A stretch of DNA of 64,000 bases. Origin: Phycisphaerae bacterium (lineage in GTDB: Bacteria; Planctomycetota; Phycisphaerae; UBA1845; Fen-1342). Within the stretch, counting starts at the first letter, position 1; the number at the start of each line of letters is the position of its first letter. The notes beneath the pieces were generated by a model that was not told where the DNA came from, did not search any database, and saw only the letters and a list, made by a program, of their open reading frames with translations. Shown piece by piece: positions 1-64,000 of the stretch. The position numbers were made by a program, and so were the translations under genes. The stretch covers positions 128,001-192,000 of the forward strand of contig CAXXWX010000026.1 of the NCBI GenBank assembly GCA_963675745.2, in the 5' to 3' direction.

Positions 1-1
1 T

Positions 2-1813
2 CACGCCTCGATGCTGCTATACGCCACGCTACACCTGAGCGGCTACGACGTCTCGCTGGACGACATCAGGCAGTTTCGTCAACTCGACAGCCGTACGCCC
101 GGTCATCCCGAGTTCGGCCACCTGCCCGGCGTCGAAACGACCACCGGCCCACTGGGCCAGGGAGCGGCCACCAGTGTCGGCATGGCGGTCGCACAAAAGT
201 GGCTCGCGAGCCGCTTCAACCAGCCGGGACACGCCATCGTCGACTATCGTGTGTACGCCGTGCTCGGCGACGGGTGCATGATGGAGGGTGTGGCGTCGGA
301 GGCGGCTTCGTGGGCGGGGCATCTGGGGCTCGACAACCTTATCTGGTTCTACGACAGCAACAAGATCACAATCGAAGGCGGGACCGACCTGACGTTCAGC
401 GAGGACGTCGGCAAGCGCTTCGAAGCCTACGGCTGGCGCGTTCAGCAGGTCGCCGATATCGAAGACCGCGCCGCCCTCTGCAAGGCGATTGAGACTGCGC
501 AAGCCGGCCGCGGGCAGCCGAATCTCATCATCGTCCGCAGCATCATCGCGCGCGGCGCGCCCACTAAACAAAACACGGCCAAGGCTCACGGCGAACCGCT
601 CGGCGACGAGGAAATCCGCGGCGCCAAGGCGTTTTACGGCTGGCCTTACGACGAGCCTTTTCAGGTTCCGGACGAAGTGCGCACGGCTTGGACCGAGGCG
701 TCCCGGGCGCACGGGGCGGAGATTGAAGCGAACTGGAACAAGGCGTTTGCGGCATACGAGGCGGCCTTCCCGCAACTGGCCGAGGAATGGCGACTGATTC
801 AGCAGCGCGGCCTGCCAAAGGGCTGGGATGCCGATTGGCCCGTATTCGCGCCGGACGCCAAGGGGCTGGCTTCGCGCGCGTCGGGTGGCAAAGTGCTGGT
901 CGCCGCCGCCAAGCGCATTCCGTGGCTGCTCGGCGGCTCCGCCGACCTGGCGCCTTCGACCAAAACGCTGCTCGAGGACACCGTCGATCACCAGGCGGCG
1001 ACGCCCGAAGGTCGCAACATGCGCTTCGGCATCCGCGAGCATGCGATGGCGGCCGCCTGCAACGGCATGGCCCTGTCGGGTCTGCGGCCGTTCGGCGCCA
1101 GCTTCCTCGTCTTTGCCGACTACGCCAGGCCTGCGATCCGTCTCGCCGCGCTTATGCAACAGCCGGTCATCTACGTCTTTACGCACGACAGCGTCGGCGT
1201 CGGGGAGGACGGCCCGACGCATCAGCCGGTCGAACACCTGGCGTCGCTGCGGGCTATTCCCGGTCTCGACGTATTCCGGCCCGGCGACGCAAACGAAGTC
1301 GCGCTGGCCTGGAAGCACGCCATCCAGACGACCGATCGGCCCGTGTTGCTCGCCCTGAGCCGGCAGAGCCTGCCGACGCTCGACCGCGGCAAGTACGCGT
1401 CGGCGGACGGCGTGCTCCGAGGTGGATACGTCGTCGCGGACTGCGATCAGACGCCGGACATCATCCTGATCGGCACCGGCTCCGAGTTGCAGCATTGCAT
1501 CGCAGCGGCCGAGACGCTGGCGGCCGAGGGTGTGGCGGTGCGCGTTGTATCGCTGCCTTGCTGGGAGCTGTTCGACCGACAGGATGAGGCCTACCGCGCG
1601 TCGGTGCTGCCGCCGGCGGTAACCGCCCGCGTCGCGATCGAAGCGGGCGTCGCGCAAGGCTGGGAGAAGTACGTCGGAAGAGATGGGGCGATCATCGCGA
1701 TGTCATCGTTCGGACTGTCTGCCCCCGCCGGCCAGGTAATGCAGCGTTTTGGCCTGACTGCTGAGGGCGTGGTGGCCGCGGCCAGGAAACAACTGGCCCG
1801 AACGCCTCACTGA
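2..1813 (+). CDS. tkt: Transketolase, 5'-truncated by the window edge
   Basis: The frame is open from base 2 (HASMLLY, the conserved GHASMLLY segment). It has TPGHPE, TTGPLGQG, the GDGCMMEG TPP motif, FGIREHAM and THDSVGVGEDGPTHQP. Confidence 0.97.
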   Translation, partial: HASMLLYATLHLSGYDVSLDDIRQFRQLDSRTPGHPEFGHLPGVETTTGPLGQGAATSVGMAVAQKWLASRFNQPGHAIVDYRVYAVLGDGCMMEGVASEAASWAGHLGLDNLIWFYDSNKITIEGGTDLTFSEDVGKRFEAYGWRVQQVADIEDRAALCKAIETAQAGRGQPNLIIVRSIIARGAPTKQNTAKAHGEPLGDEEIRGAKAFYGWPYDEPFQVPDEVRTAWTEASRAHGAEIEANWNKAFAAYEAAFPQLAEEWRLIQQRGLPKGWDADWPVFAPDAKGLASRASGGKVLVAAAKRIPWLLGGSADLAPSTKTLLEDTVDHQAATPEGRNMRFGIREHAMAAACNGMALSGLRPFGASFLVFADYARPAIRLAALMQQPVIYVFTHDSVGVGEDGPTHQPVEHLASLRAIPGLDVFRPGDANEVALAWKHAIQTTDRPVLLALSRQSLPTLDRGKYASADGVLRGGYVVADCDQTPDIILIGTGSELQHCIAAAETLAAEGVAVRVVSLPCWELFDRQDEAYRASVLPPAVTARVAIEAGVAQGWEKYVGRDGAIIAMSSFGLSAPAGQVMQRFGLTAEGVVAAARKQLARTPH

Positions 1814-1879
1814 CGGCCTTCCATCTCGCAGAACCACGCGCTTATCACGGCACACGTGGAGCGCCACACGTACGACACA

Positions 1880-4477
1880 TCAACGAAGCTTGGGACCGGC
1901 CCGCCGAGTGGTGGCTGTTCGCGGCGTGCCGGTTTCGGCCCGCGCTGTGCCGGACTCGACGCACTCCAGTTTGGCCCAGAAGCCGGCGTAAGGCGGGCTT
2001 TCGCCGGTGAAGATTTGTCCACATCCCCACGGGGCCTCGTCCGATCCGAACAAGTCGGCCGTGTAGCCCGTTTCCGCGGAACCGGCCACGATCCACCCAG
2101 CCTGAGCCGTCGAGAATGACACAACCATCCACACCGAGTCAGGTATGGTAGCCGGAGCGGCGGCCAGATCGGCCGTCAGAACATACACGTACTCATCGTC
2201 AGGGATACCATTCCAGGTGAACGTCGTACCGGCGATGATGCTCCCGCCGTTACCGGGACAATCCGTGTACAGGGAGACCGTCGCATCGAACGCCCCCCCG
2301 CCGTTGTTGCCGCCGTACGCCGCCAACTCGTAGGACACCAGTTTGCGGGCTCCGAGGCCCGTCAGCGTCATGTCGTCGGCGAGGTCCGCGCCGTTGCCGT
2401 AGAAGCTGGTGATGGGATCGATCTCGTTACTGTAGCGGCCGAAGGGACAGATGACGGCGGCGCAGGTGTCGCCGTCTCCGTGGTACTCACCGCCGGCGGC
2501 CACGCAAGCGGCCTCGGTCACCTCCGTGCAGACGCCGTCGGCATCACAGCAGGCTCCAGTAAAGGTCGTCGCGGTATCGAACGCCGGCTGGAACTGAGCG
2601 AAGTCGTGCACATCCACGTCCCCGTCGGGCTCGAAATCGCCGCACGCGCAACCCGGCAACAAACCGCCGCCCGGTCCGGCCAGACACGCCGTAAGCTCCA
2701 CGAAGTCCCCCACATCGATCGCCGCGTCTCCATTCCAGTCACCGGTGATACGCTCGCTGACCAACACGTTGTCCGCGCTCTCACAGCCGCCGTCGCAGGA
2801 GGCGTGCAGCGTATAGGTGCCCGCGGCGTCCACCGTGGGGGTAAGTGTGTCCGCGCCGGAAACGATGTTCCCACCGGCGGACGTCGTCCAGGAAATGCTG
2901 AGGCTGCCGGCACATCCGGCGGCGCTGCCGTTCAACTGCAACGGGCCACCTTCGCAAGGCAGGCTCGTAGTAGCGCCGGCGTCAACGGCCGGGCCGGAAT
3001 CGTCCAGGGCCACGATCACGCTGTCTATCGCAGCGCATGCGCCACATGAGGTGGTCAGGAAATACTGCCCGGGAGCACTCACCGTAGGCGAAAACGTGTC
3101 CGCTCCGGACACCACGCACAACCCGGACCATGAAGGGGAATGGTCGCCGGGGCAACTGCCGCCGCTGCCGCCACTGGCGTTACCCTCCAGCACAGCGGTC
3201 CCATCGGGACACAGCGTCTTGTCGGGGCCGGCGTCGGCCGAGGGTGCGGTGCAGGTGGGGCATCCGTTGTCGAGCACCAGCAGCAGGTCGTCGAACGCCG
3301 CGCCGTTGGCGGACGACGATCCGGACGAGAACTTGAGACGCACGTCGGCTAATCCCACGAAGTCGCCCAGGTCCAGGCACTCGGCGACACAACCGCCGGC
3401 AAAGCTGAAAGGCGCGTTCCAGACGGTCGAGAATGACCCGCCGCCGTCGATGCTGATTTCGATTCGCGGGCCCAGGCTGCCGCCGGTCTTGGTGTACGCG
3501 AAGTTCAGCGACGCCGCCGCGGCTGTGCTCAGGTCCAGACACGTGGTGGTCGCGGCCGAATACGGGTAACCGGTATTGAAGCTCATCGCGTAGTCGCCGG
3601 AGCCGCCGCAAGCCGTCCCGGATGTGATCCACGGCCCGTAGCCTTCACAGGTCTCAAACTTCGCGGGCCAGAGATCGCACACGGAACCGGACTGGAAGTA
3701 GTTGCCGAAGTCGGCGTTGAACTCGGTAGCACAACCGCCGCCGCCGCACGTGCCGCAGCCGAAACTGTCCACTTCGGCGACACACTGCGCATCCCACTCT
3801 ATCTCGCAGCAGTAGGCATCCTGCGCGCACACGCACGCTTCGACAACGGGGTCATCGCACCCGGGTCCGCCGATCTCGCAACATCCGTGGTCCGGCTGCG
3901 TGCCGGCACAATCGCACGTCTCCAGCGACACGCGCACGTTGTCGAGGAAGAACGCGTTGGTGCTGGGTAGCCCGTGGTCGAACTTCCAGTACACAGAGCG
4001 CTCTCCCTCAGACAACGTCACAACATGCTCCGCCGAGTAACACACGCCGTCAGGGAGATCGAGGCTGCCCGCGTAGTTGTCAATGGACGCCGAGCAGTTC
4101 AAAGTGGTGTCGGGGGAAGTGGCATACTTCAGCACCGTCCCGGTGGTGGCGAACTCCCCGAAGTCGAACTCCAGCTTGACCGCGGTGCAGCCGGCCCAGC
4201 CAACGTGGACCCAGATGATCGGGTCGTGAGAGGAGGAATTCAGGCGATAAGTATTGCCGGTCAAGCATAACTCGCTGCTCGACACGGAGGCGCCGCTCTC
4301 GCACCATTCCACGCGGTAGGTTCCGTTATCGAAATCCACCGGCCCACCGAAGGATGCGAAGCCCTCGAAGTACAACTCACAGAACTGCCCCAACGCGCTG
4401 CCCGAGCACAGCAACAGAAGAGCCAGCGCGGTCGCGGTGCGCAGTTGTGCGTGACGTCGATGCGTGCAATCCGGCAT
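1880..4477 (-). CDS. Secreted Cys-rich multidomain protein with PKD-like domains and an internal dockerin-like pair; function unknown
   Basis: It has a signal peptide (ALALLLLCSGSALG), a Cys-rich module (CC..C.D..C.VC..D..CC..WD..C) and two ADAGPD/VDAG PKD-like units. The EF-hand/dockerin-like pair is GDWNGDAAIDVGDF...DFEPDGDVDVHDFAQFQ, followed by a GACC...C...C...GG.YHGDG..C module. Confidence 0.8.
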   Translation of the reverse strand: MPDCTHRRHAQLRTATALALLLLCSGSALGQFCELYFEGFASFGGPVDFDNGTYRVEWCESGASVSSSELCLTGNTYRLNSSSHDPIIWVHVGWAGCTAVKLEFDFGEFATTGTVLKYATSPDTTLNCSASIDNYAGSLDLPDGVCYSAEHVVTLSEGERSVYWKFDHGLPSTNAFFLDNVRVSLETCDCAGTQPDHGCCEIGGPGCDDPVVEACVCAQDAYCCEIEWDAQCVAEVDSFGCGTCGGGGCATEFNADFGNYFQSGSVCDLWPAKFETCEGYGPWITSGTACGGSGDYAMSFNTGYPYSAATTTCLDLSTAAAASLNFAYTKTGGSLGPRIEISIDGGGSFSTVWNAPFSFAGGCVAECLDLGDFVGLADVRLKFSSGSSSANGAAFDDLLLVLDNGCPTCTAPSADAGPDKTLCPDGTAVLEGNASGGSGGSCPGDHSPSWSGLCVVSGADTFSPTVSAPGQYFLTTSCGACAAIDSVIVALDDSGPAVDAGATTSLPCEGGPLQLNGSAAGCAGSLSISWTTSAGGNIVSGADTLTPTVDAAGTYTLHASCDGGCESADNVLVSERITGDWNGDAAIDVGDFVELTACLAGPGGGLLPGCACGDFEPDGDVDVHDFAQFQPAFDTATTFTGACCDADGVCTEVTEAACVAAGGEYHGDGDTCAAVICPFGRYSNEIDPITSFYGNGADLADDMTLTGLGARKLVSYELAAYGGNNGGGAFDATVSLYTDCPGNGGSIIAGTTFTWNGIPDDEYVYVLTADLAAAPATIPDSVWMVVSFSTAQAGWIVAGSAETGYTADLFGSDEAPWGCGQIFTGESPPYAGFWAKLECVESGTARAETGTPRTATTRRAGPKLR

Positions 4478-4550
4478 GGCTTCTTCCTCCGCTTACGCAA
4501 CGGCCTGCTGCGTCATACTCAGGGGTGGAACTCGAATGTCCCAGATACTC

Positions 4551-4559
4551 AGTATAGCA
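4551..4559 (-). promoter_or_regulatory. Possible extended -10 promoter element (TGcTATACT)
   Basis: The minus strand reads TGCTATACT about 75 nt upstream of the ATG at 4477. No good -35 element was seen. Confidence 0.3.
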
Positions 4560-4741
4560 ACCCTCCGGCGGCCGCAGGTTGGAGTCTTGCCAGTGGTGGT
4601 TTAAGCACCTGTCACCACCGGAATTAGCGGCGTATCTCGTGTGTGTTGGGCCGAGGCTTCAACCAGCCGTTTCCACGCCAGTTCTCGACGTCGCCCCGCC
4701 GACTCCCCGCATGGTGTGGGAAACAGAAGGTCCAGGACGAC

Positions 4742-4780
4742 AACAGCGGAGCGCGTGTTCAAAACACGCACTCCGCCGTT
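4742..4780 (-). terminator. Stem-loop downstream of the S8 protease gene, possible terminator
   Basis: Minus strand AACGGCGGAGTGCGTGTT-TTG-AACACGCGCTCCGCTGTT forms an 18-bp stem. Its two mismatches are G-U pairs only on the minus strand. There is no long U tail. Confidence 0.45.
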
Positions 4781-4870
4781 GGTCACTCTTCCGCTGTTGC
4801 TCCCGGCACCTGCTACGGTACAAGCGCCAGCCGTGCCGGGGCGGGCATCTTGCGCGTCAGCGCCTCGACA

Positions 4871-7800
4871 TTAGAACTCGATCGTCACGCTGTTTGAGCA
4901 TTGGGTGGCGCTACCTTCCTCGCATACCTCGTAGGTAAACGAGCCGGTAATGTCCTTGCCCAGGCTATCGCGATAGGCACCGTCATTGGTCGTTGTCGCA
5001 ATTAAGGCGCCGTTGCGATATATGTCCACGTTGGCCCCTACCGCGCCGGTCCATTCGAGATCGACCGTCTGCTTCTGGCCCAGCTTAAAGCCCACGCCAG
5101 TGAGCACGATGCCGGGACTGTCGGGCGTCGTTGCGCTGGCGGTGTTCGAGTACGCCGAGTCGCCGAACCCGTTGGTGGCCCGGACGCGATAGAAGTAGGT
5201 CGTCAGCGCGGACAGGCCGCTGTCAGAGTACGTAGTGACGTTCGCCCCAACCGTGTCGATGGTCGCCCAGGACGCACCATCGAGAGAGCGGTCGATCTCA
5301 AACCCGGACTCGTTGTCCGCGTTGTCGGTCCACCCGAGATCGATCTGGTTGTATGCGACCGCCGTCGCTCCCAGGGCGCTCGGGGCCGCCGGCGGGTCGC
5401 CCGGTCCCGTGTCGGAACGAATGAACATGTGATCGACATAGAGACTGTCCAGCACACGGTTGCCGCTGGTCTGGTCGGTGTCAACCACGCGGATGTACAC
5501 GGTGCCGGCGGTTGATGCTGGCAACGTAAAGGACTGGTACGCGCCGTCATCGCTGGTCTTGACCACCGTGACCATGGGGGTGTAGCTCGCATCGTCGGTC
5601 GAATAAGCGAAGATGAAATGGTCACCCTCGCTCGTCGGATCCTGATACGCGTTGAGATAGAACGTAACCGCGGTGCCGCCGGTCACGTTGATGGTCCACT
5701 TATGCTCCAGGTAGCTGTAGCGGTTCTGCGGCTTGCCGCCCGACTCGCGCTCAGTGAGTATCTCGCTCACGCCGTTGTCGGTCTGCGTGTCCACATACGA
5801 ACCGGATACCGAGCCCTGGACCGGCACGTCAGCGTTGGCAACGTCGTCCACATACTCCGGCGTTTCAGCGACCGTCACCGTTAGTTGATCGCTGGCGGTC
5901 AGAGCGCTGTCGTCGGCTTCCAGTTGAAGCACGTAAGTGCCGGCCGTGTCGAACTGCGCGGTCGTGTCCTCCGTGTTAGCGTCGCCGAACGTCACCGTAC
6001 CCGGGCCACTGACCTTGCTCCACGTAACCGTGAATGCCGCCGGCGGATCGGGCAGGCCATCGTCGGTCACCGTTCCGTCGAGATTCGCGGTCTCCTGGAG
6101 CCCGATCGACTGATCCGGACCGGCGTCAACCGTCGGCGCCTGGTTCGGGCCATCAACCGTGATCGTCACATCGTCGCTCGCCGTCAACTCGCTGTCATCG
6201 GCGGTAAGCCGCAAGACATATGTGCCGGCAATGCTGAACGCCGCGTTTGTATCCTCTACGTTGGCGTCACCGAACGTCACCGTGCCCGGGCCGCTGACCT
6301 TGCTCCACGTAACCGTGAATGCAGCCGGCGGGTTGGGCAGACCGTCGTCGGTCACGGTCCCGTCCAGGTTAGCGACGGCCGGCAGCGTTACGCTCTGATC
6401 GACGCCTGCATTAACACTCGGCGGCTGGTTTGTGATTGTGACCGTGATGACCACATCATCACTTGCCGTCAGTTCGCTATCATCGGCCGTGAGCCGCAGG
6501 GTATATGTGCCGGCAGCGCTGAACGAGGCGGTCGTGTCCTCCGCATTGGCGTCGCCGAACGTCACCGTACCCGGGCCACTAACCTTGCTCCACGTAACCG
6601 TGAATGCCGCCGGCGGGTCGGGCAGACCGTCGTCGGTCACCGTCCCGTCGAGATTCGCGGTCTCCTGGAGCCCGCTCGACTGATCCGTACCTGCATCCAC
6701 CGTCGGCGCCTGGTTCGGGCCATCAACCGTGATCGTCACGTCGTCGCTCGCCGTCAACTCGCTGTCATCGGCGGTAAGCCGCAAGACATATGTGCTCGCA
6801 ACGCTGAACGCGGCTGTCGTGTCCTCGGCATTGGCGTCACCGAACGTCACCGTGCCCGGACCACTGACCTTGCTCCAGGTAACCGTAAACGCGGCCGGCG
6901 GGTTGGGCAGACCATCGTCGGTCACCGTGCCATCCAGGCTTGCGACAGCCGGCAGCGTTACGCTTTGATCAACGCCGGCGTTAACGCTGGGCGGCTGGTT
7001 GACCGGCTCACCGGTCAACCTGGGCGCTGCACAGATCGAGAACGCCTGGGGGCCCTGCGGCACGCTGTACCCTGTTACTTGCACTGTCCACGTGCCCGCC
7101 GCCGGGTTGTTCACCAATACCTGCTCGATGTTGTTTACATGATCGGCCTGCGTCTGGACCGCGGGCGAACTCGGGCTGGCCGGGTTGAGCGTCCATGGAT
7201 ACGCCGGGTGACCGAGCGGATCGAGCACCACCAAGTCCAGGTCATTCACGAGGGCCGGGTTGACGTTCGGCGTGCCGGGGTGATCGTCCCAGGCCAAAGT
7301 CACTTTCAGCAGCGACTCGCCGGCGTTTACGGTGATCGGGTAGGTGACCGTTCCGCCCTGGCTCACCTGATTCTCTTCGAACGCGCCGCTGCGCATGAAA
7401 TCGATAGTGTCCTGGACGCGCACCGAGCCATAGCCGTAAACGTAATCCGGCCCGGTGTTACCCAGATCGACGGCTGTATGCGCGAGCAGGATCTTGCATG
7501 TCGAGTTGCGCGGCGCCGGTGCGGATGGGAACTGGGCGTAGTAATCCTCGAGCACCAGCACGAGGCAACCCGTCACGGTTGGAGCGGCCATCGATGTACC
7601 ACACAGCGTGGTGTATGCCGTGTCGCTCGATGAGTAGCATGATGTGACGCCGTAGTCGCTGCTGCTTTGGCAGCCGGGGCCCACGATGTCGGGTTTGAGG
7701 CGTCCATCGTCAACCGGCCCCCAACTGCTGAAACTGGTCATGGTGTCATTGTTCGAATTGATGGCGCCGACGCAGATGTGGTTCTTTGCGCCGGATGGCG

Positions 7801-9025
7801 GAGCGGTGCTGTAGTAATCGCCATAGCCTTCGATGTCGCAGCGGCTGCCCTGTCGCTCGTTGCCGGCGGACCAGACAACGCGGAACGGAGCACCCAGGCT
7901 CCCGCCGACGATGGCGTCGATCAGCGCCGACGTCACGCCGTAGTCGCCCTGGATCGAACACGAGAACCCGTTCGTTTCGGTGTTGGTGCCGATCGAGTTA
8001 TTCGCGATTTCGGCGCCGTATGTGTTGATCGCCTGGTTGTAATCAGATTCGAGATCGCCCGGGTTGCTGTAGAGGAAGATGCCGCTGCCATCGTACTGGA
8101 ACCCGTACGACACCATCGTGACTCCCGGAGCCATCCCCGCATAGGTGCCACCGCTGGCGGCGCCGCTGCCTCCGACGGTGCCCGCGACGTGCGTCGAATG
8201 ATAGTGCGTGCCGGAGCTGTCACGCACGGTCAGCCGTCCGCCGAAATCGTCGTGCGAAGCGCGTGCCGTTCCGCCGTCGTAGATCATCGCGGTAATCCCC
8301 GAGCCATCCAGGCCGTACGGGGCGGCTTGCACCGTGTCCGCTTGCACGCGCGTCCGGTTGTTGTCGTTGGTCACGGTCATATAGGGCAACGGCGGTTCGA
8401 TCCACATCACCGCGTCGGTATCGGCCAGCGCTTCGAGGTTGGCCCGCGGCAGTTCGATCACCAGGCCGTTCAGCGAAGCAATCTCGGATACGATCAGCGC
8501 GCCGTGCTGCTCCGCGATGGCGAGCCCGTCGTCATACAGCGACACGTCACCATGGAACAGCACATATGCCGCTACAAACTCCTCATCGGTGAGCGGATCA
8601 ACGCCGACTGCGAACTCGGGGTATGCGTTATTGAGGATCGCGGGTGCGAGCTTGTGGGCCCGCGCGATGCCCTGTGCGGCGCGCAATGAGGAGACCGCGC
8701 CGATGGCGCCGGCATCGCAATCTTGTCGCAGCGCGGCGAAGAAGGCGTGATCTCCCAGGTAATTCAACAGACTCAATCCGGCGTCTTTGAGTTCGGCGCG
8801 CTCAGCCGGCGTCACGGGACGCTCAAACTCAACGATTACATGCCGTTCAGCCGGTCGTTCGGCGAGCGCGGTCAACGCTTCGTGGACGGCAACCTGCGCT
8901 TGCGGGCCGTTCGCGACCGCCTCGGCTCTCCAATGAACCGCGGCGGGCACAGGGCGCGCGGCTAGAATCACCATCCCGACACCGACTATGCCGGCGAACA
9001 TCACACGATTCACTCTTGCTCCCAT
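4871..9025 (-). CDS. Secreted subtilisin-like S8 serine protease with four PKD-like repeats and an FN3 domain
   Basis: It has a signal peptide and the catalytic triad motifs [15 protein letters not shown] and GTSMAAP, plus [14 protein letters not shown]. These are followed by an LKVTLAWDD...NDLDL domain, 4 x NQ.P.V.AG.DQ repeats and an FN3 domain (PAAPSAL...LGW...YFYRVRATN). Confidence 0.93.
5870..7002 (-). repeat. Intragenic tandem duplication with a 570-bp period (A-B-A-B PKD-like domain pairs)
   Basis: Nearly identical blocks are offset by 570 nt, e.g. CGTCGGCGCCTGGTTCGGGCCATCAACCGTGATCGTCAC at 6131 and 6701. Ends are approximate. Confidence 0.85.
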
Positions 9026-9482
9026 TAGGGTTCTCCTCTCGCGAACGCGTTCTGCCCGCCATCACGCATTGCCCGTGCGTTTGTACGATTGTATCAAGCA
9101 TGTGGTCACAATCGGGCAACAACTAACGACGGTGAAGATTCGGTCGCCGCTGCTGCGCGCAGTCATCTCTGCCGGCACGCGCGCAAGCGAATATGCACCC
9201 CGGGCATAACTTCACTGTAGTGCTTGGTTTACACAGCGCAGCACGCCACTGAGCGACCAACCATGGCCACCGGCCCACGACGGCCACGGTAACCAGATTC
9301 CATCAGGAATAGTGTCTGTTTGATTCGCCCCGTCCTCCGCGACAAAGAAAGGCTGGCGCGATTTGCGTTAGAGCGGGACAACCCTGGCGATATGACGTCT
9401 TGTGAGATGTGATCGAGAGCCTGTATTACTGAACCCGCAACCACCGCGCAGCCATGCACCACACACCGCCGTCCCGTGTACG

Positions 9483-12400
9483 CTAATCCGGATCTCCGTA
9501 CAGCACGAAGGCGGACCAGTAGTATGGGTGTTCGTACGGGTGGACCGCGTCATCCGGTTCCGGCGGTCGTTGATGGGCCACTTCAGTACCGCGCTCTACC
9601 GCCGGCCCACCAACACTCATGGCGAGCGGACCGCTGCTCTGTAGCTCGCGCACCTCGGCTCGTGTCGCACAGCGCAGCCAGTGTTTCGCTTCGCGCAGCG
9701 CTGCGGCTTTCGGCATGGCAGCGCCGGCGTCATACGTGCGACCAGCAACCGCGCGCGGCGTGTCGAAGCGCCCCAGCAGGTTCTCGTAGAACCGCGTCAT
9801 CAGCAGCGCCGTCGCCGTGTCATCAACCTTCCACAGACTCAGCACCAGGCTGCGCGCCCCCGCCGCGAACAGCGCTTGTGAGAATCCCAGAAAGCCCTCA
9901 CCGCCGCCGGCCTTGCCCAACGCGGTCTGACACGCGCTGAGGGTCACCAGATCCGCGTCCAGCTTCCAGTTGCGGGCGATCTGGTCGGCGGTCAGTCGGT
10001 TGTCGTAGACCCGCCGATCTGCCGGCGCTGTCGCGGGAGAATCCGACGGTTCGTCTTGCGCCAGCAGCAGGGCCGAGCGCATCGAGACCTGATCATCCAT
10101 CACGCCATGTGTCGCGAAGTGGAGGACGCGATAGGTCTGCAACTCACCAGAGTTGGACAGTTCCTCGAGTTTGTGCTCGCTGGCGGCGGCGCCCAGGAGA
10201 ATCGTGGGCGGCTCAGTGGCTGGTAGCCCCTCAAACAGCTTCGCGACCGCGGCGACCTCGCGACGTGACGCCGGCAACGGAGCATAAGACTCGCCACGGA
10301 CGGCCAGCGCACGGGCCAAACGGTGTCGGGCGTTGACGGCATCGGCAACCGGCTGCCGGCTTACGCGCAGGCCGACTTTGCCCGGCGCCACCGACAAGGA
10401 TCGCGTCTGGCCGTCGCGCCACACCTGCACCGGCACGCGCGCCGGTGCAACCTCGGTAGCCGCCGCGCTTGCCTGGTCACCGGCGTCGGAATGCTCACCG
10501 GGCGCCGCGCGGCGCTGGGCGGCGGACTTTATCGCCGGTCCAAGGTCACGGGCGGTCGCCAGTTGCTGGCCATCATAGCTGAGGACAACGTCGCCGGCTC
10601 TCAAACCGCCGCGCTCGGCGTTGGAGCCGGGCAGCACGCTGGCAACCAGTACGCCGTACTCCGGCGGCTCGGACTCGGCGTCGGCATGCTTGTCCCGCTG
10701 CGGGAAGGCCGGATCACCCAGAGCTAGCAACGAGCGCCGGCCCTGCTGTTTTCCCGGTTCAGTATCCTGCCGCCGTTTTTCCACCAGCCACGCGTGCATC
10801 GTCCCGGATGGTGCATAGCTGACCGTGTACTCATCCGTCAGCACCTCGATCGGAATAGGGCTCATCACCCCGGCCGGCAGGATGATCAACTGCTTCACCG
10901 GCGGCCTGGCCGCACCACCTGCGAGGTGTGGTTGTATGGGGGCGATCCGCTGCGCGTACACCCGCTGAATGAGCTCTTCACGTGCCGCCGCCGTGCCGCC
11001 GCCCACCTGGCTGAGGGCGTTGCGGAGCTGGGGAAGCAGTTGGCTGTCCGCCTTGGTCCACGCGCCATCTTCACCACTGCCGGGCAGCTTGACCCAGGCG
11101 GGTGTACCCTGATGCCGCACCACGCAGGCCCAGTGCTCGTCGCCGGCGGAGTTGGCAAGGGCCGTGCTGTTAACATCGAGCCAGGCCACCAGGGCCGCGT
11201 CGATGGGAATCTCGCGTTGGATTTGGGACAGCTCGCGGACCTCGCCGGCCGTGGGACCGTGCCGCTCCCGCATCGTGAGGTTGAACCGAATGAGCTCGGC
11301 CTTGAGCGTCTCGCGCTCGCGCTCCAGCGTGTCGAGCAAGGCATCGCGCTCAGACGTTGCGGGCTTGGCGCGCATGACCGCGATGCGCTCATCCAACCGG
11401 CCGAAGCGACCGACCATGTTCTGTTCGGTCTCGCGCTCCGTCTTCGTCAACGGCCGTGCCTGGCGAAAGGCGATTTCGTCGAGCACGCCGCGTGCGAAGT
11501 GCGCCTCCAGGTGTTGAAAGGCAGCCGCCGGACGATCGAGGTACGCTTGAACGGCGGCGAGGGCGGTGAGCGGTGTGCCGCGCAGCTTGGCCCGTTCGAG
11601 ACCGCCGCTGGCGCTGGCGTGCAGGCGCGCCTTTTCAAACAGCTCGGCGGCTTCGATCAGCAGCGTCTCGGCCTCCGCGTACTCGCCGTTGTCCTTCAGC
11701 AGGATCGCCAGGTTCATCAGGCTGCGCACCGTGTCCGTGTGCTCGCGGCGTGCCGATTCGCGGATCACCGCCAGCGCCTCGCGCAGCAAGTGCTCCGCCG
11801 CCTCAGAATCACCTCTGTCGCGTAGCAGGCCGGCCAGGTTATTCAGCGAATACACGACGTCCGGGTGGTCCGGCCCCAACAGCCGGCGTCGCATGGCCAA
11901 CGCCTCTCGGAGCAACGGCTCGGCCGCGTCGTAATCCCCCTTGGCCGCCAGCAGCGACGCCAGGTTGTGCAGAGTGGCGGCTACGTCCGGGTGCTCATCG
12001 CCCAGCAACTTCCGGCGCAACGCCAGCGCTTCGCGGTAGATCGGCTCGGCCGCCTCGTAATCGCCTTTCTGCTTCAGCAACAACGCCAGGCTGGTGAGGC
12101 TGAGCGCCACGTCCGGATGCTCGTCGCCGAGTAAGCGGCGTTTCATCGCCAGCGCCTCGCGATAAAGCTGTTCGGCCGCGGTGTCGTCGCCTCGGACGTG
12201 CAGCACGTACGCCAGGTTGTGCAGACTGCTCGCCACCTCCGGATGATCGTCGCCCAATGCGCGGCGCCGCCCCGCCAGCACCTCGCGCCTGTACGCCTCG
12301 GCTTCGGCGAACCTGCCCATATCGTCCAGCAGTCCGGCCAGATTATTGAGCGAGGTCAACGTGTTTGGATTGTCCTCACCCAGCACGTGTCGACGTCTGT

Positions 12401-14106
12401 CGAGAACTTCGTGATAGTAGCCTTCCGCCTCGGCGTACGCGCCCATGCGCTCGAGCACAAAGGCCATGTTGTTGATCGACGTCAGAGTTCTCGGATGGTC
12501 GTCGCCCAATATACGACGGCGGGTCTGCAACACGTCGCGAAAATACGTCGCGGCCTCTTCATAGCGGCCCATTTTCTCCAAAAGCCAGCCCAGGTTGTTG
12601 ACCGTGGTCAGCGTATTGGGGTGATCCACGCCGAGCACGCGCCGGCAGCCGTCGACCGCCTCACGTTGGTAGTGCTCCGCCTCGCTGTACCTGCCCAGCG
12701 TAACCAGCACACTGCCCAGACTGCTGAGCGTTGCCAGTGTTCCGTAATGCTCGTCGCCAAACACGCGCTGCCTGATTTCCAGGGCCTCGCGGAGATGACG
12801 CTCGGCCTCCGCGTACTTGCCCATCTGGGCCAACAGCAGCCCCATGCCATTGATGATCGTCAACGTGCGCGAATCTTCATCGCCACAGACCTTGCGGAAC
12901 CCGGCCAATGCCTCACGGTAGTACGGCTCGGCTTCCTTGGGCTTTGCGCATGTAGATAAGCGCTGTGCCCATGCTACCGATGGCCTCCAGTGTCCGAGTG
13001 TCTTCCGGGCCCAGGACACGCCGCGCGGTCGCGATGGCCCGTCCATAGACTGTAGCGGCATCCTGGTAGGCGCCCATGTCGAGGAGGATGTCACCCAGGC
13101 CTCTGAGCGCGTTCAACGTGTCTGGGTTGTCGGGGCCAAGCAGTCGGCACCTCGCCGCAAGAGCCGCGCGGGTCAACGCCCCCGCCCGCGCAGCGTCGCC
13201 ATTCTGTTTCGTCGACACCGCCAGGTTGACCAGGCTCACCACCGTATGGGGATGCTCGCCGCCCAGAGACGCCTGCCAGTGCGCCCACGCCTGTCGATAG
13301 AGCACTTCGGCGGCCTCTTCGCCGCCATTTTCCCGCAACAGCGATCCGAGATCGTTGAGTAGTCTGGCCACGTCCGGGTGCTCGTCACCCAGCATGTGGC
13401 GACGGATCGCCAATTGCTGTCCGATTTCCGCCAGTGTCTGGTCCGTTGTTGTCTCTTCTGATTCGGACCTAGCACGGTAGGCGGCGCTCAGGCCGACGCG
13501 CCCTTCAGGCGGGAGTCTCAGTTGATGACGCAAGTCGTCGATCAGCCGCTGAGCGTCGCCGATCTCGAACCAGGTAGCCGGCGCACCGTCAGCATTCGTC
13601 CAACCGGACTGATATCTCTCGCGGATCGCCAGCACACGTTCGGCCAGTTCCAGCGCCTCGGCTAACGCGGCGTCTTGCGCCTCGGTGTCGTCACCTTGAA
13701 GGCCGCTGCGGCGTAGTCCGTCGACGCGTTCCTTGAGTGCATCAACTTCGAGTTTGACATCCTCGGGCAGCTCAGGCCTCGGCAACGCGGCCCCATCGAG
13801 CAGCGCCAGGACTTCCTCCAACGTCGGGATCGGCGCCAATGAGCTGAGAATCTCGTCAGTCGTCGGCGGGCTCAGGCTCTTGATGAACGCATCCAGATCA
13901 AACGCCGCCCCGATCGCCAGCAGCTCCTCTTCACTCATTGACCGCTCAGCGCCCTCTCGAGACGCGGCGGTTTGTTCGGCATCGACGTCACCGTTTCCTC
14001 GGGAGTTCGCTGTCTGGCCACAAGCCGCATGAGCCGTGACCGTTGTCATGGATAGAGCCACCGCCAGGAAGGCGCCGTGCGTGATCCAACTGCTTTTGCG
14101 TCCCAT
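9483..14106 (-). CDS. Exported TPR-CHAT (caspase-like) protease with a PDZ insert, copy 1; split by a +1 frameshift at about 12943-12945
   Basis: ORFs 12913..14187 and 9483..13094 join into a continuous TPR (IYMRK-PKEAEPYYREAL) if one A is removed from CGCAAAGCCC. The likely start is MGRKSSW with a signal peptide. It has 14 x 42-aa TPR, the HFATHG/LSACQT dyad, SLWKVDD and HPYYWSAFVLYG. Confidence 0.88.
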
Positions 14107-14190
14107 GCTTGTTCCCCGATGGTTGATCAACGTTGTTCGTGGTCCGCGTCGTGCCGGTCTCAACTGCGCCCTGGGAGGAATCGACAATCG

Positions 14191-15984
14191 CTACGGCTCC
14201 CTGGGCCGAACCGGCATCGCTATGACTCGCACGGCATCAAACGCGGGGTCGCCGGCGAGTTGCCGCGCGACCGCCTCCATGGCGCCGGGCGCAGTCCGAT
14301 GCTCCATCTCAATGCCGCGATTGCCGGGCTCCTGACGCCAGATGGCCTGGCCGTCCGAAGTCCACACGGTCGGCGTGTTGGCGGCGAATGAACCTGGATT
14401 CGAGCTGCGCCACGCCGCTTCGAGCAATGCGCGGCCCGGCCAGTCCGCGTAGCGCGGCAACGGCTCCCGTGAAGCTACCACTGCGAACGCTTGCAGGCCC
14501 GGCCCGTCGGTCAAGTGATAATGCACGTTTCCGCCGGGATAACGCGCTGCGGCAAGCCGATCCGGCGGAACGCCATCCTGCCGAGGGTACTTGCAGGATA
14601 CGCTGCCGTTCGTGTCAAAGACCAGCAGGTAGTAATAGGCCGGTTGGCTTAACGTTGTTGCAAGCTGGACACCGTCGTCGCCGACGACCGCCCAGGAATC
14701 CACGCCGATCCGGCCGAGCAGTCGGCCGGCGGAATTCGGATCGCGGTAGTCGTCGTAACGATAGTGCTCCAGCGCCAGCGGATCGATGCGCAGGTCGCCG
14801 GCCATCGCGCGTTTGGTCTGGTGACCCTTCATTGGCTCGATGGGCTTTGGCCAGATACCGTTTGCGAATGCGATCATCGCGATCACGGCCGCGGCGATTG
14901 CGCCGATCCAGATCCACGCCCCGCGACGAGGTGGAGCAATTTCCACCGCGGCGCCCCCGGCATTCCGAAGCGCGTCGGCGACGTCCTTCATCGACGGAAA
15001 ACGCTGGCTCTTGTCCTTGGCGATGCAGCGTTTGATGGCCCTGGTCAGTGCCGGTGCCACACCCCGGGTCAGCTCTTGCAGCGCGCGCTGCGGCACCAGT
15101 GACTCGTGCGGCGACACACCGGTGAGCAATTCCGACAGCAGCACGCCTAGCGCGTACTGATCCGCCGCCGGCGTACCGGGCCCCTCGGGGGGGCAGTAGC
15201 CACGCGTGAAGCCGCGCCCGCTGGATTCATCCTCGCTGCGCCGCATGAGCCCGTAGTCGGTCAGTTTCCACGCGCCGCCGTGGCGGATCACGTTGCCGGG
15301 CTTTACATCGGCGTGTACAGCGCCGCACTCGTGCAAATGCGCGAGAGCATCGGCGAGCGCGGCCCCGATCTGGGCCGCTTCGCGGGCCGGCAGGTGTCCG
15401 GCGCGGTTGAGCTTGATGCGCAGCGTCAGCGGCTGATAGTCACCAGGAACCACGACCGGCGAGCTGCCGTTGGCGTTGTCGGCCAGCGGCATGAGGGCGT
15501 AAAGCCAGTCACCGGCCGCCCCGACATCCTCGATGGCCAGCAAATGCGGGTGTTCGCCGACGCGCTGCTTGAGCGTTCGCAGGCCGTCCAACTCGAGTGG
15601 CGTGTCGCGACGGAAGAGCTTGGCCGCGCGAAAGTGCTCGGTGTAAGTGTTCCGCGCCAGCCAGACCTGGCCAAAGCCACCCTTCCCCAACAGACGCAGC
15701 AGCTCGTGGTTCGGAATCTGCACAGGCGGTTCACACGCGGTTTCGGGCTGCACAGCCCCGTCAGAGGCCGGCTGCGGGGAGGTGATCGTCTCGTCTGGCG
15801 CGCCAGGTGATGAAGTCAGCACGGGGTCCAGGTTTGCCCGCCTGGCCACGAAGTCGGCGAAGCCACCATCGAAGCCGCGCCGACAAGCCCGCTCAAAGGC
15901 CTCATGCACCGACTCCAGCCAGCCGCCATCAGTCCGGCGTGATGGCTCGTCGCGCTCCCCGGTATGATTGCTGCTGCTCGCCAT
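14191..15984 (-). CDS. Membrane Ser/Thr protein kinase with a C-terminal extracytoplasmic DUF4384-like domain
   Basis: Kinase motifs are LGKGGFGQVW, AAK, HADVKPGNV, LTDYGL, TRGYCPPE and DQYALG. A TM helix follows (WIWIGAIAAAVIAMIAFA). The ectodomain reads GDDGVQL..LSQPAYYYLLVFDTNGSV...YP...GLQAFAVVASREPL. Confidence 0.9.
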   Translation of the reverse strand: MASSSNHTGERDEPSRRTDGGWLESVHEAFERACRRGFDGGFADFVARRANLDPVLTSSPGAPDETITSPQPASDGAVQPETACEPPVQIPNHELLRLLGKGGFGQVWLARNTYTEHFRAAKLFRRDTPLELDGLRTLKQRVGEHPHLLAIEDVGAAGDWLYALMPLADNANGSSPVVVPGDYQPLTLRIKLNRAGHLPAREAAQIGAALADALAHLHECGAVHADVKPGNVIRHGGAWKLTDYGLMRRSEDESSGRGFTRGYCPPEGPGTPAADQYALGVLLSELLTGVSPHESLVPQRALQELTRGVAPALTRAIKRCIAKDKSQRFPSMKDVADALRNAGGAAVEIAPPRRGAWIWIGAIAAAVIAMIAFANGIWPKPIEPMKGHQTKRAMAGDLRIDPLALEHYRYDDYRDPNSAGRLLGRIGVDSWAVVGDDGVQLATTLSQPAYYYLLVFDTNGSVSCKYPRQDGVPPDRLAAARYPGGNVHYHLTDGPGLQAFAVVASREPLPRYADWPGRALLEAAWRSSNPGSFAANTPTVWTSDGQAIWRQEPGNRGIEMEHRTAPGAMEAVARQLAGDPAFDAVRVIAMPVRPREP

Positions 15985-15987
15985 GGG

Positions 15988-18900
15988 TCACTCCGAATCG
16001 CCGTAGAGGACAAAGGCGGACCAATAGTATGGATGTTCGTAGGGTCGGCGTACACTGGTTGCATCCGGTGCCGCGTGGTGTGTCATCTCTGTCCCACGGT
16101 CGGCAGCCGGGACATTGTCCACCATCGCAAGCGGCCCGGTGCTTTGTAGCTTGCGCACCTCGTCCCGCGTCAGGTGTCGCAGCCAACGCTTGGCCTCATC
16201 CAGCGCGGCCAGTTTTGGCATTGGCGTGCTCGGGACATACGTCCGGCCATGCACTTCACGTGGTTGGCTGTACGTCCCCAGCAGGTTCTCGTAGAACCGC
16301 GTCATCAGCAAGCTCGTCGCGGTGTCATCCACTTTCCAAAGGCTGGCGATCACCGTCTCCGCGCCTGCGGCGAAGAAACCAAGCGGCAAGGTCATCATGC
16401 TGCCACCGCGCTGTACGCCACGGCCGGTATCGCAGGCGCTGAGCACGACCAGCTCGGTGCCGTCGAGACGCCCCAGCCAGCGCTGGAACAACTCGTCGAG
16501 TGTCAGGAAGCCAATGTCGTCCGGCGTCGGCTTGTCGGGACGCGCCAGCGCCAGGCTGGCCTGCTCGGGATGGTCGGCATTGCCCGTGAGCCCGTGCGTG
16601 GCCAAGTGCAAGATGCGCGGCGGCTTTTTGCCGAAGGACACATTGCGCAGGCGCGGGGCCGATGCGGCGCCGCCAAGCAGGGTGACTGGTTCGACGCCAG
16701 CTTGATCCAGAAGCTCCGCAATCGCACCCGCTTCGCGCCGCGTGCCGGGCAGAGGCCTGAGCGACCCGCCGTGCAGGCGGATCTGGTCGAGCGCAGTGGC
16801 GTCGGCCCACTGTTCACTCGGCGCCTGATCGAAGAATGCCATTGAACGCAAGCCGGAGGCGGGCGAAGCCGGCGACGGCACGATTCCCAAGCGTCCGACG
16901 GCCAGGCGCGCTTCGAACGTCTCACCGTCACGCCACACGCCGGCAACAACAGGGCGACTGCTGTCGTCCCGGCTTTCGCCCGCAAAGCGTTTACTCGCGG
17001 CTGCAATGGCCGGGCCCAAGTCAGCGACGCTGCGCAGCGATTGCTCGGCATAGCTGAGCAGCACATCACCACGCCGCAGGCCGCCAGCAGCGGCATTGGA
17101 GCCGCGCTGCACCATCGCCAGCAGCACGCCACCCTCCGGATATTTCGGCTCAGCGACTCCGCCGCCGCCGAAATCGGGATCGCCTATCACAACTGCCCGC
17201 GCCGCGACCGCCCGCGCCCGCGCGGCGGCCCGGCGACGATCCATGGCGACGGTCGCCGATGGTGCGTATGCAATCGGCTTGTCCTCGGTCAGAAGTTCGA
17301 ACGGGATACCGTGCAGCGGCCCATCCGGGACAACGATCAACGTTGCGGCGTCGGCGATCGTGGCCTGCAACATTGCCGGTAGCAACGCCTCTCGCAGCTC
17401 AGCAACCGATGTCGGATTCAAAACCCGCGCTGTGCTCGGGCGCTTGGCAAGCGGTTCTCGGAGCCGCATAACCAGCTTCTCCAGCCGCTGGACCTCTTGC
17501 GGGCCCTTGGACAAGCGCCAACCCTGCACGCCGTTCCGATCGGCCGCAAGAACCGCCACGAGGTCGTCGGTCCAAATGATTGACAGCAGCATCTCGCCGG
17601 TTGCCAGAGCCGATTGAATCTCTGACACCTGCAACGGCTCAGCGGCCGGGATCAGATGTCGAATCTCGGCGAAGACTGCGGCGGCCTTTTCGCCGAGTTG
17701 GCGACGCAGGCTCGTCACCCGCGCATCCGCTTCCGTGATAAGTTGATCGAACTCGGCGACTTTGGTCGCGCGCTCGGTATCGGTCAGCGATTCGAGCGCT
17801 TCACAGGCTTTGCGCTGTCCGCGCAGGACCGGCAGGCGCCATTCAGCGGCGCGCACAGCCGTCTGCGCCGCGGCCTCAGCTTTCAGAGCCTGTTCGAGCC
17901 GCGCCGCGGCTCCGGTGTCACTGTTCGCGCGGGCCGCGCCGATCAGGTCCGGCTCTTCGCGCGATAGCAGGTCCAATGCCGCCCGCGCGCGGCCCCGCTC
18001 AGCGACCGCCAACGCTTCCACGAAACGCTTGTCCTCAATCAGCAGATCGCAATAGGCCGCCGCGATGGCGGAGAGGCGCAGCCGGCCCGCGAAAGCCGCC
18101 CGCTCCTGCAACCCGCCGACGACATCGACGCGCAGGCGCTCCGCCGCGGCCAGCGTCTCCCGATAGAGCGGCTCGGCATCCGCCAGCCGGCCCTGCGCCG
18201 CCAGCGTGCGGCCCAGGCTGTTGATGGTCGCGAGCGTTCGTGGGTGCTCAGCGCCCAGCGCGCGACGACTTATTTCCGCCACACGCCGCAAGCAACGCTC
18301 GGCCTCCGCCGGTTTGTGCTGTGCGAAAAGCAGGGCGCCCATGTTGTTGAGCGCAGCAAGCGCGGCGGGATGTTCCTCGCCCAGCACGCGGCGGGTGCCC
18401 TCCAGGGCCTGTCGATAGTACGGCTCCGCCTCCGCCAACCGGCCCTGCAATTCGAGCAAAACGCCCATGTCGTCCAGCGAGCGCAGCGTCTCCGGGTGAT
18501 CCACGCCCAGAACGCGCTTGCGGCCCTCCAACGCCTGCCGCAGGTACGGCTCGGCCTCGGACAGTCGACCACGCTCCGCCAGCAAGATCCCCATGTTCTG
18601 GAGCGAAGCCAGCGTGTCAGGGTGCTCGTCACCCAGCGCGTATTGCCGGTCCTCGAGCGCCTGCAGCAAATACATTTCCGCCTCGGTATAACGCCCCTGT
18701 TCCTGAAGCAGAGCGCCCACACTGCTGATTGCGCTGAGGGTGTCAGGGTGGCTATCGCCCAAAACGCGGCGGCGGCCTTCCAGCACCTGTCGCCAGTACG
18801 GTTCCGCCTCGGACAGTTGGCCCCGGGCCTGGAACAGGTACCCCATCCACGCAATCGAGCTCAGCGTGTCCAGATGCTCCGCGCCCAGTACGCGGCTGCG

Positions 18901-20457
18901 GAGATCCAGCGCCTGCCGCAAATACGGCTCGGCCTCGGACAGCCATCCCTGCTTCGCGAGCAGGGCCCCCATGTTGCTGATCAGCGTCAACGTGCTCGGG
19001 TGCTCCGCGCCGTAGACGCGCTGATGACCCTCCAGCGCCTGCCGGTAATAAGGCTCAGCCTCGGCAAGCCGGCCCTGCGCGACGAGCAAAAGGCCCATCC
19101 TGTTCATCGATTCCAGCGTCTCTGGGTGATCGGCGCCAAGTACATGCAGTTGGCCGTCCAGCGCCTGTCGGCAATACGCCTCGGCTTCGGGCAGGCGACC
19201 TTGTGATCGAAGCAGAGAACCCATTCTGCTCAGCGACATCAGCGTTTCCGGGTGGTTCGCACCCAGAGTGCGGCGACGGCCCTCCAACGCACGCCGATAG
19301 TACTGCTCGGCTTCCACAAGTTGGCCCTGCGCCTCGAACAGACTGCCCAGATTGTTGCAGCTGGTCAGCGTATTGGGGTGATCCTCGCCCAGCAAACGTT
19401 GCTGGCCCTCCAGTGCCAGCCGCCAGTAGTGCCCGGCTTCGGCCAGCCGACCCTGGGCATGAAGCAGCACGCCCATGTTGTTAACCGCAGTCAGGGTGCT
19501 TGCGTGATCCTCGCCCAGCACACGGCGGCGCCCTTCCAGTGTCTGCCGATAGTATGGCTCGGCCTCACCGAGCCGACGCTGCTCCATAAGCAGGATGCCC
19601 AGGTTGCTGGCGGCGGTCAGTGTTTCCGGGTGTTCCGCGCCCAGCACGCGGCAATAGCCCTCCAGTGCCTGCCGATAGTATGGCTCAGCCTCGCACAGGC
19701 GCCTCTGCGATCGAAGCAGGCGCGCCAGCCAGGCAATCGAGTTCAGCGTTTCCGGGTGTTCCGCCCCCAGTGTGCGACGATAGCCCTCCAGTGCCTGCCG
19801 CCAATACTGCTCGGCCTGCGCCAGTTGGCCTTGGGACTGAAGCAGGCAACCGACCCAGGACTGCGCGCTGAGTGTGTCCAGTTGCTCTTCGCCAAGTGTA
19901 CGACGGCAGATGCTGAGTTTGCGCTTGGCCAGCGCCAGGGCTTGGGCATGCTCCCGGGCAGCGTAGAGGCGGGCGAGTTCGGCCTCCGCCCCATCGAGCG
20001 AGGCGATCTCAGCCCGGGAACCGGCATCGAGCGCGCGTAACCGACGCAAGCGTTCGAGCTTCCTTGTCGCGTGAACTACCTCGTACCACACGCTCGGTTC
20101 ACCGGACGTTTCGCGCCAACGAACCACCTCCAGCGTGTTTCCCTGATGCTTCTCACGCAGCCCTAGCACGCGTTCGGCAAGCCGGATTGCCTCATCGAGC
20201 GCGGCATCCTGCTTCACCGTCGACTCCATCGTCAGCCCGTGCTTCTCCAAATCAGCGACCCGCTGCTCCAATCCGGCCACCTCCGCCGCGAGTTCTTCCG
20301 GCAATGTCGGGCGCGTAATTTCGAGTGGGCGGAGTTCCGCCGGTGGCCGGTTGGGGTCGGGCGTCGCTGTGGCAATGCTTGGCTGAGCAACGCAAGCCAG
20401 CAAAGCAGCGATCAGCATCGCTGATTCACTCAATCGGAGTGGGATGGCTGAGAGCAT
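15988..20457 (-). CDS. Exported TPR-CHAT (caspase-like) protease with a PDZ insert, copy 2
   Basis: It has a signal peptide-like N-terminus (the start could be the second Met, MLIAALLACVAQPSIA), 14 x 42-aa TPR, LIVVPDGPLHGIPFE, the HLATHG/LSACDT dyad and HPYYWSAFVLYG. Its stop lies 3 nt from the kinase ATG. Confidence 0.92.
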   Translation of the reverse strand: MLSAIPLRLSESAMLIAALLACVAQPSIATATPDPNRPPAELRPLEITRPTLPEELAAEVAGLEQRVADLEKHGLTMESTVKQDAALDEAIRLAERVLGLREKHQGNTLEVVRWRETSGEPSVWYEVVHATRKLERLRRLRALDAGSRAEIASLDGAEAELARLYAAREHAQALALAKRKLSICRRTLGEEQLDTLSAQSWVGCLLQSQGQLAQAEQYWRQALEGYRRTLGAEHPETLNSIAWLARLLRSQRRLCEAEPYYRQALEGYCRVLGAEHPETLTAASNLGILLMEQRRLGEAEPYYRQTLEGRRRVLGEDHASTLTAVNNMGVLLHAQGRLAEAGHYWRLALEGQQRLLGEDHPNTLTSCNNLGSLFEAQGQLVEAEQYYRRALEGRRRTLGANHPETLMSLSRMGSLLRSQGRLPEAEAYCRQALDGQLHVLGADHPETLESMNRMGLLLVAQGRLAEAEPYYRQALEGHQRVYGAEHPSTLTLISNMGALLAKQGWLSEAEPYLRQALDLRSRVLGAEHLDTLSSIAWMGYLFQARGQLSEAEPYWRQVLEGRRRVLGDSHPDTLSAISSVGALLQEQGRYTEAEMYLLQALEDRQYALGDEHPDTLASLQNMGILLAERGRLSEAEPYLRQALEGRKRVLGVDHPETLRSLDDMGVLLELQGRLAEAEPYYRQALEGTRRVLGEEHPAALAALNNMGALLFAQHKPAEAERCLRRVAEISRRALGAEHPRTLATINSLGRTLAAQGRLADAEPLYRETLAAAERLRVDVVGGLQERAAFAGRLRLSAIAAAYCDLLIEDKRFVEALAVAERGRARAALDLLSREEPDLIGAARANSDTGAAARLEQALKAEAAAQTAVRAAEWRLPVLRGQRKACEALESLTDTERATKVAEFDQLITEADARVTSLRRQLGEKAAAVFAEIRHLIPAAEPLQVSEIQSALATGEMLLSIIWTDDLVAVLAADRNGVQGWRLSKGPQEVQRLEKLVMRLREPLAKRPSTARVLNPTSVAELREALLPAMLQATIADAATLIVVPDGPLHGIPFELLTEDKPIAYAPSATVAMDRRRAAARARAVAARAVVIGDPDFGGGGVAEPKYPEGGVLLAMVQRGSNAAAGGLRRGDVLLSYAEQSLRSVADLGPAIAAASKRFAGESRDDSSRPVVAGVWRDGETFEARLAVGRLGIVPSPASPASGLRSMAFFDQAPSEQWADATALDQIRLHGGSLRPLPGTRREAGAIAELLDQAGVEPVTLLGGAASAPRLRNVSFGKKPPRILHLATHGLTGNADHPEQASLALARPDKPTPDDIGFLTLDELFQRWLGRLDGTELVVLSACDTGRGVQRGGSMMTLPLGFFAAGAETVIASLWKVDDTATSLLMTRFYENLLGTYSQPREVHGRTYVPSTPMPKLAALDEAKRWLRHLTRDEVRKLQSTGPLAMVDNVPAADRGTEMTHHAAPDATSVRRPYEHPYYWSAFVLYGDSE

Positions 20458-20576
20458 TGCCCGGACCCTCCCGAAAATGGTCCTTGCGAGATATGTGCAC
20501 TCCCCAGCAGAGTTACTATGGCAGCGCGATGCGGCCGCGCCAAGTGAAACGCCGGAATCAGGCCGCGCGCGGGCGC

Positions 20577-20608
20577 GGCACGACGCCCCCCCCCTGAGCC
20601 GTCGTGCC
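20577..20608 (-). terminator. Hairpin just downstream of the 31-aa small ORF
   Basis: GGCACGACG...CGTCGTGCC is a 9-bp perfect stem with a G-rich loop, 26 nt after the small-ORF stop. There is no U tail. Confidence 0.35.
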
Positions 20609-20634
20609 TGCGCCGCGTGGAACGTGTTCGCCGA

Positions 20635-20730
20635 CTACACGGAAAAGACTTCCCAGAGTCTGGTGAGGATCGCCGACACGAACTCGCCCGCGTTGTAGAG
20701 CAACGGCTGAATGAAGGCCTGCTGATACAT
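20635..20730 (-). CDS. Putative 31-aa peptide MYQQAFIQPLLYNAGEFVSAILTRLWEVFSV (below the ORF-track cutoff)
   Basis: A GAGGAG Shine-Dalgarno lies 7 nt before the ATG. The composition is protein-like rather than Arg/Pro/Ala-rich, a hairpin follows the stop, and it is co-oriented with the cluster. Confidence 0.6.
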   Translation of the reverse strand: MYQQAFIQPLLYNAGEFVSAILTRLWEVFSV

Positions 20731-20857
20731 GTGCAATCTCCTCATGGCACGCGTGGCCAGGCGATGAATCCGGACGATCCGAATTCCTGCTCACGGTCGC
20801 CTGCTTACCGTGGCGGGCGGTCGCGATTGTGTTGCTCAAGCAACCGCCTGCCTTTCA

Positions 20858-20910
20858 CCCCTTCATGCGTAATTGCGGGCGGACATTGCGGAAAACTCCT
20901 GTTTTTTTTC
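20858..20910 (-). promoter_or_regulatory. Candidate alternative-sigma (ECF-type) promoter upstream of the peptide/CHAT genes
   Basis: The minus strand shows an A-tract (A8) then TTTTCCGC-AATGTCCGCCCGCAAT-TACGCATGAA, a bipartite non-sigma70 arrangement. The assignment is inference only. Confidence 0.3.
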
Positions 20911-21161
20911 TGAGAGAGGAACGGAAGCCGACATGGACGACGTACTAACGGGCTTCAGGAGAGTCTGTTGCTCAGAAGTGTGCCACGGCTCTGTGAGCCG
21001 TGCGTTTTGCGGCAAGGCGGTACTGCTCAAGAGCACTCCACCCGTTTCATGACGACGGCCTGCGAGGCGCAGGCCGCTACTGTGCCATACGCGCAAGACA
21101 ATCGCATCGGAGACGGCGCTAGTGCGTAAGACGCCAGGGTTGCGCCGGGGAACCCACGTGA

Positions 21162-21725
21162 TCACGTGTCGAGGGTTGCCGCCCGCGCCAGCCAGTCCTT
21201 GGCCTTCTGCCAGTCGCGGCGAACAGTCTTGACCTCGACACCCAGAATGTCAGCGATGTCGGCGTCTTTCAGGCCGGCGAAAAACCGCAGCCGCACCACC
21301 TCCGCGGCGCGTGCGTCGACGTGCTCGAGTTTGCCCAGAACGGCGTTGACATCGACCGCATCGAGCGCGCGCTCATCGACGGCGATCTGGGCGGGGTCAA
21401 TATCGGCTCTCTGCGCCTCCCCGCCGCGCTTCGCCGTGCGCCGCTTGCGGGCCGCATCGATCAGCACCTGGCCCATGGCTTGGGCGAAGGCCCCGAACAG
21501 ATGACGCCGGTTCGCCAGCGCCGCCTCGTGCCCGCCGAATACCTTGCAAAACGCCTCGTTTACCAGAGCCGTCGGCTGCAATGTGTGATCCTGGCGCTCG
21601 CGCGCCATCCGGGCGGCGGCCATGGCGCGCAACTCATCCACAACCAGCGACATGAGCTGGTCGAGCGCTCCCGACTCTCCTGTCCTGACCCCTTGCAGCA
21701 GTTTCGTGATCTCGGCGGGTTCCAT
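21162..21725 (-). CDS. ECF RNA polymerase sigma factor, TIGR02999/ECF43-like (kinase-associated type)
   Basis: Reads EITKLL...ALDQLMSLVVDELRAMAA...HTLQPTALVNEAF...AKRGG...AEVVRLRFFAGL...IADILGVEVKTVRRDWQKAKDWL. The start is placed at MEPAEIT; the upstream extension in the ORF track looks spurious. Confidence 0.93.
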   Translation of the reverse strand: MEPAEITKLLQGVRTGESGALDQLMSLVVDELRAMAAARMARERQDHTLQPTALVNEAFCKVFGGHEAALANRRHLFGAFAQAMGQVLIDAARKRRTAKRGGEAQRADIDPAQIAVDERALDAVDVNAVLGKLEHVDARAAEVVRLRFFAGLKDADIADILGVEVKTVRRDWQKAKDWLARAATLDT

Positions 21726-21835
21726 CTGCGGGCGCTCGCCCCATCTGCTTTTGTCGGATTTGATGTCCGCGCGCCTGTACAGCGCCCGCATGGTACTACG
21801 AGGACCGCAGGGTAGCCACAGAAGGAGGAACTTCA

Positions 21836-22090
21836 ATGCACGACCAGGCAACAGACCAGGCAACAGACCAGGCAACCGCACCGGCCCCGCGTGTTCGCAC
21901 GGAAACCGGCCGCTGGCTCACGCACGCCGCCCGGCTCGTCCGCGATCCGCGGGCTGAGCTTGTGAGGCTCGTCCGTGAACTGCGCAATCAAACCTCGTTG
22001 CCAAGCGCCAGACGCCACCGAAGGCGCCACGCGGCCGCCGGGTTTGGCGGGCGTGACGCCAAGACACGTTTTGCCGAAGCAGAAGACTGA
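21836..22090 (+). CDS. Small hypothetical protein (84 aa) divergent from the ECF gene
   Basis: AAGGAGG at 21822-21828 lies 7 nt before the ATG. The protein has an N-terminal DQAT x3 repeat and a helical-looking basic core. Confidence 0.5.
   Translation: MHDQATDQATDQATAPAPRVRTETGRWLTHAARLVRDPRAELVRLVRELRNQTSLPSARRHRRRHAAAGFGGRDAKTRFAEAED
21842..21876 (+). repeat. 12-bp tandem repeat GACCAGGCAACA, about 3 copies
   Basis: GACCAGGCAACA GACCAGGCAACA GACCAGGCAAC is read directly and is in frame within the small ORF. Confidence 0.9.
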
Positions 22091-22183
22091 ACAGAGGACG
22101 CGCGGGCGCCGGTCAGATTCTCCCGGACCATCATAGACCGCCGCAGGCAAAACGTGCGGAACGGAATGACGATCGTACGCGCC

Positions 22184-22663
22184 CTAGTCGATTGCCGGCT
22201 CGAGCGGCTCACCACCGTCCGGCGTTGCCCAGGCCGGCGGCTCGTCGTCCGGCCCGGTTGTCTCGTGGTTCTGGAGATCCAGGGTCGCGACAATGCGGGA
22301 AGTGTCGCGCTGCACGAACCACACCTTCTGTCCCGTCTCGTCCCGGCGCGCCTCCACATTCTCAAATCGACATTGTCCGCGCGGAACGCCAAACTTGAGC
22401 TCAACTGTCTTCACAGCCTGCTCGAAACGGAGTTGCTGGCGCGGCCTGACCACCACGCGAAGTTGTTCGCACTCGCGATCCGGTTCTCCAGCCTCATGTT
22501 CCTGCAGTCGGTCGCAGGTCAGTTCAATCTCGCGGCACTCGTCGAGTCCCGCGCTGCACAATGTCTGCATGCGGACTCGCGTGGACGAAGTCCGCGACGA
22601 TGAGCAGCCGACACTTACGACTACCAATGCCGCTACCAGCCCAACCTTGCCGTACCAAGCCAT
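22184..22663 (-). CDS. Hypothetical lipoprotein
   Basis: MAWYGKVGLVAALVVVSVGC is a lipobox-type signal. A coherent globular sequence follows, ending in TTGPDDEPPAWA. Confidence 0.75.
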   Translation of the reverse strand: MAWYGKVGLVAALVVVSVGCSSSRTSSTRVRMQTLCSAGLDECREIELTCDRLQEHEAGEPDRECEQLRVVVRPRQQLRFEQAVKTVELKFGVPRGQCRFENVEARRDETGQKVWFVQRDTSRIVATLDLQNHETTGPDDEPPAWATPDGGEPLEPAID

Positions 22664-22821
22664 AAGCTGAATCATTGTCTATCTCCCAGCCTGAGCACAC
22701 AATTACTCGAATACCACGCCGACGCCCCGTGTTTCGCGCGTCCGGCTCAGATCGGCAGCTCCGCCACACGCCGGCGATACGCCTCTACCCCGGTTGCAAA
22801 CAATGCCTGCGGTGAACATGG

Positions 22822-24654
22822 TCACCGCATTCGCCTGGCGGCAATCGAGCCGCTTGGGCGATGGACTACCGCCCCTGTCACGCGCCCGCTCTCGTCATAG
22901 CTGATCTCGATCTTCGAGCGCCCCTGGCCGATGATCTGCAAGAGAGTCGTGCTGTAGGGCGCCATCTCGCGCTCCGGCTCGCCGGGCACCTGCACGATCA
23001 ACTTGGGGCCGTCTCGCAATTCCACGTTGATAATGACGCCTTGGAATTCATACTGCCCGGCAATCGTGCGGAGGAACTCAGGGTTGTTACGCAGCGCTTC
23101 ATCAAACACACGGGCGAACACGATGTCGTCAATCCCGCGTCCTTCCACTTCGGGCTGAAGCTCGATCTCGACGCTTTCAATCTCGCCGAACATGCTGACC
23201 GGAAAGCGGACAGGCAGGTTGTCGAATTCTGCAACTTCGTGCTTCGTGAGGAAGATGTTGTATCTAACGTGCTCGAGTGGCGCGGCTGTCTCGCCATTGA
23301 AGATGACGCTCAGCGAACCCCCTTCGACCTTCACCGCTACACGGCCATACGCCGGGTGTTCGTACACACCGGCCAGGTCCTTAAGTTGATGCGTGGGCCC
23401 GGCGGCATGATCGCTACCGGCGTCAACCCGAGTCTGCGCGCCCGCTTCATCGCTACTCTCATCTGTTGAGGGCAAGACACGGGCTGTCCAATCATCGCCA
23501 AGGTCCAGCAACCTGTGGTAGACATGGTAGTTGAGCCAGAGTGGCAGCAACTGGTGCCCTCTGTTGCTCAGCACGACCACGCCAATGTTGTCGCGGGGCA
23601 TGATGCTCACCCATGACACAAAACCATCAATCCAGCCGCCATGGTGTACAAGGTAATGGCCGCGATACGGCCGAATGGTCCAGCCCAGGCCATAGGCCTC
23701 CATCGGCCCGGAGGCGTCCTCGGGTGTGTATCGAATGGGCATCTGCGGCGTGTGCATTTCCCTCAGGACGGCGGGCGAGACGAGTTGGCGACCGTCTATC
23801 CGACCCTGATTCAAATACAGTTTCAGCCACTCGGCCATCTCCTCGGCGCTGGAGATGATCCCGCCGGCGGGAGCGGCCACGGATCTTGTGGGGAAAGGCA
23901 CGACGGCCACCTCGCCGTGCTTCTTCTCGTACGGGATGGCGACGTCATCCAGCTCGCTGACGTGTCTGCCGCGAAACGTGCTGCGCTTCATGCCCAGCGG
24001 CTTGAAGACCCGCTCGGAGATGAACTCTTCCCAGGTCCCGCCGGCGACCTTTCCCACCAGGTACCCGGAAGTCATGTACATCAGGTTGTTGTACTGGTAA
24101 ACCTCGCGGAGCTCCGCCGTGGGTTCCAGATACCTCAAACGCCGGTAGATCTCCTCTCGGCTGAAGGGCGTGGCGGCTATCATCATGTAGTGGCCGGGAA
24201 GGCCGCTGCGGTGCGCGAGCAGGTCGCGCGGCGTGGCGTGCAGCGTGGCATACTCGGCGTACAGGCGGAAATCCGGAAGATACTCGACCACCGGCGTGTC
24301 CCAGTCCAGCTTGCCCTCATCGACGAGCATTCCGACCGACAGCGCGGTGAACGGCTTTGAGACGGAGCCTATCGCGAAGAGTGTCTGGGGCGTAACCGGC
24401 AGGCCTTTCTCGACATCTCTGACGCCGAATCCCTCCGTGTAGATGACCTCGCCGTCTCTGACGACGGCCACAGCCATTCCCGGCACCTCCCACTGGTCCA
24501 TCAACTTCTCGACATGCTTGTCAAACCCGTCGAATGCCCCAGGCAGAGCAGGCGCCGGCCCGGGGCGATCCTGGGCCTCACCAGTAACCGCGCTCGCGAT
24601 GGACAGGCATACCGCGACCAGGCAAACAACCAGCGGCATTCGTCGCATGCACAT
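22822..24654 (-). CDS. Secreted serine hydrolase (class C beta-lactamase/peptidase S12 family) with a DUF3471-like C-terminal domain
   Basis: It has a signal peptide, SxxK (GSVSK), YxN (YNN), HGG and LAHRSGL. The C-terminal domain starts at GVYEHPAYG. Confidence 0.9.
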   Translation of the reverse strand: MCMRRMPLVVCLVAVCLSIASAVTGEAQDRPGPAPALPGAFDGFDKHVEKLMDQWEVPGMAVAVVRDGEVIYTEGFGVRDVEKGLPVTPQTLFAIGSVSKPFTALSVGMLVDEGKLDWDTPVVEYLPDFRLYAEYATLHATPRDLLAHRSGLPGHYMMIAATPFSREEIYRRLRYLEPTAELREVYQYNNLMYMTSGYLVGKVAGGTWEEFISERVFKPLGMKRSTFRGRHVSELDDVAIPYEKKHGEVAVVPFPTRSVAAPAGGIISSAEEMAEWLKLYLNQGRIDGRQLVSPAVLREMHTPQMPIRYTPEDASGPMEAYGLGWTIRPYRGHYLVHHGGWIDGFVSWVSIMPRDNIGVVVLSNRGHQLLPLWLNYHVYHRLLDLGDDWTARVLPSTDESSDEAGAQTRVDAGSDHAAGPTHQLKDLAGVYEHPAYGRVAVKVEGGSLSVIFNGETAAPLEHVRYNIFLTKHEVAEFDNLPVRFPVSMFGEIESVEIELQPEVEGRGIDDIVFARVFDEALRNNPEFLRTIAGQYEFQGVIINVELRDGPKLIVQVPGEPEREMAPYSTTLLQIIGQGRSKIEISYDESGRVTGAVVHRPSGSIAARRMR

Positions 24655-24702
24655 CTCGTACTCCTTATGTCTGCGCTCGTATCCGGCCTGAACGCCCCGG
24701 CC

Positions 24703-25668
24703 TCAACCGGGATGACGCCCTCTGCGTCGGCGACGCCATCCGAAGAAGTGGCCGAGGTTCTCCAGCTCCTCTTCTGCAATCACATATGCGATCTTGATCG
24801 CACGGCGGTCCATACGTGCCTCTGGCCCCAGACTGTCCCAAACGCGCGGCGACAGCAGTATCGGCTTGCGTTGTCCACGTGTTCCCAGCAATTCTGAGCC
24901 ACGAGTCACGACGCGGGTCTTGATGCAATACCGGTCGGCCGGAAACAGGACCGAGAGATCCGCGGCGATGTTGCTCGCCATCGGGTCATCGAACTCGCAG
25001 AGCGTCAAAGTCAGGCGCTTGCCGGAAGGGACAATGGTGCGGCGATCTGATGGGAGCTGCGGGTCCGGGTGAATCGCCACGAACCGAATCTCCTGCAAGC
25101 GGTGCGGCCATCGGCGTCGCACTTCGTTGTGATGAAAATACGTTGCCACGATCGGCCCGGGTGGCGGTTCACCCGAACGCGACAAGCACCACGGCCTGGC
25201 TTCCACGTCCCAGTGTTCCTCGATTTCGCGAACGTGGTCGTCGCACTGCGTCTCACTGCACTCAACGACGTGAACAACGCCGGATGTGCCGGCGTGCGCC
25301 GGCGACCAGTTGGCAAGCAAGCGCACGAGATCGTGCCGCTCAAGGCCGTGCTGCGCGCGTCCTTCGCTGAGAATGCGTTCCAGAAAGGCATCCAGCGCGC
25401 TATGCGTCCTGCGGCGTGCCGCGCGGCCCGGCGTGCCGCACACACGCGTTCCCTTTGACCCTCGGATTTCCACCAGGCCGCGCTCCGCCAGCTCCGCGTA
25501 GGCCCGCCGCACCGTGTGCATGTTCACATCCCAGGCCTTGGCAGCGTCGCGTACGGCGGGGAGTCGGTGTCCCGGAGGAATCCGCCCGGTGGCGACCTGA
25601 TAGCTCAGCGCCTCCGCGATCTGGTGATACAGGGGCACCGGGCTGTTGGGGTCCAAGCTCAGCTTCAT
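24703..25668 (-). CDS. GntR-family regulator (YtrA-like winged HTH) with a long C-terminal domain
   Basis: Reads PVPLYHQIAEAL...LPAVRDAAKAWDVNMHTVRRAYAELAERGLVEIRGSKGTRV. The start at MKLSLDP is supported by the promoter position. Confidence 0.9.
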   Translation of the reverse strand: MKLSLDPNSPVPLYHQIAEALSYQVATGRIPPGHRLPAVRDAAKAWDVNMHTVRRAYAELAERGLVEIRGSKGTRVCGTPGRAARRRTHSALDAFLERILSEGRAQHGLERHDLVRLLANWSPAHAGTSGVVHVVECSETQCDDHVREIEEHWDVEARPWCLSRSGEPPPGPIVATYFHHNEVRRRWPHRLQEIRFVAIHPDPQLPSDRRTIVPSGKRLTLTLCEFDDPMASNIAADLSVLFPADRYCIKTRVVTRGSELLGTRGQRKPILLSPRVWDSLGPEARMDRRAIKIAYVIAEEELENLGHFFGWRRRRRGRHPG

Positions 25669-25703
25669 GAACGTATGATATAGAACATTAGAACGATGAG
25701 CAA
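25669..25703 (-). promoter_or_regulatory. Sigma70-type promoter giving a leaderless GntR mRNA, with GTTCTA direct repeats in the spacer
   Basis: The arrangement is TTGCTC-17 nt-TATCAT-6 nt-ATG with no SD. TAGAAC occurs on the plus strand at 25681 and 25689. Confidence 0.65.
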
Positions 25704-26035
25704 GCCCCGCCCCCAGCAATTCCCGCCCTTTCTCGCCGACGCTGAAGGCGGCCCGGCACTCGGCTTTGAGCTGCGGTGATCCACCGCCGCAGCAGCCCGC
25801 GACACTCTGCGGCGCATCTGCAAAGACGTGCCGCAGCGCGGATTCTTCGCGCTGCGGCCGTGACGCGGAAGTGGGATTCCCGGTTAACTGTGACAAGTGG
25901 TAGGATAGAGGATCAGGACGCGGGGCGAGCAGCACAGAGTCCGGTGCATATCCGCCACGCCGGGCGGTAGTGGCTGATGCGGCAATCCGCCACGCCGCGC
26001 CCGGCTTCCGGCGGGCTTCGCCCGCAAATGGCGGA

Positions 26036-28471
26036 CTACTGCGAACTCAGCAGGTTGACAAACGCATCGATATCGCCGTTGTTCACCCAGCCATCGTCAT
26101 TGATGTCGCCGAGCGCAATGTCGCAGCCCGGATACTCGTTGGCGTACTGCTCGGGGAATGACAGGGCGAGGACAAAGGCGTCGATATCACCGTTGTTGAC
26201 CCAGCCGTCGCAGTTCAGGTCACCCAGAGCCTGCTCCCCGCCCTCAACCACGACCAGCGTCACGGCGGATGTCCCGTAGTCAACGTTCCACTGAAGACCA
26301 GCGTCCAAGGTTGGCAGAGACAGCGTATCGAACTGACCAAAGCGGCTGCCGTAGGTCAGAATCGTGAAGCTGTCGCCCGGGCTGGGCTCGAAGCCGTTGA
26401 TCAGCTCGACCGTCAGCTCACCGCCCAGGCCGACCGCCGCACTGTGGTTGATCTGGTCGTGTTCGGTACCCGCGGTCAGGCCCGCGATCTCGATGATGAG
26501 CTCGCCGGCGTAGTCGACGCTCCCGCGGCTCACGGCGGTGGGGCCGGCATATCCAGGGGCATCGGTGCCGGAGACAGTCACGTGGTCCAGCGTGCCAAGC
26601 CCCGTGACGTATCCGGTCAACTCGATCTGTTCGCCGGCGGAATTCCCGATGATGGAGCCGTCATTGAGCAGCGATTTCGTCGGATCGTTGGGCGTGTCGA
26701 TGACACCGAAGCCGGAGGCGTGCAGGCTTGACGTAATGCCAAAGCCGCCCGGCACGGTCAGCGTACCGCCAGCGATGTTCGTGGAGCCGTAGACGAAAAG
26801 CAGCCCTTGCTTGTTCAGAGTCACATGGTGAGGACCAACGTCGAGCGTACCGCCGATCTGGACTCCGCTGCTATGGCCGATGTCGCCGACCACAAGATCG
26901 CCGGTGGCGGTGACTGAGCCGGTCGTCAGAAATTTGCCGTTGACTATGCCGAAATCGTGGAGGTTTGCATCCTGCAGGTTGAAGAGGTCGGCGTTGATCG
27001 TGCCGCCGCCGATAGTCAATGCGAGTACGTTCTGGACCGTGACCTCCTCGCCCACGGTGACTGTCGTGCCGGGTTGCAGCGACAGGGCGTGAATGTGACC
27101 GTCGCCGTGGCCACTGGCGCCGACCAGAAGCGATCCTGGCATGGACCAGCTCGAGCCAGCATCGTACAGAGCGACGGGTGTCGAGGCGTCGCCGATGATC
27201 GCCCCGTTCAGTGAGCCGCCGCCGGCAATGTCGAGCGGTCCGCCGGACAAATCCAGCGCCCCCGGGTCCAGCACGGTGACATCGCCCGTGATGTTGAGAT
27301 AGGCCGCATCGACCTGGCCGGCGCTGATCTCCATCGAGCCTGCGCAATCCACGGCGTCCGAGGTGATGAGCCCACCGTCGGCGGTAAGCTCAGCGCCGTC
27401 GAAGATGTTCAACGTGGTGCTGTCGAGCGTCCCGCCGGACACCGCGACATAACCGCCGTCCCTGATGTCCAGGTTGTTCATCTGAACCGCCCCATCGTAA
27501 ACGACGATCGCTCCGGGGTCCCAGACAGTTGTGTCCTGTGCCACCTGGAACTGGCCGGCGTAGATGGTGACGATCGCGCCTCCGCCTGCGCCGGCGTCGG
27601 TTCCGCCTACATACAGGTCTCCCTGGGTTTGCCAGTCAGCCGAGTAGATTGAACTGGGCATCAGATACACGTGAGCGGTGGCGCCCGGCTCCGACGCCAG
27701 GTAGCAGTCGCCGTTGTTGGCGAGCGTGCCATACACGTGAATGGTGCCGCTTCCGGCATCGCCGACCTGCAAAAGGCCGTTGTTTGTCCAGGTCCCCTTG
27801 ATTTCAGCCGTGCCGACCGCGCCGGCGACTACGCCCAACGTCGCTGAGCTGTTGATCAGCTCGGCCGTGTCGCGGATGTTCAACTCTCCAGTACCGGCGG
27901 ACCCGACTAAGGTGGGGTAGGCACTTGTCCACGTAACCGGCCCGGTGTCACTGCGTCCAAACTCGAGACGCCCGTCACTGCCGACGGTTTGACCGATGAC
28001 CAGCATTCCGTCCGCGTTGACGGTTCCCGGCGGCGCGCAGTGAGACTCCCATCCCCCGCTCAGGCTCAGAGCCGCCGGCACGCCGGGAGTGACTCCGATT
28101 ATCGCGGCAGTCCTCAGGAAGGTCCCCGAGCCGAGCAGCTCATACGTGACCGGTTCGTCGCACGGGTCCACTGTCTGCACGGCCATGAAAAACTCGACGC
28201 TGCCGGCGTTCACTTTCAGCAACTTGTTCGTAATGACCGGCTGCGCGAGATACAGGTCGAAGTAATCATCCTGATCGAAAACGGCAATGTCTGAACTTCC
28301 CGGTGGCCCGCCGCTCGGCGTCCAGTTTTGCGGTTGGCTGAACCAGGCTTCACCTTCGTATTGGCTCGGGCCGCAATAGTGGTATTCGTCCGCGTCCGCC
28401 GGTTGCAGGCACGCAACCGGAACCAGGCCCACGGCGACGAAGCGAAGCAGAAACGCTGCATTTGTCCTCAT
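26036..28471 (-). CDS. Secreted beta-helix/autotransporter-repeat-like protein with a C-terminal dockerin-like tag
   Basis: It has a signal peptide, W..P.NW..G.P, Gly-rich VG..G.G.L repeats and LGGELTVELINGFEPSPGDSFTIL. The C-terminus has two GD.N.DGWVNNGDIDAFV units. Alternative starts are 28477 and 28486. Confidence 0.8.
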   Translation of the reverse strand: MRTNAAFLLRFVAVGLVPVACLQPADADEYHYCGPSQYEGEAWFSQPQNWTPSGGPPGSSDIAVFDQDDYFDLYLAQPVITNKLLKVNAGSVEFFMAVQTVDPCDEPVTYELLGSGTFLRTAAIIGVTPGVPAALSLSGGWESHCAPPGTVNADGMLVIGQTVGSDGRLEFGRSDTGPVTWTSAYPTLVGSAGTGELNIRDTAELINSSATLGVVAGAVGTAEIKGTWTNNGLLQVGDAGSGTIHVYGTLANNGDCYLASEPGATAHVYLMPSSIYSADWQTQGDLYVGGTDAGAGGGAIVTIYAGQFQVAQDTTVWDPGAIVVYDGAVQMNNLDIRDGGYVAVSGGTLDSTTLNIFDGAELTADGGLITSDAVDCAGSMEISAGQVDAAYLNITGDVTVLDPGALDLSGGPLDIAGGGSLNGAIIGDASTPVALYDAGSSWSMPGSLLVGASGHGDGHIHALSLQPGTTVTVGEEVTVQNVLALTIGGGTINADLFNLQDANLHDFGIVNGKFLTTGSVTATGDLVVGDIGHSSGVQIGGTLDVGPHHVTLNKQGLLFVYGSTNIAGGTLTVPGGFGITSSLHASGFGVIDTPNDPTKSLLNDGSIIGNSAGEQIELTGYVTGLGTLDHVTVSGTDAPGYAGPTAVSRGSVDYAGELIIEIAGLTAGTEHDQINHSAAVGLGGELTVELINGFEPSPGDSFTILTYGSRFGQFDTLSLPTLDAGLQWNVDYGTSAVTLVVVEGGEQALGDLNCDGWVNNGDIDAFVLALSFPEQYANEYPGCDIALGDINDDGWVNNGDIDAFVNLLSSQ

Positions 28472-28576
28472 GAACATCCCTTTCATTCTCCGGCCTCAGT
28501 TCTTCTTTCTTGCTGCCGCAATCAGGGCCAAAGCGGCCCTGTCCGGTTACACCCAAAGGCCAAGCTCCCTGGGGTC

Positions 28577-28624
28577 CACAAGAGAGTTCGAACGAGACGG
28601 CGAAATCGGCCGCCAGGAGGGGAA
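28577..28624 (-). promoter_or_regulatory. Conserved upstream motif, copy 1 (shared with 37246-37293)
   Basis: A 17-bp exact match (CACAAGAGAGTTCGAAC) and 38/48 ungapped identity with copy 2. It lies about 90-105 nt upstream of a signal-peptide gene. Confidence 0.65.
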
Positions 28625-28741
28625 TTGTTTTCCAAATTTGTGACCAGACCGGCCAAGGACCACGGCGCGTGCAGGATAACTCGATCGCGTTCGTGGCGGC
28701 GGAGAGTGTTGGGTCGGGCACAGGTAAGAAAGGTGCGCGGG

Positions 28742-29566
28742 CTAGGGCTCCGCGGCAGGTCGCGCGCCGGCCTGCATGAAACGCGGTCCTTCCTGATATA
28801 CGAGTGGCGCGACGTACTCCTTAATGAACCTCCGGTTTACGACGTCGGTGTGGCCCCCCGCATGACCGGCGCGTTCGAACTCCGGCACCCAGGCGATGTT
28901 TACGACCTTGGCGTACAGCCGGCGGGTCGTGGCGTTGGCGTTCAGCGGCAGACGAAAGCCTGTCACCCCGGCCGCTTTCCCGCCCACCAACTTCCGGTCG
29001 GCGGTACCTGCCAGCGGCATCAGGAATCGTAGAACCGTGTCCCGGCTTGACGTGAAAACGTACATCCTGTTTCGGACGCGCCTCAGGGCCCTGGTCAAGT
29101 CATAGTCAGCGTTCAATGAAGAACCAAGCAGAATGGCGTTGTCGACGGCGTGATCCGCACGCAGCTCTTCGAGCGCAAAGACCACGATGGCCGTGCCCGC
29201 GGACAAGCCCACAAGATTGACGGCCTCATCAGGATTCGCCTCCTGATACTCCCGAATCGCATGCGCCAACGCGCGTGCCTTTGCGCGTTTCACACCAACC
29301 GGCGTCACCTGGTCAACGGCCGCGCCGGCGCCCACCTGCCAACGGTAGTTGATGAAATCTCCCTGGAAGCCCGCCGCCTTCAGCCCGTCGCGCACGCCAT
29401 TGCCCCAGTTCGTCAACCCCCCACCGCCACCCGCACCGTCCACGTAATACACACGCCCGTCTCGCCCGGCGGGGCCAAACTCAACGGTGTGATGAAGCGT
29501 GCACCCGGCGGACAGAGCCAACACGCCCGGAATCAGCAAGGCAGATAACTCAGATCGTAGCCGCAT
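28742..29566 (-). CDS. Alpha/beta-hydrolase-fold lipoprotein
   Basis: It has an LSAGC lipobox, the nucleophile elbow VGLSAG, FTSSRD and a C-terminal GHAGGHT. Confidence 0.8.
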   Translation of the reverse strand: MRLRSELSALLIPGVLALSAGCTLHHTVEFGPAGRDGRVYYVDGAGGGGGLTNWGNGVRDGLKAAGFQGDFINYRWQVGAGAAVDQVTPVGVKRAKARALAHAIREYQEANPDEAVNLVGLSAGTAIVVFALEELRADHAVDNAILLGSSLNADYDLTRALRRVRNRMYVFTSSRDTVLRFLMPLAGTADRKLVGGKAAGVTGFRLPLNANATTRRLYAKVVNIAWVPEFERAGHAGGHTDVVNRRFIKEYVAPLVYQEGPRFMQAGARPAAEP

Positions 29567-29676
29567 CCCTTAAGCTCCCGAGGCCATCACGACCAGCCGA
29601 CACACTATCTCGGCTGTGCAATGCACGACCACCCCGGCGGTGGAGGCGCCCTCAGAAATGCCCAAATGGGCCGAGC

Positions 29677-29898
29677 CTAGCCTCCAGTGGGCTTAGCCGT
29701 ACGCTTGCGGACTATTTTCCCGCCGACCAACACGCCGACCACAAACCCAATCGCCAGCGTGACAAACAGCAGCACGGCCCGCGGCATCTCCACGGTGACA
29801 AACAGCAGCCTGGTTTCGACGGACTGCGTGTTCTGCATGACCACGACAATGGCCAGGATCACGACGATGGCTATGGCAACGAGTTTCCAGTGTGACAT
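29677..29898 (-). CDS. Small membrane protein, LapA/DUF1049-like
   Basis: Pattern: TM-QNTQSVETRLLF..EMPRAVLLF-TM, then a basic tail. Confidence 0.8.
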   Translation of the reverse strand: MSHWKLVAIAIVVILAIVVVMQNTQSVETRLLFVTVEMPRAVLLFVTLAIGFVVGVLVGGKIVRKRTAKPTGG

Positions 29899-29931
29899 GT
29901 CGATCGCTCCTGAGGCTCCATCCGCTCAAAG

Positions 29932-32900
29932 CTAGGCGTGTGAAGATTCCATGTCAACGGCAGACAGTCCGTGCCCCGGCCGGTTGCGATAGAGAAGCCA
30001 GTACGTGACGGGAATAACAAACAGCGTGAACACGGTTGACGCGCCGAGCCCGAAGATCAGCGCCCAGGCCAGGCCGGAGAATATCGGATCGATCACAATC
30101 GGGGCGGCGGACAACATCGCCGTCCCCACCGTGAGCAGAATGGGCCGCAGCCGCACTACGCAGCTTTCGATGATCGCATCGTAAGAGTGGACGCCCCTGG
30201 CGCAGCGACAGATGGATGAAATCGACGATGATAACCGCCTGTCGCGTCACGATGCCGGAGAGAGCGATCATCCCGATCATGGCGGTCGCGGTGAAGAACG
30301 TGGGGTCCGCATACGGGCCAACCTGCCCGCCGGTGAAGATGTTCAGCAGCCAGAAGCCGGGCATGATGCCAATCACAGTCAGCGGAATCGCGAGCATGAT
30401 GACGACCGGCAGCCCGAACGAGCCCGTCTGCGCCACGAGCAGGATATAGATGCCGACCAGCGCGGCCACGAACGCCAGCCCCAGGTCACGAAAGACATCG
30501 AGCGTGATCTGCCATTCGCCTTCGCCGGTGAAAATCACGTCGAATCCTTCCGGCAGCCACCAGCTCACGTCGCCGCCGTTGGCCAGATACGTGCGATTGC
30601 CCACCGGACGTGGAGTGCCTTCGATCCAGCCGTTCCCGATCGCCGATCCTCGCGTCTGGCTTTGAGCATCGGCCCGCACGCGGTCAGTCTGCACGTCCAG
30701 GACAACCTCGGCCGGCGTTCGTCCCGCCACTTCGGCAAACACGTAGACCAGGCGCTCCAGGTTCTTGTGGTAGATCGTCTTGTCGACGTGCGTCTGTTCC
30801 CAGTGGCCGATCTCGTTCAGCGGGACGAGATTGCCGCCCTGCCCCTTGACGTAAACGCGTCCGAGATCATCAACACTTGAACGCCGGGCCCGCGGGAGAC
30901 GCAGTTCGATCATGAGCGGGTGGCGTTCGAGCGGCACCTGCACCGTACCGGCGGACGCCCCTTGCAGCGCGATGCGCGTCGTCTGCGTGATGTCGGCCAC
31001 CGTCACACCATTCAGCGCGGCCTTCTCCTTGTCCGTCACGAAGACCAGCTTGGCGGCGTCGGCTTCAATGCTGATATCCACGTCGACAACGCCGGGCTCC
31101 TTCGTCAGCCGCGCTTGCACGACCCGCGCCGCCGCGATGAGGTCGTCATAGCGATTGTCGGGGCGGCCACGGACCTCAGCGACCAGGGTTGCGATCACCG
31201 GCGGCCCCGGCGGCGACTCGACAACCGACAGCACCGCCCCGTAACGCTGTGCGATCTCCGTCAACTCGTCGCGCACGCGCAGCCCGATCGCGTGGCTTTG
31301 TGTCGAGCGGTTCTTCTTGCCGACGAAATTGGCCCGGATGTCGGCGACCGCGGGCCCCTCGCGCAGGTAGTAGTGGCGGACGAGGCCGTTGAAATCCATG
31401 GGCGAGGCGAGGCCCACATACGACGTGAAATCCACGACTTCCGGTGTGCGCGCCAGGTACCCTTCAAATTCGCGCACCGCCGCATCGGCCCGTTCGAGTG
31501 TAATAGTCTCGTCAAAGTCGAGGACGAACTGGAGCTCGTTCTTGTTGTCAAAGGGCAGCATCTTCAGCGGGACGGCCCGCACGGCCGCCAGCGCGCCCGC
31601 TCCGACCAACAGCACCGCCATCGCGCCGAGCAACCCCCAGGCCAGACGGTTTGAACGCAGTAGCGCGCTCATCAGCGGAGAAAAAAGACGGTACAACACA
31701 CTCGCGCGAACGCTTGCGAGGTCATCCTCCTCGCCCGCGGCCGCGGCGGTGTCGGGCCCGGGAGCCGCCAAGCCGATCCGCCGTCTCAGGACGTGGAAGC
31801 ACAGCCAGGGTGTGATGGTGAACGCCACGACCATCGACATCACCATCGTGACCGGGACGTTGAGCGCCATTGGCGCCATGTATGGGCCCATCATGCCCGT
31901 GATGAAGAACAAGGGCAGGAACGAGACGATGACGGCCAGCGTCGCGGTGATCAAAGGCGGACGGATTTCGGCCACCGCCTCCAACACGATCTCACGCGTC
32001 GCCCGACGGCGCAACTTGAAATGCCGGGCGATGTTCTCCACGTCCACGATCGGGTCGTCAACAAGCAGTCCCAGTGACAGGATCAAGGCAAAGAGCGTAA
32101 CACGGTTAATCGTGTAGCCACACAGCAGGTTCACCGTGAGCGTCAGCCCAAAGACAACGGGCACCGCCACGGCGACAATCAGCGCCTCCCGCCAGCCGAG
32201 CCCCAGCGTAAGCAGGGCAATGACGATGAAAACGGCGACCGCCAGCGCCTCGACCAGCTCGTTGACCTTCTCGTTCGCGGTCAGACCGAAGTTGCGCGTG
32301 ATGATCAACTCCATGTTGTCCGGGATCATCTCGGCCCGCAGGCGCTCCGCGGTGGCAAGCACGTCGCGCGCCACCCAGACGGCGTTGGACCCCTTCTTCT
32401 TGGCAACGGCGATCGTCACCGCCGGCTGCGCGGCGGCCGCATTTGCGGGGTCTTGAGCCGGGGCGCCAACGCACTGCCCCGGAAACCCCTCGTGGGCTGA
32501 GAATCCACGCGCAGGCCCCCACCCATGCCGCACATACCCATCGACCTCAGCCGGACCATCCACGATCTCGGCAACGTCTTTGAGGAAGATGGGATGGTCT
32601 TCCACAACGCGTACGACCAGATCGTCCAATTCCCGGGGACTGCCAAGAGCCTTACCGGACTCGACAACGTATGACTGATCCCGCCGCGTGAAGTCGCCCG
32701 CCGTGATACTGACGTTTGCCGCGCGGATAGCGCGTTCAACCTCGAGTGGCGAGACGCCGTACGCGTGCATTCGCTCCGGGTCCAGGTACACCTGCACACG
32801 TCGCGGCTCGCCGCCGACCACGTACGCGCGGGACGTGTTCTTCACCGCGGCGAGGCGCTCCACGAGCTCCTCACCGACGCGGCGCAGCGCATGGCTGTCG

Positions 32901-33370
32901 GCCTGCGCGCTTGTGAGCGTCAGCGTAACAATGGGCACATCGTCAATCTCGACCGGCTTGACCACCCAGCCGGCCACGCCCGGCGGGGCTAGGTCGAGGT
33001 TTTCGTCGATCCGCTTATATAGCTTAACGAGGCTGCGCTCGCGGTCCTCGCCAACGTAGAAGCGAACGGTGATAATCGCCAGATCCGGACGCGACATCGA
33101 ATAGACGTATTCGACGCCGTCAATCTGGTACAGGATGCGTTCCAGTGGCGTGGTGACCAGCCGTTCCACTTCCGCTGCCGAGTGGCCGGGGAACTGAACG
33201 TATACATCGGCCATCGGCACCACAATTTGCGGGTCCTCCTCCCGCGGCGTAACCAGCAACGCCGCCAACCCCAGAACGGCGGAGAGAATAATCAGCACGA
33301 TGGACAGGTTTGACCGCAGAAAAACGTGGACGATGGCGTTCGTGAAGCCGTGCGAGCGGTCGGCGGACAT
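29932..33370 (-). CDS. RND efflux permease (AcrB/AcrD/AcrF family); +1 frameshift at about 30183
   Basis: It has PREEDPQI, SLGLLVDDPIVDVENI and GIVTRQAVIIVDF. Removing one T from CTCTTAC restores GRPLYDAIIESCVVRLRPILLT and joins ORF 29932..30156. Confidence 0.92.
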
Positions 33371-33371
33371 A

Positions 33372-34478
33372 TCACTGCCCCCCGCCCGGCGGCAAAGCGA
33401 CCCGCTCGCCCGCCACCAGACCTGCCAGGACCTCTACATCGCCGTCCTCGAATGTACGACCAAGTTGCACGCTGCGCCGGCTCAGAACGGGCGGCGTAGC
33501 CGTCTGTTTGACCACATCGACGAAGCACAACTGTCCGATGCGGTCGACCGCCGGTTCCGGAATGACGAGCACTTCTTCTGGATCGAGCGGGATCAGCAAA
33601 CGCCCAAACATGCCGGTGTACAGCCCGGGTGGGCACGGTCCGGACACTTTCACCGTAAAGGCGCGGCTCGCCGACGTCGCCTCGGGAACGATCTCCCTGA
33701 CGTGGCCGGTGCAGGTTTGGCCAAGCGCATCTATGCGGACCCGGATATCTTCTCCAACGCTCAGCCGTTGCGTAAGCGACTCACGCACACTTGCCGTCAA
33801 TTGCATGCGCGTGGCGTCATACATCTTCAAAAGCGGCTGTCCCGGCGACGCGACATCGCCAACCTCCACCAGCTTGTCGACAACGACTCCATTCATCGGA
33901 CTTCGGATCGTCGCATACTCCAGAACAGCCGCGATCTCCTTTTGGGCCTGCTCTGCGCGCTGAAGGTTGGAGGACGCCGTCTTCAGTTCGGTCTGCGCGC
34001 GCTCAAACTCAATCTGTGCCGCGTTCTTGGATTGGTAGAGTTGGTTGATGCGGTCGAATTCCACCTGGGCCTGATCGCGGGCGGCGGCGGCGCTGGCGAC
34101 GGCCGCCTCCGCCTGCTCAAGTCGGGCGCGAAGCTCCTCGTCATCGAGTCGGACCAGCACAGCCCCCTGCTCCACTTGCTCGCCCGCCGTGACATTCACT
34201 TCCAAAACTCGCGCCAGGATCTTCGCGGCGATCGTGGTCTCGTGAATCGCGCTGATCGTACCCACGGCAGTCTCAACGACCGGCATGCTGACGAGGCGCG
34301 CTTCGGCCACGGAACGCGCGCCGAGCGTTCGAACCTCCCGGGCAGGCATGCCGTGTTCGGCCTCGCCTATTTTGTGGTGAAAGAAGCCGGCAAGCCCCAT
34401 GATGAGCAGGCTCACAACGACTATGAAGAGCACGCTCCCCCCCAGATACCAGATCAACGGCGAGTTTCTCTTGACCAT
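33372..34478 (-). CDS. RND periplasmic adaptor (membrane fusion protein)
   Basis: It has an N-terminal TM, lipoyl-like halves (V.AGEQVEQGAVLVRLD; IRSPMNGVV..K.VEVGD) and a coiled coil. An SD (GAGG) precedes MVKRNS, and the gene abuts the permease. Confidence 0.92.
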   Translation of the reverse strand: MVKRNSPLIWYLGGSVLFIVVVSLLIMGLAGFFHHKIGEAEHGMPAREVRTLGARSVAEARLVSMPVVETAVGTISAIHETTIAAKILARVLEVNVTAGEQVEQGAVLVRLDDEELRARLEQAEAAVASAAAARDQAQVEFDRINQLYQSKNAAQIEFERAQTELKTASSNLQRAEQAQKEIAAVLEYATIRSPMNGVVVDKLVEVGDVASPGQPLLKMYDATRMQLTASVRESLTQRLSVGEDIRVRIDALGQTCTGHVREIVPEATSASRAFTVKVSGPCPPGLYTGMFGRLLIPLDPEEVLVIPEPAVDRIGQLCFVDVVKQTATPPVLSRRSVQLGRTFEDGDVEVLAGLVAGERVALPPGGGQ

Positions 34479-34681
34479 CGTTACACCTCTCTGACCGCCA
34501 GCGGCAACAGAGCTGACAAAGGCCACGGCTGACGGGCCTCCAGCATACGCGCTTTTGCCCGCGTGTTAAGCGCTCCGCTGACTACACCGGTCTTCGCGAC
34601 TCAACGTGTGCCCAGGCCCCGCGGGAACGGCTGTGGGTGGCACGCTCTCGCGACACGCGCCTGCGCTGCGCCAGGATCGCC

Positions 34682-35023
34682 TCAGCGGCTTTGCGGCGGC
34701 TGCCAGCGCTCGACTCGCATCTGCCGCGTGCCGAAAACGACGTGTGGTCCTTCGGCTCGGCGATTGGAATAGTGCCACGTGGTGTTGATCTTTGACACCT
34801 TCACGTGCTTGGGCTCGCCGAGTAATGACAGGACCTCGACGGCATCCATTCCCGCCGTGAGTTTGGACCAGCCAATCGTCCAGGTCGGTTCCGATCGTGA
34901 GTCCGACGTCACGCTCGGGGCGGCCGCGGCGCTCTCGGCGGCCTCGGGCGGCGTCTGGCACCCGATGAACACCACGGAAGAGAGAATCACCGTGGCCAAA
35001 GTGAGGATCGTCGCTGTGCGCAT
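34682..35023 (-). CDS. Lipoprotein with a BamE/SmpA-like domain
   Basis: MRTATILT...FIGC lipobox, followed by WSKLTAGMDAVEVLSLLGEP...WHY. Confidence 0.75.
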   Translation of the reverse strand: MRTATILTLATVILSSVVFIGCQTPPEAAESAAAAPSVTSDSRSEPTWTIGWSKLTAGMDAVEVLSLLGEPKHVKVSKINTTWHYSNRRAEGPHVVFGTRQMRVERWQPPQSR

Positions 35024-35179
35024 CTTGTTCTCTCCACGAAGGTCAACCATCGATCCGCGATCAGTGTGCAATAGCAGTGCCTTAATGCGACCTCTTGAAC
35101 GAGCGGCCCGCGCTGTGTCGAAGCGGCCATGCCGCGCGGCGCATCTCTGAAGATCCTTTGATCGGTTGCATGCCCATCC

Positions 35180-36947
35180 CTAGCAGGCCGCGCTGGGCGT
35201 AAACCTGCTCGATCCGGGCGCGATGTAATCCTCGGCGGCGGTTGACAGGAACTTCGACGCGCGCTCGCTGATGATTCGCGAGACGATCTGCTCGTTTGCG
35301 TCGTTTGCCTTGGCGGCAACCAGGCTGCGAATGGAGAACACGTTGACAGGAACTTCGACGCGCGCTCGCTGATGATTCGCGAGACGATCTGCTCGTTTGC
35401 GTCGTTTGCCTTGGCGGCAACCAGGCTGCGAATGGAGAACACACGTAGCGCGTCAGATACCGACCTTCGGCCGAGTCCTTGCGACCGGTGAACGGGTAGG
35501 TATCCGGACCCCGCTGGCACTGGCTGTTGATGTTGACGCGGCAGACCTGGTTGACCAGCACGTCAACCAACCGGCTCAGGCGTGTCGCGTCCGCTCCGAA
35601 CAGTGCCGCCTGTTGCCCGTATGGGCAGGCGATTATCCAGTCGATCACCGTTTGTTCATCGTCATACGGAACGATCGGCACGACCGGGCCAAACTGTTCA
35701 AGCTGGCAGACCCGCATCTCGGGCGTACAAGGATAAAGAACGGCCGGGTAGTAGAGCGTCTGGTCGATCGTTCCGCCGCCGGCGTTGATCACCTGCGCTC
35801 CGCCCGCCACCGCCTCGTCCACTATCTCTTTCAGCCACTGCGGCTTGCCGGCCTCGGGCAGTGGGGTGATATTCACACCCTCTTCCCATGGCATGCCAAC
35901 GGTCAAGCCCTCGACCTGCGCGCTCACCCGCTTGCAGAAGTCGTCGGCAACGCTGCGGTGGCAGAAGATGATCTTGATCGCCGTACACCGTTGTCCGTTA
36001 TACGAGAACGCGCCGAGCACGCACTCGCGCGCGGCCAGGTCGAGATCGGCGTCCGGCAAGACCACCGCCGGATTCTTGGCGTCCAACCCCAGCACGCAGC
36101 GCAGCCGATTCAACTTCGGGTGCTGATGCTTCAGAATGCTCGCCACTTTCGCCGACCCGATGAAGGCCAGAACGTCGATCCGCCCGCTTTTCATGAGCGG
36201 CCCAACCACCACCGACCCATCACCATAGACGGTGTTCACAACCCCCGGCGGGAACGACTCCGCAAACGCCTGGAGCAACGGCGCGTGCAGGAGCACGCCA
36301 TACTTCGGCGGTTTGAAAATCACGGTATTGCCCATGATCAGCGCGGGGATCAACGTGGTGAACGTCTCGTTGAGCGGGTAATTGTACGGCCCCATGCACA
36401 GGACCACGCCGAGGGGACTACGTCGGATCTGGGCCAGGAAGCCCGGTTCCAGGGCAAAGCGCGAGCTGATCCGATCCAGCTCCTTCAATGCCTCGACGGT
36501 GGCCCGTACGTAATCCACGGTTCGGTCGAATTCCTTGCGGGCGTCCGGCAACGTCTTGCCGATTTCCCACATCAGAATACGAACCACGCGGTCGCGCGCG
36601 AGCTGCATCCGCGGGATAAAGGCCTCGACGCGACGGATTCGATCCGCAACCGCCATCGTTGGCCATTCGCCGCAGCCCTTGCCAAAGGCGTCGCACGCGG
36701 CCTCCAGCGCGTGCAGAGACTCCACTTCGGTCATGAGAGGATAGCCCCCCAGGGCAACTTGAGCCGGACCCTCCGCGCCACGCAGGCATACCGGCGATAG
36801 CACCTCTCGCTTTGGGCCGGCCCACGGGAGCACCTGGCCGTTCAACAGATAGTGATGGCCTTCCCGCGATCGTTCGAACCTGGCCTGCTCCGGGATGGCA
36901 TCTGGAGCCGGAAAGACATCTGATGGCGCTTTCACCTGGGTGGGCAT
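35180..36947 (-). pseudogene. gapN: NADP-dependent non-phosphorylating glyceraldehyde-3-phosphate dehydrogenase (aldehyde dehydrogenase family); 3' end disrupted, real or by assembly
   Basis: It has GPYNYPLNET, KPPKYG, FIGS, LGLDAKN, SYNGQRCTA, EQFGP and QRGPDTYPFTGRKDSAEG. The frame shifts at about 35465 (TL apparently missing before SVSDALRVFSIRS), and a 101-bp duplication follows. Confidence 0.8.
35241..35442. repeat. 101-bp direct tandem duplication in the gapN 3' end
   Basis: GTTGACAGGAACTTCGACG...ATGGAGAACAC occurs at 35241-35341 and again at 35342-35442. Confidence 0.93.
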
Positions 36948-37048
36948 GACCGCCTCCGATCTGGCACGCTGCCACTGGCAACGGCCGTCATTATTGCCCA
37001 ATTCAGGCGATTGTGCAGGTCACGCCATGAGTCTTTTGCACGCGGCGG

Positions 37049-37162
37049 TCAAGCGCCGCGCGTGGTCGGCCACGGACGGTGAGGAGCGAGGGACAGGAAA
37101 GCACTGGCGGTCAGCAGCCAGACCACCGCCAGGACGTCAATCGTGCGGGTTATCGAATTCAT
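37049..37162 (-). CDS. 37-aa ORF (MNSITRTIDVLAVVWLLTASAFLSLAPHRPWPTTRGA); small membrane peptide or signal-peptide-only gene remnant
   Basis: An AAGGAG SD lies 6 nt upstream. The ORF has a hydrophobic core and sits 84 nt downstream of the conserved motif copy 2. Confidence 0.4.
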   Translation of the reverse strand: MNSITRTIDVLAVVWLLTASAFLSLAPHRPWPTTRGA

Positions 37163-37245
37163 CGCCATCTCCTTGCGGTCTGTACGGCCAGGTCACCAGC
37201 GGGCCGGCCCCACTGATGCCGGCCCCGGAGACCAATGCTCGGTCT

Positions 37246-37293
37246 CACAAGAGAGTTCGAACAAGATAGCGGATTCAGCCCCCCGAAAGGGAA
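37246..37293 (-). promoter_or_regulatory. Conserved upstream motif, copy 2
   Basis: Matches 28577-28624 (17-bp exact core, 38/48 identity) in the same orientation. Confidence 0.65.
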
Positions 37294-37683
37294 AATTCTT
37301 CTACGTGCCCACGCGAGACTTCGTCCGGCTCCCATGGGGATCCGAACTGACGCATTCAGCATACCCAAGCCGTGTTCACAGCCGAAGCACCACAAGCTGG
37401 CTGATCAGTACGCCCTCCGCGATGTTATCCCTGTCGAGCTTGTCGCATCGCCGCGCCGTCGTAGACATACCGCTGGGCGATGAAGTCGCGGCTCTGGTTG
37501 CCCGAGGCCGCGACGAACTCGTCAGCCCGCCGGCAACTTAACGATGTGCGCACTCCAGGCCGCGGGGTTGCTCAAGATTTGCTGGCGACGCCTTACCCAT
37601 CTCAGTACGATGGAGGGGCGTGGAGTGCCGAGTCCCGCCCCACTTCTCGGCCGTGTGATCGGTGCTCCAAATGGGAGAGCAAC

Positions 37684-40600
37684 GTGAATCTAATCCGGCT
37701 GCGGCATCCCCCATCAAGCGTGACCCGCATGCTGGTAACCCACCTCATCGTGATGCTGGTCTTGATCGCGGGGTGTCCACGTGTTTCGACGCCGACTGCA
37801 CCCGTTGCGCCGTCAGACCCCGCCACGACCGGTAACGATCAGAACACCGGCCCCGCGCCGACGACACCGGCGGACGAAACCCCGTCGCACCCCGCTCCGA
37901 ACGAAGGTGATCTGAGCCCAGGCGCGGAACCGACTGATACTGATCCCAACAACCCGGCCGTAGCGGACACGCAGCCGGGGTGTATTGTCTGTCACGCCCT
38001 TGCACAAGGAGACCGTCGCGCCGTGGCTACACTGTCCGGGGCGAGTGCACACCTCGGGACTGTGACCGACGCGATCTGCCAGAACTGCCACGAGATGACC
38101 AGGCATCGCAGTGGCGTCATTCGACTGTGGGGAAGTGTCGCGGTTAAATCCGTGGTTCTCTCCATCTCGAACGACGCCGATGCGCCAACCGATCTGACGG
38201 CATTCTGTGGCAATTGCCACGCGAATACTGGTGACTTCCGGCATCCCAGCGACGGGCGAATAACCTGCAATTCCTGCCACGATGTGCATGCACCCTTGCG
38301 GGGTAATCTGGCGCTGATCCGCCAATCGGTCCTCAACCCGACCGGCCGGGGCACGACCAAGGTGGTGTTCACGGCGCGCAGCGGCGTTGGCAGCTTTGAT
38401 GACGGCGACCCGGCGGCCAACGACGGCGTCTGCCAGGTGTGTCACACCGGCACGGTGTTCCACCGCTACGACGGCTCCGGCATCGCGCACTTCGCCGGCG
38501 CGGATTGCGCGAGTTGCCACTCGCATGCCGACGGCTTCATCTCCGGGGCCGGCTCGTGCATCGCCTGCCACAGCACGCCGCAAGGCACCCGCCTGGCGGT
38601 GGTGGCCGCGGACGGCGGTGGCGGGCACCATCTCGACGAAGCCGTGCTCAGCGACGACGACTGCCTGGTCTGCCACGACACGAGCGCGCACCAGGAAGGC
38701 GTCGTGCGCGTCTGGTCCGACCCGACCAATCCGACGGCGGCGTTGCCGCTGACCGGTGAGGCGGCAGAGCTGGTCTCGTTCTGCGACGCCTGCCACAGCG
38801 CGCTGACGCATCCGACGATCCACACGGTGGGCGCGGACTGGGAGCCGGTCTGCACGGAGTGTCACGAGCTTCACGATCCGCAGAACGCCAACCTGGCGCT
38901 GGTGCGTGACGTGATCCACAATCAGACGCTGAGCGCCGACCGGCCGGTGGTATTCACGGCGCGCACGGGTGGCGGCAGCTTTGATGACGGCGACCCGGCG
39001 GCCAACGACGGCGTCTGCCAGGTGTGTCACACCGGCACGGTGTTCCACCGTTACGACGGCTCCGGCATCGCGCACTTCGCCGGCGCGGACTGCGCGAGCT
39101 GCCATGCGCATGCCGACGGCTTCATCTCCGCCGCCGGCTCGTGCATCGCCTGCCACAGCACGCCGCAAGGCACCCGCCTGGCGGTGGTGGCCGCGGACGG
39201 CGGTGGCGGGCACCATCTCGACGAAGCCGTGCTCAGCGACGACGACTGCCTGGTCTGCCACGACACGAGCGCGCACCAGGAAGGCGTCGTGCGCGTCTGG
39301 TCCGACCCGACCAATCCGACGGCGGCGTTGCCGCTGACTGGTGATTCGGCGGAGCTGGTCCCGTTCTGCGACGCCTGCCACAGCGCGCTGACGCATCCGA
39401 CGATCCACACGGTGGGCGCGGACTGGGAGCCGGTCTGCACGGAGTGTCACGAGCTTCACGATCCGCAGAACGCCAACCTGGCGCTGGTGCGTGACGTGAT
39501 CCACAATCAGACGCTGAGCGCCGACCGGCCGGTGGTGTTCACGGCGCGCACGGGCACCGGCAGCTTCGATGACGGCGACCCGGCGGCCAACGACGGCGTC
39601 TGCCAGGTGTGTCACACCGGCACGGTGTTCCACCGCTACGACGGCTCCGGCATCGCGCACTTCGCCGGCGCGGACTGCGCGAGCTGCCATGCGCATGCCG
39701 ACGGCTTCATCTCCGCCGCCGGCTCGTGCATCGCCTGCCACAGCACGCCGCAAGGCACCCGCCTGGCGGTGGTGGCCGCGGACGGCTCCGGCGGGCACCA
39801 TCTCGACGAAGCCGTGCTCAGCGACGACGACTGCCTGGTCTGCCACGACACGAGCGCGCACCAGGAAGGCATCGTGCGCGTCTGGTCCGACCCGACCAAT
39901 CCGACGGCGGCGTTGCCGCTGACCGGTGAGGCGGCAGAGCTGGTCTCGTTCTGCGACGCCTGCCACAGCGCGCTGACGCATCCGACGATCCACACGGTGG
40001 GCGCGGACTGGGAGCCGGTCTGCACGGAGTGTCACGAGCTTCACGATCCGCAGAACGCCAACCTGGCGCTGGTGCGTGACGTGATCCACAATCAGACGCT
40101 GAGCGCCGACCGGCCGGTGGTGTTCACGGCGCGCACGGGCACCGGCAGCTTCGATGACGGCGACCCGGCGGCCAACGACGGCGTCTGCCAGGTGTGTCAC
40201 ACCGGCACGGTGTTCCACCGCTACGACGGCTCCGGCATCGCGCACTTCGCCGGCGCGGACTGCGCGAGCTGCCATGCGCATGCCGACGGCTTCATCTCCG
40301 CCGCCGGCTCGTGCATCGCCTGCCACAGCACGCCGCAAGGCACCCGCCTGGCGGTGGTGGCCGCGGACGGCTCCGGCGGGCACCATCTCGACGAAGCCGT
40401 GCTCAGCGACGACGACTGCCTGGTCTGCCACGACACGAGCGCGCACCAGGAAGGCATCGTGCGCGTCTGGTCCGACCCGACCAATCCGACGGCGGCGTTG
40501 CCGCTGACCGGTGAGGCGGCAGAGCTGGTCTCGTTCTGCGACGCCTGCCACAGCGCGCTGACGCATCCGACGATCCACACGGTGGGCGCGGACTGGGAGC

Positions 40601-42879
40601 CGGTCTGCACGGAGTGTCACGAGCTACACGATCCGCAGAACGCCAACCTGGCGCTGGTGCGTGACGTGATCCGCAATCAGACGCTGAGTACCGACCGGCC
40701 GGTGGTGTTCACGGCGCGCAGCGGCGTTGGCAGCTTTGATGACGGCGACCCGACGGCCAACGACGGCGTCTGCCAGGTGTGTCACACCGGCACGGTGTTC
40801 CACCGTTACGACGGCTCCGGCATCGCGCACTTCGCCGGCGCGGACTGCGCGAGCTGCCATGCGCATGCCGACGGCTTCATCTCCGCCGCCGGCTCGTGCA
40901 TCGCCTGCCACAGCACGCCGCAAGGCACCCGCCTGGCGGTGGTGGCCGCGGACGGCGGTGGCGGGCACCATCTCGACGAAGCCGTGCTCAGCGACGACGA
41001 CTGCCTGGTCTGCCACGACACCAGCGCGCACCAGGAAGGCGTCGTGCGCGTCTGGTCCGACCCGACCAATCCGACGGCGGCGTTGCCGCTGACCGGTGAG
41101 GCGGCGGAACTGGTCCCGTTCTGCGACGCCTGCCACAGCGCGCTGACGCATCCGACGATCCACACGGTGGGCGCGGACTGGGAGCCGGTCTGCACGGAGT
41201 GTCACGAGCTTCACGATCCGCAGAACGCCAACCTGGCGCTGGTGCGTGACGTGATCCACAATCAGACGCTGAGTACCGACCGGCCGGTGGTGTTCACGGC
41301 GCGCACGGGCACCGGCAGCTTCGATGACGGCGACCCGACGGCCAACGACGGCGTCTGCCAGGTGTGTCACACCGACACGGTGTTCCACGTTTACGATGGC
41401 TCCGGGTCGGCGCACTTCGACGGCCAGGACTGTACGAGCTGCCACTCGCACCAGACGCACTTCTTGCTGTCCTTGAGTTCGTGCAGGGACTGCCACACGA
41501 CGATGCAGGACGATGGCGACGGCGTACCGCCGGACGGGCGGCGCGCGGTGCTGGCGGACTTTGCCCGCGCGAGCCACCACGTCTCGGCGAGCATTGCGGA
41601 CGAAGACTGCCTTGTGTGTCACGAGATGTCCCGGCACGGTCGGGGGCATGTGCGGTTGATTGACCCCGACGACGGAGTGACGGTGTATGTTCACGACCAG
41701 CTTGACGCGGATGAATTGACGCCGTTCTGCCTGCATTGCCATGACGCGAACGGCGCCACCGCCGGCAACTGGAATCAACCATTCAGCGACGGCGCGACGG
41801 TCCCGGACATCGATCAGTCAGGACGCTGGGCCACGTCGGCGCACGCGACCGGCGGAACAACGAATCCCGGGCAAGGCTGCACCGACTGCCACGGCAACGG
41901 CCACGGCTCCAATCTTCGCCACCTGCTACTGCCCGCGGACGGCTCACCAGGCACGGATAATACAAACGAGGAAGAGGGATTCTGCCTGGCGTGCCACTCA
42001 ACCGGCGTAGTCGTGAACGAAGCCGTCTCGAACGGCTGGTTCGGCGGGGTGTACGCGGACTTCACAAACGACATCGCCGCGACGCTCGGCCAGCATGCAT
42101 CACACCCGGTTGTCGATTCCGCGGATGGGCACGTCTTCGACCTGGGGCTGGGGCCGCAGGAGCTTGAGTGCACCTCTTGCCACAGCGTGCACCAGGACTC
42201 CGGCAAATACTGGGCGGCACCCAACGGGAAGACGCCGGTAACGCGCTGGGGGAGTGGCGAACTCTGGGGCGACGACGCGGGCGAAAAGGTCGGGCAGTTT
42301 GATCCGACTGGGATTTACCAGGCGCCGGCGATCGGTGAAGCGGGTTCCAACCTCTCCGGCGACCCGCTTCCGATCGGATTCGATGACGAGTCGCTGCTCA
42401 CCGCGGATGTGCTTCCGGATTACAACGCGTTCTGCCTGACCTGCCATCAGCACGCGTTCAACGGGCTCTTGGCGATCGACTGGGCGAGTGAAAAGCACGG
42501 CGCGGCCGCCGCTGAACCCGACGGACCGGCCGGTGCTGAGCTGGCAGCGCCATATGATTCGGCGGAGCGGGGCCACTATTTCCTGGCGTGCGTTGACTGT
42601 CACGAAACGCACGGCAGCGAGAACAACTGGCTGCTGAGGCGATCCGCGAATGGAGATGTCGTGTCCACGCTGTTAGCGCCGGACACAACGAACAACTGGG
42701 GTGACTTGTGTGGCAGGTGCCACCTAACCAGCCTGCTGAACACCCACCACAATAGTGACGTCTGGCGTAACAAGCTCGGCATGCCTCCGGGCAGCCCGGA
42801 TTGCCAGCGCTGCCACGAACCCGTACCCGAGGTGAGCTGCATGACGTCCGGATGCCACAACCACAACGAGTTCTTCTGA
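37684..42879 (+). CDS. Giant multiheme c-type cytochrome lipoprotein (about 1,730 aa; 46 CxxCH plus one CX4CH)
   Basis: A GGAGAG SD precedes the GTG at 37684. It has the lipobox LIAGC and a Pro/Thr-rich tether. Manual count gives 4 + 5x6 + 12 CxxCH motifs and a terminal CMTSGCH. Confidence 0.93.
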   Translation: MNLIRLRHPPSSVTRMLVTHLIVMLVLIAGCPRVSTPTAPVAPSDPATTGNDQNTGPAPTTPADETPSHPAPNEGDLSPGAEPTDTDPNNPAVADTQPGCIVCHALAQGDRRAVATLSGASAHLGTVTDAICQNCHEMTRHRSGVIRLWGSVAVKSVVLSISNDADAPTDLTAFCGNCHANTGDFRHPSDGRITCNSCHDVHAPLRGNLALIRQSVLNPTGRGTTKVVFTARSGVGSFDDGDPAANDGVCQVCHTGTVFHRYDGSGIAHFAGADCASCHSHADGFISGAGSCIACHSTPQGTRLAVVAADGGGGHHLDEAVLSDDDCLVCHDTSAHQEGVVRVWSDPTNPTAALPLTGEAAELVSFCDACHSALTHPTIHTVGADWEPVCTECHELHDPQNANLALVRDVIHNQTLSADRPVVFTARTGGGSFDDGDPAANDGVCQVCHTGTVFHRYDGSGIAHFAGADCASCHAHADGFISAAGSCIACHSTPQGTRLAVVAADGGGGHHLDEAVLSDDDCLVCHDTSAHQEGVVRVWSDPTNPTAALPLTGDSAELVPFCDACHSALTHPTIHTVGADWEPVCTECHELHDPQNANLALVRDVIHNQTLSADRPVVFTARTGTGSFDDGDPAANDGVCQVCHTGTVFHRYDGSGIAHFAGADCASCHAHADGFISAAGSCIACHSTPQGTRLAVVAADGSGGHHLDEAVLSDDDCLVCHDTSAHQEGIVRVWSDPTNPTAALPLTGEAAELVSFCDACHSALTHPTIHTVGADWEPVCTECHELHDPQNANLALVRDVIHNQTLSADRPVVFTARTGTGSFDDGDPAANDGVCQVCHTGTVFHRYDGSGIAHFAGADCASCHAHADGFISAAGSCIACHSTPQGTRLAVVAADGSGGHHLDEAVLSDDDCLVCHDTSAHQEGIVRVWSDPTNPTAALPLTGEAAELVSFCDACHSALTHPTIHTVGADWEPVCTECHELHDPQNANLALVRDVIRNQTLSTDRPVVFTARSGVGSFDDGDPTANDGVCQVCHTGTVFHRYDGSGIAHFAGADCASCHAHADGFISAAGSCIACHSTPQGTRLAVVAADGGGGHHLDEAVLSDDDCLVCHDTSAHQEGVVRVWSDPTNPTAALPLTGEAAELVPFCDACHSALTHPTIHTVGADWEPVCTECHELHDPQNANLALVRDVIHNQTLSTDRPVVFTARTGTGSFDDGDPTANDGVCQVCHTDTVFHVYDGSGSAHFDGQDCTSCHSHQTHFLLSLSSCRDCHTTMQDDGDGVPPDGRRAVLADFARASHHVSASIADEDCLVCHEMSRHGRGHVRLIDPDDGVTVYVHDQLDADELTPFCLHCHDANGATAGNWNQPFSDGATVPDIDQSGRWATSAHATGGTTNPGQGCTDCHGNGHGSNLRHLLLPADGSPGTDNTNEEEGFCLACHSTGVVVNEAVSNGWFGGVYADFTNDIAATLGQHASHPVVDSADGHVFDLGLGPQELECTSCHSVHQDSGKYWAAPNGKTPVTRWGSGELWGDDAGEKVGQFDPTGIYQAPAIGEAGSNLSGDPLPIGFDDESLLTADVLPDYNAFCLTCHQHAFNGLLAIDWASEKHGAAAAEPDGPAGAELAAPYDSAERGHYFLACVDCHETHGSENNWLLRRSANGDVVSTLLAPDTTNNWGDLCGRCHLTSLLNTHHNSDVWRNKLGMPPGSPDCQRCHEPVPEVSCMTSGCHNHNEFF
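38361..41388 (+). repeat. 585-bp (195-aa, hexaheme) near-identical tandem repeat, about 5.2 copies
   Basis: TGCCAGGTGTGTCAC (CQVCH) recurs at 38431, 39016, 39601, 40186, 40771 and 41356. Confidence 0.97.
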
Positions 42880-43006
42880 AAGCCCGAAGTCCATTCAGCC
42901 GCCGACGTATTGCCGTGCGGCGGACGCCGGTGACCCCGCATCGCGGTAACGAGCAACGATAAGCATGGGCAGGCACAGGAACCGGGTGGCCACGTCCTGC
43001 GCGCGG

Positions 43007-43219
43007 TTACGGCTGCACTTCGGCACAATCGATCAGTTCGCCGTTACGGTAGCAGAGCGTTTCCGTCGTAGTGAACATGGTCAGGTCACGCAGCAGCCAG
43101 CCGGCACCGAAGCTCGCCAGGTGCGATCCGACCAGCCACTCGGTGCAGCCGGTCGTTGCGCCAAGCAGGGTGACGGCGGCGACCGTCGCCACAAGCCATG
43201 TCTTTAGTCCGCGTCGCAT
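43007..43219 (-). CDS. Small lipoprotein-like protein (70 aa)
   Basis: It has an AGGAG SD and the signal MRRGLKTWLVATVAAVTLLGATTGC, and ends in CYRNGELIDC. Confidence 0.7.
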   Translation of the reverse strand: MRRGLKTWLVATVAAVTLLGATTGCTEWLVGSHLASFGAGWLLRDLTMFTTTETLCYRNGELIDCAEVQP

Positions 43220-43360
43220 TTTCGACTCCTGTCGCCTGGTCCGGCAGGTCTTATTCAGCCCCTGCGTGTTTCGCCGACGCCTGCTTGTGTGGGGCGGCGA
43301 CCGGCCCGAATACCGCCAATCTGCCGCAAACATCCATCCGCTCGGCGTCCTTGTCGTGTC

Positions 43361-46300
43361 CTAACGCCGATACGCGGCCCGGCGGCTGCGCCTCCGGTTA
43401 TGTCGCTTCAAGCCAACCAGCCCAAACAACACAAAGATCGGCATGATACCCAGCATGCCGCAGGCGTTAATCGGCGTGACGGTCTCAACAATGGTCAAGT
43501 CAACATCATCGACGTCGACCTCGGCCATGGTTTGGGCGGCGTTCGGTGTGGGTGTTTCCTCACAGGTGGTGCTTGCGTTCACAGTGACTTTGCCGGACAC
43601 GAGCAGTCTGAGCACCAGTTCGATCTGAACATCCTCGTCCGGGATGACGTCGCCGAGCTCGATCGTAATCTGGCCATCTTCAACATAAGCGTTGAGCGGC
43701 ATCGCCTGCGCCGCCTGTCCGGCGATCCACCACGCGGAGACGAATTCCGTATTCTCCGGCAGCGGGATTGTCAGCAGGACGTCAGTGGCAGTGCCGTTGC
43801 CGACATTCTCGACCGAGGCACCAAATGTCACTTCATCGCCGACGTAGGCATCTTCGGCGGGCGCGTCAATCCGTACGCGGAGGTCGGGTGCGGGATTGAC
43901 TGGCGGTGGTGTCTCCTCGACCGAGGTTGTGAACACAACGTCGTCGCCATACACCGTACCGGCGCTGTTGGTGGCGTAGGCGGCGACGTAGTAGGTCGTG
44001 TTTGGGTCCAGGCCGGTGATGTTACTGGCAAATACGCCGGTGCCGGTGCCATCCGTGGTCTTGTCGTCGTCGATGGTCGGATTGGTGAACGTGCTCCAGC
44101 ACACGCCACGCGTTGTGACCGCGTCACCGCCGTCGGCGGTAACATTGCCACCGGCATCGGCGGTCGTCGTGGTAATGTTGGAGATCACGGTCGTCGTTAC
44201 CGTCGGCGCGGCGTCCGCCGTGAACGACACTTGGCTACCATAGCTGGTACCGATGGCGTTCGTGGCATACGCCCGGACATAGTATGTCGTGCCGGCGGTC
44301 AGCCCTGTGATGGTGCTGGTGAACTCGCCGGTACCCGTGCCGTCAGTAGTCTTGCTGTCAGCGGTGGTCGGACTTTCCGACATGCTCCAGCACACACCGC
44401 GGACGCTGACATCGGCTCCGCCGTCATCAGCCACGGCGCCCCCCGATCGTGCAGATGTAATCGTGATGTCCGACACCGCGGCGGTTGTCACGGTCGCGAC
44501 CGTGGTGAGAGCGGCCGTGGTGAGGCTGACCTCATCACCATACGCCGTTCCCGCGGCGTTGGTCGCGTAGGCTCGGACGTAGTAAGTCGTGCCGGCGGTC
44601 AGGTCCGGTGATACTGCTCGTGAACTCTCCGGTGCCCGTACCGTCGGTCGTCTTGCTGTCAGCCGTGGTCGGGTTCTCCGACGTGCTCCAGCAAACACCA
44701 CGCGCTGTCACCGCATCGCCACCGTCGTCTGTGACATTACCGCCCGAGTCAGCGGCTGTCTCAGTGATGTTGGAGACCGCCGTCGTCGTCACCGTCGGCG
44801 CACTGTCAGCCGTGAACGAGACTTGGCTGCCGTAGCTGGTGCCGACGGCGTTCGTGGCGTACGCCCGGACATAGTACGTCGTCCCGGCGGTCAGGCCGGT
44901 GATACTGCTCGTGAACTCACCGGTTCCCGTACCGTCGGTCGTCTTGCTGTCGGCGGTCGTCGGACTCTCCGACGTGCTCCAGCAAACGCCACGCGCTGTC
45001 ACCGCGTCGCCGCCTTCGTCGTCACGTTGCCACCCGAGTCGGCGGTGGCATCGGCGACGTTGGATACGGCTGTGGTAGTTACGGTCGGCAGCGAATCTGC
45101 CGTAAACGACACTTGGCTGCCGTAGCTGGTGCCGACGGCGTTCGTCGCGTAAGCCCGAACGTAGTAAGTCGTCCCGGCGGTCAGCCCGATGATACTGCTC
45201 GTGAACTCGCCGGTTCCCGTACCGTCGGTCGTCTTGCTGTCAGCGGTCGTCGGGCTCTCCGACGTGCTCCAGCAAACGCCACGCGCCGTGACCGCGTCGC
45301 CGCCATCGTCGGTGATGTTGCCGCCCGAGTCGGCGGCTGTCTCGGTAATGTTCGAGATCGCCGTCGTCGTCACGGTCGGCGCACTGTCGGACGTAAACGA
45401 GACCTGGCTGCCGTAGCTCGTGCCGACAGCGTTGGTCGCGTAGGCCCGAACGTAGTAAGTCGTCCCGGCGGTCAGCCCGGTGATGCTGCTGGTGAACTCG
45501 CCGGTTCCCGTGCCGTCGGTCGTCTTGCTGTCGACGGTGGTCGGACTCTCCGACGTACTCCAGCAAACGCCGCGCGCTGTAACCGTGTCGCCACCTTCGT
45601 CCGTCACGTTGCCACCCGAGTCGGCGGTGGTATCGGCGACGTTGGATACGGCTGTGGTAGTTACGGTCGGCAGCGAATCTGCCGTAAACGAGACTTGGCT
45701 GCCGTAGCTGGTGCCGACGGCATTGGTCGCGTAGGCTCGGACGTGGTAAGTCGTGCCCGCGGTTAGGTCGGTGATACTGCTGGTGAACTCACCGGTTCGC
45801 CATCGGTCGTCTTGCTGTCGGCGATCGTCGGGCTCTCTGACGTGCCAGTGACGGCATCGCCGCCGTCGTCCGTGACGTTGGTCACGTCACCGTCGGTGCC
45901 GAATCCGCCGTGAATGAGACTTGGCTGCCATAGCTCGTGCCGACGGCGTTCGTGGCGTACGCCCGGACATAGTACGTCGTGCCGGCGGCTCAGGCCGGTG
46001 ATACTGCTCGTGAACTCGCCGGTCCCCGTGCCATCGGTCGTCTTGCTGTCGGCGGTGGTCGGGCTCTCTGACGTGCTCCAGCACACACCACGTGCCGTAA
46101 CCGCGTCGCCGCCATCGTCGTCACGTTGCCACCCGAGTCGGCCGTCGTCTCTGTGATGTTCGAGATCGCCGTCGTCGTCACCGTCGGTGCGCACTGTCCG
46201 CCGTGAACGAGACCTGGCTGCCGTAGCTCGTACCGACGGCGTTCGTGGCGTACGCCCGAACATAGTACGTCGTGCCGGCCGTCAGACCCGTGATGCTGCT

Positions 46301-49300
46301 CGTGAACACGCCGGTACCCGTGCCGTCGGTCGTCTTGCTGTCGGCGGTGGTCGGACTCTCCGACGTGCTCCAGCAAACGCCACGCGCCGTGACCGCGTCG
46401 CCACCATCGTCCGTCACGTTACCACCCGAATCAGCCGTCGTTTCGGTGATGTTCGTGATCGCGGTGGTGGTCACCGTCGGCGCCGAATCCGCCGTGAACG
46501 AGACCTGGCTGCCGTAGCTCGTACCGACGGCGTTCGTGGCGTACGCCCGAACATAGTACGTCGTGCCGGCCGTCAGACCCGTGATGCTGCTCGTGAACTC
46601 GCCGGTACCCGTGCCGTCGGTCGTCTTGCTGTCGGCGGTGGTCGGACTCTCCGACGTGCTCCAGCAAACGCCGCGCGCCGTGACCGTGTCGCCACCATCG
46701 TCGGTAACGTTACCACCCGAATCAGCCGTCGTTTCGGTGATGTTCGTGATCGCGGTGGTGGTCACCGTCGGCGCCGAATCCGCCGTGAATGAGACTTGGC
46801 TGCCATAGCTCGTACCGACGGCGTTCGTGGCGTACGCCCGAACATAGTACGTCGTGCCGGCCGTCAGACCCGTGATGCTGCTCGTGAACTCACCGGTTCC
46901 CGTGCCATCGGTCGTCTTGCTGTCGGCGGTGGTCGGACTCTCCGACGTGCTCCAGCAAACGCCACGCGCCGTGACCGTATCGCCGCCATCGTCGGTAACG
47001 TTACCACCCGAATCAGCCGTCGTTTCGGTGATGTTCGTGATCGCGGTGGTGGTCACCGTCGGCGCCGAATCCGCCGTGAATGAGACTTGGCTGCCATAGC
47101 TCGTGCCGACGGCGTTCGTCGCATAAGCCCGAACGTAATAAGTCGTCCCTGCGGATAGTCCAGTGATACTGCTCGTGAACTCACCGGTTCCCGTACCGTC
47201 GGTCGTCTTGCTGTCGGCGGTGGTCGGGCTCTCTGACGTGCTCCAGCAAACGCCGCGCGCCGTGACCGCATCGCCACCGTCATCCGTCACATTCCCGCCC
47301 GAGTCGGCCGTCGTCGCTGTGATGTTCGAGACGGCTGTGGTGGTCACGGTTGGCAGCGCGCTGACTGTCACATCGCGCGTATCTGTGATTTGCACCGCCG
47401 GATCACCCGCCATACCGCCGTATTCCACCACATATCCATCAAGGATGGGATCGTCGGGCAGATCGTTCCACTTTCCACCGCCGGAGGAATAAATCTCGGC
47501 GCAGTGCTCATTGCCGCCGCTGTTGTTGGGCTCCCCTGGATTCCAATTGGCAAACTGGCCGCCGACCGGCGTGCTGCCGTTCGAGAATTGCGTCCCGGCC
47601 TCGGGGCCGGTCACCCACTTCCAGACGCCCTCCACGGTTTCATCACTGCCGCCAATCCACGCGTCCGCGGCCAACTTCAGCGTAATGAAGTCGTTCTCTT
47701 CCTGCGAGGTGATGGTGGCAAGATAGCCCTGCATGCCGAACAAGGCGCTGGCGGCCGCGGCGTCCCGGGCGTCGCTCCAAGTGATCTCGTCGCTGGCGGC
47801 GTACTCGTAGAAGTGCGTGGTGCTGCCCAGTGGAATCGCCCCGCCCGCGGTGAAGGCGATCGTGCGCGTGGCCCGGCTGGCCGAGGTCGAGCTGAATGTG
47901 ACCGTGCGCAACAAGGTCTGCCAATCAGCGGCGCTGGCGGTTCCGCTGAATGAGAGGATGCCGGTGGTACCGCTGTACGACGCCGTGACGCCGCCCGGCA
48001 GCGCTCCGGTGTACGCGAGCACGTCATCCGTGTCGAAGTTGGTGGTGATGCTGACCATGAAGTCGGTGATGTCGCTGGCGACGATCTCGAGGTCGGGATC
48101 CACCGCAGCAGCGTCCCCGCCAATGAAGTAGTCCGCCGAGCCACCAGATGCTGTCACGGAGATGCCGGTAGTGAACTCGATCTCGCTGCCGTAAGCAGTG
48201 CCGACGCTGCTGGTGGCGTATGCGCGAACATAGTACGTCGTGCCGGCCGCCAGTCCGGTGATGCTGCTGGTGAACTCGCCGGTGCCGGTGCCGTCAGTCG
48301 TCTTGTCATCGCCAATGGTCGGATTGGTCGATGTGCTCCAGCACACGCCCCGAGCGCTGACGGTCTCGCCGCCGTCGTCGGTGACATTACCGCCCGAGGT
48401 AGCTGTTGTGGTGGTGATCTCCGTCACGGCGGCCGTGGTGACCGTCGGGACGGCGTTGGTCGTGAACGACACCTGGCTGCCGTAGCTCGTACCGACGCTG
48501 TTGGTGGCATAGGCCCGTACGTAGTAGGTCGTGCCCGTGGTCAGGCCGGTGATGCTGCTGGTGAACTCGCCGGTGCCCGTGCCATCGGTCGTCTTGCTGT
48601 CAGCAGTGGTCGGGCTCTCTGATGTGCTCCAGCACACGCCACGGGCCGTAACCGTGTCACCGCCGTCGGCAACGACGTCACCGCCGCCCGTAGCTGAGGT
48701 AGCGGCGATGTTACTGATGGCGGCGGTGTCCACGGTCGGAGCCTGGATGATCTCGCCCCCGTACACGGTGCAGAAGATCTCCCCGCCCTGCTCGTACACT
48801 GCGACGATATCGCCATACCGGTTGTTCAGCCCCAAACTGAGATAGTTGGCGCTGGCGATGGTGACGGCGTCGTCAAACGACGCGCCATTGTCAGTGCTGA
48901 TGGCGTATTTGACGCTGGCGCCGTCCACGTACCCGTCGATCACGTTGGAAAACGCGTCGACGGCCAACGTGCGTCCCTGACTGATCGAAGTGGTGCCAAA
49001 GGTCAGCGCCGTTTGCGAGTAGTCCGATACATCGATGCGCAGCGCGTCGCTGCCGCTGCCGCATGTGTAGAGGAAGACTCCGCCGTCGGTGGACGCCAAA
49101 ACGGTGGTGGAATACATGATCGAACCACCGGGTGTGTATGGCCCACTAAACGTGGCTCCATGGTCGGTGCTCTTGAAGACGTAGACTGTCGGGTCATCAG
49201 TCTGAACGTAGACGTCGCCCGTATCGGGATCAACGTGTACGTCGGCATACATACGCCAATCGTCCACCGTGGTCGTGCTGAACGCCCCAGAGCCGTTGCT

Positions 49301-49780
49301 GCCGTTGCGGAAGAGGGTCGCCCCATCCCTGGTTATGATGTACACATATGGGGAATCCACGGCCATGTGGACGGTGCTGGAGGCGGCCCCAAGGCTGCTC
49401 GGCGCGCTGAACGACACGCCGTTATCCGTGCTGCGTGAGAAGGTCGCCTGACCACCCTCGACCCAGGCGACGTGTACAACGCCGTCAGCGTCGACGGCAA
49501 TCTCGGCTTCCGCCGACGACGCATTGACCTGCACCGGAGCCTGGAAGCTCTCGCCGCGATTGGTGCTCCGCGCCACCCAGATGCCGCTGGGGTTGCGGTA
49601 CAGGACATAGATGGTCCCGTCCGGTGCCATCGCGACATTGCGACTCGTGTTCGGATATGCGATGCTGTTGGACGTTCCACTATCGGAAACCGGCACGTCG
49701 GCATAGAGCACTTCGGCCTGAGCCGTTGCCGCCAGCTCCAGGGCAACCAGGACCGCCCCCACCAGGTGTCGTGAAGTCAC
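43361..49780 (-). CDS. Giant surface protein (about 2,100 aa if intact): BNR/Asp-box propeller, about 14 FN3-like repeats, C-type lectin, DUF11-like domain, C-terminal CG-TM-Arg anchor; fragmented by several frameshifts at 44600-46200
   Basis: The start is AAGGAG + GTG at 49780, with a signal peptide. It has ST(D/N)xGxSF Asp boxes, 14 TTYYV(R/A)AYAT-type motifs across five ORF fragments and a lectin (WIG/EPN/WND). The tail reads NACGMLGIMPIFVLFGLVGLKRHNRRR. Confidence 0.85.
43915..47360 (-). repeat. Array of about 291-bp (97-aa) FN3-like repeats: 12 units here plus two more at about 48170-48745
   Basis: Recurring unit PTVTT...SGGNVTDDGG..VTARGVCWST..PT..D.KTTDGTGTGEFTSSITGL..GTTYYVRAYATN, with 291-nt offsets (46272/46563/46854). 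Confidence 0.93.
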
Positions 49781-50244
49781 TGTCTGTCTCCTTGGTCCAC
49801 AAGTTTGCTCGGCTCGAGTGTCCCTGCTGTGCCATGCCGCAAGCAGCAGGCGCGGCCAGTCCATGAAACAGGATGTTGCCAGAGAGTCCCGCCGCTTAGA
49901 GTGGCCGGTGCGGACAACACAAGTTCGAGCCGCCACAGCCCGTGCAGTGGCAAGAGCCGGACTGTCCCACCGGGCGCCGATCGCACTTCCGCCCTGACGG
50001 CAGCCGTCCTTCGCGTTTCCGCGGTCAGGATCTCTAGTGTCAGATCGGTACCGCAGGCCGGTGCAAAAAGTTGGAGGATTCAACGCGCTGGTTGGAGCAT
50101 CCAGGGGCAAGGTGGCCGGCCGGCTTTCGCAGGCCTAACCAGAAACACGGGGGAAGCATCTGCATGCCTGTGCCGCCGCCCATCAGGGTCTGGTTCAATG
50201 CGTCAACGTCACCTGTCGTGGCAGCAAACGCCCCGCCTGAGATG

Positions 50245-50772
50245 TCATGATCGCCGCTGAGTACTGAGCTGCTCAGTGCGCAACACGGTACCGCATTCCG
50301 GACACTGGGGTCCCGGGCAACCCCTTAGATCGTATCCACATTGAGTACACTGGCCCAGTCGTATCCTGGTGCTCAGCCGACGTTGCCTCCTCCAGACAAT
50401 CAGAACATATAGAGCAGGCTGCACCGCGAGGGCTACGAACAGAAGCCACCAGGGAAGTGCGATTCCGTTCATCACGAAACCGTCTGATTCCGCCGGGTAC
50501 GCCCAGTAAATCGAGAACAGTCCGGTATCCATGGGCTCATCACTGATCCAAGGACCTTCGTGACGTGTGATGACGCGGAAGATGCCATTGCCACAGTCTA
50601 ACGTAAGGTCTGCGTCAGATACCCGTAACCAGAGCATGCCGGTAACGTCGCCAAGACTACTCGCAATCCCCAATGTGCCCACGACGACGAGCGCCAGCAC
50701 GCCAAAGACTGCCAGCCAACGCATAACCGAAGCGACGAACGGCCCTGTAAGCCGATTCATGCGTGAGAACAT
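50245..50772 (-). CDS. Membrane protein with a C-terminal zinc ribbon
   Basis: It has two TM segments, LPWWLL and CTQCGYDLRGCPGPQCPECG. Confidence 0.8.
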   Translation of the reverse strand: MFSRMNRLTGPFVASVMRWLAVFGVLALVVVGTLGIASSLGDVTGMLWLRVSDADLTLDCGNGIFRVITRHEGPWISDEPMDTGLFSIYWAYPAESDGFVMNGIALPWWLLFVALAVQPALYVLIVWRRQRRLSTRIRLGQCTQCGYDLRGCPGPQCPECGTVLRTEQLSTQRRS

Positions 50773-50979
50773 CCGAGCACTCTTGTGTCACTTGCCAAGA
50801 AGATACTGCGAGAGCTTTCTTCTCTCTCCACAACCGTACAAACAGCACAAACAGAGTACAAGTGGGGACAGCCACGGACGCCTTGCTCCGCAGAATCACT
50901 CCGACTGCAAGGATCAAGCCGCTTGGGTCGTCGGAATCGCTAATGGTTAGCAGGCCGCCGATACGACCTGCACCGCCGA

Positions 50980-51038
50980 GGCCTGACCGGTTGGAAACCG
51001 GTCCCACAAGGCCTGACCGACCGGAGGTCGGTCCCACA
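50980..51038 (-). repeat. Two tandem GTGG-type REP-like palindromes (30-bp period)
   Basis: The minus strand reads GTGG-GACCGA-CCTCCGG-TCGGTC and GTGG-GACCGG-TTTCCAA-CCGGTC, i.e. a tetranucleotide plus hairpin with a compensatory change. Confidence 0.75.
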
Positions 51039-51104
51039 GGTTCCACAAGACGAACGCGTCGGTGTCGCCGCGGCAAGGCACAAGGCCGACCGCTTCGGTT
51101 TACG

Positions 51105-53636
51105 TTACGGCCCGGTGAACTCCGTCTGGAATTCGGCACAGTCCTGCAGATCCACGTCGTTGTCCTGGTCAGCATCGGCGTTCGCGAAATCGCCCGGGTC
51201 GCCGCCAGGCGGCGGGATGGTGATGTCCGGGCCGGCCATGACCAGTCGGAAAACCTCGAAGTCGTCGCCGTCAACATCGCCGTCGCCGTCCAGATCGCCG
51301 AACTCAGGCAGCCCGCAGAGCAGTTCGATGTCATCGAGGTAGACCGTGAACGGCCCGACGGTATCGACGATGCTGAAGCCCAGGTGTTCGAGGACACCCT
51401 TGTCATTGTCAGACGCGAGATTACCGTTGCCGGTCATTCCGTGGATCGGGTCGGTGAGCGGGTCGAAAACGAAGGTCTGCCAGACACCGGGCATGGGTTC
51501 AACGAGGACGCCTTGTGGTGCACCGTTCACGTCACTTGCGGCACCGACCCATTCAATTGTGCCGGACGTGCCGCCGTCCGCGCCGATGTCGGCCGTCGTT
51601 CCCGTCTCGCGGATGCCAAGCGTTAAGCGCAGACGCCCCGTGTCGAGACGCAGCCGGACCCGCACCGGTCGATCGAGGGCGATCGTGGGGTTGGGCACGA
51701 CTGGTGCGTTGTGCGTGGTCAGGCGCATCCAGCGCTGAGGATCAGTATCCACAAACTGCCATTGAATCGCATATGACTGCGTCGGGCTGTAGCCGCCGAC
51801 CGTGTCCGAAACCTCTGCGATATCAGGCGATTCCTCCAAATCCGTCGACGTCGAACCGCTATAGCGCGGGTGATTGAAGAGCACGCGTTCGCCATGTGAG
51901 TAACCCTCGAAGTCGCTCAGCATGTGATGCGAACACGGCGGCGGCGGCAGAACCGTCACGCCCCAGGTCTCCTGGTCACTGCCGGATGCGTTCGACGCCT
52001 CCACCGTGAATGAGATCGTCTGACCCACTTCGCCAACCGTCGGCGCCCAACCACTGACCAGGCCGTTGTCCGCGCTGGCCGTTGGCGGGCCGGAAATGAC
52101 GCTCCACGAACTCGCCACGCCCTGCGCGAGTTGGAGTTGCAGGATGTACTGCTCGCCCGCAACCACCGTGTCGGGGTCGGGCGAGACCTCCGCAATCACC
52201 GGCGGAAGCGGTGCGCCGAGCGTAATGTCCCGGCGTACAACGTCACCCGCTACGACTGATACAACGGGGCCGGACCCCGGACTGTAGCCTGGATGAGATG
52301 CCGTAAGCGTATAGGTCCCGTCCGGCACGAGCAGAAACGAGTAAAAACCGTCGCCCGAGGACAGCGCGGTGTAAGCTGATCCGGTCCGAGTAACCTGCGC
52401 ATCGACCACCGGCAGGCCGCCGGTGTCCGAAACGTAGCCATAGACCACTGCTGTGGCCGGCGAGGTCTTCCAGGGCATAGCCGGCACGCCGGCCGCACCG
52501 GCATACGGGCCCGCCGTGTAATCGCTCCAGTAATCGAACGAACTCCAGGAAAAGACGCTGTTGCCCTGGGCACCGCGCGTGCGCGACAGATCGATCTGCT
52601 CCAGCAGCGAGGTCACGCCCTGGCTGGTGCTGTGCCCCGCAACCACGTGTCGCTCGCCAGCGCCGGCAATCCAGGTCTGAAGCCGCGTGTCCCATGTCGT
52701 TCCCGCTCCGCCGGAGAAGTACATCATCGGTACGGCGATATCGAGCGCGCCGGCGTTCACCCAGCCGAGCGCATCCTGATGCTGGTTTGTCGGAGCGGTC
52801 GCGGGATTCGAGTAGACCGCCCCGCTGACCTTCACCTGCGGCCTGACAGACATGATCTCGGCGTAGATGTTGCGGACGTTGCGCGTAATCTGATCAGCGG
52901 TCCACTGTGTCAGGTCAAGACCGTCGGGGTTGGTCTGGGGATCGTTGAAGCGCGCCATGCTGATGGGGTCATAAGATGGCTCATTGCTCCATGGCGTGCG
53001 GATGCGATCGTAATGCACGCCGTCAACATCGTAGTTCTCGACGACGTACAGCACCTGCTGGCGTATGTATGCCTGTACGTCGGGCACTCCCGGCGCGAAC
53101 CAGACATACTCGCTCTCGCTGAACTGCGCGGGGGCATTGGGCACCTCATGGTGCAGCCAGTCGCGGTGGGCGGGATCGTCCGCCAGACAGTGGCTGTACA
53201 GAACATGGTTCGGGTCGGGCGGCAGCGTGTGTGCCGACGCCGGCACGCTCTGCCAGCATGTGTGCGTGTTGATGTAGGCGTGAAACTCGAGGCCGCTGGC
53301 GTGGGCGGCGCTGATGGCATAGGCGAGCGGGTCCCAACCCGGATCGGTCCCGCCGATCAGCGGCGACCAGACCTCGTACGGCGAGGGATACAGCACGTCC
53401 GCCTGGCCGCGGATCTGCCAGAAGACGGCGTTGAAGTTGGCGGCGGCGACGTCTTGCACAATCTCGTCGATGATCTGCTTGCAGGTCGCCTCGTCCGCGT
53501 CGGGCCACTCGTAACGCGTTACCCACATGGCGCGGAATTCCGGCGATTGACCGAACGATGTCGCGGTCAGGCCGACAGCGATGACAAGCAATGCGAATTG
53601 CCCCACATGGATGAACTGCCGCTTCGATCGGCGCAT
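51105..53636 (-). CDS. Secreted GHL10 (DUF187/YddW-like) glycoside hydrolase with a carboxypeptidase-regulatory-like domain and a dockerin-like tag
   Basis: It has EFRAMWV, NFNAVFWQIRG, WDPL, LEFHAYIN, YDVDGVHYDRIR, QDALGW and VPMMY, and a C-terminal GDLDGDGDVDGDDF...DADQDNDVDLQD. An AGGAGG SD precedes MRRSKRQ. Confidence 0.88.
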   Translation of the reverse strand: MRRSKRQFIHVGQFALLVIAVGLTATSFGQSPEFRAMWVTRYEWPDADEATCKQIIDEIVQDVAAANFNAVFWQIRGQADVLYPSPYEVWSPLIGGTDPGWDPLAYAISAAHASGLEFHAYINTHTCWQSVPASAHTLPPDPNHVLYSHCLADDPAHRDWLHHEVPNAPAQFSESEYVWFAPGVPDVQAYIRQQVLYVVENYDVDGVHYDRIRTPWSNEPSYDPISMARFNDPQTNPDGLDLTQWTADQITRNVRNIYAEIMSVRPQVKVSGAVYSNPATAPTNQHQDALGWVNAGALDIAVPMMYFSGGAGTTWDTRLQTWIAGAGERHVVAGHSTSQGVTSLLEQIDLSRTRGAQGNSVFSWSSFDYWSDYTAGPYAGAAGVPAMPWKTSPATAVVYGYVSDTGGLPVVDAQVTRTGSAYTALSSGDGFYSFLLVPDGTYTLTASHPGYSPGSGPVVSVVAGDVVRRDITLGAPLPPVIAEVSPDPDTVVAGEQYILQLQLAQGVASSWSVISGPPTASADNGLVSGWAPTVGEVGQTISFTVEASNASGSDQETWGVTVLPPPPCSHHMLSDFEGYSHGERVLFNHPRYSGSTSTDLEESPDIAEVSDTVGGYSPTQSYAIQWQFVDTDPQRWMRLTTHNAPVVPNPTIALDRPVRVRLRLDTGRLRLTLGIRETGTTADIGADGGTSGTIEWVGAASDVNGAPQGVLVEPMPGVWQTFVFDPLTDPIHGMTGNGNLASDNDKGVLEHLGFSIVDTVGPFTVYLDDIELLCGLPEFGDLDGDGDVDGDDFEVFRLVMAGPDITIPPPGGDPGDFANADADQDNDVDLQDCAEFQTEFTGP

Positions 53637-53796
53637 CGTGACCTCCTGCGGAGATAGTGCTTCCATCCCTTACTATCGTCGAGTATAGCGAATGAGAGGA
53701 TGCGACCGTTTGAAGATACGAGGATTCGTCGGGCGTTTCTTCGGCCGCCGCGGAAAGCGGCGCCGCAGGCGTGCCGGCGGCCCCCGGCGCTGCGCT

Positions 53797-54435
53797 CTAC
53801 GTCATGCCGACAAGACTCTTGACCTGCTCGACCGCGCTGACCGCGTCGAAGCCGTAGGCGTCGGCCCCGATCTCGCGGGCGAACTCCGCAGACACCGGCG
53901 CCCCGCCGACAATCGTGCGAATCTCGCCGCTCAGTCCCCGCTCGCGCAGCAAATCGACCACAGTTTTCATCGCCGGCATGGTTGTCGTCAGCAGGGCCGA
54001 CATTCCAATCACCGGCGCGGCCAGCTTCCTGGCCTCGTCGATGAAGCGCTCCGGTGCCACGTCGTTACCCAGGTCGACGACGTCAAACCCCGCGCCCTTG
54101 AGCATGATGCCGACCAGGTTCTTGCCGATGTCGTGCAAATCACCCTGCACCGAGCCAACAACGACCTTGCCCAACGATGGCACGTCGTCCTTGATGAGCA
54201 ACGGTCTGATCAAGTCCAGCCCGGCGTTCATCGCCTTGGCGGCCATGAGCACTTCCGGCAGGAAGATTTCGTGCGCCTTGAATCGTTCACCGACCGTGGT
54301 CATCCCGCCAATCAGACCACTGTCCAGGATCTGCTTCGCGGAGAGACCGGCGTCTATTGCCTGGCTCGTGCGTTTCGCCGCCTGGTCCTCATCGCCGTTA
54401 ACGACGCTCTCGGCAAGCTCGGCCAACGTATCCAT
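53797..54435 (-). CDS. Methyltransferase corrinoid (cobalamin-binding) protein, MttC/MtbC-like
   Basis: It has the B12 cap FLPEVLMAAKAM, the DxHxxG motif GDLHDIGKNLV, MSALLTTT and GGAPVS. Confidence 0.95.
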   Translation of the reverse strand: MDTLAELAESVVNGDEDQAAKRTSQAIDAGLSAKQILDSGLIGGMTTVGERFKAHEIFLPEVLMAAKAMNAGLDLIRPLLIKDDVPSLGKVVVGSVQGDLHDIGKNLVGIMLKGAGFDVVDLGNDVAPERFIDEARKLAAPVIGMSALLTTTMPAMKTVVDLLRERGLSGEIRTIVGGAPVSAEFAREIGADAYGFDAVSAVEQVKSLVGMT

Positions 54436-54522
54436 GCCGGTTCTCCATGCAGGTCTTGACGCATTCAGTGTCCAAGCCGCGCGCCGATCCGCTCCCGTAC
54501 GACGGCGTCGGCGGGACCGCCC

Positions 54523-55989
54523 TTACTCGCCACACTCAGGCAGGCCGTCCATGCCAAACCGGCGGGCCTCAGCCTCCATGAGGCGGGTCAACTCCACCTT
54601 GATGTCGTCCGCCAGACGCGACGGCTGATAGGCGGCCAGCAGTCGCTGTACCTCGCCATGCGCCCGCTCGCGAAGACTGAGACCGCCCTCTTCCTGCCAA
54701 CGTGATCGGTTGGCCCGATCAATCGTCACGCCCGGGAAAAGGTGCTCGTCACGCAGGTGGCGTCTCGTGTGCTTCGAGATCAGCAGATGGTGTTCCGCGA
54801 GCAGCTCTTCGAAGCGAGGCAGGGCCGGAAAGTCCTCGCGGGGCTCGATGCCCTTCAACATGCGCAAGGTCATCCCGCAGATTTCGTTGTCCAAGATCAG
54901 CTTCTCGATGCTCAGGCAGCTCTCGAAGTCGAGCATGCCCGGCCCCGAAATGTTGTTGATCCCGGCGAGCGACGCCAGCGTCGCACCCATGGATGATTCC
55001 AGGCCCGCCTGGGCGTCAAGCTGCTTGCTGTCACTGAGCGCGATGTAGGCCTGCGTCGGCAGCCCGACGTGCTTGCCGATCTCGCTGTACGCGCAGTCCA
55101 GCATCATCGTCTCGACAGCGCCCATCGGCGTGGTCTCATAGCGAACGTCGAAAATCGCCGGCGAGCCGCCATAGAGTATCGGCGCGCCCGGTTTGGCAAG
55201 CTGGGAGATGACCACGCCGCTCAGAGTCTCGGCGGTGTGTTGCACCAGGCTGCCCACGAGGGTCACCGGCGCGACAAAACCCGCCAGCGGCATCGAAATG
55301 AACTCAACGGGAATAGCGCTCAAGGCACAATCGACCACGTTCTGGGAAGTGACATCACTCCACTTGAGCGGCGCCGTCGGGCAACATGAGAATATGCTGA
55401 GCGGCTTGGCCGCCAGCGCCTCGCTTGATCCGCGCACCGCTAGCTGAAGATCGCGCATGATGTTGAAGGCGTCCACCGTAAACGCGCCTGTCACAACCGG
55501 CTTCTCGCAGAAAAGCAGACTCAGGTACAGGCGAAAGCTGTCGGAGATTCGCTCATGAACATCGCGCGGGATCAGCGCGGTGCTCTGGGATGCGATATTG
55601 CCGAGTTGACTGACGACTTTTGCATAACGCACATAATCATGCGTCTTGGGCGTGCGCGTCGTGTTGGAGTCATAATCCAAAACGTTGATCGCCGCCGAAC
55701 CGGGCGTGTAGTAGACGTTTGAGCCGCCCAGCTCGTGGGTCTGCTCACCAAGCACGTCGTACAGCGCAAATGTTCCAGGGGCGGATTCGAGGGCTCGATA
55801 GATGATCTCGTCGGTCAAGACGACGCGCCGCACGTTTCCATCCACAGTGGCGCCGTGGTCTGAGAGCATCGAGAGGATGCCATCGTTGTGTATCTCGACG
55901 CCGATACTACAGAGGACGCCGCGTGCCTCGCGGACAATCTGCTCGATCAGCTCGTCGGTCAGGAATCTGACGGTCGGTCTCATCACCAC
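54523..55989 (-). CDS. mttB: Trimethylamine methyltransferase (MttB) superfamily protein, non-pyrrolysine
   Basis: It has APVTLVGSLVQHTAETLSG...Q..KPGAPILYG, SDSKQLDAQAGLES, GINNISGPGMLDF and EKLILDNEI. There is no in-frame TAG, and it is adjacent to the corrinoid gene. Confidence 0.9.
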   Translation of the reverse strand: MVMRPTVRFLTDELIEQIVREARGVLCSIGVEIHNDGILSMLSDHGATVDGNVRRVVLTDEIIYRALESAPGTFALYDVLGEQTHELGGSNVYYTPGSAAINVLDYDSNTTRTPKTHDYVRYAKVVSQLGNIASQSTALIPRDVHERISDSFRLYLSLLFCEKPVVTGAFTVDAFNIMRDLQLAVRGSSEALAAKPLSIFSCCPTAPLKWSDVTSQNVVDCALSAIPVEFISMPLAGFVAPVTLVGSLVQHTAETLSGVVISQLAKPGAPILYGGSPAIFDVRYETTPMGAVETMMLDCAYSEIGKHVGLPTQAYIALSDSKQLDAQAGLESSMGATLASLAGINNISGPGMLDFESCLSIEKLILDNEICGMTLRMLKGIEPREDFPALPRFEELLAEHHLLISKHTRRHLRDEHLFPGVTIDRANRSRWQEEGGLSLRERAHGEVQRLLAAYQPSRLADDIKVELTRLMEAEARRFGMDGLPECGE

Positions 55990-56155
55990 GCTCCCGTACG
56001 CAGCCCGCCGGCGCCGCCGGCTCGGTTCGAGACAGAATCAGCCCCTGGAAGATACTTCACGAGCCCCCCGCCCGCAACGGCGCCGCATCGAAGCGCGCGC
56101 AACGCTCCGGGACACGTGCGGCGGGAATTCAGCGCCGGGGGTTTCCGAGTCATCT

Positions 56156-56337
56156 GCCCCGCAGGGGCATCTGAATATAGCCCAGCACGCAGTGCTGGGT
56201 TTGGATCGCGTACCCGGCCGTTGAGTCCCGTACGGGACGACTGAAAGCTCAGCCGTCCCGGTGGGACTCGGTTCTCACATGGCCACAATTCTCCCAGCAC
56301 TTCGTACTGGGCTATGTTCACTGCGTCCCTGCGGGAC
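56156..56337. repeat. About 180-bp nested palindromic element (REPIN/MITE-like)
   Basis: The outer arms GCCCCGCAGGGGCATCTGAATATAGCCCAGCACGCAGTGCTGGG and CCCAGCACTTCGTACTGGGCTATGTTCACTGCGTCCCTGCGGGAC are imperfect inverted copies. The inner hairpin is GAGTCCCGTACGGGACGACTGA-AAGC-TCAGCCGTCCCGGTGGGACTC. Confidence 0.8.
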
Positions 56338-56477
56338 GACATGGCTACGGTCCGCAGATTGTGTCACGGCGCCCGCGCAACGCTCTCTCTGCTCCTGAAT
56401 CCCATGGCACGCTTGCCAGAACCGTCACACCTGGCCGACAATGCACGCGGATTAACCAACCAAACCAGGAGCCCTGT

Positions 56478-57653
56478 ATGTCCCCGCGTCCTCTCAATGT
56501 CGGTCTGGTCGGCGGCGGTGCCGGCGCGTTCATCGTCCACCCCCATCAGCGAGCCATTCACTTCGACGGCACCCGGCGCGTCATCGCCGCCGCACTGCAC
56601 CCCGATGCGAAAGTCGCACTCGATGAGGCGAAGAACTGGCCCTACCCAATCGAGGGCTACGCCAGCTATGACGAGATGATCGCGGCCCAGCGCGACAAGC
56701 CCGCCGACCAGCGACTCGACTACGTGCTGATCGTTACCCCCAATCACGTACACTTCGACCCGGCAATGAAGTGTATGGCGGCGGGGTTGCCCGTGTTCTG
56801 CGAGAAGCCGTTGACCGTCACACTTGAAGACGCCGACCAGCTCGTCGCGGCCGCGAATAAGTACAAGATTCCATTTGGCGTCGCCCACACATACCTCGGC
56901 CACTGGACCACGCGCTTCGCCCGCCACATCGTGCGCAGCGGCCTGCTCGGCGAAATCCGCTGGGCCGATGCGTACTACCTCCAGGGCTGGCTCGCCGACC
57001 GCACCGAGGATCAGGGCGTCATTCAGGCCGAGTGGCGCGTCGACCCCACGCGCGCCGGCGCGAGTTGCTGCGGCGGCGACATCGGCACGCACGCGCTCAT
57101 GCATCTCCGCTATATCACCGGCCTCGATGTCACGCGCCTGCACGCCGACCTCGAGACCTTTGTCCACGGCCGGCAGCTCGACGACCATTTCACCGCGTAT
57201 TGCGAGCTTTCCAACGGCGGTAAGGCGCTCGTTCGCGCGTCGCAGATCGCGATCGGCCACAAGAACGACCTGGGCATTGAGGTCAACGGCACCAAGGGCT
57301 CGCTCGTCTGGGTCGCGGAGACGCCGGAACACGTTATTGTCCGGCTCACCGACCAGCCCGACCGTGTGTACTACCGCGGCGCGGTGAGCGCCAACGACGG
57401 GTTCCTGGAGGATCTGCCGGCCGACCTGATGGCCGAGCCGACCATCCCCAGCGGGCACCCCGAGGCGTTTCATGACGCGTTCGCCCGGCTGCACCGCTGT
57501 TTTGAAGCCGACGTGCGTGCGTATCACGACAAACGGCCATTCGACTGCGACGGCAGCAAATACGCGAACGTGGCAGACGGCCGCATGGGCATCGCGTTCA
57601 TTGAGGCGGCGGTGAAGAGCGCTCGCGCGGGTGGTGAGTGGGTAAGCGTCTAA
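56478..57653 (+). CDS. Gfo/Idh/MocA family NAD(P)-dependent oxidoreductase
   Basis: It has VGLVGGGAGAFI, IVTPNHVH, VFCEKP, YLQGW, WRVDP and GDIGTH, with an AGGAG SD. Confidence 0.93.
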   Translation: MSPRPLNVGLVGGGAGAFIVHPHQRAIHFDGTRRVIAAALHPDAKVALDEAKNWPYPIEGYASYDEMIAAQRDKPADQRLDYVLIVTPNHVHFDPAMKCMAAGLPVFCEKPLTVTLEDADQLVAAANKYKIPFGVAHTYLGHWTTRFARHIVRSGLLGEIRWADAYYLQGWLADRTEDQGVIQAEWRVDPTRAGASCCGGDIGTHALMHLRYITGLDVTRLHADLETFVHGRQLDDHFTAYCELSNGGKALVRASQIAIGHKNDLGIEVNGTKGSLVWVAETPEHVIVRLTDQPDRVYYRGAVSANDGFLEDLPADLMAEPTIPSGHPEAFHDAFARLHRCFEADVRAYHDKRPFDCDGSKYANVADGRMGIAFIEAAVKSARAGGEWVSV

Positions 57654-57725
57654 CGCCGGCGAATCGAGCCGCGGCAGGCTCATGACGTGCGAAGCCGCGA
57701 CGCCACGTCTGCACGCGCGAATCCG

Positions 57726-60173
57726 TCAACTCCCGGAATCAAACGCGCGTTGGAACGCGACAAAATCCTGTATGTCCACGTCCAGGTCGGCGTCGCAGTC
57801 GAAGGCCTCGAGACACGCTTGCGCGTCTACCGGCGATGTATCGGGGCCGGCCAGGCAGTCCGTGAGCGCGAGCTGGTCATTCCAGTCAATCCCGCCGTCG
57901 CAATCGGCGTCACCCAATCGACAGTAGGCGACGACGAAGTAGGCAACCGGTTGGGCCATGATGGAATCGACGTACTCGAACTGTATAGTGCTCGCCCCGA
58001 TGGTCCGCGGACGAGCGACTTCGCTCCCCGCTTCGGTCACCGCGAAGACACGAATGCGGCTGTCGTCGCCCCACGCGCTGGGACGCAAAAGCGTCAGGTC
58101 GCCGTCGTCGCCCCGCGGTTGGCGAATCGTGATGCGATAGTCTGCCCGTTCGAAAATCAGATAATGCGGCGTGGAGCCGGCGAGCGCCTGGCCATTGAGA
58201 GTGGTCAGCACGCCTGCAATGACCGCGCCGTTACTTTCGGCCAGGAAGCCGTCGGCGGCGATGACATGCTCATCCTGCGACATGCCGGTCGGCGTCAGGT
58301 TTGCCGTAAGCACCGTGCCGTCGCCGAAGACGGTGCACGTCTGTCCTTCGATCGCCAGGTTCTCAAAGAACGTCATGCCGGCGCCGACGAGTGTGGACAC
58401 GAAGTGCTTCTGGAAAGCGTCCAACAGCTCGAGCCAATCGAGATCCAGCAGCGAAAGATCGTGCGCCAGCGAATAGCCCATCGACACGTGGTACGTCAGC
58501 GCGGGCAGGTCGTTCGCCATCGTCGCGCCCGCGAGGTTGTGCGCGTGGAAGATCAGGTTCTCGTGCGCCCAGAGCGGCGCCATCGGGTAAGGCGTGTAAG
58601 TGCCGCTCGGCCACGGGTGCCAGCCGATCGTCTGCGAATTGCAGTAGCCGCTTTCGAACCACGCCAGACGATCAAAACCTCCCTCGGTCATGATCGGCAG
58701 CCGTTGCGCGCTCCGCGCGGCTACGTCGATGAGTCCCTGAGTGTATTGGGTCGGGTCAGGCGCGGCGGGATTGCCGTCGTAACTCGGCTGGCCGCGCGCG
58801 CCGATCTGATCCTCGAACAGGAAATCACAGGGCACGGTCAACGTGAATTCGTCGCGCGTCTGATCCTGACGCGTGATGACCGCCGGCGATTGCGGAGTGA
58901 CCACGTACCCGCCGTGACCGTTGTAGGTTTCGTAGATCAGGCTCCCCGTGCGATCGCGCGCCACGATACCGGTTCCCAGCGACGCCAGCGTCGGAGATTG
59001 ATCATCCCACCACGTGGGATTGGTGTAAGGCATGACCAGATGCCCCGCTGACCGGGCGTAGGCCACCAGGTTCTGCAATTCGCTCTGCGTCCCCAGCGCG
59101 GCGTTGGGCGGCAGATAGTCCGGGTAGTACTCGTCAAACCCGTTCGGCCAGAACGCCACCAGGTGCAGCAGGTTGCCTGTCGGCAGACTGTCCAGGAAGC
59201 TCTGAAATGACGCGAAGGTCCACGAGCCTTGCTGGAAATCGCACTTCAGCAGCACGGCACGCGCGAGTTGTTCACGCAACGCCGCGCCGAGCTTGTCTTC
59301 CAGCGTCGGCATCGCGTCATGACCGCTGCGTGTCCAATACGCCGCCATCGCCTCATCCAGCGCCGCCCCAACGCTGAGCACTGTCGTCGGTGAGGTCCAT
59401 TGCTCCGTCGAGCCGATCTCCACGTCATAATCGTGGTGGTACTTGGCGACGCCGCCGGCGTATGTGTCGTCACGCAGGATCAACCAGTTGCTGGTCTTCA
59501 GCGGTATCTGGCGGTCTTGCACCAGGTAGACGGCAAAACTGCCCACGCTCAAATCGGTGTAGGCAAAGTCCGCGAACATCTGGCCCGGGTAACGCGAACC
59601 GAAGTCGTAGCTGTCGAAGAAGCTCGGCAGCAGGCGTATGCCCTCCTGGTACGGCACGAACACACCTTCAATCTCACCGCGGCTAAACGAGAGGTGCACG
59701 GGATAAGCAAGCAGTTCCACCGCATGGCTGGAGTGGTTGGCGATCGACAGTGTCGTGTCCACCTCGGGCCCATCCGTGGGCGCGATCGAGATTGTGACAT
59801 CGCAGGCGTATGTTCCGGTCGCGTGGTAGCTCAATGTCAGCGTCGTGGACGGCGCGTCCCACGAGTACGAGAAGAGCCGGGATGGGTCCGTCGGCGAGAA
59901 ATCCTCGCCGTCGAGCCAGGAATCATCGCTGAAGCGCAAAACCCAGGGGCCGTGCACGTTTCCGGGCGAGACCTGCGCGCCGGTGGTCTTATCGGTGATG
60001 TAGATCAGCCGCCCATCCGCCTTGCGCATTGCCAGTTCGAAATAGTCGGCGTTCCACAGGCGAACGCGATCCGCCTCGTTGTCCGCGAAGCCGATCTGCC
60101 CTGCCGCATCGCCGGGCCAGACCAGTGCGGCGGCCAGAATCGCAGAGGCGGTGAGGAACCGGAGCCTGAACAT
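57726..60173 (-). CDS. Secreted uncharacterised glycoside-hydrolase-like protein (DUF6259-like TIM barrel) with a dockerin-like tag
   Basis: It has the signal peptide MFRLRFLTASAILAAALVW, then FWPNGFDEYYPDYLP, GHLVMPYTNPTWW, DFLFEDQIG and IMTEG. The C-terminus is GDADCDGGIDWND...DCDADLDVDIQDF. Confidence 0.72.
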   Translation of the reverse strand: MFRLRFLTASAILAAALVWPGDAAGQIGFADNEADRVRLWNADYFELAMRKADGRLIYITDKTTGAQVSPGNVHGPWVLRFSDDSWLDGEDFSPTDPSRLFSYSWDAPSTTLTLSYHATGTYACDVTISIAPTDGPEVDTTLSIANHSSHAVELLAYPVHLSFSRGEIEGVFVPYQEGIRLLPSFFDSYDFGSRYPGQMFADFAYTDLSVGSFAVYLVQDRQIPLKTSNWLILRDDTYAGGVAKYHHDYDVEIGSTEQWTSPTTVLSVGAALDEAMAAYWTRSGHDAMPTLEDKLGAALREQLARAVLLKCDFQQGSWTFASFQSFLDSLPTGNLLHLVAFWPNGFDEYYPDYLPPNAALGTQSELQNLVAYARSAGHLVMPYTNPTWWDDQSPTLASLGTGIVARDRTGSLIYETYNGHGGYVVTPQSPAVITRQDQTRDEFTLTVPCDFLFEDQIGARGQPSYDGNPAAPDPTQYTQGLIDVAARSAQRLPIMTEGGFDRLAWFESGYCNSQTIGWHPWPSGTYTPYPMAPLWAHENLIFHAHNLAGATMANDLPALTYHVSMGYSLAHDLSLLDLDWLELLDAFQKHFVSTLVGAGMTFFENLAIEGQTCTVFGDGTVLTANLTPTGMSQDEHVIAADGFLAESNGAVIAGVLTTLNGQALAGSTPHYLIFERADYRITIRQPRGDDGDLTLLRPSAWGDDSRIRVFAVTEAGSEVARPRTIGASTIQFEYVDSIMAQPVAYFVVAYCRLGDADCDGGIDWNDQLALTDCLAGPDTSPVDAQACLEAFDCDADLDVDIQDFVAFQRAFDSGS

Positions 60174-60476
60174 CCAATACAAACCTCGCGCACATGATGA
60201 AGGGGCCCGCGCTTTTGCGCTGGCGAGCCCGTACGTACGTCGAGGGTAGTTGATCGCGAGCCCGAGTCCAAGCGCTTTTAGCCCGCACGGTATCAGCAGC
60301 GGCGGGACGTCGCGACCGGCAGACACGTCGTCGGAGAATGCGGCCACCCGAATCCCGGTGCTTGACCACCCGCCCCCGGACGTGCCTAGCATTGGTGTGA
60401 TAACTATCGGGCCACGGAACCGCTCGGCCGAGCTACTCGGTTGTGCGGCTCCACACTCAGTCAGAAGGGAGATACC

Positions 60477-61124
60477 ATGCACACTTGGCGGATCTTGTTG
60501 ATGCTGGCGGTTGCCGCGTGCGGAATCGGGGCGGCAAACGGCACGGTGGTCAACGTCGATTTCGAGGGCGGCCTGGCCGGCGACCAGACCTACGCCGGCG
60601 ATGACGCCGCCCTGAGCTCCGCCGGCGGAACCGTCTGGAACAGCGTCATGTTCACGGGCGCCGCTGACCTGCTCGATGAGTTCGGCGGGAACACGCCGTT
60701 TGACGTCGAGATCTTCGGCGACGCGGTCACGTCGAACCCGGTGGCAGGTAATGTGCTTCAGGATTCCGGCGCAGCGGCCCCAATGAACCTGCTCGGGCTC
60801 ATTCCGGGTGAGACATACACCCTCGCCGGTTACGTCGACACAAACGGCGGCTTCGGCGTCACCGACGCGACCGGCCCTGTCGGCTTCTTCGCCTACGGCG
60901 CGCCCGACGCGGATGGCTGGTCGCTGCCGGGAACCGAGGGCGACGGCGGGGACTACTTCCTCGTCCAGGGACTCCAACCCTACGAGGTCGAGACCGGCAA
61001 GTGGGGCGTTTCACTCGTGCTCGACGGCACAATGACGGGGCTTCAGATCAGCGGCGCCGTTCCTGAACCGTCGTCGCTGCTGCTACTGGGCATCGCCGCC
61101 TTGCTGAGCATTCGTCGCCGCTAA
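60477..61124 (+). CDS. PEP-CTERM sorting-signal protein
   Basis: It has a signal peptide and a C-terminal VPEPSSLLLLGIAALLSIRRR, with an AGGGAG SD. Confidence 0.92.
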   Translation: MHTWRILLMLAVAACGIGAANGTVVNVDFEGGLAGDQTYAGDDAALSSAGGTVWNSVMFTGAADLLDEFGGNTPFDVEIFGDAVTSNPVAGNVLQDSGAAAPMNLLGLIPGETYTLAGYVDTNGGFGVTDATGPVGFFAYGAPDADGWSLPGTEGDGGDYFLVQGLQPYEVETGKWGVSLVLDGTMTGLQISGAVPEPSSLLLLGIAALLSIRRR

Positions 61125-61230
61125 GGCAGCTCCCGCATTCACACGGTGGCCGTGGCAGGCGACTCCATCCAGTTGTTACGCGCCCTGATTGCCGGCCAGT
61201 CCGGCGGTACCCGTGCCGCTGCGCAGCGCT

Positions 61231-61782
61231 CTACGCCTGTGACGGGCCACCGGTGCCGACTGACGAACGCCAATGCTGCAGCAGCGTGATGATCGCCCAG
61301 ATGGTCGCGATGATATAGGTTGCCACCGCGCTGTAGACGAACGACCACATCAGTCCCGAACGTTCCGCCGCGGCCAGCCCCCACAGCCGTTCGATCGAGG
61401 TCGCCATCGAGACCGCGTAGTACACGAAGAAAATGATCGTGAAACACGCGAAGAAGTGGCGATCGAGCAGGCGAAACTCTGGTTTCGATTCGAGCCACGT
61501 CTCCCAGCTCGGCGTGTTCGACAGGCGCGGCTCGATCTCCTCCCGCATGAAGCGGCCGGCGCGCACCATCTGGTGGTGTTGCGCCAGAAACAGCATGATG
61601 AGCACGAGCATGAAGAACGGCAGCACAAGCCAGACCAGTGCGTCGGTGTCCCATGTCACGTAGGTCATCGTCGGTACGCCCAGCAATCCGATGATCACCG
61701 TCCAGAAAAGACGCACCTGTAGACCTTCAATCTCTCGGCGAATGGACGCGAACTGGTCTCTCAGGAATTGATTGTCTTCCAT
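61231..61782 (-). CDS. Hypothetical 4-TM membrane protein
   Basis: It has an AGGAGG SD, an N-terminal QFASIRREI helix, four hydrophobic segments and an RAGRFMREEIEP..WETW loop. Confidence 0.8.
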   Translation of the reverse strand: MEDNQFLRDQFASIRREIEGLQVRLFWTVIIGLLGVPTMTYVTWDTDALVWLVLPFFMLVLIMLFLAQHHQMVRAGRFMREEIEPRLSNTPSWETWLESKPEFRLLDRHFFACFTIIFFVYYAVSMATSIERLWGLAAAERSGLMWSFVYSAVATYIIATIWAIITLLQHWRSSVGTGGPSQA

Positions 61783-61943
61783 CGTCTGCCTCCTGTGACG
61801 GACGTTGTGGTGCCGATTCGTTACCGGCAAGATGTGCCCATGCGCGAATCCTACAACCGGCGGCCCGCTGTCGCCACCGGCGCATCATCTTCTGATGCCG
61901 CGCCGAGGGACTTTCTGGTGGCCAATGATGTGCGAATCCGTGT

Positions 61944-63329
61944 TCAGCGCAGCGGCGACGGCTCGGATGGCAGACAACCGCCGTTCGAGAGGATCACCTG
62001 CTGATACCACGAATACGAGTCCTTGGGGATGCGTTCCAGGGTCTCGAAATCCACGTAGATCAGCCCAAAACGCATGCGATACCCTTCCGCCCACTCAAAA
62101 TTGTCGAGAATCGACCAGTGGAAGTAACCGCGAACGTCGATACCGTCGGCAATCGCCCGGCGCAGCGCCACCAGGTAGCGTGCGGTGAAGTCGATGCGCG
62201 GCGCGTCATGCACGTGCCCATCCACGTGTACCCAGTCCATCGCGGCGCACCCGTTTTCCGTGATGTAGATCGGCAGGCGATAACGCTCGTGCAGGAAACG
62301 CGGCCCCCAATACAGCACCAGTGGATCGACCGGCCAGTGCGACATTGTCTGCGGGTATCCACGCGGCCGCGCCGACTCGCACGGCTCACCCGCGCCCGGC
62401 GTCGATGCCGTCGGAATCCCCTGGTAGATATTCACGCCGAAGAAGTCCAGCGGTTGGCTGATCAGCGTCAGGTCGCGCTCAAAGCCTGTCGGCATCTCAT
62501 GGCCGAAGTGCTGCAAGCCGCTTGCGGGGTACTCTCCGAGCACCACGGGGTCGGAATACCATGTGCTCGAGAAGCACCAGCCGGGTTTGCCCGAGACGCT
62601 CTCAAAAGCATGGCGGGCGGTCGCGACATCAGCCTCCGCCGATGTCGCCGGATACGGAATGGCCCCGTGTGGTGCCCAGCCGATCTGTGGCGAAAGCGTC
62701 GCCGTCGAGCGTATCACCTGCACCGCTCGGCCATGGGCCATCAGGGCATGATGAATCCCACGCAGCACATGTGGCTGGTCATAGCGCATTCCCGGTGCGT
62801 GTATGCCCGTTTCATGGCCCAGCCCCATGAAGCACTGCGGCTCGTTGAGGGTCATCCAGTGCTGGACACGGTCTCCCAACCGTTCGACGACCACGCGCGT
62901 GTAGTCACCGAACCAATCGACGACCTGCCGGTTCAGCCAACCGCCGCGCCGAAACAGCGTCTCCGGGAAATCCCAGTGAAAGAGCGTAATCCAGGGCGTA
63001 ATGCCGCGGCTCAGCAACGCGTCCACGACTCGATCGTAAAAATCCAGTCCGGCAGCCGAAGCTGTGCCCGTCCCGTCCGGCAGAACGCGCGACCAGCTCA
63101 CGGAGAGGCGATAGGCCTTGGCCCCCAGGTCCGCGATCAGAGCCACATCCTCGGGATAGCGGTGATAGTGATCGCACGCGACCTCGCCGGTGTGGCCGCC
63201 AAAAACCGCTCCCGGACGTGCGGAGAACGCATCCCAGACCGACGGGCTGCGGCCATCAGCCTCGACAGCGCCCTCGATCTGATAGGCGGCGGCCGCAACG
63301 CCCCATAAAAATCCATTTGGGAAGCTCAT
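61944..63329 (-). CDS. GH1 beta-glucosidase
   Basis: It has FLWGVAAAAYQIEG, ACDHYHRY, TLFHWD, the TLNEP acid/base and ITENG nucleophile motifs, and WSILDNFEWAEGY. Confidence 0.96.
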   Translation of the reverse strand: MSFPNGFLWGVAAAAYQIEGAVEADGRSPSVWDAFSARPGAVFGGHTGEVACDHYHRYPEDVALIADLGAKAYRLSVSWSRVLPDGTGTASAAGLDFYDRVVDALLSRGITPWITLFHWDFPETLFRRGGWLNRQVVDWFGDYTRVVVERLGDRVQHWMTLNEPQCFMGLGHETGIHAPGMRYDQPHVLRGIHHALMAHGRAVQVIRSTATLSPQIGWAPHGAIPYPATSAEADVATARHAFESVSGKPGWCFSSTWYSDPVVLGEYPASGLQHFGHEMPTGFERDLTLISQPLDFFGVNIYQGIPTASTPGAGEPCESARPRGYPQTMSHWPVDPLVLYWGPRFLHERYRLPIYITENGCAAMDWVHVDGHVHDAPRIDFTARYLVALRRAIADGIDVRGYFHWSILDNFEWAEGYRMRFGLIYVDFETLERIPKDSYSWYQQVILSNGGCLPSEPSPLR

Positions 63330-63367
63330 AAAAGGCTGCCTCGCAAGTGTGGTGAACACATCGACTT

Positions 63368-63380
63368 TGTTTCAGAAACA
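63368..63380. promoter_or_regulatory. Candidate operator palindrome TGTTTC-A-GAAACA
   Basis: A perfect palindrome between the divergent GH1 and LacI genes. A related TTGTTTCGTGAACAA lies at 63500-63514 and a GAAACA half-site at about 63518. Confidence 0.55.
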
Positions 63381-63540
63381 CATGTGCCAGTTTAGCGACT
63401 TGAGCAACACCAATCAAGGTCGTTTGCCACAATACTCTCGGAAAACACCTTGCAAATGGCTATTATTTGAGTTACCCTGAAGGCATGAGCGGATCAGAAT
63501 TGTTTCGTGAACAACCTGAAACAACACCGGATATGTAACA

Positions 63541-64000
63541 ATGGGTACGGCAACCGTTCGAGGCATTGCGGGCAAGCTGGGCGTCTCACCGGCGACTGTC
63601 TCGCGCTCACTGAACAACTCCCCCGATGTTAGCGAGCCCGTCCGCGCGAAGGTGCTCGCCGAAGCGCGCCGCGTGGGGTACGAATTCGTCCGCAAACCCC
63701 CTCGTACGGGTCGCGTCGGCCTGCTCTTCTTTGATGAAACGACCGGGCCACGGTACAGCGGATATGACGCGCTGGTGTGGGGTAGCGTGACGCGGGCCGC
63801 GTTATCGCTGCATTATGACGTGTGCACACTCAACCCCCTCGATCGCAAGCCGGAGGAATCGTTCGGCGCGTTTGCGACGCGCAAGGGTGTTGAGGGATTG
63901 CTTGTACGCGTGGATGAAGGGTCTCGGCATGTGGCGCTGGAGATCGCCGCCGATGGCGTGCCCCACGTCGTGATTGCCGACCGCTTTGATGATGAGCGTG
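63541..64000 (+). CDS. LacI-family transcriptional regulator, 3'-truncated by the window edge (absent from the ORF track)
   Basis: Manual translation gives MGTATVRGIAGKLGVSPATVSRSLNNSPDVSEPVRAKVLAEARRVGY, a LacI HTH. The frame is open to the window end. Confidence 0.92.
   Translation, partial: MGTATVRGIAGKLGVSPATVSRSLNNSPDVSEPVRAKVLAEARRVGYEFVRKPPRTGRVGLLFFDETTGPRYSGYDALVWGSVTRAALSLHYDVCTLNPLDRKPEESFGAFATRKGVEGLLVRVDEGSRHVALEIAADGVPHVVIADRFDDER

Follow-up and report, generated by a model that had tools for sequence, protein, structure and literature searches.

Gene content and layout of the locus

The locus occupies positions 4871 to 21725 of the window, the whole stretch of 64,000 nucleotides that was analysed, and its six ORFs all lie on the minus strand, in line with the co-orientation described in the sequence-only reading. 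The genes and features are as follows.

4871..9025, minus strand: S8 subtilase with PPC, PKD and FN3 domains (Pfam) and a signal-peptide-like start
9483..14103, minus strand: CHAT2, 1539 residues after a one-base correction near 12943, with TPRs and a CHAT domain with a PDZ insert
9570..9593, minus strand: RGTEVAHQ, the barcode of CHAT2, within its final loop
14191..15984, minus strand: single-pass Ser/Thr kinase (the receptor), 597 residues, transmembrane segment 356–374, ectodomain from about 395 to 597
14296..14319, minus strand: RGIEMEHR (Arg556), the ectodomain barcode of the receptor and a predicted cleavage site
15988..20457, minus strand: CHAT1, 1489 residues, with a signal-peptide-like start, some 14 TPRs of kinesin-light-chain type and a CHAT domain with a PDZ insert
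16075..16098, minus strand: RGTEMTHH (Arg1454), the barcode of CHAT1, within its final loop, a predicted self-cleavage or pseudo-substrate site
20565..20894, minus strand: 330-nt leader cassette with a 31-residue ORF (20730–20635, GAGGAG upstream)
20965..21125, no strand: dispersed short genomic repeat, REP-like, between the ECF gene and the CHAT1 leader (blastn, read depth)
21162..21725, minus strand: ECF sigma factor of TIGR02999 (ECF43-like) type (184.8 bits, cut-off 126), QPTA motif, Thr52

Two details of this layout needed correction. The 3-nt gap previously placed between CHAT2 and the kinase separates the upstream CHAT gene (20457–15988) from the kinase, the downstream CHAT gene being 87 nt away. 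This downstream gene (14103–9483) is broken into two frames in the assembly as deposited; in all three sequencing runs that were compared (two samples from a single study, perhaps including the source sample) one base is missing at 12943 at full depth, so that the break is an assembly error and the two frames form a single gene of 1539 residues.

The elements upstream of CHAT1 are loosely arranged, with 431 nt, including the dispersed repeat, between the ECF gene and the peptide ORF, and 177 nt from the latter to CHAT1. The repeat has many blastn copies across several contigs among the matches listed, together with a read-depth spike and loose ends in contigs, and is outside the system. An 88% identical copy of the leader cassette precedes the C19 CHAT gene, where the encoded peptide is 87% identical, and no further significant match to the peptide was found in the genome or in the related loci compared; judged by these matches, the cassette accompanies no CHAT genes other than CHAT1 and the C19 paralog, and the peptide is not supported as a conserved part. 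The ECF gene is not tightly linked to the rest of the locus: whereas eight of its ten ECF paralogs abut a kinase, it lies 5.4 kb from the locus kinase, with CHAT1 between.

At the other end, the S8 gene starts 457 nt past the stop of the last CHAT gene. No S8 gene was present in any of the 48 related loci with at least 8 kb of downstream sequence, and no Arg-Gly dipeptide occurs in the protein, which is probably a neighbour and not a member of the system. That all six genes, peptide and S8 included, form one cascade, as first proposed, is hardly tenable any more and largely refuted as a conserved unit: co-orientation speaks for it, S8 could be a target gene, and actinobacterial ECF54 factors are encoded with a subtilase and a TPR-CHAT protein (PMC7826278 supplement), but besides the absences just given the genome holds four other S8 paralogs on contigs lacking CHAT genes. 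ECF54 resembles the locus in combining these three components; it is described as 100% actinobacterial, and a kinase-DUF4384 receptor is not described for it in the accessible part of that supplement. Membership in an ECF54 locus, with its conserved subtilase and carboxypeptidase-regulatory gene, was rejected on the same S8 count.

Receptor kinase, TPR-CHAT proteases and the conserved unit

The kinase has one transmembrane segment (356–374, hydropathy 2.29) followed by an ectodomain, as had been claimed. Its catalytic domain is of non-RD type (HADVKPGN), with Lys122, Asp226 and DYG present, and its N-terminus scores 0.4 bits against the N-terminal domain of ECF43-adjacent kinases (closest homolog, 32 bits). 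The ectodomain matches Pfam DUF4384 (PF14326) with 22.6 bits, under the gathering score of 27, a relative (L133) reaches 27.1, and the nearest atlas clusters are DUF4384 at 0.91–0.93. Likely, then, it represents a divergent, extended DUF4384 subfamily; its model has an Ig-fold with a pLDDT of 92.2, and a fold search returned only weak Ig/macroglobulin-like matches (Z ≤ 6.8).

Both CHAT proteins match Pfam CHAT far above the cut-off of 24 (199.8 and 199.5 bits), with a PDZ domain inserted in each, and the dyads reported earlier are intact in both (HLATHG/LSACDT and HFATHG/LSACQT; in CHAT1, His1288 and Cys1342). The His and the Cys are each kept in 52 of 53 aligned CHATs. The PDZ domain, present in 34 of 49, is not supported as an essential component. 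Signal-peptide-like starts were judged by a crude hydropathy rule, not SignalP: under it the claim stands for CHAT1 (2.79 over 12 residues) and is borderline for CHAT2 (2.01 over 11 residues). Of 54 CHAT genes, 46 have a hydrophobic start, against 3 among 62 kinases taken as controls. The model of CHAT1 residues 731–1489 has a mean pLDDT of 89.7 and its Foldseek matches are the Craspase TPR-CHAT and Csx29, which rank top, DdvA and separase, DdvA (8ROT) being also the sole PDB sequence match of the catalytic part (E 0.0015). The TPR-CHATs are likely exported latent Arg-specific proteases, a specificity taken from the motif conservation described below and from HetF and separase, the latter cutting after Arg (PMC11506125).

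Across relatives a CHAT gene lies within 9 kb of the receptor in 51 of 57 cases, and a kinase domain precedes the ectodomain in 57 of 66. The two are fused as kinase-TM-ectodomain-TPR-CHAT in L086, P0096, L134 and L135 and as kinase-ectodomain-CHAT in P0156, with partial fusions in L094 and L039; in these fusions the TPR-CHAT comes after the transmembrane segment. Although the six genes are real, the conserved unit is smaller, comprising, as far as sequence comparison goes, a single-pass receptor with a DUF4384-like ectodomain and a TPR-CHAT protein with a signal-peptide-like start. The earlier idea of an extracytoplasmic CHAT acting on a kinase ectodomain outside CRISPR is partly supported: it passes the synteny check that the earlier reading set, and the fusions and the Arg-Gly motif lend it much stronger support. 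A Pfam scan of window ORFs found no cas family, the remaining window ORFs scanned held no defence genes, and PADLOC gave generic kinase and TPR models only for the six locus proteins.

On the same ectodomain TIR domains replace the kinase in some relatives, and its cytoplasmic partner can be a kinase, a TIR/SEFIR or a CHAT domain, one standing in for another. The receptors form a widespread bacterial group of 732 clusters at 50% identity (E < 1e-30), mostly kinases, seen here mainly in planctomycete genomes. The spread is patchy, with 0 of 71 further genomes from the same taxonomic family and 5 of 278 from the order, and paralogs lie near integrases.

In respect to the output, an ECF43 factor is not obligatory: with sequence models, a sigma gene was detected upstream in 28 of 55 relatives, and it was ECF43-like in 6. 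The window ECF itself has the uncharged QxTA motif and conserved Thr of the TIGR02999-type sigmas, Thr52 corresponding to EcfK T51 and the QTTA consensus (PMC13147305), and we give slightly less than even odds to its being the output of the kinase. It may instead be a relic or only a transcriptional driver, the receptor-protease pair being real and the kinase having other targets, perhaps in defence or growth arrest. The sigma and TIR counts, the patchy spread with integrase neighbours and the lack in the window kinase of the N-terminal domain of ECF43-adjacent kinases are in favour of this explanation; nevertheless it is decidedly improbable, as the ECF has the QPTA Thr and no kinase closer than that of the locus, an ECF43 gene immediately precedes the kinase in several relatives, and the rest of the window ORFs scanned hold no defence genes.

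An Arg-Gly motif matched between receptor and protease

The receptor ectodomain and the CHAT domain are non-homologous, and yet each carries an Arg-Gly in its least ordered loop, which in the CHAT domain is the last one, and the seven residues that follow match between the receptor and the CHAT of one locus. In the models, the receptor barcode is the lowest-confidence block of the ectodomain (64) and the CHAT1 barcode loop (model residues 720–736) the sole segment with pLDDT < 50. The receptor Arg is invariant in 26 of 26 aligned ectodomains; among 147 further representatives, Arg is found in 144 and Arg-Gly in 132. Over 64 loci the match averages a BLOSUM score of 12.27 versus −2.53 for permuted pairs (z 16.5), or 3.03 versus 0.83 identities of 7, whereas the six residues before the Arg give no match signal (z 0.1). 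The match holds over 19 clusters at 45% identity (z 7.7), and partner swaps within the same genome favour the cognate partner in 38 of 38 cases, and the cognate is strictly best in 28 of 32; for independent tree pairs the cognate wins 18, loses 4 and ties 7 (p = 0.002). Identical motif residues use different codons in 160 of 309 instances, same-codon use being somewhat over expectation (149 versus 121.6). When the 26,401 Arg-Gly sites in six-frame ORFs of the genome are scored by the two CHAT motifs alone, the window receptor site ranks 11; in this genome two pairs exclude each other, their own receptors ranking 11 and 3 of 26,401 and each other's 4115 and 5205.

Changes and losses of the motif speak for this pairing. 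In one lineage (L134/L135) the catalytic His and both motifs are absent, in L136 both partners have Arg-Asp, and four orphan ectodomains with neither kinase nor CHAT lack the Gly; five unrelated CHATs of relatives showed no such loop. On the other side, the match score is ≤ 0 in 11 of the 64 loci (e.g. L039, L074, L098, L107), and L084, L112 and L116 keep Arg-Gly with no CHAT within 9 kb. No earlier description of a matched receptor/CHAT Arg-Gly motif was found in the literature searched. Coupling of protease and receptor through the motif is, from these comparisons, very probable; the shared Arg-Gly is likely the site cut by the exported protease in itself and in its receptor, and cleavage at the Arg in particular appears quite probable.

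The motif could otherwise be a docking or pseudo-substrate peptide, the CHAT loop blocking its own active site and the uncut receptor loop tethering, inhibiting or activating a protease whose true substrate lies elsewhere. A motif inside the protease suits autoinhibition, two second-copy CHATs lacking a dyad residue keep the motif, and the fusions show that tethering matters. We consider this improbable, since both motifs are lost where the sole protease has no His, albeit in one lineage, a near-invariant Arg plus small residue fits known CHAT sites (in the accessible text of PMC9457339), and a genome scan gave no other obvious barcode carrier above the locus genes.

Proposed activation and relation to known systems

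Our main reading, to which we assign a probability of roughly 0.55, is that a triggered TPR-CHAT would nick matched Arg-Gly loops in itself and in its own kinase, switching the kinase on. The protease would be exported to the periplasm, where its TPR or PDZ region would sense the trigger, and would cut after the Arg in its own loop and in the receptor loop, the residues downstream of Arg-Gly serving as an address by which paralogous pairs are kept apart; the nick would activate the kinase, which would phosphorylate Thr52 of the ECF factor. A nick at the candidate site Arg556 would release no more than 41 residues from the end of the ectodomain, and since their final strand is part of the sandwich, a conformational switch or a new N-terminus is likelier than shedding. 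According to the portion of PMC13147305 available, PknS is phosphorylated without its ectodomain and not at full length.

The closest precedent for the cut is HetF-PatU3 of Anabaena, where a CHAT protease cleaves one partner after R117, before a Ser, and, as far as the available text of PMC9457339 goes, needs little beyond the P1 Arg. Specificity extending to seven residues past the cut would therefore be unusual for the CHAT family. HetF differs also in having a cytoplasmic CHAT with periplasmic TPRs and in that the substrate is degraded.

The same observations suit a tethered-ligand relay, in which the protease, choosing little on the primed side, would cut after Arg and expose Gly plus seven residues as a new N-terminal peptide; this peptide would be the signal, binding an ectodomain or TPR pocket, clustering receptors and activating more protease. 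Eukaryotic protease-activated receptors are its analogue, and kinase, TIR/SEFIR and CHAT-type domains are generally switched by clustering. The match sets in sharply past the Arg, extends as far as the eighth primed position and is absent ahead of the Arg, HetF relies mainly on the P1 Arg (PMC9457339, part consulted), and the exchangeable cytoplasmic domains also fit; still, we regard the relay as fairly unlikely, as a mutual-information scan of 47 rows gave no distal co-varying site, no pocket was identified, and both cut products likely remain tethered in their folds. In broader terms, we propose, only tentatively and with just under an even chance, a family of bacterial protease-activated receptors in which a secreted caspase-like protease, cutting itself and its cognate receptor at the shared Arg-Gly, would uncover a seven-residue co-evolving address or tethered ligand; this would drive exchangeable outputs (kinase, TIR or protease) across the membrane and allow parallel pathways in one cell.

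Few TPR-CHAT proteases have a known substrate, and few ECF-associated kinases a known signal; the receptor family names a predicted substrate and its exact bond for dozens of proteases, which reduces a long-open question to a one-mutation test. If the barcode sets specificity, the family would amount to a naturally occurring collection of orthogonal protease-receptor pairs, paralleling in bacteria the protease-triggered receptor signalling of eukaryotes.

Among known systems, DdvA-DdvS of Myxococcus xanthus (PMC11506125, accessible portion) is similar in that a TPR-CHAT with a His-Cys dyad, extracytoplasmic there and probably so here, goes together with a single-pass protein and an ECF sigma, extramembrane cleavage being proposed. 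DdvA, however, is an anti-sigma in one chain, which includes a zinc-binding domain and is released via RseP, and its autoproteolysis was not observed in that study; here the protease is usually separate, the DUF4384-like ectodomain of the receptor is joined to a kinase or TIR domain, a PDZ is inserted, and a matched motif sits in both partners. The accessible text mentions a kinase once, in an unrelated context, and planctomycetes never. A DdvA-type anti-sigma was rejected, the window CHATs having signal-peptide-like starts and no anti-sigma Pfam match, and the transmembrane protein being the kinase.

EcfK-PknS and EcfP-PknT (PMC13147305, PMC7826278) likewise combine a TIGR02999-type sigma with a conserved Thr in sigma2.2 and a single-pass kinase restrained by its ectodomain; in the parts consulted no protease partner is described for such pairs, while the window kinase is non-RD and most relatives have another or no detected sigma. 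In the Haliangium SAVED-CHAT/PCaspase/PCc-sigma/PCk system (bioRxiv 2023.06.23.546230) CHAT, sigma and Ser/Thr kinase are also clustered; there a cyclic oligoadenylate acts through SAVED, a C14 caspase is the second protease and CRISPR/CBASS is involved, and the available text describes neither TPR-CHAT export nor a matched motif. Membership was rejected, neither SAVED nor C14 caspase being among the Pfam matches of the locus proteins.

The type III-E Csx29-Csx30-RpoE Craspase (bioRxiv 2022.08.17.504292, part available) too has a TPR-CHAT cutting a dedicated partner linked to a sigma, but it acts in the cytoplasm, where Cas7-11 and target RNA switch it on, its cut follows a Met, and it has no transmembrane kinase. 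Its genes are encoded with Cas7-11, Csx30, Csx31 and a CRISPR array; as the Pfam scan of window ORFs gave no cas family, membership was rejected. In one group of Csx30 proteins the C-terminal domain is DUF4384 (same source). DUF4384-like domains gain a candidate role as CHAT-addressed ectodomains, which would tie Craspase and DdvA to the receptor family. ECF25, not linked to CHAT in the accessible part of the PMC7826278 supplement, has putative anti-sigma factors with DUF4384, which the ectodomain here resembles.

A motif matched between receptor and protease

The six open reading frames grouped in the sequence-only reading are indeed co-oriented on the minus strand and carry the domains ascribed to them, as borne out by ORF calls and domain searches. 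The 3-nt gap between a CHAT gene and the kinase also exists, but the partner is the upstream CHAT (CHAT1) and not the downstream one (CHAT2).

Features of the window locus
4871-9025 (-), S8 subtilase
9483-14103 (-), CHAT2, TPR-CHAT
14191-15984 (-), receptor, single-pass kinase with DUF4384-like ectodomain
15988-20457 (-), CHAT1, TPR-CHAT
20565-20894, leader cassette with a 31-aa ORF; an 88% copy precedes the CHAT paralog on contig C19
20965-21125, short repeat, many copies over the genome's contigs
21162-21725 (-), ECF sigma gene, TIGR02999/ECF43-like

Besides the window, the source genome encodes four TPR-CHAT(PDZ) proteins and another kinase-ectodomain protein, at the following paralogous loci.

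Paralogous loci in the source genome (G000)
C26:1-18000 (L001)
C26:59135-63541 (L002)
C19:144782-150679 (L003)

The genome contains two receptor-protease loci, whose motifs, an Arg-Gly with the residues that follow, differ between loci and are common within each: RGIEMEHR in the window receptor with RGTEMTHH and RGTEVAHQ in its CHATs, and RGTIRERA in the L001 receptor with RGTVRERP in its CHAT. The C19 CHAT has a window-type motif, RGAEVAHQ, with no receptor nearby, and the window kinase may be its target in trans. The ectodomain Arg is present in 26 of 26 aligned rows and in 144 of 147 further representatives, being followed by Gly in 132 of these. According to the AlphaFold models, each motif sits in the loop of lowest confidence within a well-predicted fold: confidence is 92.2 overall and 64 at model residues 161-170 in the ectodomain, and 89.7 overall in CHAT1, falling below 50 solely at model residues 720-736, the motif loop in each case. 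Some CHATs, CHAT1 not being one of them, have a second Arg-Gly just ahead of the catalytic part.

We have scored the match with the CHAT site chosen under a set rule that took no account of the ectodomain, in 64 loci (67 minus one lacking a site by the rule and two duplicates). The seven residues past Arg-Gly gave a BLOSUM score of 12.27 for cognate pairs versus -2.53 for permuted ones (z 16.5), while cognate and permuted pairs were alike over the six residues ahead of Arg (z 0.1); by position, the match spans residues two to eight past the predicted cut. It persists after reduction to 47, 39 and 19 clusters (z 14.0, 12.1 and 7.7), and is not universal, the score being 0 or lower in 11 of the 64 loci. 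Within genomes, the cognate pairing was better in 38 of 38 swaps (11 genomes, pairs sharing loci) and the cognate partner strictly best in 28 of 32 cases. On a motif-free tree of 59 loci (five truncated loci omitted), the cognate pairing won in 18 of 29 independent pairs, lost in 4 and tied in 7 (p = 0.002). These upstream-residue, same-genome and independent-pair controls rule out that the match stems from genome composition or from shared ancestry, and DNA copying between the two motifs is unlikely, as codons differ at 160 of 309 identical motif residues. Scored with their own CHAT motifs alone, the receptor sites of the window and L001 rank 11 and 3 among 26,401 Arg-Gly sites of the genome; when the motifs are exchanged between the loci, the ranks are 4115 and 5205. 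A mutual-information scan for specificity residues in CHAT, on 47 rows only, revealed no distal co-varying site. Taken from sequence, these results point to CHAT-gated signalling with a strong specificity code, open to direct test.

The receptor-protease pair among relatives

Ectodomain alignments were built and loci then collected from genomes and metagenomes, one round comprising 60 places, with nearly all new strong matches and some weak ones. We have counted 69 loci with an ectodomain match of at least 100 bits, not including the window itself and 10 entries that were duplicates or fragments. A CHAT lies within 9 kb of the ectodomain gene in 51 of the 57 loci with room, and is the next gene downstream, in the same orientation, in 49 loci, 34 of them with PDZ. 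A kinase is encoded upstream of the ectodomain in 57/66 loci and a sigma gene upstream in 28/55, a lower bound since the sigma models derive from the source genome; six are ECF43-like. The subtilase, which had been proposed as a cascade member, is found in 0 of 48 related loci with an S8 model built from one sequence.

The ectodomain family comprises 732 clusters at E < 1e-30 and 1637 at 0.001, and its spread is patchy: 46/401 genomes of one class, 5/278 other genomes of the source's order and 0/71 others in its family. Kinase, TM, ectodomain and TPR-CHAT are fused in one chain in L086, P0096, L134 and L135, and likewise in P0156 without TPR. As the fused chains place TPR-CHAT behind the TM, the protease is predicted to lie outside the cytoplasm; by a crude hydropathy rule, a signal-like start is seen in 46/54 separate CHAT genes versus 3/62 kinase controls. 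The cytoplasmic part of the receptor is swappable, being TIR or SEFIR in six loci or representatives, a CHAT in P0061 and a short unassigned domain in L039. In L097:3360-4628 and L105:3365-4657 the TIR/SEFIR-TM-ectodomain gene has a TPR-CHAT(PDZ) gene immediately after it, a bacterial arrangement reminiscent of Toll, and P0014, P0030, P0040 and P0082 are receptors of the same architecture. In L039:9611-13923 a sigma gene precedes a single frame that joins the short cytoplasmic domain to TM, ectodomain and TPR, and CHAT comes next; this layout is DdvA-like, with the DUF4384-like ectodomain.

Predicted cleavage and its precedents

Common descent cannot account for one motif in two non-homologous domains, and the match therefore implies a single reader for both. 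We favour, at a probability of roughly 55%, a barcode-addressed nicking in which CHAT would cleave after Arg and before Gly, both in its own last loop and in the receptor ectodomain. A flexible loop in which Arg precedes a small residue resembles known sites of such proteases: HetF cleaves after R117, before Ser (PMC9457339), and separase after Arg (PMC11506125). The choice of self- and receptor-nicking rests on the matched motif, on these sites and on two ectodomain precedents: DUF4384 is the C-terminal domain in part of the Csx30 family, whose members are the substrates of Csx29 (bioRxiv 2022.08.17.504292), and removal of the PknS ectodomain switches on its phosphorylation (PMC13147305). In the models, the cut would probably leave the ectodomain's final helix and strand, and CHAT's final strand, where they are, so that shedding is less likely than a switch or the exposure of a new N-terminus. 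The newly exposed N-terminal peptide could itself be the signal, as a tethered ligand; this version predicts the same cut bond as nicking proper and we consider it rather unlikely.

A motif that served as a docking loop, with the receptor left uncleaved, seems more improbable still: both motifs are missing from L134 and L135, whose fused CHAT lacks the catalytic His; the two belong to one genus and count as a single event.

Fused chains, each after an ECF43 gene (kinase-TM-ectodomain-TPR-PDZ-CHAT)
L134:7166-13290
L135:7271-13050

The sequence suggests that this chain is likely a non-proteolytic derivative. Further natural controls are L136, with Arg-Asp in both receptor and CHAT, four ectodomains without kinase or CHAT nearby, in which Gly is missing, and five unrelated CHATs from relatives, which lack the motif loop. 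There are however counter-cases: three loci retain Arg-Gly although no CHAT lies within 9 kb, and two second-copy CHATs in tandem (L077:11029-13383, L090:2715-5048) retain the motif without one residue of the catalytic dyad, these copies being possible decoys or allosteric partners.

Jogler 2012, Wiegand 2020, Iyer 2020 or their supplements may list CHAT genes next to ECF-kinase pairs of planctomycetes. No account of the receptor-protease pair or of the matched motif was found in the literature searched, with few subscription papers among it and without two planctomycete ECF surveys, and neither is described in the accessible parts of PMC11032199, PMC8195603 and bioRxiv 2025.01.12.632604. Structure matches of CHAT1 point to DdvA and Csx29-type proteins. 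As in DdvA, a predicted extracytoplasmic CHAT would gate an ECF, and as in Csx29-Csx30 the protease has a dedicated partner; the window locus nevertheless belongs to neither system. The supplement of PMC7826278 gives sigma, TPR-CHAT and subtilase as the ECF54 neighbourhood and DUF4384 anti-sigmas for ECF25. Against solved structures, the ectodomain had no sequence match at E < 0.3, no Foldseek match at E 0.001 and VIA Z of at most 6.8.

Output, assembly and surroundings

Phosphorylation of the ECF is the weakest step of the proposed mechanism. Thr52 of the ECF aligns with T51 of EcfK, and no kinase is nearer to the ECF than the window kinase. However, the N-terminal domain of kinases next to ECF43 genes is missing from this kinase, though present in its homolog P0002 (63% identical). 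The window kinase has HAD as its catalytic motif, and is thus non-RD, and its activation segment is short; among 61 relatives counted, 46 have HRD and 10 HQD. A defence role is hinted at by the TIR outputs, by the patchy spread and by the integrases close to paralogs, yet the window itself is not a defence island (ORFs scanned for domains, locus proteins for defence models). AAA ATPase and DUF3150 modules, ADP-ribosylglycohydrolase and integrase genes lie near paralogous CHAT loci (L003:1197-7283, L004:215-5190).

The reading of CHAT2 as assembled is split over two frames. A single base at 12943 is absent in 3/3 runs at full depth (two samples of one study, possibly the source), which rules out recoding or a pseudogene; the run-derived contigs over CHAT2 (4135, 1172 and 367 nt) show no gap apart from 12943, and CHAT2 is one gene of 1539 aa. 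Several breaks in L001 are likewise extra bases relative to run-derived contigs, at low depth.

Between ECF and CHAT1 lie the dispersed repeat and the 330-nt cassette, whose 31-aa ORF is amphipathic-looking; the frame beside its C19 copy we take to be transposase-like. No match resulted from the Rfam scan of window 1-30000 or from Sigma70 promoter scans. Elsewhere in the window, 37465-42876 encodes a multiheme cytochrome c of 1800 aa with Cytochrome_C7 repeats, and 1880-4477 and 26036-28486 encode large secreted-looking proteins with no Pfam match, the repeats of which are presumably dockerin-like.

What the first reader, a model, noticed from the sequence alone, without database searches (positions are those of the whole stretch)
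9573..16101. Shared RG[TI]E[MV]xH motif in both CHAT tails and the kinase ectodomain - putative cleavage site
Seen: ERGTEVAH in CHAT1 (9573-9596), NRGIEMEH in the kinase C-terminal domain (14299-14322) and DRGTEMTH in CHAT2 (16078-16101). The kinase ectodomain shows no other similarity to the CHATs, so the match is not simple paralogy. Established: several clan CD proteases, including separase, cleave after Arg. Inference: R|G is the recognition site, present in cis as an auto-processing or pseudo-substrate loop and in trans in the kinase.
Basis: partly seen in the sequence, partly recalled or inferred. Interest (0 to 1): 0.75.

Follow-up and report, generated by a model that had tools for sequence, protein, structure and literature searches.

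The report
Shared peptide code links protease, kinase
A caspase-like protease that is predicted to be exported and the membrane kinase encoded beside it carry the same short peptide after an arginine, and the two copies change together across dozens of bacterial loci, which likely marks a cut-and-read switch that tells each kinase which protease is its own; no cutting has been shown.

Summary
The host domains are not homologous. What is conserved is Arg plus a small residue (kinase family: Arg 98%); the following six residues are a locus-specific code.

Across 54 loci the code co-varies between kinase ectodomain and neighbouring CHAT tail (z about 14). This held in 16 of 16 same-genome swaps, 13 of 15 tree-independent pairs and 16 held-out pairs (z 5.1, weak in one subfamily). 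Residues before the Arg do not co-vary, unlike separase-type recognition.

A second conserved Arg-small loop in the same CHATs (143 of 152) does not match the kinase. The code is therefore probably read by something other than the active site.

Best reading: an exported TPR-CHAT cuts after Arg, and the exposed N-terminal code is read by the kinase's Ig-like domain, signalling to an ECF43-like sigma.

I found no description in print (8 literature searches). This scan noted the same phenomenon before on other DNA (5 earlier findings).

The parts
21162..21725 (-). ECF sigma factor (TIGR02999 / PF07638), with QPTA in region 2.2 (21555-21584), like the ECF43 phospho-Thr motif QTTA
15988..20457 (-). 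CHAT2: predicted signal peptide, TPR array, CHAT domain with inserted PDZ; His1288 (16591-16608) and Cys1342 (16432-16443) present
16078..16101 (-). CHAT2 tail motif DRGTEMTH (Arg1454), in a low-confidence loop between the last helices and the final HPYYW strand
16753..16779 (-). CHAT2 loop before helix alpha1, where the family has a second R-[G/S/A]; here it reads HGG
14191..15984 (-). Hanks-type Ser/Thr kinase (HAD instead of HRD, DYG instead of DFG), one TM helix, C-terminal DUF4384-like domain
14857..14919 (-). Predicted transmembrane helix of the kinase (residues 356-376)
   Evidence: hydropathy; coordinates
14194..14796 (-). Kinase ectodomain: Ig-like beta-sandwich, weak PF14326 hit (22.6 bits, under the cut-off of 27); 1,586 clusters at E<=1e-3
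14299..14322 (-). Kinase motif NRGIEMEH (Arg556), coil 156-170 of the model, pLDDT 80-85
9483..14106 (-). CHAT1: predicted signal peptide, TPR array, CHAT domain with PDZ; one gene, the extra base at 12943 is an assembly error; His (10104-10121) and Cys (9930-9941) motifs present
10278..10301 (-). Second conserved R-G loop of CHAT1 (VRGESYAP), just before helix alpha1; family-wide it does not co-vary with the kinase
9573..9596 (-). CHAT1 tail motif ERGTEVAH

Best explanation
The protease tail and the kinase ectodomain share a co-evolving six-residue code after a conserved Arg; the TPR-CHAT, predicted to be exported, likely cuts after that Arg in itself and in the kinase, and the newly exposed Gly-x6 end is likely read by the kinase's Ig-like domain, which would switch the kinase and its ECF43-like sigma factor. 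Step 1 (shown): the code pairs each kinase with its neighbouring CHAT, and parallel modules in one genome use different codes. Step 2 (predicted): both loops face the periplasm. Step 3 (inferred): a ligand on the TPR or PDZ part activates the protease, which cuts R|G/S/A in its two flexible loops and in the kinase loop. Step 4 (inferred, the weakest): one binding groove, most likely on the kinase ectodomain, accepts either new N-terminus. The protease's copy would then dock on, or compete at, its own kinase only, and the kinase's copy would act as a tethered ligand. Step 5 (by analogy to PknS/EcfK): the kinase phosphorylates the Thr of QPTA in the sigma factor.
For: Co-variation: cognate identity is 0.35-0.59 at each of P2'-P7' against 0.10-0.14 for non-cognate pairs in 54 loci; 0 of 20,000 permutations reach it; there is none at P2-P6 or P8'-P10'. 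At least 3 of 6 residues are identical in 30 of 54 cognate against 188 of 2,862 non-cognate pairs. The signal survives collapse to 20 clusters (z>=5.5), wins 16 of 16 same-genome swaps in 9 genomes and 13 of 15 tree-disjoint pairs, p=0.007, and holds in 16 held-out pairs, z 5.1. For cutting: Arg in 98% of 154 ectodomains, followed by G 82 / A 11 / S 5%; R[GSA] in 144 of 147 CHAT tail loops, His in 142 and Cys in 143 of 144; the tail loop is disordered in the model; the fold matches Csx29, DdvA, SAVED-CHAT, separase and gingipain R; Csx29 cuts a loop in the Csx30 C-terminal domain, and some Csx30 C-terminal domains are DUF4384 (10.1101/2022.08.17.504292 and PMC10028731, passages). For a reader other than the active site: a second conserved R[GSA] loop in the CHAT (143 of 152, background 26%) has a different sequence after the Arg and no co-variation with the kinase (z 1.5, 33 loci). 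For the kinase as reader: its loop is modelled as fairly ordered (pLDDT 80-85); P2'/P3' show the strongest motif-to-scaffold coupling (z 7-8 to ectodomain positions 61 and 67); basic P2' goes with acidic position 67 (66 of 77 against 25 of 141) and basic P4' with acidic position 42 (52 of 90 against 2 of 33 for acidic P4').
Against: No cleavage, binding or expression data exist. The motif-to-scaffold couplings do not survive tree-based contrasts (4,800 tests, largest |z| about 4) and may be subfamily signatures; a loop resting on its own domain would also co-vary with it. The matching test on the CHAT side was underpowered (effective number 29), so the active site is not excluded as reader. 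The second R[GSA] loop is not shown to be cut and is absent from CHAT2 of this window. Arg specificity is not established: characterised CHATs cut after Met or Leu (PMC11506125, passage), and the conserved acidic residues (E1242, D1378) also occur in CHATs lacking the loop. The match is weak or absent in 12 of 54 pairs (at most 1 of 6 identical) and in 10 of 16 held-out pairs. A sigma gene was found within 3.5 kb upstream in only 33 of 72 loci (a lower bound). The window kinase has HAD and DYG in place of HRD and DFG.
Confidence: 0.42

Rival explanations
1. One reading: the CHAT active site itself reads R|G plus P2'-P7'. The kinase loop is the substrate, and the protease's tail is a built-in decoy or auto-processing site that must resemble the substrate.
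For: All co-variation results; intact dyad; the tail is an insertion before the last core strand, absent from 6 of 7 CHAT stretches of 15-16 kb without a family kinase; kinases without a CHAT neighbour more often lack R-[GSA] (3 of 9 against 3 of 63, p=0.023, the three look related).
Against: Separase substrates are defined before the cut (ExxR; PMC4626109, passage), whereas here nothing before the Arg co-varies. The second R[GSA] loop has an unrelated downstream sequence. The tail is not modelled in the active site. No coupling of the motif to CHAT positions stood out, though the test was weak.
Confidence: 0.3
2. Binding mimicry without cutting: the Arg is an anchor residue, the kinase's loop occupies a pocket of its own ectodomain, and the protease's copy displaces it, activating or docking on the kinase as a ligand.
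For: It explains the one-sided code as well; the kinase loop is semi-ordered; motif-to-scaffold coupling is seen within the ectodomain; in L097 both partners carry R-D-P, a poor fit to a small P1'.
Against: It does not explain why the residue after Arg is G/S/A in 98% of ectodomains and 144 of 147 tails, why similarity stops sharply at the Arg, or why the dyad is kept.
Confidence: 0.18
3. Tripwire baits: both loops are baits for a third, trypsin-like protease (a neighbour such as the S8 peptidase, or one from a predator or competitor), and they match because they track the same outside enzyme.
For: R-small in exposed loops suits many proteases; an S8 peptidase lies directly downstream (4871-9025); the related ECF43 pair PknS/EcfK answers to amoeba contact (PMC13147305, abstract and passages).
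Against: Parallel modules in one genome use sharply different codes (16 of 16 swaps), which fits internal insulation better; no consistent third gene carrying the code was seen in the 54 loci.
Confidence: 0.07
4. Non-functional origin: chance, hidden paralogy, composition bias or gene conversion between neighbouring genes.
For: The motif is short; Arg and Gly are frequent in GC-rich genomes; the pattern was defined after the fact.
Against: The domains are not homologous; synonymous positions differ; same-genome swaps and tree-disjoint pairs favour the cognate; adjacent positions and the second RG loop serve as negative controls; the CHAT tail is the top-scoring of roughly 200-2,100 six-frame R[GSA] sites per locus in 22 of 54 loci.
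Confidence: 0.03

Closest known systems
Type III-E Craspase arm: Csx29 (TPR-CHAT), Csx30, CASP-sigma/RpoE (10.1101/2022.08.17.504292; PMC10028731; passages read)
   Same: A TPR-CHAT protease cuts a small loop in the C-terminal domain of a neighbour that controls an ECF sigma; some Csx30 C-terminal domains are DUF4384; best fold match of CHAT2 (8eey).
   Different: Csx29 is cytoplasmic, RNA-activated through Cas7-11, cuts after Met, tolerates most single changes in the loop, and acts on an anti-sigma. Here the protease has a predicted signal peptide, the partner is a membrane Hanks kinase, and the protease carries a co-evolving copy of the partner's loop.
DdvA/DdvS of Myxococcus xanthus (PMC11506125; passages read)
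   Same: A periplasmic TPR-CHAT linked to an ECF sigma, with proposed autoproteolysis; the only solved structure matched by sequence (8rot, E 0.0014).
   Different: DdvA is one transmembrane anti-sigma with the CHAT fused; no kinase and no shared peptide. Here the protease is a separate protein with no predicted TM segment beyond the signal.
ECF43 sigma / Hanks kinase pairs EcfK-PknS and EcfP-PknT (PMC13147305; abstract and passages read)
   Same: ECF sigma with a QxTA phospho-Thr motif encoded near a transmembrane Ser/Thr kinase with a periplasmic domain.
   Different: No protease input or DUF4384-like ectodomain appears in the passages read; across this family only part of the loci carry this sigma type.
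Haliangium type III-B SAVED-CHAT / PCaspase / PCi / PCk / PCc-sigma (10.1101/2023.06.23.546230; parts 1-3 of 5 read)
   Same: CHAT protease, Ser/Thr kinase and sigma factor in one cluster; proteolytic control of the kinase was hypothesised there.
   Different: Cytoplasmic, cA3-activated through SAVED, with a second caspase; no shared motif is reported in the parts read.
Separase with securin and autocleavage (PMC4626109, PMC7863939; passages read)
   Same: Clan CD protease with a TPR-like region, Arg at P1, autocleavage and pseudo-substrate regulation.
   Different: Specificity lies before the cut (ExxR); here positions before the Arg are unconstrained and the code follows it.
Eukaryotic neo-N-terminus signalling: protease-activated receptors (search listing only) and IAP-binding N-termini of caspases and Smac (mostly recalled; one passage in PMC7863939)
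   Same: Logic only: a cut exposes an N-terminal peptide that a groove reads, and a caspase and a second protein carry like N-termini that compete for one groove.
   Different: Unrelated proteins and folds; an analogy, not homology.

Membership tests
CHAT / clan CD protease (PF12770) | CHAT domain above the Pfam cut-off and a caspase-like fold | tested here: met
   199.5 and 199.8 bits against a cut-off of 24; fold matches to Csx29, DdvA, SAVED-CHAT, separase
CHAT / clan CD protease (PF12770) | His-Cys catalytic dyad | tested here: met
   HxATHG and LSAC motifs in both proteins; His 142 of 144 and Cys 143 of 144 homologues
Arg-specific clan CD proteases (separase, MALT1, gingipain R) | Acidic S1 pocket accepting P1 Arg | tested here: inconclusive
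   E1242 in the first helix after strand beta1 (141 of 144) and D1378 (144 of 144) are conserved, in a position reminiscent of MALT1 D365, but they also occur in CHATs without the RG loop; no coordinates were available
Separase substrate site | (D/E)xxR before the cut | tested here: not met
   P4 is neither acidic-conserved nor co-varying
DUF4384 (PF14326) | Pfam score at or above the gathering threshold | tested here: inconclusive
   22.6 bits, E 1.1e-4, cut-off 27; 2 of 12 homologues carry a precomputed PF14326 hit; Ig-like fold, best Z 7.2 (rmsd 3.7, 131 aligned)
Type III-E Craspase | Cas7-11 effector, CRISPR array, Csx30/Csx31 | tested here: inconclusive
   None among the 9 neighbouring proteins scanned with Pfam; no dedicated search for Cas genes or arrays was run; the partner is a kinase, not Csx30
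DdvA-type anti-sigma | Zinc anti-sigma domain, TM helix and TPR-CHAT in one chain | tested here: not met
   CHAT2 has a signal-like N-terminus and no later TM segment; the membrane protein is a separate kinase
ECF43 sigma / Hanks kinase pair | ECF sigma with QTTA-like phospho-Thr motif | tested here: met
   TIGR02999 184.9 bits over cut-off 126.15; QPTA at 21555-21584 against the QTTA consensus; formal ECF-group assignment was not run
ECF43 sigma / Hanks kinase pair | Neighbouring transmembrane Hanks kinase | tested here: met
   Pkinase 78.9 bits plus one TM helix, two genes downstream on the same strand
ECF43 sigma / Hanks kinase pair | The kinase phosphorylates the sigma factor | not testable with these tools
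   Needs an in vitro kinase assay
Tethered-ligand (PAR-like) receptor logic | Cleavage exposes an N-terminus that binds the receptor and activates it | not testable with these tools
   Only indirect sequence evidence

The most novel reading that the evidence does not exclude
Planctomycetes have a family of protease-activated receptor kinases: an exported caspase-like protease cuts itself and a receptor kinase after Arg, and a six-residue neo-N-terminal barcode shared by the two unrelated proteins is read by the receptor's Ig-like domain. This would give many orthogonal protease-receptor channels per cell and assign a function to DUF4384-type domains as readers of cut peptides.
Probability: 0.38. 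Interest if true: 0.9.

Novelty: new variant of a known kind. Interest (0 to 1): 0.74.

Why it matters
Substrates of bacterial CHAT proteases outside CRISPR and gasdermin systems are mostly unknown, and so are the inputs of ECF-linked receptor kinases. This motif names an exact bond to test (R556-G557 in the kinase, R1454-G1455 in CHAT2) and a natural set of matched and mismatched pairs, several within single genomes. Convergent co-evolution of a peptide between two non-homologous neighbours, confined to the residues after the Arg, is unusual by itself. If the cut-and-read model holds, it is a bacterial counterpart of protease-activated receptors and a ready source of orthogonal protease-receptor pairs. 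The family is large (1,586 clusters at 50% identity; 40 of 401 genomes in one planctomycete class).

Tried and rejected
- Complex prediction, CHAT2 residues 215-490 of the domain alignment with the kinase ectodomain: no answer (0.10 and 0.22, mark 0.32). My cut left out the N-terminal strands and the PDZ insert. It says nothing for or against binding.
- Mutual information between tail motif and CHAT scaffold: uninformative (effective number 29).
- Tree-contrast test of motif against ectodomain residues: nothing beyond 4,800-test noise; net charge rho -0.23, p 0.018.
- Hidden homology of ectodomain and CHAT: rejected. Recent DNA copying: rejected for this window.
- PDZ as reader of the new C-terminus: unlikely, because residues before the Arg do not co-vary and several cognate CHATs lack the insert (for example L013, L014, L033).
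- A third gene or small peptide carrying the code: none between sigma and CHAT2 among ORFs of 20 aa or more, none consistent in 54 loci.
- Foldseek for the ectodomain: no match at E<=0.001; only generic Ig-like matches by VIA-align.
- ESM Atlas: not answered.
- Expression: no RNA holder listed.
- The separase structure paper (Nature 2016) is not held, so S1 residues could not be mapped from it.
- Literature: 8 searches. The 7 papers holding 'DUF4384' were seen as a listing, two as passages; none of what I saw describes this module. Subscription journals, bioRxiv supplements (figs S13-S14 of the Craspase preprint, on DUF4384-type Csx30) and the 2020 survey of ECF43 kinase ectodomains were not seen and may bear on novelty.


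Full report
Observation. The three peptides are present on the minus strand at the stated coordinates. The locus reads, in order of transcription: ECF sigma (21162-21725), CHAT2 (15988-20457), kinase (14191-15984), CHAT1 (9483-14106), S8 peptidase (4871-9025). CHAT1 looks split, but contigs of 3 of 3 runs laid (at most two samples, one study, possibly the window's source) lack base 12943, so it is one gene. Both CHATs are TPR arrays followed by a CHAT domain with a PDZ insert and begin with signal-like hydrophobic stretches. The kinase has one TM helix and a C-terminal domain with a sub-threshold DUF4384 hit. The genome is in the same phylum as a record titled Planctomyces but in another class.

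Not paralogy, not copying. BLASTP of the ectodomain against the CHAT2 domain finds only the motif. Profile comparison of the two families gives 1.2%. The ectodomain folds as an Ig-like sandwich (pLDDT 93.5; best Z 7.2, rmsd 3.7, 131 aligned), and the CHAT as a clan CD protease. Synonymous positions differ among the three copies.

What is conserved. A profile of the ectodomain finds 1,586 clusters at E<=1e-3, of which the best 150 were returned. In 154 complete domains of 158 proteins in hand, the Arg is 98% conserved inside an otherwise variable loop and is followed by G, A or S in 98%. In CHAT homologues, R[GSA] occurs in 144 of 147 tail loops, with His in 142 and Cys in 143 of 144 (this set is biased to close relatives). 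The loop is an insertion. Of 7 stretches of 15-16 kb that hold a CHAT but no family kinase domain, 6 lack the RG loop and 1 (L153) has it (read by eye; L147 has a weak DUF-like hit). A CHAT was found in 63 of 72 unique kinase loci with enough sequence, and a sigma gene within 3.5 kb upstream in 33 of 72 (a lower bound).

Co-variation. I scanned 100 loci (L007-L104 and the two modules of this genome). Of 75 tail candidates 5 lacked an in-frame helix and were dropped; 59 loci had both partners and 5 duplicates were dropped, leaving 54. Each Arg was chosen without reference to the partner. Cognate identity per position is 0.35-0.59 at P2'-P7' against 0.10-0.14 for non-cognate pairs, while P2-P6 and P8'-P10' show no clear excess; 0 of 20,000 permutations reach the observed score. 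Examples (kinase | CHAT) are RGEPRAR | RGEPRAK, RGKGVKAR | RSKGAKAR, RGDVRPLA | RGTVRPLA, RGTKTRRN | RGDKTRRD, and in this genome's second module RGTIRER | RGTVRER.

Controls for kinship. The signal persists with one locus per cluster (20 clusters at 50% scaffold identity, z at least 5.5; it fades at 6 clusters). The cognate pairing wins 16 of 16 swaps between modules of the same genome (9 genomes; the swaps overlap) and 13 of 15 tree-disjoint pairs (p=0.007). Sixteen further pairs, collected afterwards and mostly from distant subfamilies, give z 5.1 overall and 3.7 for 8 lineages. Against this, 12 of the 54 and 10 of the 16 pairs share at most one of six residues, and one subfamily (L103, L137-L139, L142) shares little beyond R-x-x-P.

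Which site reads the code. Separase recognises residues before the cut (PMC4626109, passage); here these are free. The CHATs have a second conserved R[GSA] loop 6-10 residues before helix alpha1 (143 of 152, background 26%), with a different downstream sequence and no co-variation with the kinase (z 1.5, 33 loci). CHAT1 has it; CHAT2 reads HGG there. If both loops are self-cut sites (inferred), the active site needs only R-small, and something else must select P2'-P7'. The CHAT tail is disordered in the model (pLDDT under 50), whereas the kinase loop is a coil at pLDDT 80-85. Within the ectodomain family, P2' and P3' couple to positions 61 and 67 (z 7-8), with charge-complementary trends, but tree contrasts do not confirm them, and the mirror test on the CHAT was too weak. 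I had noted the neo-N-terminus idea; an earlier scan note (e1-9840006) naming a groove in the kinase domain prompted, which give it only suggestive support.

Mechanism. Shown: a matched, locus-specific code in two non-homologous neighbours. Predicted: both loops are extracytoplasmic and in coil. Inferred: cutting after Arg by the CHAT (about 0.7 summed over the first two models), reading of the new N-terminus by the kinase ectodomain (0.42), and phosphorylation of the QPTA Thr of the sigma as in EcfK/PknS (PMC13147305). The main rivals are reading by the active site's prime side (0.30), mimicry without cutting (0.18), and baits for an outside protease (0.07).

Comparison and novelty. It works most like the Craspase arm (a TPR-CHAT cutting a loop in a sometimes DUF4384-type domain upstream of an ECF sigma) grafted on an ECF43-kinase pair and moved to the periplasm, as in DdvA. 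It meets the tested features of a CHAT protease and of an ECF43-type pair, fails the separase-site and DdvA architecture tests, and shows no Craspase components among the neighbours scanned. Eight literature searches showed no description of the module or of the shared code; the library lacks most subscription papers. The scan's own earlier notes report the same phenomenon on other DNA; these are not independent evidence. Verdict: a real and strongly supported co-evolving motif, an untested mechanism, a new variant of known kinds, interest 0.74.

Noticed in passing
window 12943: One extra base splits CHAT1 in the assembly; contigs of 3 of 3 runs lack it. Other CHAT genes of this genome are also split (C26:60-3964, C26:13498-17692) and may be similar errors.
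   Followed up: partly
G000 C19:144782-150679: Orphan TPR-CHAT with tail ERGAEVAH and an N-terminus like CHAT1's; no family kinase nearby (only two ectodomains in the genome). Its code fits the window kinase, not the other module, so three proteases may feed one kinase.
   Followed up: partly
G000 C26:7352-17692 and C26:60-3964: Second module of the genome: sigma, kinase-TPR, kinase-ectodomain (RGTIRER), CHAT tails RGTVRER and RGSIRQR.
   Followed up: yes
window 10278-10301; CHAT family: Second conserved R[GSA] loop between the PDZ insert and helix alpha1 (143 of 152), a candidate self-activation cut; replaced by HGG in CHAT2.
   Followed up: partly
L097:3-5878: Close relative of CHAT2 (51% identity) where kinase and CHAT share R-D-P-x-P-R rather than R-G; the code may include P1'. 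My blind rule scored this pair as a miss.
   Followed up: no
L064:6280-11556: Kinase, ectodomain, TPR and CHAT lie in a single 1,759-aa open frame, a fusion or a read-through artefact; L077 has a similar 1,635-aa frame.
   Followed up: no
L079, L089, L090: Kinases that have lost R-[GSA] and have no CHAT within 10-13 kb downstream.
   Followed up: partly
L061, L065: CHAT tails with a tandem RG-T-RG; the second RG carries the match to the kinase.
   Followed up: no
window 15243-15315: The window kinase has HAD for HRD, DYG for DFG and a short activation segment; the paralogue at C26:11264 is canonical.
   Followed up: no
window 20600-21100: Intergenic stretch between sigma and CHAT2 with much higher contig depth and many variant copies in the runs, probably a repeated element.
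   Followed up: no
window 4871-9025: Large S8 peptidase with PKD and FN3 domains directly downstream on the same strand; possible regulon output.
   Followed up: no

Follow-up and report, generated by a model that had tools for sequence, protein, structure and literature searches.

A tandem array of hexaheme modules in a 47-motif lipoprotein cytochrome of a Phycisphaerae bacterium

The lipid-anchored multiheme cytochromes MtrC and OmcA of Shewanella and OmcB of Geobacter are terminal partners of porin conduits. They have a fixed size and 10-12 hemes, whereas the cytochrome described here has 47 motifs and is encoded in a genome, 91% complete, in which MtrB (PF11854) was not found (0/1). A single-chain wire can also arise when heme modules are duplicated and strung together, as in GSU1996 of Geobacter sulfurreducens, the dodecaheme wire that we take to be the protein of PDB entries 3OUQ and 3OV0. 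Our protein resembles it in this construction, but the unit of GSU1996 is a triheme c7 domain and the unit here is a hexaheme module with beta-hairpin inserts: a c7 polymer consists of triheme repeats of ~75 aa, and the present repeat is 195 aa long with six motifs. Predicted 27-heme single-chain wires of Desulfuromonadia are encoded outside porin-cytochrome operons (PMC11492766, partial text), as is the present protein. The PCC3 extracellular multiheme cytochromes, according to the available part of PMC5566968, have 34 heme motifs at the median and 63 at most, are built from repeats and are proposed to act as a wire; they are found in Proteobacteria, in gene clusters that also encode a porin, an inner-membrane protein and a periplasmic cytochrome. 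Our protein is likewise very large and built from sequence repeats, but, compared by description, it differs from PCC3 in that its gene stands alone and its product is lipid-anchored, with a 195-aa six-heme unit repeated at 91-98% identity. By the features tested, the protein would be neither a c7 polymer nor a PCC3 or Mtr member. Forty-seven hemes is no record, as 61 motifs are reported in a Lentimicrobium cytochrome (PMC13013709), 63 in PCC3, 86 in ANME (PMC9012536) and, from the mining of genomes, more than 100 (10.1101/2025.05.29.656830), and the modular grafting and pruning of cytochromes is an established idea (PMC9250108), all in the accessible parts of these sources.

The gene occupies positions 37684-42879 (+) of the window, by which we mean the whole 64-kb stretch of DNA analysed, and its frame runs uninterrupted from a GTG start to a stop codon over 1731 aa. 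A Shine-Dalgarno-like GGGAGAG (37673..37679, +) stands 4 nt before the GTG at 37684, which is also the start of database protein P0002. The ATG at 37480 was rejected as a start, since it would put 68 residues before the signal peptide and the ribosome site fits the GTG; long antisense ORFs over the gene were set aside as shadows of the repeat. A promoter and terminator scan gave no site on the strand of the gene that would explain it. The protein contains 46 CxxCH motifs, whereas 1000 shuffled versions have 0.4 on average and never more than 3, and in the mature part no CxxC is followed by a residue other than His. An earlier sequence-only reading had counted 46 hemes; this number stands for CxxCH, but one further CX4CH (CMTSGCH, 42838-42858) brings the potential total to 47, if it binds a heme.

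The chain begins with a predicted lipoprotein signal peptide (37684..37776, +; lipobox LIAG-C, Cys31), whose lipobox lies at the equivalent place in several full-length relatives, and continues with a 67-aa tether rich in Pro, Thr, Ala and Asp that is predicted to be flexible from its composition (37777..37977, +). When the protein is cut at GSCIACH, the tether is followed by module 0, a diverged hexaheme unit of 191 aa with 6 CxxCH and 49-55% identity to the other modules (37978..38550, +), and by five modules of 195 aa with 6 CxxCH each, all on the same strand: modules 1 (38551..39135), 2 (39136..39720) and 3 (39721..40305) have 10 spare His, module 4 (40306..40890) has 9, and module 5 (40891..41475), with a diverging end, has 11. 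Protein identity among modules 1-5 is 91-98%. The remaining 467 aa (41476..42879, +) form a half module and a C-terminal cap with 10 CxxCH and the CX4CH; the cap is 51-61% identical to those of P0003, P0101, P0172 and L008. The calculated mass of the mature chain is ~177 kDa, or 206 kDa with 47 hemes, and its pI is 4.8. Every part named in the sequence-only reading was thus recovered: the lipobox, the tether, five near-identical units with 9-11 spare His, degenerate flanking units and a distinct cap with a CX4CH. The gene encodes a real, intact 47-motif lipoprotein cytochrome.

On the DNA level the array is a 585-bp direct repeat of ~5.2 copies with mosaic variants (38361..41390, +). Its five copies differ pairwise at 6-21 bases, with a pN/pS of 0.30, and the segment 39362-40040 recurs exactly 585 bases further on, giving a longest exact run of 679 bp at this period. 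All four combinations occur at 23 of 66 informative site pairs, which is a mark of conversion or unequal crossover, although polishing across copies could mimic it. One could argue that the assembly had inflated one or two real copies, given the 679-bp stretch repeated exactly, mosaic variants that could stem from polishing, and, on the same contig, an aldehyde dehydrogenase gene with a frameshift and an exact duplication of 101 bp, and many frameshifts in the neighbouring FN3 array. However, the reads speak against this. The stretch was found in three runs of one study, probably including the source sample and so not independent, with no RNA dataset among them; run X3 was too thin for use, and the read-contig depth covers 36000-38960 (5' flank and repeat). 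The collapsed repeat contig has a depth of 37.5 in X1, against 8.8 and 7.6 in the flanks, and of 16.7 in X2, against 3.4-6.2. Four, five and six copies should give ratios of 3.1, 4.0 and 4.9; those obtained, 4.4 and 3.4, are near the expectation for about five, and one more or fewer fits too. Additionally, the collapsed contig contains the head-to-tail joint stepping back 585 bases and has the letters of the copy majority at all six listed sites (copy 1 differs there), and the frame is kept open across 3 kb of repeat. The depth argues against one or two copies and, contig depth being no copy number, does not fix five. An assembly artefact is therefore highly improbable, and the tandem amplification proposed from the sequence holds.

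The six CxxCH of the module are all kept in relatives. When 33 modules of 11 further proteins are compared, five of the spare His never vary and another three are retained in 25-26 of the modules, so that the conserved spare His would provide distal ligands enough for six hemes per module. The 9 sites of the cap are matched by 9 spare His that all five close relatives preserve, and CxxCK is absent. These numbers fit a predicted bis-His ligation, with which electron conduction would be more likely than catalysis; a catalytic cap is not favoured, as there is no CxxCK and the His count matches. The spacing in the module is 32.5 aa per heme, and the densest cytochromes, with ~20 aa per heme, are packed tighter (10.1101/2025.05.29.656830, partial text).

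Profile and structure searches placed the protein only broadly. Pfam and NCBIfam gave only generic cytochrome domains above cut-off: PF14522 passed, its best stretch covering 52 residues, TIGR03508 reached 80 bits against a cut-off of 192, and no MtrC domain matched at E 0.001. The module profile, compared with solved structures, found 3OUQ weakly (E 5e-5, ~90 positions) and did not match the nanowire cytochromes OmcS, OmcE and OmcZ; the cap profile found 7TFS weakly (E 1.5e-6, 56 positions) amid many generic heme matches. In the ESM Atlas the module hit only generic cytochrome clusters (best 0.90). A model of two modules had a mean pLDDT of 72.5, a low-confidence stretch at residues 140-182 and a pTM of 0.48, by which the relative position of the modules is not fixed. 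With this model Foldseek gave no match at E 0.001 (best NrfB, E 4.7), VIA-align gave a single row (NrfB, Z 3.2, rmsd 6.2, 114 aligned, residues 2-181), and c7 appeared in no row of the fold searches. The cap model (pLDDT 42) was unusable. Fold searches on a model of such moderate quality indicate neither a known nor a new fold.

With the whole sequence as the query, 60 other proteins and 73 genome loci were retrieved. All but one of the best 54 of the 73 loci come from Phycisphaerae or Planctomycetota records, in agreement with the earlier guess of a probable planctomycete. The closest of the 60 proteins have 1 to 4 full modules each, most complete relatives have 1-3, and the relatives overall range from about 1 to at least 6; insofar as it means that module number differs among relatives, the earlier description of the protein as length-tunable is supported. 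The front end is repeatedly one of two kinds, either a lipoprotein tether or an NHL propeller, and there are likewise two caps. The same tether and cap as here are found in P0003, which has two modules and 22 CxxCH, exactly 24 fewer, corresponding to four modules fewer. Separately, an NHL-fronted protein (L022) has expanded to at least 6 modules with 43 motifs before being truncated by a contig end, and L033 has independently reached 4. The modules of P0004 are 50-53% identical to each other, and some of the expansions in relatives would thus be old. P0015 also has 46 CxxCH; its five full modules, divided between two blocks, are of a longer subtype, and it ends in what we take to be a secretion-tail-like pattern. 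The present protein is the longest complete lipoprotein member that we found of an apparently undescribed hexaheme-module family. A literature search at the level of main texts returned no description of the module, and the available parts of PMC10732223, PMC11266412, PMC11475568 and 10.1101/2025.11.06.686851 do not mention it.

When 39 modules of 12 proteins were placed in a tree, the five copies of this protein and the pairs in P0007, P0009 and P0012 cluster by protein (support 0.996-1.0), and the modules of P0010 and P0011 cluster by position. Therefore, both fresh re-amplification and stable inheritance occur. The frame runs off the contig end at 15 of the 29 best loci, inside a module at 13 of these, so the long forms are probably under-reported and the heme counts of such genes underestimated. 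One genome has four such contig ends (L023, L047, L026, L043), all broken within a module; its NHL form and its lipoprotein form end in an identical 141 bases, hinting at exchange between paralogues.

The module is accessory in the family: it was detected in 8 of 71 other family genomes, in none of 3 genomes of the genus and, in a wider sample at E 0.001, in 6 of 60. The lipoprotein-form relatives have no conserved neighbourhood. At L103:5609-15548, a 14-heme relative with the same cap has recombinase/integrase genes on one side and heterodisulfide reductase-like genes on the other. The RND pump encoded upstream of our gene (29954-33370, -) is 74% identical to a pump located 8 kb from a module gene in a different genome (L037:1-1507), possibly reflecting a shared mobile context. 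Judged by its context, the cytochrome gene resembles an accessory of porin-undecaheme conduits that is mobile and detached from them.

Such a conduit, which the sequence-only reading had proposed to look for, is putatively present on another contig (C3) of the source genome. The cluster (L004:4418-13576) encodes an 11-heme protein, an NHL lipoprotein, a 649-aa porin-like protein, a 4-heme protein, an NHL-8-heme protein and an 8-heme lipoprotein. We call the 649-aa protein porin-like from its sequence pattern, its gene neighbourhood and a weak hint in the Atlas, where one cluster has Porin_4 in 33% (score 0.88); the protein ranks 4th of 2033 long proteins by a crude alternating-strand score and has no Pfam match. 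The presence of its gene in 60 of 71 other family genomes suggests that the putative conduit is family-wide. A second, divergent porin-like copy (25-31%) occurs in 6 of the 8 module-bearing family genomes and is absent from the 63 others; the six represent just three genera and are not independent of each other. This copy precedes an 11-heme homologue in five of the stretches examined, shares a contig with a 25-heme module protein in G013, and in L099 belongs to a cluster with CcsB/CcsA directly downstream. At 7 of 19 distant loci (6 distinct clusters), genes for module-core proteins adjoin homologues of C3 genes, namely of the NHL and the 9-11-heme type. These neighbourhood tallies are lower bounds, since the simple gene caller mis-called frames in L033, L040, L047, L050 and L095. 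The ~690-aa genes of L081 and L091-L094 were considered as porin homologues and rejected, as they do not match the porin-like protein of the source genome; the only ~690-aa genes that match it are those of L085, L089 and L082. The source genome, at 91% completeness, shows no second porin-like copy, and the lipoprotein-form relatives share no neighbourhood, so the pairing of our cytochrome with the C3 conduit is one that we infer.

A comparable set of genes is the Uet cluster of Ca. Tenderia electrophaga, which comprises tetra/pentaheme, beta-barrel-like and NHL proteins and an undecaheme (10.1101/2022.05.06.490989, partial text). The clusters of C3 and of the relatives match it in gene content, in L099 including CcsB/CcsA, and are likened to it by gene content alone. 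The Uet-like cluster is the likely partner system and not the counterpart of the giant cytochrome; no giant module cytochrome is named in the available part of the Uet description. In Desulfovibrio ferrophilus, Fe(III) oxide reduction was unimpaired after deletion of NHL-associated cytochrome clusters (PMC9769857, partial text), a caution against reading too much into gene context.

The source genome also encodes the means to mature cytochromes c, the lack of which would have spoken against the sequence-only reading. A CcsA-type gene on contig C26 exceeds the PF01578 cut-off, has the WGxxWxWD motif and scores 142 bits with TIGR03144, below the cut-off of 187.6; the adjoining partner gene is 33% identical to a Ccs fusion. 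Thus a system II (Ccs) pair was found, and CcmE was not found in this 91% complete genome. Contig C26 (L002:1-9130, L001:13364-18703) also carries two cytochrome b-multiheme c fusions, one with 8 motifs and the other with 6, as well as an NHL-20-heme protein; the Ccs pair and an 8-heme lipoprotein are their neighbours. A run of genes on contig C6 (L003:6946-13150), encoding a TmcC/HmcE-like membrane protein, an Fe-S protein, an NrfD with six heme motifs and a 23-heme cytochrome, is a candidate quinol-linked complex. This NrfD/Fe-S/23-heme cluster and the cytochrome b-c clusters are possible quinol links. In total the genome has 21 called genes with three or more CxxCH, and five secretin matches.

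We consider it moderately probable that the protein is an accessory surface electron wire fed by the porin-NHL-undecaheme conduit of C3. It would be exported by Sec, lipidated, provided with hemes by CcsBA and delivered to the surface, possibly via a type II-like secretion system, where it would exchange electrons with the undecaheme conduit in either direction. Each module would add roughly 5-8 nm, for a total of about 35-60 nm if linear: the spacing that we assume for OmcS would give 47 linear hemes about 37 nm, and scaling from 350 A per 27 hemes (PMC11492766, partial text) would give ~60 nm. The array would be grown and homogenised by unequal crossover and gene conversion, so that both reach and capacity would change in steps of six hemes.

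The lipobox, however, does not tell the membrane or the face on which the protein sits. The protein could instead be an inner-membrane lipoprotein that spans the periplasm and connects complexes oxidising quinol with the outer-membrane conduit at its inner face, its module number tracking the width of the periplasm, which in planctomycetes is large and variable. As this arrangement would have it, there are several unlinked clusters on the quinol side in the genome and a single conduit, and long periplasmic wires possibly joining both membranes have been proposed (PMC11492766, partial text). Nevertheless, that source quotes a periplasm of 17 nm, which the estimated 35-60 nm far exceeds. The porin-like gene is present in 60 of the 71 family genomes although 63 of the 71 lack the module, so the conduit does not depend on the module for its supply of electrons, and distant core-bearing proteins carry PKD-type surface domains. 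We regard the periplasmic placement as unlikely.

Two further readings concern what the length is for, and both seem to us distinctly improbable. In one, the protein is mainly an electron store whose 47 hemes per chain buffer respiration as acceptors fluctuate, copy number being capacity and geometry minor. The predicted all-bis-His design with no catalytic site and the stand-alone gene with no partner nearby would suit a store, but more copies of a small cytochrome would be a simpler route to capacity, and relatives keep module proteins beside conduit genes; storage is, besides, compatible with a wire role and not exclusive of it. In the other, a two- or three-module cytochrome has gained extra copies by recombination that are tolerated rather than selected, and its length is functionally meaningless. 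The 1-3 modules of most complete relatives, the very young and mosaic copies (the 23 of 66 site pairs described above) and the neighbouring FN3 gene, likewise a recent tandem array, are in line with this, yet independent expansions to 4 and at least 6 modules exist elsewhere (L033, L022), some expansions being old, with all motifs kept, and each extra module costs six hemes. The surface wire, in its boldest form, would be an accordion: near-identical hexaheme modules would be gained and lost through recombination in living populations, as in adhesin repeat arrays, and would be exchanged among paralogues, which would determine both the distance and the amount of conduction, much longer alleles would be hidden since short-read assemblies break in the array, and the wire would plug into a porin-undecaheme conduit core to a Phycisphaerae family not known as electroactive. 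We offer this extended version only tentatively, as it is rather doubtful in its entirety.

The family forms a natural length series, in which a single six-heme unit is present in 1 to at least 6 copies between ends that stay the same, and this series could be used to ask how conduction and storage scale with the length of a single-chain wire. The hexaheme unit could also serve as a stackable module for designed protein wires. Furthermore, these genes point to extracellular electron transfer in planctomycetes of a lineage for which carbon degradation and the reduction of nitrate or sulfur are the main activities described (PMC11266412, partial text).

The surroundings of the gene are as first described, with no porin, quinol oxidase or maturation gene adjoining it: the neighbours scanned are an aldehyde dehydrogenase, the RND pump and pieces of an FN3 surface protein, and no other called gene of the 64-kb window contains CxxCH. 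The 3' end of the aldehyde dehydrogenase gene has the exact 101-bp tandem duplication (35241-35442), with the frameshift nearby. Downstream, at 43361-50110 (-), a large FN3 tandem-repeat surface protein with a 291-bp period and C-type lectin and DUF11 domains is split into several frameshifted pieces, which may be assembly errors or decay. Further on, at 53797-55989 (-), a corrinoid protein is paired with a trimethylamine methyltransferase of the MttB family.
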